64,000 nt of DNA. It comes from Narcine bancroftii. Its lineage: Eukaryota. The stretch lies in the NCBI RefSeq assembly GCF_036971445.1, contig NC_091471.1:235910001-235974000 (forward strand). Direction: 5' to 3'. The notes under the pieces are model-generated. The model saw nothing but the letters and a program-made list of their open reading frames with translations. It ran no database searches and was not told the DNA's origin. Below, in pieces: positions 1-64,000 of the stretch (positions within the stretch are counted from its first letter, which is position 1; each line of letters opens with the position of its first letter). The position numbers and the translations under genes are program-made.

Positions 1-113
1 TGAGACTCCAGGACGCAGGCCCACCTGAAGAGCTTGCCACACAGGGAGCACTGGTAGTTGGCGCTCTGCTCCATACCAGCAGGTCCCACTGCCTCTGTCT
101 GCCGGGTCTCCAT
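1..113 (-). CDS. C2H2 zinc-finger protein, first coding exon (runs off the window start)
   Basis: Manual minus-strand translation from the ATG at 113 gives METRQTEAVGPAGMEQSANYQCSLCGKLFRWACVLES(H), which is a Y-x-C-x2-C-x3-F-x5-L-x2-H finger. A pyrimidine-rich acceptor (ctttgctcttgcgcttttccag) places the exon start at 116. Confidence 0.8.
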   Translation of the reverse strand, partial: METRQTEAVGPAGMEQSANYQCSLCGKLFRWACVLES

Positions 114-279
114 CGCCTGGAAAAGCGCAAGAGCAAAGCTGGGGTAGTGCAACGTAAACAGTGTACTAAGGACTAACAGGAGCAAGAGTGAACCTGGATG
201 GCATTCAAGTCTTTGGTAGGAACGCCGGAGGTCAGGTTAGAAGCCGGAGGAAGGATTTCCTAAGGATGCAGTTAGGGTC

Positions 280-990
280 ATGACAAGATGTGGCAAAGCT
301 TATCTTAAGGGAAAATCCTGCCTGAGAAACTTCATGGAATTTTTTGAAGAAGTGACAAGCAGGCTGGATAAAGGAGAGGCCATGAAAGTTACGAATCTGG
401 ATTTTCAGAAGACCTCTAACAATGTGATGCTTGCATTCGTTTCAGGAGGAATAGATTACAAGGGCAGGGATGTGATGTGGGGACTTTATAAGGCCTTGCT
501 AAGCCCTCACATGGAGTGTTGGGAGCAGTTTTGAGCTCCTCATTTCCGAAAGGATATGCTAATATTGGAAAGGGATCAGAGGAGATTCGCCAGGCAGATT
601 CTGAGAATGAAAGGGTTATGAGGAATATGAGGAATGTTTGACAGCTCTAGAATTTAGAATGAGGTGGATCTCACTGAAACATTTCAAATGTTGAAAGGCA
701 TGGACAGAATTGATTTGTTTTCCATGGTGGGAGAGTCTGGGACTAAAGGACAAAACCAGGATTGAAGTGCATCTCTGTTCTACCTGAAGAAATTTCTTCA
801 GCCAGAGGACGGTGTATCTGTGGAATTTGTTGCCACAGGCGGTTGTGGAGGCCGGGTCTTTGCATGTACTTAAGGCAGTGATTGATAGGTTTTTGATTTG
901 CCAGGGTTGTGGGGAGAAGGCAGGGCAGTGGATCAGCTCATGATTGAATGGTGGGGCAGACTCAATGGGCTGACTATGTCTTATAGTCAT
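280..990 (+). mobile_element. CR1-type LINE fragment (RT and 3' end, internally deleted)
   Basis: GKSCLRNFMEFFEEVTSRLDKGEA..LDFQK and LYKALLSPHMEC..QF are CR1 ORF2 motifs. Confidence 0.85.
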
Positions 991-1179
991 ACTGCTTCCC
1001 CACTGCTGAGGAGTCTGGGATGCAGAGGTGGGGAGATGGTTCCCTCTTCCTCATCAGTCCTCTCTCTCGCTTTCCCTAGTTCCCCCATTTCTACCCACAC
1101 CCCCTGTTTCTTTCTCCTTACGCCAGAGTTTCCTGGCTTTACCTTGCGAGGCTCGACGTCTGCCACAGTGTCCGAACAT

Positions 1180-1760
1180 TCACCAGGTCAGAGATCAGAC
1201 GGACCGACGGCTATCAGCGGAGGGACCGGAAGGGGAAATGGCGGTGGTACGTACCACAATCCCTCGCGCACCAGAAACTGCCCAATGCTCGAATCATAGG
1301 AGACGACCTCCGGCAGCCCCGGGGGCGGGGGTAGAGGGAGGGAAGCAAGGCAAGAAGGAGCACTCCTTGCTACTCGAGCACCGCTTACCGCGCACTCCGG
1401 TGCCGGCCGGCCGCTTCGCCTTCTCTCCTCCACCTTTCCACACCCTGTGGCAACCGAAAATGGTCGAAGCTGGCGCAAGCTCTGCGACTGCGTCGCTCAT
1501 TGACAACCCCCACAGCAGGACGCATGCGCGGAGACCCGCCGGCTGGCTTGCCGGGCTCGGCTGGCTGCCAGAACTCACGTCCCTCTGGCAGCGTAGCACG
1601 CATGCGCCAGCTCGCTTCCCTTTCTTTTTCTCCCTCGCCTTTGTTCTGCGTCGCCGTGGCAACCGCCTGCTGTCAATCGTTGCTTCCAGTCCCCGGGACC
1701 GTCTGTCAATCAGCAGGCTCCGCTGCGCGGGAGTGGCTCCAACCTTGGCAATGTCAGAGA
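1180..1760. promoter_or_regulatory. CpG-island promoter / first exon, probably of the minus-strand zinc-finger gene
   Basis: CpG-rich. NRF1-like CGCATGCG at ~1521 and ~1599; RFX X-box-like GTCGCCGTGGCAAC at 1650-1663; PBX/PKNOX-like CTGTCAATCA at 1703-1712; candidate minus-strand donor TG/GTACGT near 1250. Confidence 0.65.
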
Positions 1761-2129
1761 AAAAGCGACTTCCTCCCCTCCCAAATGGAGCTTTATTTTA
1801 GGAAATGTTCCCTGCACAAGGTCCTATTCACCAGCGTGCAAACAGGCCCTTCATACCAACCTGCACAAACAATCCCTAATTGTAATGTAAAAATACATTA
1901 AATTTGTTACATGCAGACTATAACCTTTAAAAGCAAATAAATATTTGTGGAAAGGCCCTTCTAGTCTGTGCCGAACCATTTTTTTGCCTAGTCCCAGTTG
2001 GGATGCCATTCCAAAAGGAGGACATGGTTATAGGATACCATATACATATGATGTGTTTGAATTTGTGGTTTGTGCAATACGGTTTAAATTTTAAAATATT
2101 TTTTTTGAAATGCATGTCCTTTTTGGAAA

Positions 2130-2380
2130 TGGCCACTCCACCTGCACCCAGTCCATAACCCTCCATACCTCTCTCATCATATACCCTGTCCAAATTCCAC
2201 ACTCTCAACACTCTCTGTATGAAGAAGTTCCCCTTCTGTTCCCCCTAAACTTTTCCCCTTTCATTCTTAACCCATATCCTCTGGCTTCTATCTCACCTAC
2301 CCTCAGTGGAAGAAGCTGACCTACATTTACTCTGTTTAGCCCCCTCATAATTTTAAATACTTCAATCAAATCTCCCCTTA
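2130..2380 (-). mobile_element. CR1 3'-end fragment
   Basis: The reverse strand reads as the CR1 ORF2 C-terminus and 3' UTR (RVWN..; GMEGYG), similar to other copies in the window. Confidence 0.6.
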
Positions 2381-2444
2381 TTTCAGATTCCTCTGTTCTA
2401 CTGTAGGCCTCAGTTTTTTTCTTGTCCTGAGCATTGGCCCCTCT

Positions 2445-3035
2445 GTACTAGACAGTGATGAATCCAACAAGAATACTCTCCACAGTCCACCTGTAGAAAT
2501 TTTCGAGAGTCTTTAGTGACATACTAAATCTCCACAAACACCACACGAAGTATAGCCACTGGCAAGCCTTCTTCATGATTGTATCGACATGGACAGACCT
2601 TCAGAGATGTTGACTCCCAGGAATTTGAAGTTCTTAATCCTTTCCACTGGTGAGCCCTCGATGAAGACTGGCTTGTTTAGTCCTGGTTTCCTCCTGAAGT
2701 CCACAATCAGCACCTTGGTTTTGCTGACACTGAGCACAAGATTGCTGGCATTGCAGCATTCAATGAATTGGTAGTGAATTGGATTCACAAGAAATGTCCT
2801 GTACTGACGACTGGTCCCACCACCCGACTCCTTCTCCGAGAGCCCGCATATAACCCTGGTTTCCTGCCTAAACCCTGAACCCCTCTGAAGCCTGTTCATG
2901 ATCCCTATCTGTGTTCTAAGCTAAAAAAAGTATTACTTCTCTGTCCAGTCAAGTATCTACACTACACCCCCTCCTGTACGCTTCCTCATTGCCCTCGGTG
3001 ATTCCGTTGACAACTGTGGTGTCATTGGCAAATTT
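2445..3035 (-). mobile_element. Rex1/Babar-like LINE fragment
   Basis: NLVLSVSKTKVLIVDFRR..VERIKNFKFLGVNISE, plus a nearby FANDTTVV remnant. Confidence 0.75.
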
Positions 3036-3329
3036 TCCTCCTTCTCCCACTTTTTTAATCAGGCTTTTACCTATTTTTATAGATTCCCAATGATGGGCTC
3101 AGGTCTGAAACATTGATGGATTATACTTCCTATGGATGCTGCATGACCTGCTGAGTTTCTCCAGTGCCTCTGTATATCAGCCACCATGTCTCTCAGAGAT
3201 GCTATTTTCAAGGTACTATATCCCTCTACTCCTTATCCCTCAACACTCGGCTCTACAACACTACCCCACTCCCACCCCCAATCCTTCTGCTCCACAACAC
3301 TCCCCAAGTTCCTCCTCTCTCTGCGGTTG

Positions 3330-3660
3330 GGATTGAGAGAAGCTTCCTCCCCTCTCCAGTCTCTCTTCTACCCTCCCCTTCCCCCTCTCTTCCATCCTCC
3401 TCAATCCTCCTTCCTATTCCCCACCCTCTTCCCCTCCCCTTCCTCTCCTCCCCTTCCCTTCACGCTCCACATACTCCTGCCCCTCCCCTTTCTCCTTCCT
3501 CCTCCCCTCCCTCATTTTGTCCCCTCCCCTTCCCTCTCCTCCTCCATTCATTCCTTCCTTCCTCTTCCTCCCTCCCTTTTTTCCCTCCCTCCTTCCCCCT
3601 CCCCCCCCCCCCCCCACACCCCCCTCCACTTTCCTCTTTCCCTTCCCCCTCCCTTTCGGA
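3330..3660. repeat. Polypyrimidine low-complexity tract
   Basis: Almost exclusively C/T on the + strand. Confidence 0.9.
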
Positions 3661-3689
3661 GCTCCTCTCCACCAGTCTTTGAGGGAGGG

Positions 3690-3951
3690 GCGGTGGTGAG
3701 GTTGGAATGTGCCCTCCCCCTCCACACACCCCTCCCTCTTGGCTGCTGTTCCACCTGACCTAATCCTGCCTTCCCCCACATGGAGAGAAGGAGGAGGAGG
3801 AAGGGTCTGCACCTGAATCCATTCCGCTCCTCGCTGCAAGTGCTGCTGACCTCCCTTCCGTGGGCCACGGAGCCCCAGTCTCGCTGGACTCACCATATCC
3901 CGTAAGTCGGCACCTTCAAATGCGCCTTTATCCGCTGGAGACCCCATCTGG
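3690..3951 (+). other. Candidate upstream non-coding exon, possibly of the netrin-like gene
   Basis: Non-repetitive GC-rich segment with consensus donors GTAAGT (3902) and GTAAGC (3952). The netrin ATG exon at 25437 starts with an acceptor and so needs an upstream exon. The link between them is inferred. Confidence 0.3.
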
Positions 3952-4259
3952 GTAAGCGCGGAGAAGCTTCCACCAGACCCCAAACAAATCACGAGTCCTC
4001 TTTTGTTCCTTTCCCTCTCTACCCCCACCCCAACCTCCCTCTCAGCCCCTGACCCTCTCCCGGCTGCGGGCGAAAAGTGAGGAAGAATTCAGCTCTGTCC
4101 CGCTTCTCCTCTCTGCGTGAGCTCCAACATCCGATATTGCTCTTTCAAAACTTAAACTCAATTTTCATATCTCTGCAACGTCTGAAGCTTTTCAAAAGCG
4201 GTTTCGCGTTTCGAAAGGTACACCCAAAACAGCGTGAAATGAATTCCTGACTGTTTGAA

Positions 4260-6560
4260 CTGACTTGCACGGTGCATTTTATTAATGAGTGGATGTATTG
4301 ATCAGCGTTGCAATTAATGTCTGCCGAGAGAGTGCAACAATCCTCTTTGGAACCTGCTCACGAGAGGCAAAACTATTTCTGAAAATGAACTCTGAGATGC
4401 AAAAGTTATTTACAAATAATTCCAAGAAGTAAAAAAAATTACTAAAATATAATTCAGAGAAGGAAAAGAAATTTAAAAATAATTCTAAGATGCAAAAAAA
4501 TTATTTAAACAGTCATTCTGAGAAGCCAACGTTTATTTAAAATATAATTGTGAGATGCAAAAGTTATTAAAATATTAATCTGAAATTAAAAAAATTATTT
4601 AAAACATAATTCTGAGAATCAGGAAATATTAAAACAAATTCAATTAACACTAACATAAACAGCCGTGATTCGGTGTCTGGAAAAGGCAGTTTAAATATTC
4701 CCCAAAAAGCATCAAAATCCGACAATATTCCGTGCAATAATCCTGCCATCAGATTTGATCTGCTGGACGGTTCTTGAAATAATTTGTTGACACCACAAGG
4801 CTGATTCTCTCACCGTCCGTGAAATGGATCGTCCTTTAGCAGTGCGTCGGAGAGTTCAACTTCAGGGCTTGGAATATTAACGTTTTATTCCCCTACAGTT
4901 TGAACTGGGGTGTAATTGAGCAGAGGTTGGTGTCGAGTTGACGACCATTTGAAAATACACTTACTTGCACGGTGCATTTTATTAATGAGTGGATGTATTG
5001 ATCAGCATTGTGATTAATGTCTGCCGAGAGAGTGCAACAATCCTCTTTGGAACCTGCTCATGAGAGGCAAAACTATTTCTGAAAATTAACTCTAAGAAGC
5101 AAACAATTATCATGAGAAGCAAAATTATTAAAAATTAATTCTGAGATCCAAAAATTATTAAAAAATAATCCTCAAAAGTAAAGGTGATTGAAAATATTTC
5201 TGAAAAGCAAAAAATATATTTAAAAATAATTCTGAGAAGCCAATGTTATTTAAAGAAATCATTCTCAGAAACAAAAGAATTATATAAAAGTTCTTACAAA
5301 TAATTCAAATAAATAAAAAAAATGCTAAAATATAATTCAGAGAAGCAAAAAAAACAATTAAAAATAGTTCTGAGAAGTAAAAACATTATTCAAATAATTC
5401 TGAAGCAAAAGAAATCGTAAAAAGAATAATTATCAAAAAGTAATTTGGAGAAGTAAAGGTTATTAAAAATAATTCTGAACAATGATTTAAGCAATAATCC
5501 TGAGAAGCAAATAAGATTTTAAAAATAATCCTGAGAAGCAAAAGTTTTACAAAATCATTCTTAGAAGCAAAAAAAAATCTACAATATAATTCTGAGGTGC
5601 AAAAATTATTAAAAAGTAATCCCGAGAAGCAACAAATTATTTAAACAGATATTCTGAAAAGCAAAATTATTTTTAAAATACTTCTGAGAAGGAAACAATT
5701 GTTTAAAAAATAATTATGTAAAGAAATAGTTCTGTGAAGCATAAGACTTTAAAAAGTAATTTTGAGAAGTAAAACAATGTATTAAAATATAATTCTGATA
5801 ACAAGAAAATTATTTACAACATTATTCTGTGAAGCAAACAATTATTAAAATAATTCTGATATGCAAAACATTATTTAAACACCAATTCTGAGCAGCAAAA
5901 AAAAATCCGAGAAGCAGAAAGACAGCAGCTATTTATGACTTGGTTGGTATCTGGAAAAGGCAGTGTAAATATTCCCCAAAAAGCATCAAAATCCGACAAT
6001 ATTCCGTGCAATAATCCTGCCATCGGATTTGATCTGCTGGACGGTTCTTGAAACAATTTGTAGACACCACAAAGCTAATTCTCTCACTGTCCGTGAAATG
6101 GGTCGTCCTTCAGTGCTGTGTCAGAGAGTTCAACTTCACGGCTTGGAATATTAACGTTTTATTTCCCCTACGATTTGAACTGGGGTGTTATCGAGCAGAG
6201 GTCAGTGTCAAGTTGCCGACCATTTGAAAATACATTACTTGCATGGTGCATTTTATTAATGAGTGGATGTATTGATCAGTGTTGCGATTAATGTCTGCTG
6301 AGAGAGTGCTCACGAGAGGCAAAACTATTTCTGAAAATTAACTCTAAGAAACAAATAACTATTATGAGAAGCAAAAGTTATTTAAAAATAATTCTGAGAA
6401 GCAAACAAATTGTTAAAAAATAATTTTGAGGTGCAAAATGTTATTAAAATATAACCCGAGAAACAAAAATATGATATAAAAATAATTCTGAGAGGTAAAA
6501 AATTATTTAGAAAAATAATTCTGAGATGCAAAGGTTCTTAAAATCTGATGCCGAGAAGTA
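4260..6560. repeat. Composite tandem repeat: ~400-bp complex unit (one partial and two full copies) alternating with an AT-rich ~30-bp minisatellite (AATAATTCTGAGAAGCAAAA)
   Basis: The block ACTTGCA(C/T)GGTGCATTTTATTAATGAGTGGATG recurs at ~4263, ~4963 and ~6237. The block CTGGAAAAGGCAG..CCCCAAAAAGCATC recurs at ~4677 and ~5951. Confidence 0.9.
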
Positions 6561-6566
6561 AATTTT

Positions 6567-6900
6567 GGAGTGCAGGAGAGCGAGGCGCGATCTAACAGAG
6601 GTGAACAAAACCAGGGAGGGACAGATCAGGAGATGCAGAGTCTTGATCAGAATTGGGATATCAGTAACCAGAAGACACAGCTTTAAAGTTGGGGGATGGA
6701 GTGGGTGCAGTGGGGGGGGAGGGGGTGAGAGATTTAACAAGAACCTGAGGGGTAACAGTTTTATACAGAGAATGGTGGGTGTATGCAACTGGCTGTCGGA
6801 GGGGAGGGTTGGGGTGGGTGTGTGCAACTGGCTGTCGGAGGGGAGGGTTGGGGCAGGGACTATTGCAAGGTTTGAACGGATCCATAGATAGGATGGGTTT
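6567..6900 (+). mobile_element. CR1 3'-end fragment
   Basis: RRARRDLTEVNK..TRRHSFKV..F..NLRGNSFIQRMVGVCN. Confidence 0.8.
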
Positions 6901-7310
6901 AGAGGGATAGGGGCAGGTGGGACCAGTCTGGGTTGGACAGATCCATGAATTGGATGGGTTTAGAGGGATAGAGGCAGGTGGGACCAGTGTGGGTGGGACG
7001 GATCCATGGATAGGATGGGTTTAGAGGGATAGAGGCAGGTGGGACCAGTATGGGTGGAATGGATCCAAGGATAGAATGGGTTTAGAGGAATAGGGGCAGG
7101 TGGGACAGTGTGGTTGGGACAGATCCATGGATAGGGTGCATTTAGAGGAATAGGGGTAGGTGGAACTAGTCTGGGTGGAATGGCCCCATGGATAGGACGG
7201 GTTTAGAGGGATAGGGGAAGGTGGGACCAGTGTGGGTGGAATGGGTCCATGGATAGGATGGGTTTAGAGGGATAGGGGCAGGTGGGTGGGACATTTTGAT
7301 TGGTGTGGGG
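6878..7310. repeat. ~62-bp minisatellite derived from the CR1 3' end
   Basis: About 7 copies of GGATCCATGGATAGGATGGGTTTAGAGGGATAGGGGCAGGTGGGACCAG. Confidence 0.9.
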
Positions 7311-7317
7311 ACCATGT

Positions 7318-7735
7318 AACTAATTATTTTGTTTTAATGTTACATTTTAAAGTCCTCATTAACTTAAAAGTAATTATTTTGTGTTAAGTTAAAATACAAA
7401 TACTGTCAGAAGTAATTAATTTGAGTTCTAAATTTTAATTTTAAAATCCCACTGTTAACTGTAATTATCTTGTCAATATTACGTAAAAATCCCCCATAAG
7501 TTAGTAATTATTCTGTGTTCATGTTAAATTTAACAATCCCCTCAAAGTTAACACAGATTATATTGTGTTAATGTTAAATTTTAAAATCCTCACTAATTTA
7601 AAAGTAATCATTTTGAGTTTTCATGTTAACTTTTGAAATCCTCACTTTGTTAATATTAAATTAAAAATCCTCACAATGTTAACGATAATTATTTTGTGTT
7701 AATATTAAACCCACTAAGTTCAAAGTAATTATTTG
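7318..7735. repeat. Degenerate AT-rich minisatellite
   Basis: Recurrent TAATTATTTTGTGTTAATGTTAAATTTTAAAATCCTCA. Confidence 0.75.
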
Positions 7736-8395
7736 GACACGTGGGATTCCAACTTTATTGCTATTAGTGAGACTTGGTTGCAGGAGGGGCAGGACTCAAT
7801 GTTCAATGCTCAATGTTCCGGGGTTCTGTTGTTTTGACATGAGGAAGGAAGGGAGAGGAGTGGCATTGCTCGTTAGGGAAAATATCACAGCTGTGCTCAG
7901 GCAGGGCAGCCCAGAGGGCTCATCTACTGAGGTGTGATCACACTCATGGGGTTGTAATGCGTGTCAAAAGAACCAAAGACTTGTTGATCCAAACCAAGGC
8001 TTTTATTAACTAAAAGACTGGAGCATATCACAAGTAGGTCGACCAGTCCAGAATGACTTGGTCTGGCTAGGAGCAATCCTTTAAGACCTGCCAGTAGGTG
8101 TGGCTACACTCTCAGCCAATCACAGCCTACACTACCATCTGTATATATACACATTGGTGATAGAATCTGTACTATCACACCGTCTAATAGTCAGAGAGAA
8201 TTGGAGGGGCAAATCTGTAGGGAGATAACAGACCGATGTAAGAAGCAGATTTTAACTTTCCACATATTAACTGGGACTGCCATACTGTAAGAGGGCTGGA
8301 TGTGTTCAGGAAAGTTTTCTAAATCAATATATAGAGGTTTTAACAAGACAGGACAGATGACAGAAGTATGTGTAGGGGAACATTTTGGGGCCATT
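7736..8395 (+). mobile_element. CR1 endonuclease-region fragment interrupted by a solo LTR
   Basis: IAISETWLQEGQD..NVPG and GVALLVRENITAV before the LTR; NSQRELEGQICREI and DW after it. Confidence 0.7.
7953..8179 (-). mobile_element. Solo LTR of the Gypsy family found at 55987-60684
   Basis: Its reverse complement aligns end to end with 55987-56217 and has TG..CA termini. Confidence 0.92.
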
Positions 8396-9327
8396 ATGTC
8401 AATTGTTTCAGAATCAGGATTTATTATCATGAAGAAGTAACAAAATTCAGTTTTTTGGATCATAGTGCAAATATTCTTATTACGACTTTATCATCAAAAA
8501 AGCAAAAATAACAGTGCATAAAAAGCCAGGCAGTGCCTTTGGTTCATTGATCATTTTGGAATCTGGTGGCAGTGGGGAAGAAACCGTCCTTGTGCCGCTG
8601 ATGCTCGTCTTCAGGCTCCTGGACCTTTTCCCCGATGGTAGCAGAGTGAAGTGGGCCTGGCCTGGGGAGTGGTGGGGGGTCTGTGAGGATAGAGGCCGCT
8701 TTTTGAAGACCCCACCTCATGTCGATGTCCTCGATGGAGTGAAGTCTGGTGCCCGTGATGTCACAGGCCAAGTGAACAACCCTCTGGAGTTTATTCTTGT
8801 CCTGAGAGTTGGCGTCTCCATACCAGGCAGTGATGGAACCAGCCAGAATGTTCTCCACAGTCCACCTGTAGAGGTTTACGAGAGACTTCGGTGACAGACT
8901 AAACCTCCTCAGAACCCTTCACAAAGTAAAGAAAGGAGTCACGTGATGGAGTAGTGGCCGGTCGGGGATCTCCAGCCCTCTCCGGAAAAGTTTAAAAGAA
9001 ACACAGAAAACACAAAGGCACAAACACAAAAATTAAAATAAAGTGAAAGTAAAGGTGGGAAGAAAATGGCAGCGAAGAAAGAAAAGTCGAAAGCAACGGG
9101 AAGAAGAGAAGAAGAAAAGACATTGGAAGAAGAAGGTGAAGGCCTTACCTGTTCGAGGAGGCTCGCCGCGGAGAGAGAAGCCCGCTCCCTCAGGTCAGTC
9201 GAAGTCCCGAGCTCAGGACTACAAAAATGGCTCACAGAGCCAAGCAAAAGTGCGCAACCGTGCATGCACGAAAAAAAAACACTGACGGGAGGGGGGACCA
9301 GCTGAGGAGTCAATCTCCACAGCGAGA

Positions 9328-10284
9328 ATGACAGCCACAGCACAACAACAAGATGAGAACATAGAAAACAACGAGAACAAGAAAGAAGAGAGTAAAAAGA
9401 AATCAAGGAAACAACAGATGACCAACCCAGAGGAAGAAGAAGAGGAAGAACATAGAGAAATGGAAGAAGAAGGGAATGGCAAGACAATGGATATATATAT
9501 TTTTTTTAAATATATGGAATCAGTAAAAGAATGGCAATCACAAGAATTTAGTGAAATAAAAAGAAGAATTAAAAGTACAGAAGAAAAAATGAATAGATTA
9601 GAGATGGTCATGTCAGATATAGGAAAAAGAGTGGACAAGGTGGAAGAACGAGAAACAGCTGTAGAAATGGAAGTAGAGGACATAAAAGAGAAATTAGAAG
9701 AATCTAATAAAAAAGTTAAAGAGACACAAGAGCTGTTAGCTCAGAAGATAGATATAATGGAAAATTATAATAGAAGAAATAATATAAAGATAGTGGGCCT
9801 TAAGGAAGATGAAGAAGGCAAGAATATGAGAGAATTTATAAAAGATTGGATACCCAGGGTCCTAGGAAGACCAGAATTACAGGAAGAAATGGAAATAGAA
9901 AGGGCACACAGAACATTAGCACCTAAACCACAGCCACAACAAAAACCAAGATCCATTTTAGTAAAATTCCTAAGATATATAACAAGAGAAAATATATTGG
10001 AGAAAGCAATGAAGAAAATAAGAGAAGACAAAAAGCCACTGGAATACAAAGGTCAAAAAATTTTTTTCTATCCAGACATAAGTTTTGAACTCCTGAAGAA
10101 GAGAAAGGAGTTTAATACAGCAAAAACGATCCTATGGAAAAAAGGATATAAATTTATGCTAAAGTACCCAGCGGTACTTAAAATAGTTATTCCAGGGCAG
10201 CAAAACAGGCTATTCTCGGATCCGGAGGAAGCACGAAAATTTGCAGAACAACTACAAAATGGACAGAGAGATGAAGACATGTAA
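9328..10284 (+). CDS. L1 ORF1p (coiled coil + RRM/CTD, Transposase_22-like)
   Basis: ENYNRRNNIKIVGL, IERAHR, PRSILVKF, IFFYPDIS, YPAVLKI; open 318-aa frame. Confidence 0.92.
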   Translation: MTATAQQQDENIENNENKKEESKKKSRKQQMTNPEEEEEEEHREMEEEGNGKTMDIYIFFKYMESVKEWQSQEFSEIKRRIKSTEEKMNRLEMVMSDIGKRVDKVEERETAVEMEVEDIKEKLEESNKKVKETQELLAQKIDIMENYNRRNNIKIVGLKEDEEGKNMREFIKDWIPRVLGRPELQEEMEIERAHRTLAPKPQPQQKPRSILVKFLRYITRENILEKAMKKIREDKKPLEYKGQKIFFYPDISFELLKKRKEFNTAKTILWKKGYKFMLKYPAVLKIVIPGQQNRLFSDPEEARKFAEQLQNGQRDEDM

Positions 10285-10329
10285 CGAGAGGAAAAATGAC
10301 CACGAACTATATGTATGTGTATATATATA

Positions 10330-12023
10330 AACTCTGCATGCCAAACTGCATGAGTTTTTCAAGCTTTGTTGGGACCAAGGAAAACTGCCTCAGGATCTTC
10401 GTGATGCCACCATCATCACCCTGTACAAAAACAAAGGCGAGAAATCAGACTGCTCAAACTACAGGGGAATCACGTTGCTCTCCATTGCAGGCAAAATCTT
10501 CGCTAGGATTCTACTAAATAGAATAATACCTAGTGTCGCCGAGAATATTCTCCCAGAATCACAGTGCGGCTTTCGCGCAAACAGAGGAACCACTGACATG
10601 GTCTTTGCCCTCAGACAGCTCCAAGAAAAGTGCAGAGAACAAAACAAAGGACTCTACATCACCTTTGTTGACCTCACCAAAGCCTTCGACACCGTGAGCA
10701 GGAAAGGGCTTTGGCAAATACTAGAGTGCATCGGATGTCCCCCAAAGTTCCTCAACATGATTATCCAACTGCACGAAAACCAACAAGGTCGGGTCAGATA
10801 CAGCAATGAGCTCTCTGAACCCTTCTCCATTAACAATGGCGTGAAGCAAGGCTGTGTTCTCGCACCAACCCTCTTTTCAATCTTCTTCAGCATGATGCTG
10901 AACCAAGCCATGAAAGACCCCAACAATGAAGACGCTGTTTACATCCGGTACCACACGGATGGCAGTCTCTTCAATCTGAGGCGCCTGCAAGCTCACACCA
11001 AGACACAAGAGAAACTTGTCCGTGAACTACTCTTTGCAGATGATGCCGCTTTAGTTGCCCATTCAGAGCCAGCTCTTCAGCGCTTGACGTCCTGCTTTGC
11101 GGAAACTGCCAAAATGTTTGGCCTGAAAGTCAGCCTGAAGAAAACTGAGGTCCTCCATCAGCCAGCTCCCCACCATGACTACCAGCACCCCCACATCTCC
11201 ATCGGGCACACAAAACTCAAAACGGTCAACCAGTTTACCTATCTCGGCTGCACCATTTCATCAGATGCAAGGATCGACAATGAGATAGACAACAGACTCG
11301 CCAAGGCAAATAGCGCCTTTGGAAGACTACACAAAAGAGTCTGGAAAAACAACCAACTGAAAAACCTCACAAAGATAAGCATATACAGAGCCGTTGTCAT
11401 ACCCACACTCCTGTTCGGCTCCGAATCATGGGTCCTCTACCGGCATCACCTACGGCTCCTAGAACGCTTCCACCAGCGTTGTCTCCGCTCCATCCTCAAC
11501 ATCCATTGGAGCGCTTTCATCCCTAACATCGAAGTACTCGAGATGGCAGAGGTCGACAGCATCGAGTCCACGCTGCTGAAGATCCAGCTGCGCTGGATGG
11601 GTCACGTCTCCAGAATGGAGGACCATCGCCTTCCCAAGAACGTGTTATATGGCGAGCTCTCCACTGGCCACCGTGACAGAGGTGCACCAAAGAAAAGGTA
11701 CAAGGACTGCCTAAAGAAATCTCTTGGTGCCTGCCACATTGACCACTGCCAGTGGGCTGATATCGCCTCAAACCGTGCATCTTGGCGCCTCACAGTTTGG
11801 CGGGCAGCAACCTCCTTTGAAGAAGACCGCAGAGCCCACCTCACTGACAAAAGGCAAAGGAGGAAAAACCCAACACCCAACCCCAACCAACCAATTTTCC
11901 CCTGCAGCCGCTGCAACCGTGTCTGCCTGTCCCGCATCGGACTTGTCAGCCACAAACGAGCCTGCAGCTGGCGTGGACTTTTACCCCCTCCATAAATCTT
12001 CGTCCGCGAAGCCAAGCCAAAGA
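10330..12023 (+). mobile_element. 5'-truncated RTE-clade LINE with an open RT frame, inserted in a (TA)n tract
   Basis: NYRGITLLS, PESQCGFR, FVDLTKAFDTV, GVKQGCVLAP, LFADD, and a C-terminal CSRC..SRIGLVSH. The 3' end GCCAAGCCAAAGA is flanked by TA repeats. No endonuclease domain is present. Confidence 0.95.
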
Positions 12024-12495
12024 TATATATATATGTGTGTGTGTGTGTGTATGTATATTTGTGTGTACATGAGTGTATCCGTATTTAAAAGAAAATATAT
12101 AGAGTATAGATAAGAATGAATAAGGGAAAGAAAGGGAAGAGAGGAAGTAAGGAGGGAATTAAGAGAGTGACCTTTGTTGTATATGAAAATTAAAATCTTT
12201 TCTCTGGGGGCTGGGTGGGGAGGAGTTACGGTCACTGCGAAATCAGTTGACACTTGCGAGTGAATTCGCAAATCCAAATGGAGAAGGTAGATGTGGTTGC
12301 CCGACAAGGGATAAAGAGCAACTCAGGAAGGGGAGGGGATAGTGGGGTTAAAGAAATTTTAGATAGGAGAATAAGGGAAATGTTTGATGTTTTAGAAATG
12401 TTGTCTTATAAAGTGTTCAAAACAAGAAAGCAGAAATGGATAAGAAGGAAAGGTGATGATGACGAAACGGAAAGGGAAGATAAACAAAGTATGAA

Positions 12496-15400
12496 ATGGC
12501 TACGTTGAACTATATGACTTTAAATATTAACGGAATACATAACCAAATCAAAAGGAAGAAACTGCAAGAAACACATTGAACTGAAATGGAGCAGAAGAAA
12601 TTAAAGAGAGATTGGATAGGACATGTAACAGCAGCGTCATATAATTCAAAAGCTAGAGGAGTAGCTATATTAATCAGTAAAAATGTACCAATTAAAATAG
12701 AAGAGGAAATAATCGATCCAGCAGGGAGATATGTAATGATAAAATGTCAGATAAATTCAGAGTTTTGGAATTTACTCAATGTATATTCACCTAACGAAGA
12801 AGATCAAAAATGTATGCAAGATATTTTTTTGAAGATAGCAGACACGCAAGGGAACATACTAATAGGAGGGGATTTCAACCTTAATTTGGATTCAAACATG
12901 GATAAAACTGGGAAAAAAATTAACAGAAAGAACAAAGTAACCAAATTTATAATTAAATCGACGCAAGAAATGCAACTTTTGGATATATGGAGGAAACAAC
13001 ACCCAAAGGAAAAGGAATATTCATATTATTCGGGTAGACATAAAACATACTCAAGAATAGACCTATTCCTGTTATCATCTCACATGCAAGACAGAGTTAG
13101 AAAAACAGAATATAAAGCTAGAATATTATCGGACCACTCACCCCTGATATTGACAATAGAGTTAGAGGACATCCATCCAAGAATGTATAGATGGAGATTA
13201 AACTTCATGCTACTTAAAAGGCAGGATTTTAGAGAATTCATTGAATGACAAATTAAAATGTACTTTGAAATAAATACGGAATCAGTGAAAGATAAGTTTA
13301 TACTATGGGACGCAATGAAAGCGTTCATCAGAGGGCAAATAATAAGTTATGTAACCAAGATGAAGAAGGACTACAATCAGGAAACAGAGTAGTTGGAAAG
13401 GGAAATAGCAAATATAGAAAAAGAATTAGCAATGAAGGAAGACACAACTAAAAGAAGAGAATTGGCAGATAAAAAAATAAAATATGAAACATTACAAACA
13501 TATAAGGTGGAGAAGAAAATAATGAAGACAAAACAGAAATATGAACTAGGAGAAAAAATGCACAAAATTCTAGCATGGCAGCTTAAGACAGAACAAACTA
13601 AAAGAATGGTATTGGCATCAAGGAAAAAAGACAAACAAATCACATATAATCCAACGGAGATTAATGAAAACTTCAGAAAATTCTACGAACAATTATACCA
13701 AACTGAAAACGAAGGGAAAGAAGACAAAATAGATGAATTTTTAACTAAAATTGAACTACCAAAATTACAAATAGAGGAACAAAATAAATTAACAGAACCA
13801 TTTGAAATAGTAGAAATACAAGAGATAATAAACAAAACTACCGAATAATAAAACACCAGGAGAGGATGGATTCCCAATAGAATTCTATAAAACATTTAGA
13901 GATTTATTAATTCCTCCCCTCCTGGAAGTAATCAACCAGATTGATAAAACACAAAGCTTACCAGATTCATGCAAAACAGCAATAATTACAGTAATACCAA
14001 AGACAGGGAAAGATCCACTCGCACCAGCGTCATATAGACCAATATCTTTACATAACACAGATTATAAAATAATAGCTAAACTATTAGCAAACAGATTAGC
14101 TGACTATGTACCAAAAATAGTAAATCTAGACCAAACTGGATTTATTAAAAAAAGACGAACAACAGACAATATTTGTAAATTTATTAACTTAATTCATGCA
14201 GTAGAAGGAAATAAAGCTCCAACAGTAGCGGTTGCTTTAGACGCAGAGAAGGCCTTTGACAGAGTAGAATGGAATTATTTATTCAAAGTACTACAAAAAT
14301 TCAGTTTACCAGAGAAATATATTAATTGGATTAAAGCATTATATAAGGGGCCATTGGCGAAAGTGACAGTAAATGGATATATATATTAAAACAATTTAAA
14401 TTAAGCAGATCAACAAGGCAGGGATGCCCACTATCACCCTTATTGTTCGCGTTAGCCATAGAACCACTAGCAGAACTGATAAGAACAGAAAATAAAATAA
14501 AAGGGATAAAAATAAAAGACAAGGAATATAAAATCAGTTTATTTGCAGATGACGTTATAGTATACTTAACAGAACCAGAAATATCAATAAAAGAATTACA
14601 TAAGAAATTGAAGGAATATGGAGAAGTTTCAGGATACAAGATTAACGCAAATAAAAGTGAAGCAATGCCAATGAATAATGCGGATTTCTCAAAATTTACG
14701 AAAGAATCACCATTCAGATGGCAAATGCAAGCAATACGATACCTAGGTATACAAATAAATAAAAACCTCGGACATCTATATAAACTCAATTATTATCCAC
14801 TAATTAAAAAATTACAAGACGACTTAGAGCATTGGAAAGACTTACCACTAACACTAATAGGAAGGATAAATTGTATTAAAATGAACATTTTCCCAAGGAT
14901 ACAATACCTATTTCAGGCATTGCCAATACACTTGACGGAGAAATTCTTCAAGGAGTTAAAGAAAATAATAAGGAAATTTTTATGGAAAGGGGGGAAACCG
15001 AGGATAGCACTAGATAAATTAACAGAATGGTATAAACAAGGAGGCTTACAACTGCCAAACTTTAAATTTATTATAGAGCCGCACAATTAAGATACCTATC
15101 AGATTTTTATCAAACAAGGGAAAAAGCCAGATTGGACTAGATTAGAACTAGATAAAATAGGGGAGAAGATACCCAAACATATATTATATAAATGGGATGA
15201 AAAATTGGTACAACGTAGGAATTCTCCAGTATTAGATCATCTGCTCAATATTTGGAAGAAGATTTATGTAGAAAGGAATAAAACAAATTACCAACTATCA
15301 AAACTAATAATGACGCAAAATCAGCTAATCCCTTTTACAATAGATAACCTTTCCTTTTGAGAATGGGAGAAAAAAGGGATCAAAAGAATAGAAAATTGCT

Positions 15401-16244
15401 TTTCAGGAATAAAATTATTATCCTTTGAACAAATGAAGGATAAATACAATATAACTCACGATACAGTGTTGGCATACTACCAACTGAAATCCTACTTGAA
15501 TGACAAATTGGGAAGCAGTCTGAGGTTACTAGAGGGAAGAAATTTTGAATATGTGATTACAGACACAATGATAATCAAAAAATTTATCACAAATATGTAT
15601 ATTAAACTACAAGAAAAGGAGAATGAGGAAACGAATGGTAAAACTAAACAAAAATGGGAACAAGATCTAAACATAAAGATAAAGAAGGAAAGATGGGAAA
15701 AGTTATGCTCAGGAACTATGAGAAATACAATAAATACGAGGTTACGTATGATACAACATAACTGGATACACAGGCTATATATTACACCTCAAAAGTTAAA
15801 TAAATGGGACCCAACAGTATCTGACAGATGTTTTCGCTGTAAAAAGGAAATGGGAACAACAATTCATGCAATCTGGACAAGTGAAAAAATTTTGGGAAGA
15901 TCTAAACCAGATATTAAATAAAATCACAAAAAGCAATATACCAAAAAACCCAGAGATCTTCCTCCTAAGTAACATAAAAAACAAAGAATTTGGACTTGAT
16001 TTGGATGGTGCACAAAAAAAGATTTGTTAATATAGCTCTAGCTGTAGCAAAAAAATGTATTATGTCAGCCTGGAAATTAGAAGATAACTTGAGAATACAA
16101 CAATGGTATATAGAAATGAATAAATGTATTCCATTAGAAAAAATGACATATAATTTAAGAAATAATATTACAATATTTGAACAAATATGGGAGCCATACA
16201 TGAAACACAATAGAAGAAACCTACCGGGGACATCTACCACCTAA
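12496..16244 (+). pseudogene. L1 ORF2 (APE endonuclease, RT, C-terminal Cys-rich region) with stops and frameshifts
   Basis: MATLNYMTLNING, GGDFN, YSRIDLFL, SDHSP, ALDAEKAFDRVEW, TRQGCPLSP, LFADD, CFRC. Confidence 0.93.
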
Positions 16245-17614
16245 AATGACAGAAGGAGAAGGGAATGAAAAGAATTGACTCAGTGGAATTTCTTGTTTAT
16301 TTTTATTGAGTGACAACATTGTTTGACGGGTTTAATGTATCTTAGATTCTGAACTTTAAATGAATGAGAGGGGCGGTAGGGAGGGTGGGATCGGAAGGGG
16401 GGGGGGGTGAAAACGACACTGTATATATTTGAAAAGGAAAATGTATGTATCTTGATCAATGTGGTTTATAGTGTGAAAAATAAAAATAAAAAAAAAAGAA
16501 CCCTTCACAAAGTCTCACTGCTGATTAGCCACCTTTGTGATTGCCTCAACGTGGAGGCTCCAGGACAGATCCCCAGAGATGTTGACCCCCAGGAATTTGA
16601 CATTCCTGACCCTCAATGAGGACTGGATCGTGTTCCCCAACTCCTTCCTGATGCCCACAATCATCTCCTTGGTTTTGCTGATATTGAGTAAGGTTGTTGT
16701 TGTGACCCCATTCAACGAGCTGATGCACCTCCCTCCTGTTCCCTTCCTCGTTGCCATCTGTGATTCTGCCAACGACCTGGGTGTCATCGGCAAACTTGTA
16801 GGCAGCACTGGAATTGTGCCCGGCCACACAGTCGTGGGTGTTTAACGAGTAGAGCAGTGGGGTAAGCACAGAGCCTTTGGGGGCATTTGTGTTGGTCGTC
16901 AGTAAGGAGGAGACGTTGTTTCCAATTCATACTGACTGTGGTCTCTGATGAGGAAGTCAAGGATTCAGTTGCAGAGGTGGGTACAGAGGCCCAGAGTTTG
17001 GAGCTTGTTGACCAGCACTGAGGGAATAATGGTGTTGAAGGCCGAGCTGTAGTCAATGAAGAGCAGCTGTGTGTATGAGTTGCTGTTTTCGAGGTGATCC
17101 AGAGCTGAGTGGAGAGCCAGCGATACTGCGTCTGCTGTGGAGCGATTGTGTTGATAGGCGAATTGCAGCAGATCCAGACCTTGGCTCAGGAACGTGTTCA
17201 TTCTGGCCTCGACCAGCCTCTCGAAGCATTTAATCACGGTAAAAGTTAGTGCTGCTGGGTGGTTGATGTTGAGGCAGCTCACGCTGCTCTTCTCGGGCAC
17301 CGGGATGACTAATGCCCTTTTGAAGCAGGTGGGAACCTCTGACTGAAGCAGGGAGAGATTGAAAATGTCCGTGAACACTCCGGCTGGTTGGTTTGTGCCA
17401 GGGAACATTTACTTTTGAAGTTTTAAACATGTGTTTTTTTAAACCTATTATTTTGTTCTTATTTTGATTTCCATTTTTAAAAGTTTATTTTCCTCGAGTT
17501 TTTTTTTTGCCGGATGCTTGAGGCTGCCATCAGCTTGAATTCCACAGACCAGGTGTTTTACTTTAATATCTGCCTGCCTTAAGGCAAATGAGACAATATA
17601 AGCAGTGCCCCTAA

Positions 17615-18744
17615 TAATAGAAGAAAGAGAGTCCCTTCGAGGATTCACCTCCAGCCTCACAGACCCCTGTTCGATCCCTCAGCCACTCGAGCTCCAGGTC
17701 CGAACCTCCAACACGATCAGGAAGCCTTCAGCACCCGAGGCCCTTTCACTGACCGCAAGTCGGCCGCAACCTGTGTAGCCCTTTGCTGGTCCACCGCCGT
17801 GGTCATCCCCCTCGTGCGATTTCCATCTTGGTTTACGCCATGCCATAATTATGTCAACCTCCTGCAGGAGCTCTTTCGTTAGCGACGAGGCTGGATGCAT
17901 CGCAGAGCAGGCTGGTTGCTGCAGAGAAACGGATGAGAGGTCAATCCATAGGGCCATAAGGGTGGCAGAGAGGATCATTGGAGTCTCCCACACCCCCATC
18001 GACGTGATTACCAGGATCGTTGTCTGGAGAGGGGGGGCAAAATCATTGAGGACCCCTTCCACACAGTAACTTTCAGCTGCCCCCATCAGGGAAAGAGATA
18101 GAAGTGTCAGAACCAGCACCACCAGGCTGAACATAGAACATAAAACACTACAGCATAGTACAGGCCCTTTGGCCCTCAATATTGTGCCGAACCATATATT
18201 ACTTACTAAAAATACTAACTTCTCCCTACCACCTGGTGGTGCTGGTTCTGACACCTCTGTATCTCTTTCCCTGATGGGGGCAGCTGAAAGTTGCTATGTG
18301 GAAGGGGTCCTCAATGATTTTACACCCCCTCTCCAGACAACGATCCTGGTAATCACGTCGCGACTCCAATGATCCTCTCTGCCACCCTTATGGCCCTGTG
18401 GATTGACCTCTCATCTGTTTCTCAGCAGCAACCAGCCTGCTCTGCGATGCATCCAGCCTTGTCGCTCACGAAAGAGCTCCTGCAGGAGGTTGACGTGATG
18501 GTGGCACGGCAAAAACCAAGATGGAAATCGCACGGGGGGATGACCACGGCGGTGGACCAGCAAAGGGCTCAACAGCTGAAGGATCTACACAGGCTGTGGC
18601 CGACGCGGTCGGTGAAAGGGCCTCGGGCACTGAAGGCTTCCTGATCATGTCGGAGGTTTGGATCTAGAGCTTGGGTGGCTGAGGGATCGAACAGGGGTCT
18701 GTGAGGCTGGAGGTGAATCCTCGAAGGGACTCTCTCTCCTATTC
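17615..18744. repeat. Long inverted repeat (arms ~17615-18126 and ~18232-18744; 105-bp spacer)
   Basis: The arms are reverse complements from GAGAGTCCCTTCGA through AACCAGCACCACCAGG; their content is Rex1-like 3' sequence. Confidence 0.9.
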
Positions 18745-19925
18745 CTCCATCCATGTGTCTGTCTAACAGTCTCTGAAATGGTCCCAATGTTCCAGCCTCC
18801 ACCACCACCCCTGGCCAGACATTCCAGGTCCCCCTCCAATCTCTGTGTAAAAAAACCTACCCTGGTGTCTCCCCTAAACTCCCCTCCCTTCACTTTGTAC
18901 AGATGTCCTCTGGTGTTTGCTGATCCCGCCCTGGGTAACAGGTACAGATAAGATCTACCTTATCTCTACCTCTCAGACCTCTTCAAGTCTCCTCTCATCC
19001 TTCTTCGCTCCAAAGAGAAAAGTCCAAGCTCTGCTAACTTTGCCTCATTAGACGTTTCCCAATCCAGACACTGTCCTGGTGAATCTCCTCTGCACCCTCT
19101 CCATAGCTTCCCCATCCTTCCTGTAATGAGGTGACCAGAACTGAACACAATACTCTAAGTGTGGTCTCACCAGAGATTGGTAGAGTTGCAACATGACCTC
19201 TCTACTCCCGAACTTAAATCCCCCCCCCCCCATTAATGAAGCCCAGCATCCCATAGGCCTTCTTAACTCTCCTATCAATCCATGCGGTAACCTTTGGGGA
19301 TGTATGGATTTGGACCCCAAGGTCCCTCTGTTCATCCACACTCTTAACCCTGGACTCAGCCTCCTGGTTTGTCCTTCCAAAATACATCACCTCACACTTA
19401 CCTGGACTGAATGCCATCTGCACTTCTCTGCCCAACTCTGCATTCTGTCGATATCTTCGTCACCTTTGACAACCTTCAGCTCCATCCACACTTCCTCCAA
19501 CCTTCAGCTCCATCCACCACCTCCTCCAACCTTCAGCTCCATTCACACCTCCTCCAACCTTCAGCTCCATTCACACCTCCTCCAACCTTCAGCTCCATCC
19601 ACACCTCCTCCAACCTTCATATCATCCAGAAACTTATTGACCCAACCTTCCGCCTCTTCATCCAGGTCCTTTATAAAAATCCCAAAGAGCCAGGGTCCCA
19701 GAACAGATCCCTGTGGCCCCTCCATTAGTCATCCACCTCCAGGCAGAAAATGTTCCGTCCACGACAACTCTCTGCTTTCTACCTGCCAGCCAATATTTTA
19801 TCCACGCAGCCAGTTTTCCACTAAACCCGTGACTCATGACTTTCTAGATGAATCTCTCGTGGAGGACCTTTGTCAAATGCCTTGCTAAAATCTATATAGA
19901 CCACATTAACTGTCCTACTCTCATC
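18745..19925 (-). mobile_element. CR1 LINE fragment with an internal ~28-bp tandem expansion (19470-19620)
   Basis: [35 protein letters not shown] and LFSLERRRMRGDL; repeat unit CCTTCAGCTCCATCCACACCTCCTCCAA. Confidence 0.9.
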
Positions 19926-20919
19926 AACGGCTTATTCCCACCGCCAGTGAAAATGATGCTGAGCAACCAAAGGAACTGCTCGCACTAACCATCCGTAGGT
20001 ACAAAAACAATATCTATTTATTTATGCGTATATTTCAGTATTTGTCCTGCATGTGTACTGTTTGTCTGTGTGTGTGTTAGGTCTGGTTTGTGTGTCTGAG
20101 TGTTCTATACCAAGGACGCTCGGGTTGTACTTGTGCAATCAGGTGACAATAAACTTGACCTGACTTGAGATGGCTTGTGATGTGTGGTAACAGCGGCAGT
20201 GACCATCAAACAGATCGACCTCAACCTTTGATTTAAACGAAGATTAACCTTCCCCCACTCTAGTTTAACCCTGGGTTTAAAAGCCTCAGACTGTGAAAGC
20301 AGAAATTTAACCCGGTGCTCAACATCTAACACATTGGCTCGTAAAATAATCTGTAATTTTCAAAGGTCAGTACAATCACAGACGATCATGTAACAAGCCT
20401 TTAATGCTGGTTTTAAGATTTCTTTCTCCCTTGTTTTTTACCATAATTAAATGAAGTTCAAAATCTCACCGACTTAAATTGCAAATTGCATTTCAGTTCA
20501 GACTGAACTGAAGACTGAAGACTGAAACTTCTCCGAACACACAACAAGTAAAGGCCCTTCAACCCATACATCTCTGTTGAACATAGGTCCGAATCAAACA
20601 ACAGGTAAATCCATAGAATAGAAACAGGCCCTTCAGCCCTTCTAGTCTGTGCCGATGTATTATTCCACCTTGCCCCCCCCCCCCTCCAGACAACGATCCT
20701 GGTAATCACGTCGATGGGGGTGTGGGGGACTCCAGTGATCCTCTCTGCCACCCTTATGGCCCTGTGGATTGACTTCTCATCCGTTTCTCTGCAGCAACCA
20801 GCCTGCTCTGCGATGCATCCAGCCTTGTCGCTCACGAAAGAGCTCCTGCAGGAGGTTGACGTGATGGTGGCACGGCAAAAACCAACCCAGTCCATATCCA
20901 TTCATACACCTTCTCTTCG

Positions 20920-21345
20920 AGTCAGTCATTGTACCCTGAGGTCTCTCTGTTCTATAATACTCCCCACCGTTTACCGTGTCGGTCCCCGTACCCCGACGTC
21001 TCTCTGTTCTGCAACACTCTCCACCGTTCACCATGTCGGTCCCATACCCTGACGTCTCTCTGTTCTAACACATTCCCCACTGTTCACCGTGTTGGTCCCT
21101 GTAACTCAAAGTCTCTCTGTTCTGCAACACTCCCCACCGTTCACCATGTCAGTCCTATACCCCGAGGTCTCTCTGTTCTACAACACTCCCCACTGTTCAC
21201 CATGTTGGTCCGCATACCCTGAGGTCTCTCTGTTCTGCAACACTCCCAATCATTCACTGTGTCGGTCCCTGTACCTCGAGATCTCTCTGTTCTGCAACAC
21301 TCCCCACCATTCACCATGTCAGTCCCCATACCCCAAGATCTCTTA
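20920..21345. repeat. ~57-bp minisatellite
   Basis: About 7 units of TCTCTCTGTTCTGCAACACTCCCCACCGTTCACCATGTCGGTCCC. Confidence 0.9.
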
Positions 21346-21349
21346 ATTA

Positions 21350-22120
21350 GACCCATAAAACAGGTCTTTTCTGGTCTGTGCTGAACTATTATTCTGACTT
21401 GTGCCACTGACCTTCACCCAGTCCATTACCCTCCATCCCCCACCTATTCATGTACCTGTCCAATTTTTTCTTAAATTTTAAAATTGAGTCCTCATTCACC
21501 ACCTCAGCTGGCAGCTTGTTCCACACTCCCACAAGTCTCTGTGAGAAAAAGTTCCTCCTAATGTTCCCCTTTCACCCTTACCCCATGTCCTCTAGTTTGT
21601 ATCTCATCGACCCTCAATGGGAAAAGCCAACCTACATTTACTTTATCTATACACCCATCCCTGATGCCTGAACCTGATGCCTGGCCAACCCACTCCCTGC
21701 ACATTCAGGGGACTGGTGAAGATTACCAGCCTTCATCATCATGCCTGGCAATGCATTCCAGGAACCCTCTACTCTCTCTGTTAAATATACTTATCCCTGA
21801 CACCTCCCCTAAACTTCCCTCCCTTCACTTTGTTTAGATCTTCCCTGGCATTTGCTATTCCTGCCCTGGGAAACAGGCACTGGCTGTTCACCCTGTCTAT
21901 GCCTCTTGTAGACCTCTGTTAAATAACGTCTCATCCTTCACTCCAAAGAGAAAATCCCCCAGCTCTGCTAACCTTACCTCATTACATTTCCCAATCCAGG
22001 CAATCTCCTCTGCCCCCTCTCCAGAGCTTCCCCATCCTTCCTGTAATGTTTTTAAATTGATAAATCCACGAACGAGCTAAAAATCATTAAGAACGGGTCC
22101 CAGAACGGATCCCTACAGAC
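21350..22120 (-). mobile_element. CR1 3' fragments
   Basis: Similar to 18745-19140 and 2130-2380. Confidence 0.65.
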
Positions 22121-22859
22121 CTCCACTAGTCCAACAGTTCCTCTTTCCTAATCTCAACCATGTCCAGAAATCAAGCTTATTCTATTCTGACCTCACCCTG
22201 ATCAAGGTCCTTTTCTCTAGTGAATACTGAAGCAAAGTAAGACCTCCACTTCATCCCGACCTCTCCATCCTCCTACAATCTCTTACCCTGTCAAATACAC
22301 CTCTGAACGACCCATCTCCTCATTGACCCAACCCATTAATTCCCTCCTGTCTGTATCCTGTTGTAACCTCTGACAACCTCCCTTCTGGGTTATTTGGTCA
22401 TCACAGTATTGTGGGCCAAAAGTCCTGTACTGGGCTATAGATTTCTCTCTTTTGAGCTTTCCAACACTAACCACTTCAAATTTGGATCATTGGATGTGTT
22501 TAGACCAGAGATTGATAGGTCCTTGATTAGCTAGGGGATCATTGATTATGGGGAGAAGGTTGGGCAGTGGGGCTGAGTGGGGAAATGGATCAGCTCATGA
22601 TTGAATGGCGGGGCAGACCCAATGGGCTGAATGGCTTAATTCTGCTCCGATGTGTTGTGGTCTTTATGTTCTATAACCTGCTGTAACCTGCAACAACCTT
22701 CTACCCTGTCCACAACATGACTTTAAACTTCCCCTACTCCCCTTAACTGTGAGGCCTCATGTAATAAATAAAGGGAGGTTATTGTCATTCGCAGAGGTAC
22801 AATGTACAGAGGTATCGTCATTTCCCACGGCCACCTAATATGCTCCAACTGGGACAGGA

Positions 22860-24300
22860 TAATCAGAACCAGAATCTATGTCATGAACCAAGTTCTGAAA
22901 TTCGGTGTTCTGCAGCAGTATCATACAGCAAACATACATATTATAACCATCTTACAACGTTACTACATAAAACAATAACAATGCATGAAAAGTCAGGCCG
23001 TGTCTGTGGTTCATGGATCATTCAGGGATCTGGCAGCAGGGAAGAGGCTGCCCTTGTGCCACTGATGCTCGTTTTCAGTCTCCTGGACCCTTTTTCCCGA
23101 TGGTAGCAGAGTGAAGAGAGCCTGGCCTGGGGAGTGGTGGGGGGTCCGTGAGGATAGAGGCCGCTTTTTGAAGACCCCGCCTCACGTCGATGTCCTCGAT
23201 AGAGTGAAGTCTGGTGCACGTGATGTCGCAGGCCAAGTGAACAACCCTCTGGAGTTTATTCTTGTCCTGAGAGTTGGCGTCTCCATACCAGGCAGTGACA
23301 GAAACAGCCAGAATGTTCTCCGCGGTCCACCTATAGAGGTTTATGAGAGACTTTGGTGACCAACCAAATCTCCTCAGACCCATTCACAAAGTCTCGCCAC
23401 TGACGAGCCTTCCTTGTGATTATATCAACATGGAGGCTCCAGGACAGATCCTCGGAGATGGTAACCTCCAGAAATTTGATGTTCTTGACCCTCTCCACTA
23501 CTGAGCTCTCAATGAGGACTGAGTCGTGTTCCCCGACTCCTTCCTGACGTCCACAACCATTTCTTTGGTTTTGCTGATATTGAGGAAGGTTGCTGTTGTG
23601 ACCCCATTCAACAAGCTGATCCGCCTCCCTCCTGTACCCATCCTCATCACCGTCTGTGATTCTGCCGACGACCTGGGTGTCATCGGCAAACTTGTACACA
23701 GCATTGGAATTGTGCCCAGCCACACAGTCTTGGGTGTTTAACGAGTAGAGCAGTGGGATAAGCACAGAGCCTTGGGGGCATTTGTGTTGGTTGTCAGTAA
23801 GGAGGAGACGTTGTTTCCAATTCATACTGACTGTGGTCTCTGATGAGGAAGTCAAGGATTCAGTTGCAGAGGTGGGTACAGAGGCCCAGAGTTTGGAGCT
23901 TGTTGACCAGCACTGAGGGAATAATGGTGTTGAAGGCCGAGCTGTAGTCGATGAAGAGCAGCTGTGTGTATGAGTTGCTGTTTTCGAGGTGATCCAGTGC
24001 TGAGTGGAGAGCCAGCGATACTACGTCTGTCGTGGAGCGATTGTATCGATAGGCGAATTGCAGCAGGTCCAGACCTTGGCTCAGGAACGTGTTCATTCTG
24101 GCCTCGACCAGCCTCTCGAAGCATTTAATCAAGGTAGAAGTTAGTGCTGCTGGGTGGTTGATGTTGAGGCAGCTCACGCTGCTCTTCTCGGGCACCGGGA
24201 TGACTGATGCCCTTTTGAAGCAGGTGGGAACCTCTGACTGCAGCAGTGAGAGGTTGAAAATGTCCGTGAACACTCCGGCCAGTTGGTTGGCGCAGATTTT
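22860..24300 (-). mobile_element. Rex1/Babar-like LINE (second, uninterrupted copy)
   Basis: Same RT motifs as, and near-identical in sequence to, 8408-8927 plus 16514-17392. Confidence 0.9.
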
Positions 24301-24454
24301 CCATCCCCTTCCAAAGCTGTGAAATGTTGGTTTTGTATCTTTACATACAGGGTCTGCTGAAATCCAGCTTTTTGTATTTCCAATTCTGGAGAGTTGAGCA
24401 GAAGAGGGTTGAGGGGGGGGGATAGGGTCAGTGAGTTCAGGATTGACAAGAAGG

Positions 24455-24890
24455 TCAGAGGTGCTGTGGATAGGCTGGAGATTGTCGTAAGTTACAACAG
24501 GATATGGATAGGGTGGAGAAGTGGCAGATGGTATTCAATCCAGGTAAGTGTGAAGTGATGCACTTTGGATCGTCGAATGTGAAGGCAGAGTCCGTGGTTA
24601 GTGGCAGGATTCCTAGCAGTGTGGAAGAGCAAAGGGAACATGGGGTCCAAATCCACTCATCTCTCAAGTTTGCCGCACAGGCTGATGGGATGCTGGGCTT
24701 CATGAGTCAGAGGACTGAGTTCAAACATCATATTACAGCTCTACAAAACCTCTGGTGAATCCAGAATTGAAATATTGCATTCAGTTCCGGTCACCTCATT
24801 ACAGGAAGGATGTGGACATGATGGAGAGGGTGCAGAGATTTACCAGGACGTTGCCTGGATTGGAAAATATGTCTTAGGAGGCAAGTTTAG
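24455..24890 (+). mobile_element. CR1 fragment
   Basis: EKWQMVFNPGKCEVMHFG. Confidence 0.8.
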
Positions 24891-24999
24891 CAGTGCCCAC
24901 AGAGCCTCATCATCACCTCTTTACTCTTATACACTTTTCCTTTTGAAATTAACGCCAACATAGCATTCCCTTTCTTTACTGCCAATCCAACTTGTTGGA

Positions 25000-25375
25000 A
25001 GTGGTTGTGGTGAAGGGAATACAGATTGTGAGGAGGAGTGTTTGGGGACCCCCTGTTGATACCCTATATCGGGAGGTTGTCGGGGTGAAGGGAATACAGA
25101 TTGTGAGGAGAAGAGTTTGGGACCCCCATTGATACCCTATATCAGGATGTTGTCGGGGTGAAGGGAATACAGATTGTGAGTAGGAGAGTTTGGGAACTCC
25201 CATTGATATCCTATATTAGGATGTTGTCAGGGTGAAGTGAATACAGATTGTGAGGAGGAAAGTTTGGGGACCCCCATTGATATCCTATACTGACCGGGAT
25301 GTTGTTGGGGTGAAGGGAATACAAATTGGGAGGAGGAGAGTTTGGGGACCCCCGTTGATACCCTATATCAGGAGA
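25000..25375. repeat. ~72-bp minisatellite immediately upstream of the netrin coding exon
   Basis: About 5 units of GGGTGAAGGGAATACAGATTGTGAGGAGGAGAGTTTGGGGACCCCCATTGATACCCTATATC. Confidence 0.9.
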
Positions 25376-25454
25376 TAGGTGGGAGTGAAGCAGTACAGAG
25401 GATCATGGACGCACTAACAGCCTCCTCTCCCCACAGGTTGCCAACAGGCCTTGG

Positions 25455-25782
25455 ATGGACTACCATCAGGTCCTGTCACTCCTCTGCCCACTCCTGCTTG
25501 TGGGCTTCCTGGGGACAGCTCAGGGTCTGGGCAGCAGGGATGAAAGGGGGAAGACCCCAGGGCGCGAGCTGGCTGCCCTTCCCCCCACCGGCTCAGGGAC
25601 TGGCGATCTAACACACCTGCTGATGCAGCTCCTGTCCGAGGTCCGGAGCCACCACCATGGGTGCAGCTGTTTGGGACCAGGGCCTCTCCAGAAGGACCGC
25701 CGCGGATCCAGGCAACAGCGAGGAGGAGCGCCAGCGAGACCCCGGAGTGCCAGACGGAGATTGGGAGAGCCAGGGTGCAATG
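25455..25782 (+). CDS. First coding exon of a secreted protein, proposed N-terminus of the netrin-like gene
   Basis: Branch point CACTAAC and acceptor CCCCACAG (exon starts 25437). Signal-peptide-like MDYHQVLSLLCPLLLVGFLGTAQG. Phase-1 donor G/GTGAGT at 25782. Confidence 0.7.
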
Positions 25783-26398
25783 GTGAGTGGGTGGACAGGC
25801 AAGTGGGTGGTTGGAGGTGTGAGAAACAGAAGTACCTTCACAGATTTCGCTCGAGACAAAAATTGAGAACAAAGAACATTTATTGTACAACAGTGCAAAA
25901 TTGGGTGCTTCCCCTTACCATGGGAATACACACACATACTGGGGCTCATCTAACTTTAATACAGTTCATTTCAGTGTAGAGATACCCCCCCCCCCCCCAC
26001 CTTTAACATTCTGCCTCCTGGATTGGTTTGGCATTTGGTAATTCTGTCTGCCTACGTGTAAACTTGAAAGACCATGGGGGTATCCTGTCTGGGTCCCATC
26101 ATGTCATTGTCCTTATTCATGAATCTGCCTTTGTTCTTATTCAAACATCTCAACCCCCAGGAGTTACTAATTCTATATGCAGAATTTGCTAATTCTTTCT
26201 ATCACTATAAGACCTTTCTTCTATTATACTTGTGTAACCCTTCCTCACACTCTTATCGGAATTCATCCCTATTCAGCACTTACTTAACTTCCTCTAGTCT
26301 AGTCTATTATTCTTTATTTCATTCATACTAACTTTACTTCCTATAATCTATTATCTCTCACAATCCCCACTTTTTCTTTAGCTACGCTTAGTAAATTC

Positions 26399-27407
26399 TC
26401 AACTGGAAACTTGTTTTTCCCAGCGAATCAGTAAACGAACTGCAATCTCAGCATCATCAGACGGAGTTTGGGAAACATACATCCTTTGGGTTGTAGTGAT
26501 CTGACAAAGGGTCCGTTGAATTAAACACTGCACACAAGTCATTAGGCAGGGAAGTTTCATGATGGCTAAAGTAATGAGTCCAACTGCTATAAGGGCTGTG
26601 TGTATCCACCTCCAGTCACCAGTAAAAAGTTCAACCACCTGACCATTGTGACCATTGTCATCTATCGATCTTCCACAAACGCCGCCCTCAGCAGCTAACA
26701 AGTAATCGAGAGCCAGGCAGTTTTGATAAGCTGTCGTTGTTCTTCAGCCAATAAATCCAAGGCCATCGCTGTCTGTTTGGTGATAATCTTCAAAACTGCC
26801 TGGAGTCTGGTTAAACAGTTTAAATGCCAAACAGCTGTGGTATTCTGGAGCAGCTTGAGCCGTTTACAACTCAAATCCCCCTTATAGTGATTGCCTTTAG
26901 CCTTCCAAATTTATTCGTGACCCAAAGATGATTTACAAGATGCCAAGTTGGGGGGGAGCGTTTATTGTTACCTAACCTGTGAGTAGCAGCTTGTCTGCGA
27001 GCATTAGCATATATACCCCCTTTATCCCTACTCCAGGTAGAGCCCTGACTAATGTTCTGCCTATCATTTTCCCACCATCTTCTTTGTACCATATTTTTAG
27101 CACTCATCTCTTTAATATCTGTAGAGGCCAGGACGCCAACCCAATCCACTCCCCTAGGGCAGGTCTGTTTCCCTGGTCCATGTTGGGATCCTAAATTAAA
27201 CCATACTAAATAAGGTACCCCACTATGAATACACTCTATACCTGTGCCCTGTATGCATTCTAAAGGTAAACTTGTCCATTCCTCAAAGTAATTATCACCT
27301 CTGCTGCCCCTATTCCAGGAGGACTTAATATATTGTGTACGATTGGGTGGTTTCCCAAAAATTGGGAACCAGCAGGAAAACAATACAGCAAATAATAAAA
27401 ATAACAT
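26399..27407 (-). pseudogene. env: ERV env, internally deleted
   Basis: Hydrophobic leader MLFLLFAVLFSCW whose ATG overlaps the pol stop (TAATG). TM heptad RLQAVLKIITKQTAMALDLLA, ISD-like YQNCLALDYLLAAEGGVCG, and a membrane anchor. Confidence 0.88.
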
Positions 27408-30400
27408 TACAGCACTTTTTCCCAGCGAAGAGTAACTTTCAGACCAGAAGGATGCGAGACTGCACGCCAAGTGGAGGATGTATTATCAACGTCTTTAGTT
27501 CGTGGGTTAGCTTGTTTAATGCGTTGTATGTGAGTCCACCCCTTTTCTTTTGTTCGCACTGCAGTGTCTGTAATCAGAAGTACACAATAAGGGCCGTCCC
27601 ATATCGGTTTTAGTTTATGGTCTTGCCACGCTTTTACATATACCCAATCACCAGGTTTAACAGAATGAATAGGATAGTCCAGGGGTGGGTTTTGAGCTAA
27701 TAAACCCTTCTGTCGTAAATCATACAGAGAAGTAGAATGTCCCTGCAAATATTTAGATATGTACTGGTCATTAGCCTCAGGGATAGGGGTATCAGTGTGG
27801 AATCCCATGTAAGGAAGACCAAACATCATTTCATATGGTGAGACAGCAAGGTCTTTACGAGGAGCTGTGCGAGTCCTAATTAAAGCTAAGGGTAAGCATT
27901 TAATCCAGGAGAGGCCAGTTTCCTCATGAAGTTGAGTGAGTTGATTTTTCAGGGTCTAATTCATCCGTTCAACACGGCCTGAACTCTGGGGGAGCCATGG
28001 GGTATGTAACTGCCAATCTATTCCCAGAATTTTACACACACCCTGGAGTACCTGAGAGGTAAAATGTGTACCTCGATCTGAGTCATGGTTTGAATAATGC
28101 CATAGCGTGGAATAACAGACGCTAGTAATATCCGGATAACGGTGCTAGCACGATCATTAGGGGTCAGGAAAGCCTCAACCCATCGAGTAAAATGATCCAC
28201 CATCACCAGGAGGTATTTATAAACCCCCATCTTAGGTAATTCCGTGAAGTCAATCAGTAGCCTGTGTTCCCCAATGTGTCTGCTGGTGGAGCTGATCAAT
28301 AATCTAACGAGCCAAGGCTTTGTTCAGTACTTGGCGTCCCTCTGCCGTCCACCACAACCCATCGGCAGTTTGACGCATTCCCTGGTCTTTCATATAAACC
28401 TCCTCCTCCCGTGAAGATGGGAGTCTTTTTAACCTCATGTGGGGTGGGGAGTAACAGCTGCATGTCTATTTTTTCTGTGAGTGCAGCCTGTTTGGCAGCT
28501 TCATCTGCCCGTCTGTTCGCCTGTGCTTCAGGACTGTCAATAATTTGATGGCCCCGTACATGAACTACAGCTATCTCCTCAGGTAACATAAGAGCATCTA
28601 AGGATTGAACAATTAAGTTTTCATGGATCAACTTTTGTCCTTTCCCAGTTATCATTCCCCGCTCTTTCCAAATCTTTCCAAAGGTATGCACTACACCAAA
28701 AGCATACTTTGAGTCGGTATAGATTGTGCCCACCTTTCCCTCTAAACCCTGGAGAGCTCTACAGAGGGCATAAAATTCGCAGGATTGTGCCGACCAATGA
28801 CCGGGAAGAAGACCGGCTTCAATCACAACTCCTTCATTCCCATCCACTATACTATACCTGCTATAATGAATGCCGTCAATGCAGCGGGAAGATCCATCAA
28901 TAAACCATCTTTCACCCTCCCGTAAAGGTTCATCACTTAAATCATCTCTAATTTTTGTCTGTAAATCGATCACTTCTAAACATACATGCTCTAAATCATT
29001 GGGGACAGTATCAGAATCTGGAGAAACCAAGAAGGCGGCTGAATTCTGTTCTTTGTTCATAATCAGTGTCAAATCAGCCCTATCCATGAGAATCGCTTCA
29101 CACTTTAACATTCTAGAATCAGTAAGCCACCTTCCGGCACGTTGTAAGAGAATGCTGCGGACTGTGTGAGGGGTATGAACTAACGTCGGGGCACCAAACA
29201 TAATCTTTCATCCTTCTTTGACTAAAATAGCAGTGGCTGCAATTGCTTGCACACATTCTGGCCAACCACGACAAACGGGATCTAAAATTTTTGACAGAAA
29301 GGCAACTGGTTGTCTAAAGCCTGCCCTCTCTTGCGTTAATACTCCTATGGCCACACCATCTTTCGCATTGGTATATAGGTCAAATGGCTTATTTAGGTTG
29401 GGTAAAGCCAAAACTGGGGCACTAATAAAACGCTGTTTCACCAAGGTAAAATCTTTAATCTCCTCCTCCGTCCAGACAACAGTTTCACCCCCTAGAGTCG
29501 CAAGTTTATCATAAAGAAATTTGACCAGGCTAGAATAATTCTCAATCCAAATTCTACAGTATCCCACTAAACCAAGGAATTTTCTAAGTTCTCGAGCACT
29601 CTTTGGAGGCGGGATCTGCAGAATACCGTGTGTTCTCTCTGGACTTATCTTCCTAATTCCTTGACTAACCAGATGACCTAAGTATTTAACTTCAGATTGA
29701 ACAAATTGTAACTTTGATTCGCTCACTCTAAGACCCTTATTCCCTAGAAAATTCAGAAATTTAACAGTGTATTGTTTAACCACATCATACGTTTTTCCCG
29801 TGATTAATAAATCATCAACATATTGTATTAATTGACAATTCTCTCTCCGAGGGGCCTCATCTAGTACCTGTTCTAAAACTTGGCCAAACAAATTTGGGGA
29901 TTCTGTAAAACCCTGGGGAAGGACTGTCCACCGGTATTGATTTTTCCGTCCTGTAAAAGGATTCTCCCATTCAAATGCAAACATGTCCCTATTGTCTATT
30001 GCCAATGGACAGGTCCAGAAGGCATCTTTCAGGTCAATTACACTAAACCACTTACTATGGGGATCAATTTTACCCATTATCGTATAAGGGTTAGGTACGA
30101 CCGGATAACGGGTGAGAATGATTTTGTTTAACTCCCTCAAATCCTGCACTAATCGATAGGTACCATCTGGTTTTTGGACAGGTAAAATTAGGGTATTAAA
30201 AGGTGACATACAAGGGTCGAGTATACCATCTTTCACCAATTGGTCAATTACTGGTTGCAGCCCCTTTCGGCCAGCCATAGGAATTGGATACTGTTTTCGT
30301 CTAATTACTTGGTCAGGGTTTTTAAAGTAACTTGCAGGGGAGGAACATCTAACCCTCCTCTATTGCCTCTTTTTGCCCATACTCCAGGATTTATTAGTTC

Positions 30401-30806
30401 CCGATCCTCCTCTGTTAGTACATAAAATTGAACCCCGATACCTGATCCCTGTGGTCTGGTACCGATAGCCAATTGGTCTTGAAAATGTCATCCCAGCAGG
30501 CAAACTCCAGCTTGGGGAACTAGTAAAATATCCTCTGTTATTATCTTTTCTCCCATTTCTCCCATTCTTTAGTATAGGGACCATAAAATCTCTTCCTCCC
30601 ACTCCCAAAATTATCACTGTCCCTTCTGTTTTAACACCCTCGGGCCGTTGTAAAATACTAGACCGGGCTGCCCCAGAATCTACTAAAAAAGTCATCTCGT
30701 CACCGTGGGGTCCTATGCTTAAATTTACCAATGGTTCTCCGTGCAGCCCCACGGTGTGTATTGACTGAGAACCGTGACCCCCCCATTCATAATCTGCCTC
30801 CATCAA
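27407..30806 (-). pseudogene. pol: ERV pro-pol (protease, RT, RNase H, integrase), frameshifted
   Basis: FLVDSGA; LPQGF, QYVDDLL; FIDGSS, YTDSKYAF; IDFTELP..VDHFTRWVEAF; WDGPY. Confidence 0.94.
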
Positions 30807-30815
30807 TGCATAAGA

Positions 30816-32450
30816 TCACGTCTCCCTGGCTTGCATTGGGCATTCCCTCTTAAAGTGTCCCTCCTTTTTGCAATAATAGCAAACTAATGCTCCTGTTTCC
30901 CAATTTCTACCAGGGTCTCCACGGGGTCCCAGGGATGGTCGTCGTCCCCGGAATTCTCCTCTACCCCTGCCTCTGCTCTGGTCTCTACTTCCCCACCCCT
31001 GGCGCTCCTCCCAACGTCCAGGAGCTGGCACACAGCTCCTAACATTTCCCTGCTGTCCCTCCACAACCTCCTTGACTGCCTGCATCCACATCTTAGCCTT
31101 TCCTTTCTGTTGATCTTCAGACCTCTGGACGTATGCCCTTTGTGCGATCTGTAAAAGCTGTGTTATTCCCTGTTCATGCCAATTCTCTGTCTTTTGTAAT
31201 TTCTTCCTGATATCTGGGGCTGAATTAGTAACAAAGCCCATCAATACCAACTGTTCACCTGCTGGGGATCCTATATCCAACCCCCCATATTGCTGTATGG
31301 CCGCACGCAATCTATTCAGAAATGCAGAGGGGGGTCTCCTTGGGACCTTGGGGAACCTCAAATGCCTTCTTAAAGTTCTGTCCTTTTGAACAGACTCCTT
31401 CATTCCTTTGATTAGATTAACCCTGTACTCATCCATTTGCATGCGGCCTTCATTAGTAGTCTTATCCCAATTTGGGTTCGCCAGGGGAAATTTAGCTTCT
31501 CCAGGTATCGCCTCTGGTCCCCCTTGGTGTTCCCTATCCAAGACTCTAATCCCTGCCTGGCGAATCATTCCACGCTCATCCAAAGTAAACAGAGTCTTAA
31601 AGATAGACATGAATTCATCCCAGGTATATATATTAGGTCCCAAAAATTGATCTAATTGTTCTGCACATCCCTGAGGGTCTTCTATCAGAGAGGTCATTTC
31701 CTTCTTAAAATTGCGCACCTCCGTACTGGTCAGAGGCACATTTACGAACCCGATACCCCCCATATTCCCTCCCAAGGGAACCTCTCGTAACGGTCTCATC
31801 CAGTTAATTTCTGGCTTATCCCCTCCTCTATGATGTTCTGAATGACCCTCATAACCAAAGTCTCCTCCCTCTCGTGTCAATTGAGGCGGTAATCTTGTAC
31901 TCTGTGAGCGGGTCATCATTCCACCCCTACTTTCTTTTTCTTTCTCTAACTGTGGAGGAAGAGGGGAAGGTGAAAAAGGGTAAAGTGTAGGTGAGAGGGG
32001 GAAGATAGGAGCTGGCACAGGTGGAACATAAGGTGGAGGAAGGGAATGTAACACATCCCATCCTTGTGTTTCAGGGACAAAAGGTTCCTCATCCTTCTTG
32101 TTCTTACATCCCTTTTCGCTCAAAATCATTTGATCAAACGATCCACTGAGCCAACAGGCTGCATATTCTCTGCTCTCGGTATTACCTCCTTGATTTTAGT
32201 AGAGCCAGACGTTTAATGCCTGACACATCCAGTCCTTGTCGGATCCGAACTTTGGCCAATATACCGAACTCCCTTTTATCGGATTCTTAACCCATTCCTG
32301 ATAGCAATACCTGACCATGGTCTGTTTATCTTTCCCACGGGTTTTCCCCATACCCCAATCAGATAACATTAATCCTAAAGGACTATGTTTAGGTATCTGA
32401 TCTTCCCATCCTTCTCCAGGACTGTTTCCCTTGCTACTTACTCCTCCCAT
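30816..32450 (-). pseudogene. gag: ERV gag (MA-CA-NC) with one internal stop
   Basis: MGGVSS myristoylation-type start, SPLG..L..W, PPPY late-domain motif, SAPDIRKKLQK, CYYCKKEGHFKREC knuckle; TAA at 32196-32198. Confidence 0.92.
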
Positions 32451-33299
32451 ACTAGCAGGTAAATAAATTCCTCTTACCGGGATCCAGTAGCTATTCCTAG
32501 CGTGCTTCCTTAATGTCCTCCTGTCTTTTGTTTTCAATGCCTCTTCTCGGATATCACTCGCTTCATCCACTGACCAGTCACCCGTAGTCTGTGAGTCCAG
32601 CTGAATCAGCCGGGGTGCACCTACCCACGTCGTCGGGCACTCTGTCAGTGGAGGGAGTGGGATCCCGGACGAGCCCCCATTTGTGAGAAACAGATGTACC
32701 TTCACAGAAATTGCTCGAGACAAAAATTGAGAACAAAGAACATTTATTGTACAACAGTGCAAAGTTGGGTGCTTCCCCTTACCATGGGAATACACACACA
32801 TACTGGGGCTCATCTAACTTTTATACAGTTCATTTCAGTGTAGAGATAACCCCTCCCCCCCCCCCACCTTTAACATTCTGCCTCCTGGATTGGTTTGGCA
32901 TTTGGTAATTCTGTCTGCCTACGTGTAAACTTGAAAGACAATGGGGTATCCTGTCTGGGTCCCATCATGTCATTGTCCTTATTCATGAATCTACCTTTGT
33001 TCTTATTCAAACATCTCAACCCCCAGGAGTTACTAATTCTATATGCAGAATTTGCTAATTCTTTCTATCACTATAAGACCTTTCTTCTATTATATTTGCG
33101 TAACCCTTCCTCACACTCTTATCGGAATTCATCCCTATTCAGCACTTACTTAACTTCCTCTAGTCTAGTCTATTATTCTTTATTTCATTCATACTAACTT
33201 TACTTCCTATAATCTATTATCTCTCACAATGGGAAGGAGTTGTGAACATGGCAGTGCTGCTGGAACCAGCTGGAACAACAGCATTTCTGCTGGTGCGGA

Positions 33300-34005
33300 C
33301 CTGTGAGGAGTGGAAATACAGCGCTCCTGTGGGGGTCCAACTGCCCAGTCGACTGACATCAGCTCTGCAAAAGCTTTTAATGGCCCATTAAAGGAGCCAA
33401 CAGAAGTTTATTTAAAATCCCGCAAACACGGAGTCTGCTCCCAAGATGGCGGCGCCAGTGATCGGCAGCAGCCACGAGGGGAACAAAGGACTAGCGCAGG
33501 GCACCAGAAAAAGGGGAGAACCCCCCCCACACCTCTGTCTGAGAAGGCGAAGCAGAGGAGATGAAGCATGGAATGGTGACCAGTGAGGGGCTCGGCAGCT
33601 GGAAGACCCACGCTTGCGGCAGGCTGCTGGCAATTCAAGGCGAGGAATCTGCTGGAGAGCACTGTCTGGAGACTCGTGCTGGGCTGCGGACTCCTGGAGT
33701 CTGGCTCGAAACTGGCTGAAGGAGTTACCGGGCATCGGAACCGGGATGCGAGGGGGTGCCAAAGGGGTCCTGACCAGGTCGGAGGTTTGGATCTGGACCT
33801 CGGGTCACCGATGGTTCGGACTGGACTCTGTGGGCCTGTGGGAGCTGGAGGTGAATCCACGGACACTTGGTGACTCTGGGGAGGGGGGAGAATTCTCTTT
33901 TGCTTCTCTCTCTCTGACTGCAAGAGGCACTCCAGGCAATTCCTACCGATGGTGAAACTGTCTGCCTGACAGCAGGTAAAGGCAGTTTCACGTAATACAA
34001 TAACT
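33300..34005 (+). mobile_element. Non-coding interspersed repeat (SINE or non-autonomous LINE derivative)
   Basis: Shares GGAGGTTTGGATCT..CTGGAGGTGAATCC with 18650-18720; no credible ORF. Confidence 0.5.
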
Positions 34006-34378
34006 TGAATCAAGCACATGGAGGGGACTGTGCACCCAAAGGTGATGCTGCACCCACTCTTTAAAAAAACCTCCTGCATTCCAGGGACTGCAGGAAAATA
34101 CAATCCATATTAATCTGTGTAACACCACCTCCCCCCACACCCCACCAATGCTGATTAGACTAGAAGACATTGCATCAGAAATAGGCCATTCAACCCCTTG
34201 ATCCCTGATCCATTTTCCCACTCGGCCCCACCATCCTGGCCTTCTCCCCGACTAATTAAGAATTGACCAATCTCTGCCTCAAACACACCCAAGGACCTGG
34301 CCTCCACAACCGCCTGTGGGAACAAATTCCACAGATTCCCCACCAGCAGGCTGAAGAAATCCCTCTGTGTCTCTGCAG

Positions 34379-34460
34379 TGTGGATGCAGAAAGGACACGG
34401 ACAGATTCAGAGAATGCACAGGAAAGTGGCAAATCAAATGCAGAAGTCAGAGAGAGTACG
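34379..34460 (+). CDS. Candidate additional exon of the netrin-like gene (reading frame unresolved)
   Basis: Acceptor TGTGTCTCTGCAG and donor G/GTGAGT. 82 bp of unique sequence between two opposed CR1 fragments. One frame reads CGCRKDTDRFRECTGKWQIKCRSQREY. Confidence 0.4.
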
Positions 34461-34739
34461 GTGAGTGTTGAAGGGCGCCCACTGAGAAACGTTACACGGA
34501 AGGAATTCTTCAACCGGAGGGCGGGGAATCTGGTGCCACTGGCGGTTGTGAAGGCCAGGTTACTGGGTAGGATTAAGGCAGAGGTTGATGGTTTCAGGAG
34601 TAGCCAGAGGATCAAAGGTTATTAGGAGAAGGCAGGTGAGGAATGCGAAAGGGAAAATGGATCAGCTCATGATTACATGGTGGGGTAGACTTGATGGGCT
34701 GAATGGTCTATTCCTGCCACTGGAACTAATGACATGCTC

Positions 34740-35440
34740 GAACCCTGATACCACCCCCTTAACCTGATTCCATCCTCCACACCATGATACCACCCCCTAA
34801 TCCCGATACCATCCTCCTAACCCCAATACACCCAAAAACCATAATACCATCCGCCTAACGCTGATACCATCCCCAAATACTATACCACCTCCCTAACCTT
34901 GATACCTTCCCCCGAAAATCGATACCACACCCCCAACCCTGATACCTCCCCCAACCCTGATATCATCCCCCTAACCCCGATACCACCCCCTAACCCTGAT
35001 ACCATGCCCCTAACCCTGATATCACCCCACTAACCCTAATAACATCCCTAACCCCAAAACCATACCCCAAACATCGATACCACCCCCCAACCCTAATACC
35101 ATCCCCTTAACCCTGGCACCACCCCCTAACCCTGATACCATTCCCTAACCCTGATATGACCACCCAACACTGATACTCCCTAACCCTGATATCCCCAACC
35201 TCGATACCATCCCCTAAACCTGATACCATCCCCACAACCTGATATCATGCCTAACCCTGACACCACCACCCAGCCCTGATAACACCCCTTAACCCTGATA
35301 CCACCCCCTAATGCTGATACCATCCCCAAACCCTGATACCACCTCCCTAACCCTGATACCTTCCCCCTAACCCTGATACCACACCCCCAACCCTGATACC
35401 ACCCCCTAACCCTGAAACCATCCCCCTAATGCTGAGACCA
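34740..35440. repeat. Telomere-like minisatellite with a ~21-bp unit, CCCTAACCCTGATACCACC
   Basis: Dozens of degenerate units built on CCCTAA/CCCTGA. Confidence 0.9.
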
Positions 35441-35536
35441 CAGCCTCATGCTACTTTCTTTGGTCGATTGATTGGAGGTGTAGGGGAGGGGACGGGTGAT
35501 GCATTTTCGATCATGGATGGCTTCTCCATTTCTTAG

Positions 35537-35647
35537 CACTGCACCACATTGGCGGGGAATCGCAGCCCAATTTCCAGGATCACCGGCGTAGTGCTCGAGG
35601 CCAGAGGGCCCAGCGCTGGAATCATCGGCCCAGAAAGGTCCCCGGAG
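35537..35647 (+). CDS. Candidate internal exon of the netrin-like gene
   Basis: Acceptor CTTCTCCATTTCTTAG. A 111-bp phase 1-1 reading gives ALHHIGGESQPNFQDHRRSARGQRAQRWNHRPRKVPG, with donor G/GTCGGT. Confidence 0.5.
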
Positions 35648-35694
35648 GTCGGTGAAGGTTGGGGAGCAGACGGTGTTACAGTTAGAGTGGGGTT

Positions 35695-36095
35695 TGTACA
35701 GGGGGATGGGGAGTGGAGGGGGTTACAGAGACAGGGAGGGGGTTTGATCAAGGGGACGGGGAGTGGAGGGGTTTACAGAGACAGGGAGGGGGATGGGGAG
35801 TGGAGGGGTTTACAGAGACAGGGAGGGGGATGAGGAGTGGAGGGGTTTACAGAGACAGGGAGGGGGGTTTGAACAAGGGACGGGGAGTGGAGGGGGTCAC
35901 AGGGAGGGGGTTTAAAATGGGGGACGGGGAGTGGAGGGGTTAGAGACAGGTAGTGGGTTTGAACAGGGGCACTGAGAGTGGAGAGGATTACAGAGACAGG
36001 GAGGGTGTTTGAGCAGGGACACGGGGAGTGGAGGGGGTTACAGAGTCAGGGAGTGGGGTGTTGAACAGGGGGACCAGGAGTGGTGGGGTTTACAC
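35695..36095. repeat. G-rich minisatellite
   Basis: GGGAGTGGAGGGGTTTACAGAGACAGGGAGGGG units. Confidence 0.85.
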
Positions 36096-36199
36096 GTGTA
36101 TTTATATTTCCTTTGGCTGTCTCGTAGGTTTACCAGAGGGTCTGACAAACTCGCCACTGACAAACCTTTCTCCCATGAAACGTAAGAGACATTTGAGAA

Positions 36200-36710
36200 G
36201 GGGCTTCACTCTGTGTCCCACCCTGTGAGTGAGTGATGGGACGGGGGAAGAGGGTGCTTCACACTGTGTTCCACCCTGGGAGTGTGTGACGGGACGGGAG
36301 AGAGGGAGCTTCATTCTGTGTCCCACCACAGAATGTGTGACGGGACGGGGGGAAAGGGAGCTTCACACTGTGTTCCACCCCGGGAGTGTGTGACGGTACG
36401 GGGGGAGAGGGAGCTTCACTATGTGTCCCACCCCGGGAGTGTGTGACAGGATGGGGGAGAGGGAGCTTCACACTGTGTCCCACCCCGGAATGTGTGACGG
36501 GACGGGGGAGCGGGAGCTTCACACTGTGTTCCACCCCGGGAGTGTGTGACGGGACGGGAGAGGGAGCTTCACTCTGTGTCCCACCACGGAATGTGTAACG
36601 GGACGGGGGAGAGGGAGCTTCACACTGTGTTCCACCCCGGGAGTGTGTGATGGGACGGGGGGAGAGGGAGCTTCACTCTGTGTCCCACCCTGAGAGTGTG
36701 ACGGGACCGT
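36200..36710. repeat. ~52-bp minisatellite
   Basis: About 10 units of GGGAGCTTCACACTGTGTTCCACCCCGGGAGTGTGTGACGGGACGGGG. Confidence 0.9.
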
Positions 36711-36735
36711 TACTAAGAACCTGTGATTCCTGCAG

Positions 36736-36816
36736 AAACCAACTGCTCGTTACACTGTGAACCCTCCACTGGGAAAATTAAAATGGACCTGAAGGAATTT
36801 TGCAGCAAGGGATACG
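36736..36816 (+). CDS. NTN5: Netrin exon encoding the start of the C345C/NTR domain
   Basis: 81-bp phase 1-1 exon (CCTGCAG / GTGAGT) encoding ETNCSLHCEPSTGKIKMDLKEFCSKGY, which matches the netrin pattern C-x3-C..K..M..K..C.K.Y. Confidence 0.8.
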
Positions 36817-37333
36817 GTGAGTTCCTGTTTGTGGGAATGAGAGGAGAGGGTGAGAGGGGCAGAGGGGGGAAGAGGGAGGGGAGATGAGACTTGGGGGAAG
36901 AGAGTTGGGGAAAAGAGATGGAAGAGAGCAGGAGAGAGGGAGGTGAGAGGGTGGGAGAGAGAGGAGGGAGAAAGGGGGTGGAGTTAATGTGGGAAGAGAG
37001 GGGAGGGGTTAAGAAGAGTGTTGGAGGGGAGAGGTGGGTTTGGGAGAGGAGGCGCAGAGTGAGCGGGAGTGGGGTTTGAAGGAGGGGGATGAGGGGAGAG
37101 GGATGGAAGAAAGAGATTGAGAGTTGAAAAGGAAGAGGAGTGAATTGACCCTTACAATCTGACCTTTCACCTTTCTCTGCCTTCTCCCACCTCCTCTCCC
37201 CGTCTCTCCAACCTCATCCCCTTCCCTCTTTTCCCTTTGCCCCCTCTCCCTTCTCCTTCCTTTCTCCCTCTCATCCCTCCCTTCCCCTCTACCTCCCTCC
37301 TCCCACAACTACCTCCCTCCCCCATCCCCTCAG

Positions 37334-37902
37334 TGATCCGGGTCCGGGTTTTTGGGTCCCGGCAGCTGGGTGACTGGCGGAGATTCCGAGTCTCCATCTC
37401 CTCCATCTACCGGCCACCGTCCTGGCCCCTGGTCCCCGGGGTTCGCCACCTCTGGGTGCCATCCCGGGACTTGTCTTGTGGCTGCTTGGGGCTGGGGCCA
37501 AGCCGCACCTATCTGGTGCTGGGAGGTCCAGGGACGCGGCTGGGACCCCCTCTGGTGGTCGACCGGACGGGGGACAGCCTGCTCTGGAGGGGTGCCTGGG
37601 GGTCCCGGCTGAGGAAGCTGCAAGGGGCGCAGAAGGAGGGGAGGTGCAGAGAGTGGGTGCCCAGTCCTGGAGCTGTCTCACTCGATTTGGGTGTCTCAAC
37701 TGGTCCAGGGATCTCATCCGGTCTAGGGGTCTCACCTGGTCCAGGGATCTCACCCACTTCTAGAGAGGTCTTGCCCAGTTCAGGGGTCCCCCTCAGTCCT
37801 GGAGGGGTCTTTCCCAGTTCAAAGTCCTTGCTCAGTCTGGGGGTCTTGCCCAATTCGGGTGTCTCACCCAGTCGCAGAGGGGTCTCACGCAGCTCAATGT
37901 GA
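37334..37902 (+). CDS. NTN5: Netrin terminal coding exon (NTR domain plus Ser/Pro/Gly tail)
   Basis: VIRVRV..W.RFRVSISSIY..LWVPSRDLSCGCLGL.P.RTYLVLG..LVVDR....L.W...W..RLRKLQ.....G.C. As recalled, this is closest to netrin-5 (WVPRADLTCGCLRL). The symbol is also supported by SPHK2 proximity, as on human chr19q13. Confidence 0.82.
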
Positions 37903-39084
37903 TCCCTGGGTTAGAGAGAGAGAGAGGGAAAGAAAGAGATGAAAGAGGGAGAGGAGCAAAAGAGACAGGAAGAGGATGGAGAGAGAGAGGAAGGGAAGGA
38001 GAGGGAGAAGGAGAGAAGGGAGGGAAGGAGGGGGAGAGAGGGAGAGAATGGAGGAGAGGGAGAAGGAAGGGGTCAGAAAGAGGAGGGAAGGAAAGGGGAG
38101 AAAAACAGAGAGAGAGGAGGAGGGAGGGAGAGGGAGAAGAGAAGGAACCTCCTTCCCAGGTCGGGTCTGCCCCCATGGCTAATTTCCTTCCCTGGAGGGG
38201 CCTGGGTATGGTGGACCCAGGCCACCCCTGCTCTAAGGCCTCAGGAGGGGAATGCTGCGAGTAACTTGGACAGCTCTTGCTCATTTCCTTTGGCCTGGCA
38301 ATCCTGGCGATCATCTGCATGAACGCCGTCTTCCTGGTGAGGAACTGACCCCCCTCTCCCGCTCCCCCCCAACCCTTCTCCAGCCCACAACCAGGGACAC
38401 TGCCCAGTGACCCTGGGTTTAGGGGGGGGGGGAGGGAATCAGCCAGAGTCCCTGCTCCCCGTCACTACCCAGTGACCCCGGGGTTAGGGGGGGGAATCAG
38501 CCAGGGAGAGTGGTTTACACGCAGCCTATCTCTGCTCCAAGGACAACTGTCGAATGTAGCTGAACATCGGTGGGACAATACAAAATAAATTCTCAGCAAA
38601 AACTGACCCTGTTTGTGAGGAAGTTTGGCTCTGTGTCCCAGTGTGACGGGATGGGGAGAGGGGGCTTCACTCTGTGTCCCTACTCTCTCCCTCCCTCCTC
38701 CCCTCTCCTTCATCCCCATCCTCCCTACTCTCTCCCTCCCCACCCTCTCCTTCCATCCCCATCCTCCCGATTCTCTCCCTCCCCACCCTCTACTTCCATC
38801 CCCATCCTCCCGACTCTCCCTCCCACCCTCTCTTTCCATCCCCATCCTCCCTAGCCTCCCCCATCCCCCCTCCCATCCCCCCTCCCATCCCCATCCTCCC
38901 TCTCCCCTACCCTCTCCTTCCATCCCCAACCTCCCTACTCTCTCCCTTCCCCCTCCTCCCTCCCTCTCCTCTCATCCCCATCCTCACTACTCATTCCCTC
39001 CCCCTCCCCTACCCTCTCCTTCCATCCCCATCCTCCCTACTCTCTCTCTCCCACCTCTCCCTACCCTCTCCTTCCCCCTCTCTT

Positions 39085-39500
39085 CCGACCATGTCGGTCC
39101 CAGAACCCCGAGGTCTTTGTTCTACAACACTCCCCACCATTTACTGACTCGGTCCCTGTACCCCAAGGTCTCTCTGTTCTACAACACTCCCCACCGTTCA
39201 CCGTATCGGTCCCGTACCCCGACGTCTCTCTGTTCTAAACACATTCCCCACTGTTCTCCGTGTTGGTCCCCGTAACTCAAAGTCTCTCTGTTCTGCAACA
39301 CTCCCCACTGTTCACCATGTCAGTCCCTGTACCCCGAGGTCTCTCTGTTCTACAACATTCCCCACCATTCACCGTGTCAGTCCATGTACCCCGAGGTCTC
39401 TGTTCTACAACACACCCCTCAATTCACTATGTCGGTCCCTGTACCCTGAGATCTCTCTGTTCTACAACACTCCCCAATGTTCACCGTGTCAGTCCCCATC
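39085..39500. repeat. ~57-bp minisatellite of the same family as 20920-21345
   Basis: Shares both the unit and a run of variant units. Confidence 0.9.
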
Positions 39501-39504
39501 AATA

Positions 39505-41660
39505 TGTACTACCAATGAGAGAGGATGCAATACATGATTTCCTATTATGGAACCAGACAGGCAGCTAACAGAAGTAAGTGTTGGTGAACACTGACCATAA
39601 TGTCTTCAATTTCAAGTTAATTGGTCGTTTGAGTTGAGGTTCTAAATTGGAGAAAGGCCAATGTTGTGGAAATGAGGAAGGATCCAGGAGAAATGGATTG
39701 GGATGAGTTGTTTCCTGGAAGGATGTGGTCGGCAAGTGGAAGGCCTTCAAAGGCGAAATCTTGAGGGTGCTGAGTTTGCATGTTCCTGTCAGGATTAAAG
39801 GCTGAGTTACCAGGAACGGTTTTCAAAGGACGTTGGTGATCTAGTTAAAGAGGAAGAGGGAGGTGTAGAGCAGGCATCGGCAACAAGGAGCTGACGAAGT
39901 ACTTGAAGAGAACAGAAAAAGCAAGAAAATACTCAAGGAGGAAATGAGAAGGGAAAGGAAAGCCACAAGGCTACTCTGGCAGGTAATATGAAGGTAATTC
40001 CAAAGGAGTTTTATAAAAACATTCAGGGACAACATTGGACCCTGGAGAATCAGTGTGGTCATCTCTGTGCGCAGCCTCATGGGTGGGGGGGGGGGGGGCT
40101 GGGGGAGAGATCGTAAACAGTTTTTTCCATCAGTATTTACTCAGGAACTGGCATCGTGTTTAAGGAAGGAAGGGAAACAAGCAGGAGGTTCATGGAACAG
40201 ATGGAGATTAAGGAGGAGGAGGAGGTTTTGCTGCCTTACAGTGAATAAAATCCCCTGGGCCGGACATGAGATTACCTCGGACCTTCATGGAGCCTGGTGT
40301 GGAAATTGCAGGGGCTGCCGCAGATACATTGAAAATGTCTTTGGCTACGGGGGAGGTGCTGGAAGATTGGAGAGTGGCCCATGTTGTCTCTTTGTTTAAA
40401 AAAGGCTCCAAAATAAACCAGGAAATGACAGGCTGTAAGCCCGACACCGGTAGTGGGTAAACTACTGGAGGGGTGTTCTGAGAGACAGGATATACAAGTA
40501 TTTGGACAGCCAAGGACTGACTACATGAATTTTAGTAAGGTCTTTGACAAGGTCTCGCATGGGAGGTTAGTTCAGAAGGTTCAGGTACTGGGTATCCACG
40601 GAGAGGTTGTAAACTGGATTTGAAATTGGCTGTGTGGGAGAAGACGGAGAGCAGTAGTGGACGGTTCCTTCTCAGACTGGAGGCCTGTGACCAGTGGGGT
40701 GTCTCAGAGATCGGTGCTGGGAACATTGTTGTTTGTCGTCTGTATCAATGATCTGGATGATAAGGTGGTAAATTGGATCAGCAAGTTTGCAGATGACACT
40801 AAGATTGGATGCGTTGTTGTCGCCAAGGAAGGTTTTCAAAACTTGCAGAGGGATCTGGACCAGCTGGAAAATGGCCGATGGAGTTTAATGCAGACAAGTG
40901 TGAGGTGCTGCATTTTGGAAGGACAAACCAAGGTAGAACATACACGGTGAATGGTTGGGCACTGAGGAGTGCGGAGGGGCAGAGGGATCTGGAATACAGA
41001 GACATTGTTCCCTGAAAGTGGTGTCGCAGGTGGACAGGGTTGTGAAGAGAGCTCTTGGGATCTTAGCCTTTATAAATCTAAGTATTGGGTACAGGAGTTG
41101 GGATGATATCTGGAGGTTGTTAAGAAATTGGTGAGGCCAAATTTGGAGAAGTGTGCGCAGTTCTGGTCACCGAACTACAGGAAGGATATCAGTAAGATTG
41201 AAAAGAGTGCAGAGATTTACTAGGATATTGCTGGGTCTTCAGGAGTTGAGTTAAGGGGAAGATTAAACAGGGTGGGACTTTATTCCTTGGAGCGAAGAAG
41301 AATGAGGGGAGATTTGATAGAGGTTGATAAGATTATGGGGGGGTGGGGTACAGACAGAGTGGATGTGAGTAGGATGTTTCCATTTAGACTGGGGGAGATC
41401 AATATGAGAGGTCACAGTTTTTGGGTGAAAGGTTTAGGGGGAACTTCTTCCCTCAGAGAGCGGTGGGAGTGTGGAACGAGCTGCCATCTGACATGGTAAA
41501 TGTTGGATCACTCTTAAGTTTTAAGAATAAACTGGATAGATACATGGAAGGGAGAGGCCTGGAGGGTTATGGAATGGATGCAGATCAGCGTGACTAGTGG
41601 AATGATATTTCAGCACAGACGAGAGGAGCCAAATGGCTTGTTCTCTGTGCTGTCACATTC
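39505..41660 (+). mobile_element. CR1 LINE, long degenerate ORF2 fragment with 3' UTR
   Basis: EDWRVAHVVSLFKKG, SDWRPVTSGVSQRSVLG..INDLD..SKFADDTKIG, LYSLERRRMRGDLIEV. Confidence 0.92.
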
Positions 41661-41689
41661 TATTGTTCAATCATTAAAGGTCCAAACCA

Positions 41690-42270
41690 CCCAGCACTTT
41701 TGCACTTATCTTGTCAGAGAACATACAGGACATCACAACCCGAGACCCCTTTTTCCTGCTGGCGCAACAGAATTACCACTAAATGGTCGCGCAAAAAAAA
41801 GACATGTAAACAAAGAAAGAAATGAAAACAAACTGACTGCAATATGGAGGGAATTAATAAAGTGCATGAGTAAGAGTCCTTAACTGAGCCCCTGATTGAG
41901 TTGAGGAGTCTGATGGTGGAGGAGTGGCCCTATTCCTGAACCTGCTGGTGCGAGTCTTGTGGCCCCTTGACCTCTTCCCTGATGGCAGCAGCGAGAACAG
42001 AGCATGTCCTGGGTGATGGGGGTCCTTGATAGTCACTGCTGCTCTCCGACGGCAGCGTTCCCCGTAGATGTTCTCGCTGGTGAGGAGGGTTTTGCCTGTG
42101 AAGTCCTGGGCTGCGTCCACTACCTTTGGTAGGGTTTTACTCTCAGGGTGAGTTGATGGCCCACAACAGACAGTGATGCAGCCAGTCAACGCACTTTCCA
42201 CCTCACATTGTGAAAATTTACCTGGGGTTCTGGTGTCGAACCAAACCTCCGCAAACTTCTGGGGAAGTTG
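41690..42270 (-). mobile_element. Rex1/Babar-like 3' fragment
   Basis: VESALTGCITV..IKDPHHPGHALFSLLPSGKR..KTRTSRFRN. Confidence 0.8.
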
Positions 42271-42539
42271 AGGCGCTGATGTTGGGTGCAGGAAAGATCC
42301 TGCGAGATAGTGACTCACAAGAACTTATTGTCTCTTGGAAGCCTCAACCCATTCCCATCCTCCCATCACAGACATGGTGTGGTCCGACCTTTATGCAGCT
42401 CGCCCTGCACCATCCAGACTGGGCTGACAACCACGGGTCGGGGAGGAGCGGGGGGGGGGTGGGTGGGGTGGTGAAAGTTGCTCCAAATGTGGTGGGAAGA
42501 ATGAGGCAACTAATCAGTTCCCCCTAAAGTGGCCTGGGT

Positions 42540-43045
42540 AGCCATGTTAAATGGGGGTTAAACTTCAGTGGTGGCCGTCTTAGGCTGAGGGGCAATTCCG
42601 GACTGTATCTATGCGTCGCCCATTTCGGTCTAAGGGGCAACTCCACCCTGTATCAGCGCAGTGACCAGCTTTGGCTGATGGGAAATTCCAGACTGCGTCC
42701 ATGCTTCGGCCACCTTGGTCTGAGAGGCATCTCCACACAGTATCATCCATCTTCAGCTGAGGGGCAATTCCAGAATACATCCATGCGTCAGCCATCTTAC
42801 AACTCCGCACTGTGACTGCATGGTGGCCATCTTGGTCTGAGGGCAATTCCGTATTTCGTTTGGGCGGCAGCCATCTTAGACTGAAGGGCAATTCCAGACT
42901 CTGTCTCGGCGTTGGCCATCTTGGTCTGAGGGGCATCTCTGCACTGCATTCACACAGCAGCCACCTTCGGCTGAGGGACAATTCCGGACTGCGTCCATGA
43001 TTCGGCCATCTTGGTCTGAGGGGCAATTCCGCACTGCATCTGCGG
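42540..43045. repeat. ~46-bp tandem array with a YY1-type GCCATCTT core
   Basis: About 11 degenerate units of GGCCATCTTGGTCTGAGGGGCAATTCC. Confidence 0.88.
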
Positions 43046-43756
43046 AGCAGCGGTGGGCGGGTCGGACATCTTCGGTGTGCGGGACAAACACGCAGTCACC
43101 ATCTTTGTCCGGAGCATGGAAGCCACGTCAACAAATAAATTAAAATGTTCCACCGGCGCCTTTCGGAGGATTTTCTACATTTAATGTAGGACGTGAGAGC
43201 GCCTAAGGGAAGAGAAATAGACAAGAAGGAATTATTGGCCTCGGCTTTTGGGCGGGAAACATTTGAGACGCGTGACCTGGCCACCAACACATCTGATACC
43301 GTAGCTGCCAGTAGAGCAGCGACGCATGTTTTATACTGGCAGGAGACGGGCTTCACTTCGGGGATCCGCCTTTGCGTCGCCATCTTTGAAGCAACCGGAA
43401 GCTGTTTTGAACATCTTTGAACGAGACGCCAAACAATATCGACGTCTGCAGGAACACTATGGCAACGCCTTGAACGGGCCGGTGTTTTGGCTGACGTCAT
43501 GGCGTCTAAATCGCCATTTGTGAGACGAAATTGTGAAGACAAGGGTGTCGCCATCTTTAATGCAAGCCTATTCGGGGAAAGGTGGCCACTGTGGGATGCA
43601 GCCATCTTCATGCAGGATCCCCTTTCCCTTGTTGACCGAATGAAGCAGGGAGGGCTCCGTCATGTTTGAGCCAGGCACGACCGGCGGGCCATTGGGCAGC
43701 GGAAGAGGCGGAACTTCTGGCGGGCGCCGCCGAGATAGAAGGTGCCCACGGCCGCC
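43045..43756 (+). promoter_or_regulatory. CpG-island promoter of the THAP-like gene
   Basis: CpG-rich. Further CGCCATCTT/CGCCATTT motifs; TGACGTCA at ~43492; ATTGG at ~43691; ETS-like GCGGAAG at ~43699. Confidence 0.65.
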
Positions 43757-43968
43757 ATGCCGAGGAGAGCGCGGCTTCGACCCCGCGTCCGCTCCCGGGC
43801 CCGGGCCCCCTTGTCGCCACCTAGCTGCTGCGTCCCCGGCTGCCCAGCCGTACCTGGCCGCCGCCTCCACCGTTGCCCCACAGCCTTGGCCTCCGCCAGC
43901 GCTGGCTCCAGGCCATCGTCGGCCGCCGGCCCGAGCCCGAGCGCAGGAAGTGCAGCCTCCAGCTGCAG
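43757..43968 (+). CDS. THAP-like domain exon 1, with an apparent frameshift near 43871-43880
   Basis: Kozak GCCGCCATG. Reads MPRR..SCCVPGC....RRLHR, then in the next frame LPHSLGLRQRWLQAIVGRR....RKCSL. Donor CAG/GTCAGC. Confidence 0.6.
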
Positions 43969-44629
43969 GTCAGCCAGGGTCAAAGGGCAGGGGTGGCAGG
44001 GTCAAAGAGGAACGAGTGGGGTCAAGGGGCCTGAGAGCAGGGTCAAAGGGGAGGGTCATGGGAGGTCAGGGTCATAGAGGAAAAGGCATTGGGGTAGCAG
44101 GTCAAAGGGGATGGGATGGTAGGAATACATGGTCAGGGGACAGTGGAAGGTCAAAGGTGAGAGATTATTGAGACACAGTCCATGGAGACACGGGGTTAAA
44201 GAGGGTGGATGGCTCACAAAGCTTGAGAGTCGAAGGGCGACAGTGTGAAAGGGGAGGGGACAAAGGGCAGACCACAAAAGAGGGTCAAGGGGGGAGTGTT
44301 CATTAGGGAGAGGGTCAAAGTGGTTGGAGGCGAAGGTTAAGGATGGGTGAACAGTCAAAGGGCAGGGGGTGAGGTTTCAGAGAATGAGGTCAAGAGGCAG
44401 AATTGGGAAGAACATGGGCCAATGGACCGAGGATTGGGGTTCAGGGGAACAGGAGTAGGAGAGGCATAAAAGGGTGATTGGATAAAGGGGAACATGGTCG
44501 GGTAGCAGAAGATGGGAAATGGGAGAGATGATAGGGGAGCTGAATTGTTTTGGTGAATATGGAATTATTGCCTCGCTCCTTCCCCACTCTCTCTCTCTCT
44601 CTCTCCTCCTCCCCCTCCCCTCTCTCCTC

Positions 44630-45425
44630 CCCCCCCGCTCTCCTCCCCCCCGCTCTCCTTCCCCCCCGCTCTCCTTTCCCCCCGCTCTCCTTCCGCCTGC
44701 TCTCCTTCCCCCCGCTCTCCTCCCCCCCGCTCTCCTCCCCCCCGCTCTCCTCCCCCGCTCTCCTCCCCCCGCTCTCCTCCCCCCCGCTCTCCTCTCCCCC
44801 CGCTCTCCTCTCCCCCCGCTCTCCTCTCCCCCCGCTCTCCTCTCCCCCCGCTCTCCTCTCCCCCCGCTCTCCTCTCCCCCCGCTCTCCTCTCCCCCCGCT
44901 CTCCTCTCCCCCCGCTCTCCTCTCCCCCCGCTCTCCTCTCCCCCCGCTCTCCTCTCCCCCCGCTCTCCTCTCCCCCGCTCTCCTCTCCCCCGCTCTCCTC
45001 TCCCCCCGCTCTCCTCTCCCCCCGCTCTCCTCTCCCCCGCTCTCCTCTCCCCCGCTCTCCTCTCCCCCCGCTCTCCTCTCCCCCGCTCTCCTCTCCCCCC
45101 GCTCTCCTCTCCCCCCGCTCTCCTCTCCCCCCGCTCTCCTCTCCCCCCGCTCTCCTCTCCCCCCGCTCTCCTCTCCCCCCGCTCTCCTCTCCCCCCGCTC
45201 TCCTCTCCCCCGCTCTCCTCTCCCCCGCTCTCCTCTCCCCCCGCTCTCCTCTCCCCCCGCTCTCCTCTCCCCCCGCTCTCCTCTCCCCCCGCTCTCCTCT
45301 CCCCCCGCTCTCCTCTCCCCCCGCTCTCCTCTCCCCCCGCTCTCCTCTCCCCCCGCTCTCCTCTCCCCCCGCTCTCCTCTCCCCCCGCTCTCCTCTCCCC
45401 CCGCTCTCCTCCCCCCCCGCTCTCC
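44630..45425. repeat. 16-bp C-rich minisatellite (CGCTCTCCTCTCCCCC)n
   Basis: Directly visible homogeneous array. Confidence 0.97.
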
Positions 45426-45509
45426 TTCCCCCCTGCTCTCTCTCATTCCCCCTCTTTTTCCATCCCCTCCTTCTCCCCACTTCTCTCCCTTCCCCCCTCT
45501 CTCCCACAG

Positions 45510-45937
45510 AGACTCCGGCACCCACTGATCTGCTCAGCACACTTTCGGCCGGGGAGCCAGTCACGGCGCAGACGCTGCCGTCCATTTTTGCCGAGACCCC
45601 CTTGGAGCCGCCCGAGGAGATGGTGGAGGAGCCAACGGCGTCAGGGTCAGAGCCCGGAGGGGCCGAAGGGGAGGGGGCACGGGGTCGGATCGGGGATCTC
45701 GTCCTGGCGGCTGAGCTGATGGAGATGGTGAATGAGACAGTGCAGCACGTGCAGAAGGAGGCGCACTTCGAGGAGGCGTTTGGGCACGACCACGGGGCCT
45801 ACGTGCTGCCTGACGACCCGGCCATCCTGACAAAGATGGTGAAGGAGATGCAGGAAACGGTGCACGCGCAGAGCTGGCGACTGTCAGTGTTGCAGCACGA
45901 GCTGGCATCCACGCTAGCGCTGTACAAGGAGCTGAAG
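45510..45937 (+). CDS. THAP-like gene exon 2 (AVPTIF-like box, acidic linker, HBM-like motif, coiled coil)
   Basis: Acceptor CTCTCCCACAG. TLPSIF; DHGAY; ILTKMVKEMQETVHAQSWRLSVLQHELASTLALYKELK. Phase-0 donor AAG/GTCAGC. Confidence 0.75.
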
Positions 45938-46019
45938 GTCAGCATGAGGACCCGCCCACTTCCCACCCCTGCTCCTCCCACCTTCCGACCCCAACCCTCC
46001 TCCCCCCACAGCTCCGCCA

Positions 46020-46280
46020 GCCCCGACCCCCGATCCTCCCGACCCCCGATCCTCCCGACCCCGATCCTCCCGACCCCCGATCCTCCCGACCCCCGATCCT
46101 CCCGACCCCCGATCCTCCCGACCCCGATCCTCCCGACCCCCGATCCTCCCGACCCCCGATCCTCCCGACCCCCCACTCTCCCGACCCCCCACCCTCCCGA
46201 CCCCCCACCCTCCCGACCCCCCACCCTCCCGACCCCCCACCCTCCCGACCCCCCACCCTCCCGACCCCCCACCCTCCCGT
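46020..46280. repeat. 16-bp minisatellite (CCCGACCCCCGATCCT)n
   Basis: Directly visible. Confidence 0.95.
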
Positions 46281-46476
46281 ACCACTCAACTCCTGTCCTG
46301 TGCTACCATGCTCCTCCAGTCCCACGCATCTCCCATCCCGCACTCCTCCCGACATGCGCTCCTCTTCTCACGCTCCTCTCTTTTCGCGCTCTTCCCGTCC
46401 CCGACTCCTCCCGTCCACCGCACCTCCCATCCCCCGCTCCTCTACATCTCTCGACTCGGCTCCTCTACTCATACAG

Positions 46477-47985
46477 ACCCTCGCCCCTCTACAACTCCTG
46501 TCCCTCGCCCCTCTACAACCCCTGTCCCTCGCCCCTCTACAACCCTGTCCCTCGCCCTTCTACAACCCCTGTCCCTCGCCCCTCTACAACCCCTGTCCCT
46601 CGCCCCTCTACAGCTCCTGTCCCTCGCCCCTCTACAGCTCCTGTCCCTCGCCCCTCTACAGCTCCTGTCCCTCGCCCCCTCTACAACTCCTGTCCCTCGC
46701 CCCTCTACAACTCCTGTCCCTCGCCCCTCTACAACTCCTGTCCCTCGCCCCTCTACAACTCCTGTCCCTCGCCCCTCTACAACTCCTGTCCCTCGCCCCT
46801 CTACAAGCCCTAACCCTCGCCCCTCTACAACCCCTGTCCCTCGCCCCTCTACAACCCCTGTCCCTCGCCCCTCTACAACCCCTGTCCCTCGCCCCTCTAC
46901 AACCCCTGTCCCTCGCCCCTCTACAACCCCTGTCCCTCGCCCCTCTACAACCCCTGTCCCTCGCCCCTCTACAACCCCTGTCCCTCGCCCCTCTACAGCT
47001 CCTGTCCCTCGCCCCTCTACAACTCCTGTCCCTCGCCCCTCTACAACTCCTATCCCTCGCCCCTCTACAACTCCTGTCCCTCGCCCCTCTACAACTCCTG
47101 TCCCTCGCCCCTCTACAACTCCTGTCCCTCGCCCCTCTACAACTCCTGTCCCTCGCCCCTCTACAACTCCTGTCCCTCGCCCCTCTACAAGCCCTAACCC
47201 TCGCCCCTCTACAACCCCTGTCCCTCGCCCCTCTACAACCCCTGTCCCTCGCCCCTCTACAACTCGTCCCTCGCCCCTCTACAACCCCCGTCCCTCGCCC
47301 CTCTACAACCCCCGTCCCTCGCCCATCTACAACCCCCGTCCCTCGCCCCTCTACAACCCCCGTCCCTCGCCCCTCTACAACCCCCGTCCCTCGCCCCTCT
47401 ACAACCCCCGTCCCTCGCCCCTCTACAACCCCTGTCCCTCGCCCTCTACAACCCCTGTCCCTCGCCCCTCTACAACTCCTGTCCCTCGCCCTCTACAACC
47501 CCTGTCCCTCGCCCCTCTACAACCCCTGTCCCTCGCCCCTCTACAACCCCTGTCCTCGCCCCTCTACAACCCCTGTCCCTCGCCCCTCTACAACCCCTGT
47601 CCCTCGCCCCTCTACAACCCCTGTCCCTCGCCCCTCTACAACCCCTGTCCCTCGCCCCTCTACAACCCCTGTCCCTCGCCCCTCTACAACCCCTGTCCCT
47701 CGCCCCTCTACAACCCCTGTCCCTCGCCCCTCTACAACCCCTGTCCCTCGCCCCTCTACAACCCCTGTCCCTCGCCCCTCTACAACCCCTGTCCCTCGCC
47801 CCTCTACAACCCCTGTCCTCGCCCCTCTACAACCCCTGTCCCTCGCCCCTCTACAACCCCTGTCCCTCGCCCCTCTACAACCCCTGTCCCTCGCCCCTCT
47901 ACAACCCCTGTCCCTCGCCCCTCTACAACCCCTGTCCCTCGCCCCTCTACAACCCCTGTCCCTCGCCCCTCTACAACCCCTGTCC
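46477..47985. repeat. 24-bp minisatellite (CCCTCGCCCCTCTACAACCCCTGT)n
   Basis: About 60 near-identical units. Confidence 0.97.
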
Positions 47986-48284
47986 CCCGCCCCCCCCCAG
48001 CCCCCGTCCCCCACCCCCCCCCAGCCCCCGTCCCCCGCCCCCCCCCAGCCCCGTCCCCCGCCCCCCCCAAGCCCCCGTCCCCCGCCCCTCCCCAGCCCCC
48101 GTCCCCCACACCCTCTCTCCTCCCCATCCACTGCTTACTCTTCCTCTCACCCCTTTCTGTGCTCCCACCATCTCCCCTCAACCCCCATTGCACCCTCTAT
48201 TCCCATCTCTGGTGAGCAGAATGAGAAATAAACCCAGATTCCACCTCTCCATCTCTGCCCCTCTCTCACCTCCTCATCCCCTTT

Positions 48285-50000
48285 CTCTCCCGTCCCCATC
48301 TCTCTCTCTCCCGTCCCCATCTCTCTCCCATCCCCATCTCTCTCTCCCGTCCCCATCTCTCTCTCCGTCCCATCTCTCTCTCTCCCGTCCCCATCTCTCT
48401 CTCTCTCCCGTCCCCATCTCTCTCTCTCTCCCGTCCCCATCTCTCTCTCTCTCCCGTCCCCATCTCTCTCTCTCTCCCGTCCCCATCTCTCTCTCTCTCC
48501 CGTCCCCATCTCTCTCTCTCTCCCGTCCCCCCATCTCTCTCTCTCTCTCCCGTCCCCATCTCTCTCTCTCTCCGTCCCCATCTCTCTCTCTCTCCCGTCC
48601 CCATCTCTCTCTCTCTCCCGTCCCCATCTCTCTCTCTCTCCCGTCCCCATCTCTCTCTCTCTCCCGTCCCCATCTCTCTCTCTCTCCCGTCCCCATCTCT
48701 CTCTCTCTCCCGTCCCCATCTCTCTCTCTCCCGTCCCCATCTCTCTCTCTCCCGTCCCATCTCTCTCTCTCTCCGTCCCCATCTCTCTCTCCCGTCCCCA
48801 TCTCTCTCTCTCTCCCCGTCCCCATCTCTCTCTCTCTCCCGTCCCCATCTCTCTCTCTCCCGTCCCCATCTCTCTCTCTCTCCCGTCCCCATCTCTCTCT
48901 CTCTCCCGTCCCCATCTCTCTCTCTCCCGTCCCCATCTCTCTCTCTCCCGTCCCATCTCTCTCTCTCCCGTCCCCATCTCTCTCTCTCCCGTCCCATCTC
49001 TCTCTCTCCCGTCCCATCTCTCTCTCTCCCGTCCCCATCTCTCTCTCTCCCGTCCCCATCTCTCTCTCTCCCGTCCCCATCTCTCTCTCTCCCGTCCCCA
49101 TCTCTCTCTCTCCCGTCCCCATCTCTCTCTCTCCCGTCCCCATCTCTCTCTCTCCCGTCCCCATCTCTCTCTCTCCCGTCCCCATCTCTCTCTCTCCCGT
49201 CCCCATCTCTCTCTCTCCCGTCCCCATCTCTCTCTCTCCCGTCACAATCTCTCTCCCGTCCCCATCTCTCTCTTCCCGTCCCCATCTCTCTCTCTCTCCC
49301 GTCCCCATCTCTCTCTCTCTCCCGTCCCCATCTCTCTCTCTCTCCCGTCCCCATCTCTCTCTCTCTCCCGTCCCCATCTCTCTCTCTCTCCCGTCCCCAT
49401 CTCTCTCTCTCTCCCGTCCCCATCTCTCTCTCTCTCCCGTCCCCATCTCTCTCTCTCTCCCGTCCCCATCTCTCTCTCTCCCGTCCATCTCTCTCTCTCC
49501 CGTCCCCATCTCTCTCTCTCTCCCGTCCCCATCTCTCTCTCTCCCTCCCCATCTCTCTCTCTCTCCCGTCCCCATCTCTCTCTCTCTCCCGTCCCATCTC
49601 TCTCTCTCTCCCGTCCCCATCTCTCTCTCTCTCCCGTCCCCATCTCTCTCTCTCCCGTCCCATCTCTCTCTCTCCCGTCCCCATCTCTCTCTCTCCCGTC
49701 CCCATCTCTCTCTCTCTCCCGTCCCCATCTCTCTCTCTCTCCCGTCCCCATCTCTCTCTCTCTCCCGTCCCCATCTCTCTCTCTCCCGTCCCCATCTCTC
49801 TCTCTCTCCCGTCCCATCTCTCTCTCTCTCCCGTCCCCATCTCTCTCTCTCCCGTCCCATCTCTCTCTCTCCGTCCCCATCTCTCTCTCTCCCGTCCCAT
49901 CTCTCTCTCTCTCCCGTCCCCATCTCTCTCTCTCCCGTCCCCATCTCTCTCTCTCCAATCCCCATCTCTCTCTCTCCCATCCCCATCTCTCTCTCCCGTC
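48285..50000. repeat. ~21-23-bp minisatellite (CCCGTCCCCATCTCTCTCTCT)n
   Basis: Directly visible; CT tract length varies between units. Confidence 0.97.
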
Positions 50001-50157
50001 CCCCCTCTCTTTCCCCCCCTCCAATCCCCTGTCCCTCCCTCTCTCCCCCATCCCCCTTTCTCCCCTCCTGTCCCCACCATGCTATCCCCCTCCATTCCCC
50101 CCCCCCCTCATGGTCCCCCCCCGCTCTCTCTCTCCTCCCCCCACCCCCCATGTCCAG

Positions 50158-50223
50158 GAACGTTATGAGAAAGAGCGTAGCACCCTGTCCCTGGAACTGA
50201 CCTCGCAGGTCAGTGAGCTGCGA
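50158..50223 (+). CDS. THAP-like gene exon 3 (coiled coil); ends at 50208 or runs into the gap
   Basis: Acceptor CCCATGTCCAG in phase 0; ERYEKERSTLSLELTSQ(VSELR). Confidence 0.6.
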
Positions 50224-50423
50224 NNNNNNNNNNNNNNNNNNNNNNNNNNNNNNNNNNNNNNNNNNNNNNNNNNNNNNNNNNNNNNNNNNNNNNNNNNNNN
50301 NNNNNNNNNNNNNNNNNNNNNNNNNNNNNNNNNNNNNNNNNNNNNNNNNNNNNNNNNNNNNNNNNNNNNNNNNNNNNNNNNNNNNNNNNNNNNNNNNNNN
50401 NNNNNNNNNNNNNNNNNNNNNNN
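50224..50423. other. Assembly gap
   Basis: Run of N. Confidence 1.
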
Positions 50424-53400
50424 TCCCATTCTCTAAAGGAAAGGTTATCTATTGTAAAAGGAAGTAACTGATTTTGCGTCATTATTAGTTTTGGTAATTG
50501 GTAATTTGTTTTATTCCTTTCTACATGAATCTTCTTCCAAATATTGAGCAGATGATGTAATACTGGAGAACTCCTATGTTGTACCAATTTTTCATCCCAT
50601 TTATATAATATGTGTTCAGGTATGTTTTCCCCTATTTTATCTAGTTCTAATCTAGTCCAATCTGGCTTTTCCCTTGTTTGGTAAAAATCTGATAGGTATC
50701 TTAATTGTGCGGCTCTATAATAATTTTTAAAGTTTGGCAGTTGTAAGCCTCCTTGTTTATACCATTCTGTTAATTTATCTAGTGCTATCCTCGGTTTCCC
50801 CCCTTTCCATAAAAATTTCCTTATTATTTTCTTTAACTCCTTGAAGAATTTCTCTGTCAAGTGTATTGGCAATGCCTGAAAGAGGTATAGTATCCTTGGG
50901 AAAATGTTCATTTTAATACAGTTTATCCTTCCTATTAGTGTTAGTGGTAAATCTTTCCAATGCTCTAAATCGCCCTGTAATTTTTTCATCAGTGGATAAT
51001 AATTGAGTTTATTTAGATGGCCGGGATTTTTATTTATTTGTATACCTAGGTATCTTATTGCTTGCATTTGCCATCTGAATGGTGATTCTTTCTTAAATTT
51101 TGAGAAATCCGCATTATTCATTGGCATTGCTTCACTTTTATTTACGTTAATCTTGTAACCCGACACTTCTCCATATTCCTTCAATTTCTTATGTAATTCT
51201 TTTATTGATAGTTCTGGTTCTGTTAAGTATACTATAACGTCATCTGCAAATAAACTGATTTTATATTCCTTGTCTTTTATTTTTATCCCTTTTATTTTAT
51301 TTTCTGTTCTTATCAATTCTGCTAGTGGTTCTATAGCTAACGCGAACAATAAGGGTGATAGTGCCTTGTTGATCTGCTTAAGTTAAATTGCTTTGATAAA
51401 TATACATTTACTGTCACTTTCGCCAATGGCCCCTTATATAATGCTTTAATCCAATTAATATACTTCTCTGGTAAACTGAATTTTTGCAATACTTTGAATA
51501 AATAATTCCATTCTACTCTGTCAAAGGCCTTCTCTGCATCTAAAGCAACTGCTACTGTTGGCGCTTTACCTCCTTCTACTGCATGAATTAAGTTAATAAA
51601 TTTACAAATATTGTCTGTTGTTCGTCTTTTTTTAATAAATCCAGTTTGGTCTAGATTTACTATTTTTGGTACATAGTCGGCTAATCTGTTTGCTAATAGT
51701 TTAGCTATTATCTTATAATCTGTGTTAAGTAACGATATTGGTCTATATAACGCTGGTGCGAGTGGATCTTTCCCTTGCTTTGGTATTACTGTAATTATTG
51801 CTGTTTTACATGAATCTGGTAAGCTTTGTGTTTTGTCAATCTGGTTGATTACTTCCAGGAGGGGAGGAATTAATAAATCTCTAAATGTTTTATAGAATTC
51901 TATTGGGAATCCATCCTCTCCTGGTGTTTTATTATTCGATAGTTTTTTTTATTATCTCTTGTATTTCTACTATTTCAAATGGTTCTGTTAATTTATTTTG
52001 TTCCTCTATTTGTATATTTGGTAGTTCAATTTTAGTTAAAAATTCATCTATTTTGCCTTCTTTCCCTTCGTTTTCAGTTGGTATAATTGTTCACAGAATT
52101 CTCTAAAGTTTTCATTGATCTCCGTTGGATTATATGTGATTTGTTTGTCTTTTTTCCTTGATGCCAATACCATTTTCTTAGCTTGTTCTGTCTTAAGCTG
52201 CCATGCTAGAATTTTGTGCGTTTTTTCACCTAGTTCATAATATTTCTGTTTTGTCTTCATTATGTTCTTCTCCACCTTATATGTTTGTAGTGTTTCATAT
52301 TTTATTTTTTTATCTGCCAATTCTCTTCTTTTAGTTGTATCTTCCTTCATTGCTAATTCTTTTTCTATATTTATTATTTCCCTTTCCAACTGCTCTGTTT
52401 CCTGATTATAGTCCTTCTTCATCTTGGTTACATAACTTTTTATTTGCCCTCTGATGAACGCTTTCATTGCATCCCATAGTATAAACTTATCTTTCACTGA
52501 TTCCGTATTTATTTCAAAGTACATTTTAATTTGTCTTTCAATGAATTCTCTAAAATCCTGCCTTTTAAGTAGCATGGAGTTTAATCTCCATCTATACATT
52601 CTTGGAGGGATGTCCTCTAACTTTATTGTCAATATTATGGGTGAATGGTCCGATAATATTCTAGCTTTATATTCTGTTTTTCTTACTCTATCCTGCATAC
52701 GAGCTGATAACAAAAATAGGTCTATTCTTGAGTATATTTTATGTCTAGCCGAGTAATATGAATATTCCTTTTCATTTGTGTGTTGTTTCCTCCATATATC
52801 CAAAAGTTGCATTTCTAGCATCGATTTAATTATAAATTTTGGTTACTTTGTTCTTTCTGTTAATTTTTTTACCAGTTTTATCCATATTTGAATCCAAATT
52901 AAGGTTGAAATCCCCTCCTATTAATATGTTCCCTTGCGTATCTGCTATCTTCAAAACAATATCTTGCATAAAGTTTTGATCTTCTTCGTTAGGTGAATAT
53001 ACATTGAGTAGATTCCAAAACTCCGAATATATCTGACATTTTATCATTACATATCTCACTGCTGGATCTATTATTTCCTCTTCTATTTTAATTGGTACAT
53101 TTTTACTGATTAATATAGCTACTCCTCTTGCTTTTGAATTATACGACGCTGCTGTTACATGTCCTACCCAATCTCTCTTTAATTTCTTGTGCTCCAATTC
53201 AGTTAAATGTGTTTCTTGCACAAATGCTATGTCAATTTTTTCTTTTTTCAGTAAATTTAGCAGTTTCTTCCTTTTAATTTGGTTATGTATTCCGTTAATA
53301 TTTAAAGTCATATAGTTCAGCGTAGCCATTTTATACTTTGTTTATCTTCCCTTTCTGTTTCTCCATCATCACCTTTCCTTCTTATCCATTTCTGCTTTCT

Positions 53401-53739
53401 TGTTTTGAACACTTTATAAGACAACATTTCTAAAACATCAAACATTTTCCTTATTCTCCTATTTAAAACTTCTTTAACCTCATTCTCCCCTCCCCCTCCT
53501 GAGTTGCCCTTTATCCCTTGTTGGGCAACCACATCTCCCCTCTCCATTTGGATTTGCGAATTCACTCGCAAACGTCAACTGATTTTGCAGTGACCGTAAC
53601 TCCTCCCCACCCAGCCCCCCCTGGAAAAGATTTCAATTTTCATATATAACAAAGGTCACTCTTTTAATTCCCTCCTTATTCCCTCTATTCCCTTTCATTC
53701 CCTTATTAATTCTTATCTATACTCTATATATTTTCCTCT

Positions 53740-53890
53740 NNNNNNNNNNNNNNNNNNNNNNNNNNNNNNNNNNNNNNNNNNNNNNNNNNNNNNNNNNNNN
53801 NNNNNNNNNNNNNNNNNNNNNNNNNNNNNNNNNNNNNNNNNNNNNNNNNNNNNNNNNNNNNNNNNNNNNNNNNNNNNNNNNNNNNNNNNN
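53740..53890. other. Assembly gap at the microsatellite/RTE 3' junction
   Basis: Run of N. Confidence 1.
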
Positions 53891-54395
53891 GCGGACGAAG
53901 ATTTATGGAGGGGGTAAAAGTCCACGTCAGCTGCAGGCTCGTTTGTGGCTGACAAGTCTGATGCGGGACAGGCAGACACGGTTGCAGCGGCTGCAGGGGA
54001 AAATTGGTTGGTTGGGGTTGGCTGTTGGGTTTTTCCTCCTTTTCCTTTTGTCAGTGAGGTGGGCTCTGCGGTCTTCTTCAAAGGAGGTTGCTGCCCGCCA
54101 AACTGTGAGGCGCCAAGATACACGGTTTGAGGCGATATCAGCCCACTGGCGGTGGTCAATGTGGCAGGCACCAAGAGATTTCTTTAGGCAGTCCTTGTAC
54201 CTTTTCTTTGGTGCACCTCTGTCACGGTGGCCAGTGGAGAGCTCGCCATATAACACGATCTTGGGAAGGCGATGGTCCTCCATTCTGGAGACGTGACCCA
54301 CCCAGCGCAGCTGGATCTTCAGCAGCGTGGACTCGATGCTGTCGACCTCTGCCATCTCGAGTACTTCGACGTTAGGGATGAAAGCGCTCCAATGG
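53891..54395 (-). mobile_element. Short 5'-truncated RTE of the same family as 10330-12023
   Basis: Near-identical to 11502-12008 (HWSAFIPNVEVLEMAEVDSIES...SHKRACS). Confidence 0.95.
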
Positions 54396-55986
54396 AAGCA
54401 TGAAAATTTGCAGAACAACTACAAAACAAGCAGAGAGATGAAGACATGTAATGAGAGTAAAAATGACCACGAACTATATGTGTGTGTGTGTATATGGGTA
54501 TATATATATATATATATATAAATTTTCGTGCTTCCTCTGGATCCGAGAATAGTCTGTTTTGTTGCCCTGGAATAACTATTTTAAGTACTGCTGGGTACTT
54601 TAGCATAAATTTATACCCTTTTTTCCATAGGATTGTTTTTGCTGTATTAAACTCCTTCCTCTTCTTCAGGAGTTCTAAACTTATGTCTGGATAGAAAAAA
54701 ATTTTTTGACCTTTGTATTCCAGTGGCTTTTTGTCTTCTCTTATTTTCTTCATTGCTTTCTCCAATATATTTTCTCTTGTTGTATATCTTAAGAATTTTA
54801 CTAAAATGGATCTTGGTTTTTGCTGCGGTTGTGGTTTCAGGGCTAATGTTCTATGTGCCCTCTCTATTTCCATTTCTTCCTGTAATTCTGGTCTTCCTAG
54901 GACCCTGGGGATCCAATCTTTTATAAATTCTTTCATATTCTTGCCTTCTTCCTCTTCGTTAAGTCCCACTATCTTTATATTATTTCTTCTATTATAGTTT
55001 TCCATTATATCTATCTTCTGAGCTAACAGCTCTTGTGTCTCTTTAACTTTTTTATTAGATTCTTCTAATTTCTCTTTTAAGTCCTCTACTTCCATTTCTA
55101 CGATTGTTTCTCGTTCTTCCACATTGTCCACTCTTTTTCCTATCTCTGATATGACCATTTCTATTTTATTCATTTTTTCTTCTGCACTCTTAATTCTTCT
55201 TTTTATCCCATTAAATTCTTGTAATTGCCATTCTTTCACTGATTCCATATATTCTTTAAAAAAAGATATATCCATTATCTTGCCTTTCTCTTCTTCTTCC
55301 ATTTCTTTCTGTTCTTCTTCTTCTTCCTCTGAGTTGACCATATGTTGTTTCCTTGTTTTCTTTTTACCCTCTTCTTTTTTGTTGTCGTTATTTTCTCTGT
55401 TCTGCACCTGTTGCTGTGTTGCAGGTGTCTCTCTCAGCTGTGGAGATCGACTCCGCAGCTGTTCCCCCCTCCCGTCAGTGTATTTTTTTCATGCGAGGAG
55501 TCGCGCATGCGCGGTTGCGCACTTTTACTCGGCTCCTCGAGCCATTTTTGTTGTCCCGAGCTCGGGACTTCCACTGACCTGTTGGAGCGGGCTTCTCTCT
55601 CCGCGGCGGGCCTCCTCGGACAGGTAAGGCCTTCACCTTCTTCCTCCGACGGTCTTTCTTCTTCTCTTCTTCCCATTGTTTTCGACTTTTCTCTCCGCTG
55701 CCATTTTCTTCTCACCTTTATTTTTACTTTGTTTTAATTTTTACTCTTGTACCTTTGTGTTTTGTGCATTTTTTTTTTAACTTTTCCGGAGAGGGCTGGA
55801 ATTCCCTGACCGGCCACTACTCCATCACGTGACTGACTACTCCCGAAGCAGCGGAGGTTGAATGGGTCATGGCTCTAAAGGTTATCATTACTGACAGGTG
55901 AAGGTGGAGTCGATCCCCCACTGCTGCACAAATGCTCTTGGCGTGAGCCTCAAACAGCTTCTGACAACAACGACTTGATCCAGTTT

Positions 55987-58900
55987 TGTGATAGTACAGA
56001 TTCTATCACCAATGTGTATATGTACAGATGGTAGTGCAAGATGACTGTGATTGGCTGAGAGTGTAGCCATACCTACTGGCAGGTCTTAAAGGATTGCTCC
56101 TTGCCAGACCAGGTCATTCTGGACTGGTCGACCTACTTGTGATATGTTCCAGTCTTTTAGTTAATAAAAGCCTTGGTTTGGATCATCAAGTCTTTGGTTC
56201 TTTCGACGTGCATTACAATTTTATTAACTAAAAAATTTTGAAGGGATTAAGCGTATGCTACAGCTGGAACACCTCGATATCGACCTAACGTCAGCGTCGA
56301 ATTACTTTAAGCATTGGGTGAGATGCTTTGAAACATACTTACAGCTCTCTGATCCTGCCATGATAGAGGACAGCCATCGACTACTAATATTGATGACTAT
56401 GGTGTCCCCGAGAGTCTACCAGAGTGTCCAGGATGCGACCACTTACACCGCAGCCATAAAAGTGTTGAAAGGGCTCTACGAGCGACCGGTGAACAGGGTC
56501 TATGCTGGTACAAACTTGCTACAAGGAGGCAACAGCCTGGTGAGTCCTGCAGAGCTTATATTCGGGCAGTAAGGGCAATGGGCAGGGACTATGCCTGCAC
56601 AGACAGAAATGCTGCGGAGACCACAGACGATCTGATTCAGGATGCCTATGTGGCCGGGGTTTGATCAAATGAGGTGAGGCAGTGCCTGCTAAAGCACAGG
56701 GGAGAAAACCTAGAGGACGTGATCCGGATCACAGAGATGATGGAGGCTGCGGTCTTAAGTATGGACGTGTACTCTCGGGGCTGGACCCCACACTCTGATG
56801 TAAGTAGGATGCCCTCCCTCTACCCTACTACCTACACTACGCTGCCTGATGCAACCCCAAAGTGTTATTTCTGCAGGAGGAACAAGCATAGCAGGTCCCA
56901 GTGCCCGCTGAGAAAAGCCAGGTGCCATAAAAATAGCCACTTTGCTGTAGTCTGTCGCTCCAAAATGGCCACTGTCAAACACAGTGCCTCGTGTGAAGCC
57001 CAATCACCACTCTCCATTTCAAACACTTCTTCCTCAGAGCTCTCATCCAATGAGAGCGAGGACTCCACCGCGCGGCAGCGCCTGACGTAACGGGGCAGAC
57101 ACCAAGCGGTACAAGAAGGTACAACCCACCCTTGCCACAATGACGTTCACCCTACCTCACGAAGCAACGTCTGACCAGGCCCCAGCCCTGATCTCAGCAC
57201 CCGCTGCCGACCAGGGACCCGCCACTGCTGCCAACCAGGGACTTGTCGCCGCTGCTGACCCAAGGACCCGCCGCTGACCAGGGACATGCTGCCGTCGCCA
57301 CCGCTGACCGTGGACACGCTGACACTGCCGACCGGGGACCCGACGCTGCCAACCAAGGGCCCCCCACTGCTGATTGCCCCACCACCGATGGCAAGCAGCA
57401 ACCCCCGACACTTACCGTTGGCTGCAGGCAGCAACACCAACTCCCCAACACTTTTTTCAGGCCCAACTGTTTGCGTGATGTCATCGCGCATACGTTTCGT
57501 GACATCATCATGCAGGACTCCACTGTCCCCATTACAAGTCTCTGCATCAATAACCCTCCACCAGGACTTCCCATCCCCTCACAAAAGCAATGGAACTGAT
57601 TAAAGTGCATAGACACTATACCAATTGCTTATTTGACTCAGGGTCAACTGACAGTTTTATCCGCCTAGACCTGGCCCACCGTTGTGGACTAGCTATTCTC
57701 CCCACTGCACAGAGAATTTAATTGGCAACCAGATTGCACTTGACTGGGGTAAAGGGGTACTGCGTGGCGACCTTGAAAGTCCAGGGCATCACATTCACAG
57801 ACTTCAAACTATTAGTCCTTCCCCAATTGTGTGCCCCTGCTCTGCTGGGACTGGATTTTCAGTGCCAGTTTCAAACCATTTCCCTGCACTTTGGGGGGCC
57901 TCATGCTCCACTCTCTGTCTGTAACCACTCCACCCCGGAAACCTCTTGCCAGCGGCAACCCAAGCCACCTGCCCCGGGGCCTCCCCTGTAGTCTCTCCAC
58001 CCTCCGAGTTGCTCCGCCAACGCTTTTCGCAAATCTCACCCCTGGCTGGAAGCCTGTGCCACCAAAAGCTGGCAATATAGTTATGAACCTAGCTCGAGGC
58101 CATTGAAGGCCCAGGCAGTGGTTGTTAAAAATGGGGAGAAGCCACGGATGGTGGTTAACTACAGCCAGACAATCAACTGCTTCACGCTCCTGGATGCATA
58201 CCCACTTCCACGGATCACAGATGTGGTGAATCAGATCGCCCAATACTGTGTATTTTCCACCATTGGCTTACGTTCGACCTATCATCAGTTCCCGATCTGC
58301 TGAGAAGACCGAACTTTCACGGCCTTCGAAGCGAATGGGCGGATGTATCAATTCCTCAGGGTACCCTTTGGGGGTCACAAATGGCGTCGCGGTCTTCCAG
58401 CGGGAAATGGACTGGATGGTGGACCAGAACAGGCTAACAGCTACTTTCCCGTATCTGGACAACGTCACCATCTGCGGCCATGACACGGAGGATCATGATG
58501 CCAATCTTGAGAAATTTTTTCAGACAGCAACTCGGCTGAACTTGACCTACAATTTCGACAAGTGTGTCTTCCGGACCACACAGCTCGCAATTCTGGGCTG
58601 CGTGGTGGAGAATGGGGTGGTCATGCCGGACCCTGACCGCATGCGTCCCCTCACGGACCTGCCACACCCCCACCCCAGAAGGCACTCACTGCCTGAGTTT
58701 TTTCTCTTACTATGCCCAATGCGTTCCACAGTATGTCAACAAGGCACGACCACTTATCAAGACCACCTCCTTCCCCCTGTCAACCGAAGCCAGAGCGGCC
58801 TTCGACCGCATCAAATTGGACATCATTGCTGCTACGCTGCACGCCATCGACAAGTCCATTCCATTCCAAGTCGAAAGCAATGCATCTGACTTTGCACTGG

Positions 58901-60684
58901 CAGCCACTTTGAACCAGGCCGTCCGGCTGGTAACCTTTTTCTCCAGAACCCTCCAGTGTTGAGAGCCGACATTTCTCTGTTGAGAAGGAGGCCCAGACCA
59001 TAGTTGAAGCAGTATGTCATTGGAGACACTACCTCACAGGCAGGCGCTTTACGCTGCTGACTGACCAATACGCGGTCTCCTTCATGTTTAGCAATACCCA
59101 GCGAGGTAAGATCAAGAATGACAAAATCACCAGGTGGAGAATCAAGCTCTCCACCTTTAATTATGACATACTGTATCGGCCAGGTAAACTCAATGACCCA
59201 CCAGATGCGCTCTCCAGGGGGACTTGCACCAATGTACAACTGGACAGGCTGTAGAAACTCCACGAGGAGCTCTGTCATCCAGGGGTCACTAGGTTCGTGC
59301 ACTTTGTCAAAGCTCGCAACCTGCCCTACATGGTCGAGGAGACTTGCTCCATGAGCCGACCCTGCCCAGTGGTGTACTGAGTGCAAGCTCCGCTTCTTCC
59401 GTCTGGAGAACACCCATGTCATCAAAGACACCCGCCCCTTTGAGCGTCTCAGCGTAGACTTCAAGGGACCCCTACTGTTGACCAACCGTAACACCTACAT
59501 CCTTACGGCCATTGACAAGTACTCCCACTTCCCGTTCGCTGTGCCCTGCTCGGACATGACTGCCTCCTCAGTTATAGAGGCCCTGCACAGCATCTTTGCC
59601 ATCTTCGGGTACCCCAGTTACATCCACAGTGACAGGAGGTGCTCATTTATGAGCACAGAGCTGCGGCAGTACCTTCTGGAGTGTGGTATTGCTTCAAGCA
59701 GGACCACCACATATAACCCACGCGGTAATGGGCAAGTCGAAAGAGAGAATGCCACCATCTGGAAAGTGATTACGCTTGTCCTCTGGTCCAAAGGTCTCCC
59801 CACTTCTCACTGACAGGATGTGCTCACTAGTGCTATGCACTCCATCCGCTCCCTCCTATGCACCACGACCAATGCCATCACCCCCCCATGAAAGGATGTT
59901 CTCTTTCCCGAGGAAATCCGAGTCGGGTACGACCATACCAGCATGGCTCACGGTTCCCGGTCCAGTCCTCTTACGACGCCACGTCCAGTACTCAAAAATG
60001 ACCCCTTGGTTGACCGAGTGACTCTGCTCCATGGGAACCCGCATTATGCCTACTTTGAGTACCTGGACGGATGGGAGGACACAGTCTCAGTAAGGGACTG
60101 AGCTTAAGCCGGATCAGGCACAGCAGTGCCTTTAACCCAACCTCCACCAGGTCACGTGCTTGAACAGAGGAACCAGCACCATCCCACCAGCTCAGGCCCC
60201 CTATTCCTTCTCCCCCAGGTCATGTGCTTGAACAGAGAGACCAGCACCATCTCAGGCCAGTCTGTCGACAACGCCATTGGGGAATTGAGCGAAGTAGTGG
60301 CCGCACCCTACGGGCCTGCTGGCGACATGACTCCGGCGACCCCAATTCTGGCACCACGGCAGTCACGCCGGATGGTCAGGCCCCCTGACCGGTACAGCCC
60401 CTAACCTCCATCCACCCTGGGGACGGTTCTCAAAGAAGGAGTGAATGTGATAGTACAGATTCTATCACCAATGTGTATATGTACATATGTACAGATGGTA
60501 GTGTAGGATGACTGTGATTGGCTGAGAGTGTAGCCACACCTATTGGCAGGTCTTAAAGGGTTGCTCCTAGCCAGACCAGGTCATTCTGAACTGGTCGACC
60601 TACTTGTGATATGGTCCAATCTTTTAGTTAATAAAAGCCTTGGTTTGGATCAACAAGTCTTTGGTTCTTTCGACGCGCACTACA
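55987..60684 (+). mobile_element. Ty3/Gypsy LTR retrotransposon with two LTRs, defective
   Basis: LTRs at 55987-56217 and 60446-60684; PPT AAAGAAGGAGTGAA. Gag with a CYFC..H...C knuckle, protease LFDSGS, RT (DAYPLP, YLDN), RNase H (NASD), integrase (HSD..GNGQVER). Flanks AGTTT/AGTAT. Confidence 0.95.
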
Positions 60685-60905
60685 AGTATGTAAAAGTAGA
60701 TGACACATTTTTCTTGTTTATTTTTCATTGTGTGATGACATTGTTTAATGGTTTTATTGTATTGTATATGTTGAATATTTATTGGTTTTGAAGAGGGGAG
60801 GGAAAAAAAGGGAGAAAATGCCTCTGTGTATATTTAATGAGAAATGTTTGTATATATTTTGGTTGATGTGGTTCACAGTGTAAAAAATAAAAAATTATAA
60901 AAAAA
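60685..60905 (+). mobile_element. L1-type 3' UTR fragment with A-rich tail (host of the Gypsy insertion)
   Basis: Resembles 16290-16496. A 14-bp duplication CAGCTTCTGACAAC lies at 55955-55968 and 60908-60921. Confidence 0.75.
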
Positions 60906-61149
60906 CCCAGCTTCTGACAACCAAGTCCAAATCCTGGTCTTCATGTATGGCATCGTTCTTCTGGCCGGCAGAGTTGTTCTCACTGACAGGAGAAGGGGCA
61001 AAGGTGGGCCATAGTGCCTTGCTGCTCTGGACAGAAGGGGTGGGGGGGAGTCCCACTGCATAGGCAACAGACAGATCTCCGAATCAACTCTGCCCTGGCT
61101 TGCGCCCTGGAGAGGCCACTCCAGCTGACCAAACTCAAATCCAACCATT

Positions 61150-61700
61150 CCATCGGTCGTGACCGACCATGGGGGATTGCGCCTCTGGTTGTTATGGGTT
61201 TGTTCAGCAGTGTCAACTATGGCCATGGAGGCCGATCCTGGAATGGCAGTTGCTGCAAATATAGGGCATAATTGAATTGTTGTCCGCTGGGCTCTTTGCT
61301 TCGCTCTCCACTCCTCACATTGGCTCCAGATCACTCTTTCGTCTTGCTTTAGGTGTTGATGAAGAATCCCTCACCATTGGTTGTGGTCGTCTGCTGTATC
61401 ATCCTGGCACTCTGTTGATTATTAAGACTTACATTGGTCCTTCAAGCAAAGCTGTGGTCAACCAGCATTCCTATTGCTAAGTTCTCCACAGTTTGCATTG
61501 CCATAAAAGCGTGAATGTGGTGGGAAGCCCTGCGTGGGCAAGGTCCTCAGAATTTGGGACTTTGTCTCTCCAGGATGCGGCGAAGGCTGTGTGGTTGAAA
61601 ACTGGCACGTTTCCTTTCCGTCTCAGAGTAGACAGTCCTACAGGAGGGTGCCGATAGTGCACAGTGGCCTTGGTCTTTGTAATGATTCTCCCAGACCCGC
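61150..61700 (-). mobile_element. Old RTE-like 3' fragment
   Basis: The reverse strand gives PQLCLKDQCK..W..EEWRAKQR and NCHSRIGLHGH. Confidence 0.6.
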
Positions 61701-61989
61701 CAGGAGAGCAGAGTGACAGAGGCCACAACGATAGATTTTTACAGAGCAGGGAAATAGAGGGTTATGGGGACAAGGCAGAGAGCCCCAATCTCACTGAATG
61801 GCGGAGCAGGCTCGACGGGCCGGGGATGGTCTCTTCCTGCTCCTATAGTTCTTAACCTCAATTAACCAAAAGCATTTTTTTTTGCTCTGCAATGCATTCC
61901 CCTTTAAATCTGGACAAAGTTGCCCGCAGTAAACATGGGATGGCAGGTAGGACATGTCCTCTCCGTGAACATCGAGCTTGCCATAAACC

Positions 61990-62800
61990 AATATGGCAAG
62001 GCATACGTGCCTCCTCAGCGTCGCCCCTCAAAGATGGCGGCCCGGCTTCCGCTTCATCACGCTCAGCCCTCACAAATATGGCGGGCGGCGGCCCCCCCCC
62101 CCGTGCCCCTCACAGAAATGGCGCTGCATCACGATGCCACTAACAGCACAGAAAGATGACTGCCGGCTGCTCCCCATAGCAATCGGGTTGCGGAAAAGGT
62201 GGGGGGGGGGGTGGGTCGAAGGATGGCTGAGGGAAGGAAAGGCAGGTCTGGCCGCTCGGTGGGGTGGATGGGAGCGTAGCGAAAGGGAAATAAACCCGGG
62301 GAAAAGATAGCGCCGCCCCCGACCTGCTTCTATTGGCCAGGGCTGGCGGAGGCATCTTGCGCTGATTGGTATGATGGCTATCGCCCATCTCCACACACCG
62401 AGAGCTGATTGGTTTCGGTGGCTGCCGCTCATTCCAGCTGCTGCGCGATGATTAGCTTCGGTGGCTGCCTCCATTCGCGGGAGGCCCACGAAAATTGGCC
62501 GAGGCGGCTGCCACTCAACTCAGTAGCCGCACGATCGAAGTAGCTCACCGGATAATGGGTGGATCGCGCTAATTGGCCGAGACGACTGCCACTCAGCCCG
62601 GGAGGCGCGCTTCCGCCAGGACGAAACGGGCTTCTCTGCCGGTCGCCGGGGGTGGGGGCAGACGGCTAAGCCGCCACTTGACCTCAGGATGGGCCACTGA
62701 GGCGGCCCCGTCCGCCAATCCAAAGCTTTGCAGCGGCCGGGGCACGGGGGCGAGCTCCGGGATTGGCTGCCTCGGCTGGGACCCCTGACCCCAGTGCTTT
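61990..62800 (+). promoter_or_regulatory. CpG-island promoter of SPHK2
   Basis: CpG-rich. YY1-type AAGATGGCGG at ~62031 and AATATGGCGG at ~62075; at least six ATTGG/CCAAT boxes between 62330 and 62770. Confidence 0.7.
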
Positions 62801-62902
62801 CCTGACCTCTATCCAGACCTTTTCTGACCCGGGGGCTTGATTTGACCTACGACTTGACGACCAACATCTGATCCAGGGGTTTGCCCCCTGTGCCACGCTG
62901 GG

Positions 62903-63326
62903 ATGCCGGCCCCTCCCCAAGCCCTGATGCATGGGGAGTTTGGGGCAGACGGCGGGGGGAGAGCGACCCGGTACGCCCTGACCCTGACCCCAGACGAGCT
63001 CCACGTCCAGCGGCTGAGTCCGAAGGCTGAGCAGGGGAGGCGGCTGGTGCTGCCGCTGCTACAGGTGCTGGGCTGCCGGGTGGAGGGGCCGGGGGCAAGG
63101 GGTGGCCAGCGGGGGAACGAGGGGGAGGGGGATGGGGCGGCCCACCTCTCTGTCTGCTGCTACCTGCCCCGGCACAAGCTGGTTGGCGGAAAGGGGCGGC
63201 AGAGAATGGTGAAGAGGTTCCTGGTGGACGGGGCGAAGAGTGGCCAGGAGAACCGGGCCCAGGCCGAGCGGTGGGCCGTGGCCATCAAGTGTCTTCTGCT
63301 CGGGGTGCGATTGCCGGAGGAGGCAG
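62903..63326 (+). CDS. SPHK2: Sphingosine kinase 2, first coding exon
   Basis: LMHGEFG..RYALTLT..LHVQRLSPK..GC..AAH...Y..R..F.VDG...ENRAQAERWAVAIKCLL.G matches the SPHK2-specific N-terminus. Phase-1 donor G/GTGAGG. Confidence 0.93.
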
Positions 63327-63504
63327 GTGAGGTCAGGGGTGGTGGTCGGGCTGGAGTGGAGGAGTGAAGAGGAGGGGTTGGGAGGGGGTCAGGGATAGGG
63401 AAGTGAGATGGGAAGGGAGGAGGGGTTGGGAAGGGAACAGAAGTTGGGGAGGAGGTTGCGCTGGGGTCTGGGCTGCTTGTGGTCTGGACAGGGAAGGACT
63501 CGGA

Positions 63505-63725
63505 GTACCCGGAGGTCCCCACGGCGGAGCTATGTGTTGGGCTGGGTGGGGAATGACTCAGCGGTCCCACGGCAGAGCTGCTCAGTGGGCTGGGTGGGAA
63601 GGTCTCAGTGGTCCCACGGCAGAGCTGCGCAGAGGGCTGGGTGGGGAAGGACTCTGCGGACCCATGGCAGAGCTGCACAGTGGGCTGGGTGGGAAAGAAT
63701 CAGCAGTCCCACGGCAGAGCTGCCG
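63505..63725. repeat. ~47-bp intronic minisatellite
   Basis: About 5 units of TCCCACGGCAGAGCTG..GGGCTGGGTGGG. Confidence 0.8.
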
Positions 63726-63839
63726 GAGGACTCCACACCAGAAGGGCAGGGTAGCCTCATGGTGTGGGATTCGGATCTGAGGTTTTTGGGAGCAGAGTCC
63801 ATGGCTGAGATATGACTAAACAAGACAAGTTCTCTGATC

Positions 63840-64000
63840 TGTCAGAAATAAAACTTCTCACACATGAGTCTCTTTAAAACTGATGACACGACAAGCTTTA
63901 TTTACAAGTCTGCAGAGTTGGACTCAACTGGTTTCTCACCAGTTAAGCCCCGATACATACAGTGCATTGATTTTTATACCCTTATTGTTTGCCCTTCCCC
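63840..64000 (-). mobile_element. Possible LTR end (runs off the window)
   Basis: Begins TGTCA, with reverse-strand AATAAA (~63897) and TATAAA (~63972) in LTR-like order. Architecture only; no homology evidence. Confidence 0.35.

Follow-up and report, generated by a model that had tools for sequence, protein, structure and literature searches.

A netrin-5-like gene of the electric ray Narcine bancroftii with an NTR domain and no recognizable LN or LE domains

The standard architecture of the netrins is given in PMC10084454. According to PMC10871540, the sites of netrin for DCC lie in LN, EGF2 and EGF3 and the function of UNC5 is tied to EGF2. In the same source, heparin is said to be bound mainly by the NTR domain of netrin, which is described as unneeded for binding to DCC, neogenin and UNC-5 or for guidance and as usually cut off in structural work. 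The C terminus of netrin-1 is reported to bind integrins, and NTN1 mutations in the NTR domain have been found in congenital mirror movements (PMC7843923); one study, cited in PMC4403520, put a contact with UNC5C in C345C.

Mammalian netrin-5 (NTN5) is reported to be without LN, and that of the mouse also without one LE repeat (PMC4403520); mouse NTN5 shows a mild knockout phenotype and is poorly secreted in cell lines (PMC4726805). Birds are described as having no NTN5 gene, and the branches of NTN5 are long (PMC5327424). We found no NTR-only form in a review of netrin isoforms (PMC6408995), and TIMPs have been named netrin-domain-only proteins (PMC3516229). On NTN5 in cartilaginous fishes we found nothing in the open-access literature; the supplementary trees of PMC5327424 and PMC3516229 may include them.

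We find that the window analysed here, a 64-kb stretch of DNA from the electric ray Narcine bancroftii, contains on its plus strand a gene of five coding exons, with all four introns in phase 1. The first coding exon (25437–25782) carries the ATG at 25455, the predicted signal peptide, a disordered segment and a phase-1 donor. It is followed by a 111-nt, Arg-rich exon without cysteine (35537–35647), a 54-nt linker exon (36128–36181), an 81-nt exon in which the NTR domain starts (36736–36816; C168, C172 and C187), and the last coding exon (37334–37902), which holds the remainder of the NTR domain and then the tail, with the stop at 37900–37902. Spliced together, the five exons reproduce letter for letter the 380-aa protein of RefSeq XP_069768863.1 and XP_069779020.1, two accessions for identical proteins on two contigs, and when the last exon was used as query, the single protein retrieved was this 380-aa N. 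bancroftii entry, at 100% identity. The first-pass annotation had proposed a chain of four exons (25455–25782, 35537–35647, 36736–36816 and 37334–37902). Its AG/GT ends, its phase-1 joins and its arithmetic (1089 nt, 362 aa) were correct, but it had missed the 54-nt exon: the RefSeq protein starts at the same ATG and is 18 residues longer, and both the RefSeq match and the 246-nt contig spacing described below need five exons. The 54-nt exon resembles the linker that precedes the NTR domain in netrins (p 0.011 against 14 netrin linkers). The exon layout seen in the window is one of phase-1 introns, a short linker exon and an NTR domain spread over two exons, which would suit a netrin gene.

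From the N-terminus onwards, the predicted product has a signal peptide and some 140 basic, disordered residues; these are followed by an intact netrin NTR domain, and a tail that is again disordered closes the chain. That the gene encodes a complete netrin C345C module, as had been proposed, is confirmed by the match to PF01759 (E 1.3e-8 for the last exon alone, E 2.5e-12 for the whole protein), by the six cysteines of the NTR domain (C168, C172, C187, C240, C242 and C296), by the sole sequence match in the PDB, which is to netrin-1 (8snp, E 9.5e-27, residues 156–298), and by an AlphaFold model that has pLDDT 80–97 over residues 171–300, is largely disordered elsewhere and matches C345C and PCOLCE NTR structures. 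The NTR domain ends at C296 (37645–37647), after which comes an 84-aa disordered tail rich in Pro, Ser and Gly and partly made of short tandem repeats. At the N-terminus, residues 6–18 are hydrophobic (mean Kyte-Doolittle 2.6) and the model shows a helix over residues 3–19, which fits the signal peptide predicted earlier; we place it at about residues 1–24 (25455–25526), with the cleavage site chosen by eye. The mature N-terminus contains three cysteines, an odd number that could impede secretion. Both the NTR domain (pI 10.5) and the linker (pI 11.7) are basic.

With respect to the origin of the gene, a HMMER search against 1.84 billion representatives gave 119 matches including the query itself, and the best relative, with 47% and E 1.6e-35, came from the horn shark; it has LN-LE-NTR architecture and carries the label netrin-1-like. 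In a careful tree of the NTR domain, built from 35 chosen rows, Narcine groups with Mobula (97/92) and these two with Heterodontus, Cetorhinus and Heptranchias (100/98), and the cartilaginous clade is sister to the NTN5 of snake, mammals and ray-finned fishes (97/90). A quick tree of 106 of the 135 domains, the other 29 being left out as short or redundant, agrees in placing the Narcine NTR in the NTN5 clade (support 88). Constraining the five cartilaginous rows to NTN1 or to all NTN2/3 was rejected (p-AU 0.005 and 0.002), whereas grouping them with mammalian NTN3 alone gave p-AU 0.076, which is above rejection. A separate tree of the LN+LE region placed the three sharks with amniote NTN5 (SH-aLRT 99), with teleost NTN5 outside the group. 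The netrin-5-like identity first assigned to the gene is upheld by the NTR tree and, for the sharks, by the LN+LE tree, and on this comparison of sequences we regard the Narcine gene as an orthologue of NTN5.

We also considered whether the gene could descend from some other NTR gene, either as a C17orf58-like gene or as a derivative of netrin-3. In a language-model search (Atlas) with the whole protein, C17orf58 ranked first by features (0.93), netrins ranked first by structure, and nothing was found above 0.76 with residues 1–165; in addition, 13 named mammalian netrin-3 proteins rank after the sharks, and monophyly with mammalian NTN3 is the one constraint above rejection. Against such a descent stand the netrin-1 match in the PDB, a best relative that is an LN-LE-NTR netrin of a shark, and two trees on different domains that both give NTN5, so that we hold it to be extremely improbable. 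We read the C17orf58 ranking as similar layout and not as kinship; of the 20 relatives whose names were checked, none is C17orf58.

The shark orthologues of the Narcine gene are Heterodontus XP_067882344.1, Heptranchias XP_067837147.1 and Cetorhinus XP_078392683.1, all labelled netrin-1-like. They have the closest NTR domains (43–50% identity), fall into one clade with it and, like it, have a C-terminal extension after the NTR. Unlike the Narcine protein, which has neither domain, they carry LE in three of three cases and LN in two of three, the third model being partial. As the sharks carry LN and LE, the state of the ray represents loss rather than original absence. The sister sequence, Mobula hypostoma netrin-5-like XP_062891282.1, is the sole other ray among the named matches of one HMMER search, in which 20 of the 118 matches were named, and of three word-index searches limited to 8000 candidates, and resembles the Narcine protein in having an NTR domain with a Pro/Ser/Gly tail and no LE in the model. 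It differs in that the model starts at a Met within the NTR domain and has no signal peptide, and it may be incomplete; it is therefore uninformative on its N-terminus and on whether the loss is shared. The tails of Narcine and Mobula resemble each other no more than shuffled sequences do (p 0.49), and a repeat common to both is unsupported.

The first-pass annotation had seen no LE exon in the non-repeat sequence between the coding exons, and this result was borne out by several searches. Profiles for LN, LE1, LE2 and LE3, each built from 14–23 netrins and run in six frames over the 64 kb, gave nothing significant (best E 0.31; best E for LN 2.0), and tblastn with 120 relatives across the window likewise gave nothing significant for LN or LE. 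The profile search recovered the 25-codon NTR exon as a positive control at E 4e-4. When the profiles were rebuilt without sharks, all eight of eight shark LE repeats were found at E below 1e-19, while the best match in the window had only E 0.27, and artificially mutated LE copies were detected in 160/160 cases with 30% of sites changed and in 132/160 with 50% changed. Pfam on the 380-aa protein gave NTR alone, with no LN and no LE, and a six-frame scan for cysteine motifs found no LE-type motif on the plus strand within the gene. The four introns offer 85 AG..GT candidates of compatible phase; one of these had at least six cysteines, and it sits in the provirus of intron 1. Misassembly had been named as a possible source of error, but the gene is free of assembly gaps, the N gaps of the window being confined to 50224–50423 and 53740–53890, both outside the gene. 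A weak LE match at 34254–34520 (tblastn E 0.012–0.7; HMM 0.31) was rejected, as the region consists in part of LINE-like repeats. Its core at 34368 is nevertheless the best match to the LE2-start profile in the window (31.2, the next being 22.1), a score reached by 11/300 permuted profiles. It is flanked by repeat pieces on both sides, and its LINE alignment scores 42, just short of the highest shuffled score of 43; it may be a trace of LE2 in intron 1 or may be LINE-derived, and it is absent from the spliced contig.

Evidence on splicing came from four public runs of one study that contain the last exon; these are assembled contigs whose RNA type is only presumed. In one run (X3), a 1100-nt contig joins the first and the last coding exon with zero mismatches, contig positions 203–551 corresponding to 25433–25781 and 798–1100 to 37333–37635. 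Thus exon 25437, for which a junction to a different gene had been considered, is found on the same presumed-RNA contig as the NTR exon. Between the two exons the contig has 246 nt, which equals 111 + 54 + 81, whereas the four-exon chain would leave 192 nt; the agreement is one of length, and comes from a single contig in one of the runs of that single study. As the three middle exons fill the 246 nt, there is no room for an LE exon in the spliced contig. In another run (X1), a contig begins matching at 25433 and ends at 25781 just as in X3. Breaks in two further places, at 36155 and 36152 on two contigs, fit a branch point at either end of the 54-nt exon if the assembly used 31-mers (k = 31). 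The same run also contains unspliced intron contigs of similar depth. Taken with the profile searches and the gap check, the contig spacing makes a transcript of NTN5 without LE highly probable.

Alternatively, the short form could be a minor isoform or an effect of assembly, with a full NTN5 containing LN and LE arising from outside the window, from sequence missing in the assembly or from a second locus. In line with this, the contigs carry about 200 nt upstream of 25433, which indicates at least one further upstream exon; this piece is unplaced in the window, where 13 ACAG-G[TC] sites included no convincing candidate. Moreover, the two identical RefSeq proteins lie on two contigs, and several of the shark models come from short contigs, with two marked partial. 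However, the LE exons would have to fall between the exons for the signal peptide and the linker, where there is neither a gap nor an LE, the presumed-RNA contig joins across this interval, and the second RefSeq record is the same short protein. We therefore consider a concealed full-length form very unlikely.

How the laminin exons were lost can be approached from the 3' part of exon 1. Its final 41 codons (residues 70–110, 25662–25782) begin with CxCxG and close with RP-x11-C-x-A, in which the intron interrupts the Ala codon; the spacing at their end is that of the LE1 end in the 29 netrins compared. In other netrins, LE domains may likewise end at phase-1 introns within that Ala codon. In global alignment, the exon 1 end gave p 0.0067 with LE1 (12 repeats), 0.031 with LE2 and 0.091 with LE3, and end-anchored scores gave p 0.005–0.03; these tests are post hoc, having been chosen after the motif was noticed, and only LE1 falls below 0.01. 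Scores as high were reached by 25 of the 1776 donor-like sites without a stop that the window contains, and unanchored local alignment of exons 1–3 in three frames against 10 orthologues gave a best p of 0.03 in 90 tests, which is what chance would give. The exon 1 end is suggestive only of a weak trace of a decayed LE1. The 111-nt exon 2 is found where LE3 would be expected; as a decayed LE3 it is unsupported (p 0.11–0.24), as is the head of exon 1 as a decayed LN start (p 0.74). We infer a route in which an internal deletion and decay would have reduced the LN-LE1 exon, the LE2 exon would have been lost or skipped, and the LE3 exon would have decayed. Because all introns are in phase 1, domains could be lost without breaking the frame. 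The description of the gene as a strongly remodelled NTN5 thus stands for the orthology and for the spliced transcript without LN and LE, while the course of exon decay is our reconstruction.

Most of intron 1 is filled by an antisense LTR retroelement (25818–33230, minus strand), a provirus that begins 35 nt past the first donor and contains pieces of Gag_p30, RT, RNase H and an MLV-type integrase C-terminal domain in separate ORFs. Its LTRs (25818–26364 and 32682–33230) are 97.5% alike. In a search of the flanks for synteny, Pfam on 150 of 199 ORFs gave retroelement domains only.

The main rival to the reading we prefer is that the gene is in decay, i.e., that with its receptor-binding domains gone NTN5 is drifting towards loss in this ray, leaving a leftover transcript and a functionless protein. 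This would agree with N-terminal exons that are nearly beyond recognition, with a tail built of repeats and a provirus so close behind the first donor, and with the reported lack of NTN5 in birds (PMC5327424) and mild knockout in the mouse (PMC4726805). It would also agree with the long NTR branch (0.33 + 0.54 for Narcine against 0.15 + 0.20 for Heterodontus), because of which the apparent constraint may partly be old and is no proof of present-day selection. On the other hand, a frame of 380 codons has stayed open over five exons, two of them heavily diverged, the signal peptide is kept and splicing is exact. Despite the long branch, all six NTR cysteines are present, and 19 of 20 near-invariant NTR columns (conservation of 85% or more across 24 other netrins) are kept, compared with 15 of 59 variable ones; Heterodontus also keeps 19 of 20. 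We therefore judge decay to be unlikely, though a serious contender, and consider it likely that the product is still functional.

The basic linker had been described as carrying convertase-like sites (RPRSARRR and HRRSAR), and the protein as possibly processed. This suggests another option, in which a convertase cuts the linker and the freed NTR domain signals to some other receptor. Minimal R-x-x-R motifs are indeed in excess in residues 25–146 (7, with 3.1 expected after shuffling, p 0.014), the linker is disordered and hence accessible, and by Atlas features (0.93) the protein is near C17orf58, which seemingly has the same layout. Yet the strict R-x-[KR]-R motif occurs 0 times in residues 25–146, and dibasic pairs are not enriched (5 against 4.2 expected). 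Furthermore, RPRSARRR lies, with three cysteines, in the region 25662–25782, where the motif of a decayed LE1 would be, and aligns with the RPW motif that closes LE1. Judged from these motif counts, convertase processing appears unsupported, and neither description was confirmed; we regard a pro-protein of this kind as improbable.

We lean towards the reading that erosion has turned the NTN5 orthologue of Narcine into a secreted and basic NTR protein, which would bind heparan sulfate and act locally. Since the DCC and UNC5 sites have been mapped to LN, EGF2 and EGF3, which are absent here, the protein would not be expected to serve as a DCC ligand; once secreted, it would be unable to form those complexes with DCC/neogenin or UNC5 that require these domains. 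As the NTR domain is the main heparin-binding site of netrin, the ray protein should keep binding to heparan sulfate and perhaps to integrins, and its basic NTR would in this way be retained on cell surfaces and in the basement membrane. It could then serve locally in the matrix or in adhesion, or compete with full-length netrins for the heparan-sulfate sites by which these are anchored, and would not be a guidance cue. Provided that the protein is functional, we are rather confident that heparan-sulfate or matrix binding is its mode of action. The term receptor-blind, which had been proposed for the protein, is less secure: the mapped DCC and UNC5 sites would be lacking, but netrin-1 is reported to bind integrins through its C terminus, and a contact with UNC5C in C345C has been cited.

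By lineage the gene is NTN5; by architecture it shows neither LN nor LE and is not to be filed as a netrin ligand. Like mammalian NTN5, it belongs to an orthologous group with a reduced N-terminus in which LN is lost or vestigial (PMC4403520; Jaculus, Pfam here). Unlike it, the mammalian proteins are reported to keep two or three LE repeats and to be candidate DCC ligands (PMC4403520, PMC4726805). We thus have a new form of NTN5 that is real, and seen in one species, and which extends a series of erosion from LN+LE+NTR in sharks through LE+NTR in mammals to NTR alone in Narcine and loss in birds. A vertebrate netrin gene reduced to its NTR domain, and apparently constrained, makes an independent function of this domain testable. 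More tentatively, and with considerable doubt, NTN5 could in rays as a group have become, through in-frame decay of its laminin exons, a receptor-free, secreted, basic NTR-only matrix factor with a selected job of its own, competing with or anchoring full-length netrins and other cues bound to heparan sulfate. If true of rays, this would be a natural domain-deletion experiment, in which the netrin NTR, held dispensable for guidance, has its own selected function, and a convergent route to the layout of C17orf58 and the TIMPs. With C17orf58 (UPF0450) and the TIMPs the Narcine protein shares an NTR-only secreted layout and language-model features (0.93 and 0.82–0.83, respectively); it differs from them in that its NTR is of the netrin-1/3/5 type, and it is likened to C17orf58 by features and not by alignment, so the common layout is probably convergent. 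We point out that the gene itself is already in RefSeq, though the 380-aa protein carries the label 'uncharacterized protein'.

The shark proteins from Heterodontus, Heptranchias and Cetorhinus are named netrin-1-like in RefSeq, and trees place them with NTN5. Because these netrin-1-like-labelled proteins group with NTN5, we conclude that NTN5 with both the laminin N-terminal domain (LN) and laminin-EGF repeats (LE) is present in cartilaginous fishes. An early paper considered NTN5 to be restricted to mammals (PMC4403520). Three public models (P0008, P0015 and P0016) seem to combine netrin sequence with that of an unrelated gene, as in the Polypterus 'ZP3', the C-terminal end of which is an NTN5-type NTR domain; such fusions are probably annotation errors.

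Across the window, the top match to the start of the second laminin-EGF repeat (LE2) lies in intron 1 of the ray gene, at 34368–34460 on the gene's strand. A donor-like GTGAGT follows directly at 34461, where the contigs of X1, a public run only guessed to be RNA, break, and two LINE-like pieces enclose the stretch, which may be either a decayed LE2 exon or a LINE fragment. The same intron holds an LTR retroelement (25818–33230), antisense to the gene and starting 35 nt downstream of the exon-1 donor. Its LTRs are 97.5% alike, with termini TGTGAGA...TCTCACA, and separate ORFs encode Gag_p30, RT, RNase H and an MLV-type integrase C-terminus. The sequences at its two edges, GAGG vs ATGG, form no target-site duplication; related copies are plentiful among the assembled contigs of the searched runs.

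Near the window start, a CpG-rich stretch (1290–1760) resembles a promoter or first exon and could be part of the NTN5 gene or of a neighbour; its ORFs gave no match in Pfam. The ray protein has two RefSeq records on two contigs, XP_069768863.1 and XP_069779020.1, identical in sequence, and this pair may reflect a recent duplicate, a sex-chromosome pair or a duplicated scaffold.

The gene is flanked by an inverted pair of long LINE-type copies, one on either side (8937–15368 and 50424–55834), which are 90–98% alike, the left one carrying a 1.6-kb RT-bearing insert of a second LINE at about 10331–11992. A broken LTR retroelement on the + strand (57554–59810) retains protease, RT, RNase H and integrase pieces. 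Adjoining pyrimidine-rich minisatellites with units of 16, 24 and 23 nt occupy about 5 kb (44617–49995), and this block stands immediately ahead of an N gap at 50224.

Follow-up and report, generated by a model that had tools for sequence, protein, structure and literature searches.

The window, a stretch of 64,000 nucleotides from the genome of the cartilaginous fish Narcine bancroftii, contains a Ty3/Gypsy element in which the position of the primer-binding site (56219-56233) is occupied by the exact reverse complement of a segment of its own LTR (56155-56169), with no extension of the match on either side. The two arms change together among copies in this genome, and related elements from other organisms carry the same arrangement. 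As judged from sequence comparison, this self-complement signature is real and clade-wide, and it probably has a function. Self-priming of some kind is very likely on this evidence. More specifically, it appears rather likely that the segment in the 5' R, after a predicted cut behind AATAAAA, primes the minus strand in cis, and in predicted folds the same helix would mask the poly(A) signal at the 5' LTR.

The Element and Its Surroundings

The element spans 55987-60684 on the plus strand and is a decayed copy of an abundant Ty3/Gypsy family. The features expected of this group are present, namely LTRs bounded by TG...CA, a target duplication, a polypurine tract and the domain order protease, RT, RNase H and integrase. 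The features of the element and of a solo LTR are as follows:

55987..56217, plus strand: 5' LTR, TG...CA, 231 nt
56085..56091, plus strand: TATA-like element, 31 nt upstream of the predicted start, putative function
56114..56119, plus strand: initiator-like TCATTC; its A at 56116 is the predicted transcript start
56155..56169, plus strand: R-internal segment complementary to the primer site, ending on AATAAAA; candidate self-primer 3' end
56163..56168, plus strand: AATAAA poly(A) signal within the paired segment
56184..56185, plus strand: poly(A) site GATC/A, the R-U5 border, mapped by alignment from subfamily B copies
56190..56203, plus strand: GU-rich element downstream of the poly(A) site
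56219..56233, plus strand: candidate primer-binding site, complementary to 56155-56169 and separated from the LTR by 1 nt
56255..60404, plus strand: gag-pol in a single, broken frame (Gag with zinc knuckle, protease, RT, RNase H, integrase)
60432..60445, plus strand: polypurine tract
60446..60684, plus strand: 3' LTR, 239 nt, with the 15-mer also at 60622
7953..8179, minus strand: solo LTR (227 nt) belonging to the same family, with the 15-mer at 8001

The two LTRs differ by 12 substitutions over 231 aligned sites and by an 8-nt indel, and the flanks AGTTT and AGTAT form a 5-bp target duplication with one mismatch. The open reading frame of this copy is interrupted by stops and frameshifts, and its RT motif YLDN lies at 58452-58463. 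The flanks of the solo LTR do not match each other as a target duplication. From the preliminary description, the solo LTR and the end of the 5' LTR were retained, while the start of the 5' LTR at 55987 and the 3' LTR at 60446-60684 were set here.

Both the 5' end of the element with its flank and the RT stretch are 100% identical to a locus about 748 kb away (L002, G000:C8:235218020), which represents either a segmental duplication or an assembly duplicate. Further repeats are found in the window. An ERV-like provirus, interrupted by in-frame stops, lies at about 26900-33000 on the minus strand and displays Gag p30 with a zinc knuckle (30819-32195), RT (29211-30359), RNase H (28299-29207) and an MLV-type integrase C-terminus (27410-27955). 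A long inverted pair of LINE type with RT and endonuclease domains occupies about 8940-15370 (plus strand) and 50420-55830 (minus strand); its parts are mostly 87-98% complementary and 35-47 kb apart. Several tandem arrays with units of 16, 23 and 24 nt are located at 44560-50200.

Complementarity at the Primer Site

The complement starts behind a spacer of 1 nt (56218), which follows the terminal CA of the LTR (56217). Within the window, copies of the 15-mer are confined to the 5' LTR, the 3' LTR and the solo LTR, and its complement to 56219. Directly after the 5' LTR, the TGG of a tRNA-type site is absent, and the longest complement to the sites among 27 host tRNA sequences, a partial set covering 13 anticodon classes, is 4 nt. 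In 10,000 dinucleotide-shuffled versions of the LTR, complementarity never exceeded 11 nt, and a complement of at least 15 nt to the LTR was seen at 7 of 8,872 window positions, the primer site included. The self-complement is beyond chance by these measures. What had been described initially at this site held throughout: there is no tRNA-type site, the 15-nt self-complement is exact, the 15-mer is unchanged in the other two LTRs, and the distance to the LTR end is that of a primer.

Covariation in Narcine bancroftii

The family is very abundant in the genome, with 2,982 DNA candidates and 36,644 RT candidates, of which 40 and 150, respectively, were scored. One of the best 30 loci of family A, to which the window copy belongs, is an identical duplicate of it, leaving 29 for comparison. 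In these loci, which were ranked by likeness to a query holding both arms, all 15 positions pair in 19 of 29 copies and at least 14 in 28 of 29, if G-U pairs are allowed.

Subfamily B is younger; many of its LTR pairs are identical, its target duplications measure 5 bp, and one single frame encodes 1419 amino acids. A substitution and an indel of one base set its LTR segment apart, and both are mirrored in its primer site. Among the 19 of 20 loci that could be scored, 14/14 pairs are formed in 15 and 13/14 in four. An unbiased test was provided by a third LTR variant, for which the variant letter was fixed in the search pattern and the partner base was left free. This pattern gave 145 matches, and by hand count the partner among the 100 listed was G in 92, A in seven and T in one; in family A, the base at this position is A. 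The covariation of the arms, for which the preliminary description had proposed to test, is thereby borne out, both by the compensated changes in subfamily B and by the partner base following in 92 of the 100 listed copies. It shows pairing or templating of the two arms, and does not tell which copy of R primes.

Other families of this genome with unrelated LTRs repeat the arrangement. In a pattern search, 23 of 30 loci carried AATAAAA as the anchor, and of the 7 letters that come next in these, mostly 5-6 match; this pattern prescribed the first 7 letters of the site and excluded A from the 8th, a bias that forced a mismatch in some families, and it was used to find families only. In controls with TGG-type sites from the same genome, the self-match of the LTR reaches only 3-6 nt.

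Elements of subfamily B range from about 4.67 to 5.15 kb in length, and a variable-length Ala/Thr tandem repeat is located between Gag and protease (residues ~315-395 of the L046 ORF).

The Signature in Other Organisms

The closest protein to the unbroken 1419-aa relative stems from Narcine bancroftii itself (99%), followed by proteins of other rays and sharks (73-80%) and by those of a sea anemone, a nematode and many environmental samples (57-65%). No relative of the element was found in the viral contigs searched. From metagenome and MAG contigs, 77 loci were collected; the Gag N-terminus was located in 40 of them, and 36 held enough upstream DNA. The counts for these 36 loci are based on a profile-anchored scan. 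Nine loci of the clade (L128-L136) are animal-type Gypsy elements in bacterial MAG records, where they likely represent eukaryotic contamination.

An exact complement of 11-19 nt, one base after the CA, is present in 25 of the 36 loci, compared to 8 of 1,562 random anchors. Of the 11 loci missed at the 11-nt bar, four appear to be damaged members of positive families, one reaches 10 nt, and three from a single family have 11 pairs including one G-U, as judged by eye; L080, L099 and L100 are left without explanation.

In the 22 positive representatives, the site matches its own LTR over a mean of 14.3 nt and foreign LTRs over 5.3 nt, and the foreign matches of at least 11 nt (8 of 462) all occur between close relatives. 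The letters of the site differ from family to family, and no single host RNA can therefore explain it. The segment ends on TAAA or TAAAA in 21 of 22 families and is directly followed by RCC in 18, while AATAAA or ATTAAA lies within it in only 14. Although the segment is located 23-86 nt upstream of the LTR end, all 22 families have the end of the helix at a distance of 1 nt from the LTR. The gag ATG follows at 15-49 nt from the start of the site.

Transcript Start and Poly(A) Site

The TATA-like element at 56085 and the initiator at 56114-56119 had led to the prediction of a transcript start at 56116 before any retrocopy was considered as evidence. In sister families, TATAAA is located 73-85 nt upstream of the segment end. 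Searching for copies with a tail yielded three, in which the A-run begins at GATC/A or three bases later. In these three genomic copies, all of subfamily B, the A-tail lies 16-19 nt behind AATAAA. Read from these tails, the three copies show a working poly(A) site near 56184.

One subfamily B copy, L264, is a LINE-type retrocopy consisting of R and a tail only, flanked by a 17-bp target duplication. Its 5' end has one extra G, possibly a copied cap, followed by the initiator A that is equivalent to 56116. For this single retrocopy, the chance that a random 5' truncation falls within one base of the predicted start is about 0.016. From L264 it is evident that an LTR gave rise to a polyadenylated RNA consisting of R only. 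In window coordinates, R would extend from 56116 to about 56184. The start at 56116 is provisional, being suggested by motifs and this one subfamily B retrocopy. The start near 56155 that the preliminary description had expected for self-priming is not supported; with a start at 56116, the paired segment is internal in R, beginning about 39 nt inside, and does not form the 5' end of the RNA.

Two further copies, L262 and L263 (~1315-1535), run from the TG of U3 to an A-tail at the poly(A) site and contain neither U5 nor internal sequence; they have no convincing target duplication.

Predicted RNA Structure and Masking

Folding from the start at 56116 predicts the helix with pair probabilities mostly above 0.9, and with one fixed spacer base the mean helix probability exceeds 0.7 in 22 of 22 families. 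The duplex of the window family itself is weak (-11.6 kcal/mol). In these folds, the probability of AAUAAA being unpaired is 0.01-0.03 at the 5' LTR vs. 0.57-1.0 at the 3' LTR. The suggestion that the signal is suppressed at the 5' LTR only is thus consistent with the predicted folds, which bury it there and leave it open at the 3' LTR.

In retroviral leader hairpins, AAUAAA at the 5' LTR is likewise buried in a helix. Here, in contrast, the primer site itself serves as the partner arm and is located outside the LTR; masking would therefore be specific to the 5' end automatically.

A stem of 3-6 bp right behind the segment is predicted in many non-ray families (combined p 2.7e-4, with families that are not independent); in the four ray families examined, it does not exceed chance. 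The folds contained no duplex downstream of the site and no consistent third duplex, and the Rfam search gave miRNA matches only, all below threshold.

Proposed Mechanism and Alternatives

In the favored model, the RNA would start at 56116 and be polyadenylated near 56184, as suggested by the motifs, the one retrocopy and the three tailed copies. Its R segment 56155-56169 would pair with 56219-56233, in line with the covariation and the predicted fold. A nuclease, by analogy with Tf1 presumably the RNase H of the element, would cut between 56169 and 56170 and free a capped fragment of about 54 nt, the last 15 nt of which would be paired. From this end, the RT would copy 56218 to 56170, and homology of about 15 nt would let the resulting strong-stop DNA of about 49 nt move to the 3' R. 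During plus-strand synthesis, the site would be rewritten from the primer, as in Tf1, and the arms would thereby stay matched. The 3' LTR and solo LTRs, which are without the partner arm, are predicted to leave AATAAA open.

The most serious competitor, although an unlikely one, is self-priming by another copy of R, either the 3' R of genomic RNA or a short R-only transcript of a solo LTR; the annealed RNA would be cut, or be trimmed from the poly(A) tail back to the end of the duplex. The covariation is blind to the copy of R involved, and tailed R-only RNA has existed, as L264 demonstrates. Moreover, the segment always lies about 15 nt or little more from the 3' end of the RNA, so that an identical primer end would result if the RNA were trimmed to the duplex. 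However, just 48 nt separate the 5' segment from the site, which it is predicted to occupy during synthesis of the leader with a probability mostly above 0.9, and the RCC behind the segment in 18 of 22 families suits a defined cut.

It is improbable that the helix only masks the 5' poly(A) signal, or regulates translation from the nearby ATG, and that an unrelated RNA or protein primes. The overlap with a working poly(A) signal and the gag ATG at 15-49 nt would fit such a role, but masking does not need a helix that ends exactly 1 nt from the LTR, as it does in every family. Furthermore, the 8 of 22 segments without a canonical hexamer still pair, and no other primer site is visible.

Priming by a host tRNA or tRNA fragment, with an incidental LTR match, is very improbable. 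Half-tRNA priming is known in Copia lineages according to excerpts of PMC6317226, and the set compared (27 sequences of 13 anticodon classes) is partial; nevertheless, the best complement is 4 nt, and the site varies from family to family in step with the LTR of each. An origin by chance, or by a single inverted duplication within A+T-rich DNA, is negligible, as the covariation refutes it together with the shuffles and nulls, even if the two arms have a high A+T content and are each partly self-complementary.

Returning to priming by the 5' R in cis, a wider reading is put forward tentatively and with somewhat less than even confidence. A large and animal-wide Gypsy clade outside the chromoviruses would have evolved self-priming separately, with a primer cut from the middle of R and ending on the poly(A) hexamer; one helix would license priming and silence the 5' signal, and the distance from signal to tail would guarantee the homology for transfer.

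Lineage and the Question of a Separate Origin

In RT and RT-RH-IN trees, the clade stands on a long stem (SH-aLRT 99-100) apart from the chromodomain-bearing, Mag-type, CsRn1-type, Gmr1-type and arthropod groups; Mag, CsRn1 and Gmr1 each form a group of their own. The labels Mag and Gmr1 are our assumption, the former taken from site motif and protein likeness, the latter from site motif and domain order. One locus chosen as Mag-type, L241, grouped with the CsRn1-type by its RT, and L253 was left out of the trees because its RH and IN hits lie upstream of its RT. The CsRn1 site of this analysis agrees with that in the excerpted PMC2582038.

With a wider sample, 13 diverse chromodomain-bearing proteins form one group (SH-aLRT 100) that does not include this clade, which has a stem of 0.88 and an SH-aLRT of 100. 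These chromovirus references were chosen by Pfam and are distinct from the named Tf1, Maggy and sushi-ichi sequences. All trees are quick ones with SH-aLRT support only, and the wider-sample tree was built under LG+G4 without a mixture model. A sister relation to the Mag-type reached an SH-aLRT of 88 in one RT-RH-IN tree and had no support in three other trees.

Pfam scans of the open pieces of the window copy and of the unbroken 1419-aa relative revealed no chromodomain, in agreement with the initial reading; PF00385 and PF24626 are absent from the unbroken relative as well as from the domain lists of the 120 homologues listed. A search with SH3_Tf2-1 gave mostly integrase-first (Gmr1-type) elements, and the chromoviruses of the genome are few and decayed. 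The element is not a member of Tf1/sushi, as it is without a chromodomain and outside the 13 sampled chromoviruses. Placement inside that clade, which had been considered earlier, was not found in the RT and RT-RH-IN trees. The YLDN motif, proposed as a hint to the lineage, is indeed present but common and not diagnostic, occurring in 74 of the 120 homologues listed, with YxDD in 21. The clade lies outside the 13 chromoviruses, but a sister relation to chromoviruses was not rejected by the AU test (p 0.24 for RT, 0.44 for RT-RH-IN, 0.27 for the wider sample). A separate origin is thus unproven.

Comparison with Known Systems

Tf1 has been shown to prime itself, and the same is predicted for chromoviruses and for one lineage of Copia. 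According to excerpts of the respective reports, the Tf1 primer consists of the RNA's first 11 bases, cut by RNase H (PMC7175516), within a pretzel structure of three duplexes, and the Tf1/sushi elements belong to the chromoviruses (PMC10085805); Tj1 is self-primed as well (PMC4600332), the primer site is copied into the cDNA end (PMC11042837), and Skipper is treated in PMC5006619. Tf1, Tf2, Tj1 and the Tf1/sushi group share with the element studied here the lack of a tRNA site and a site adjoining the 5' LTR with complementarity to their own LTR. In the Tf1 group, the 3' end has to be released by a cut, as proposed here. In contrast, the primer in Tf1 has 11 nt and sits at the 5' end of the RNA, whereas here it would have 11-19 nt and lie, provisionally, about 39 nt inside; furthermore, unlike in Tf1/sushi, the segment ends on the poly(A) signal.

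Self-priming was also predicted for Tcn1 and for Copia TAR (Houba, Osr-1), by a complement to the LTR of at least 10 nt that starts 0-5 nt after the LTR (PMC6317226, in excerpt). The clade described here has such a complement as well, and in Copia TAR self-priming outside the chromoviruses had, as far as the excerpt goes, been predicted once before. Tcn1 and TAR, however, are plant or fungal lineages, and the excerpt of PMC6317226 mentions no overlap with a poly(A) signal. Compared by partial descriptions, Saci2 is characterized by duplications of 4 bp and, in Gag, a CCCH motif (PMC12471100, PMC2582038), in contrast to the 5-bp duplication and CCHC knuckle found here. The main texts of two surveys of animal Gypsy clades (PMC6238403, PMC8556966) mention no primer-binding site, and a literature search, with most subscription journals and Repbase Reports outside its scope, returned no account of priming in this clade. 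What would distinguish the present case, as far as sequences tell, is a candidate primer that is internal in R and ends on the poly(A) signal, in an animal lineage outside the chromoviruses.

If a widespread clade of animal Gypsy elements used a primer from within R, tRNA-free priming would reach well past the group in which it has been known. This bears on whether hairpin priming is recurrent or, as the excerpted PMC3601003 considers possible, ancestral. One helix would couple two problems of LTR elements, namely priming and the suppression of the 5' poly(A) signal. Control by tRNA fragments would not reach such elements, and they are overlooked by annotation tools for which a tRNA site is obligatory. 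The clade is young and very abundant in the genome of N. bancroftii, and the mapped positions of start, cut and poly(A) site are exact predictions.

Elements of the Mag-type share a compact single ORF of about 4-5 kb, a 5-bp duplication and a primer site 1 nt after the LTR with the present family. In contrast to the latter, they have their own TGG-initiated site and an LTR complement of only 3-4 nt. In Gmr1-type elements with integrase before RT (L138-L157, L259, L260), the LTR is followed by TAATT and then by a TGG-like run, which represents an unusually long offset. One Mag-type element with an unbroken frame (L233, 1010-5152) is 79% identical in RT-RH to sea-urchin proteins, a likeness that is unexpectedly close for such distant hosts.
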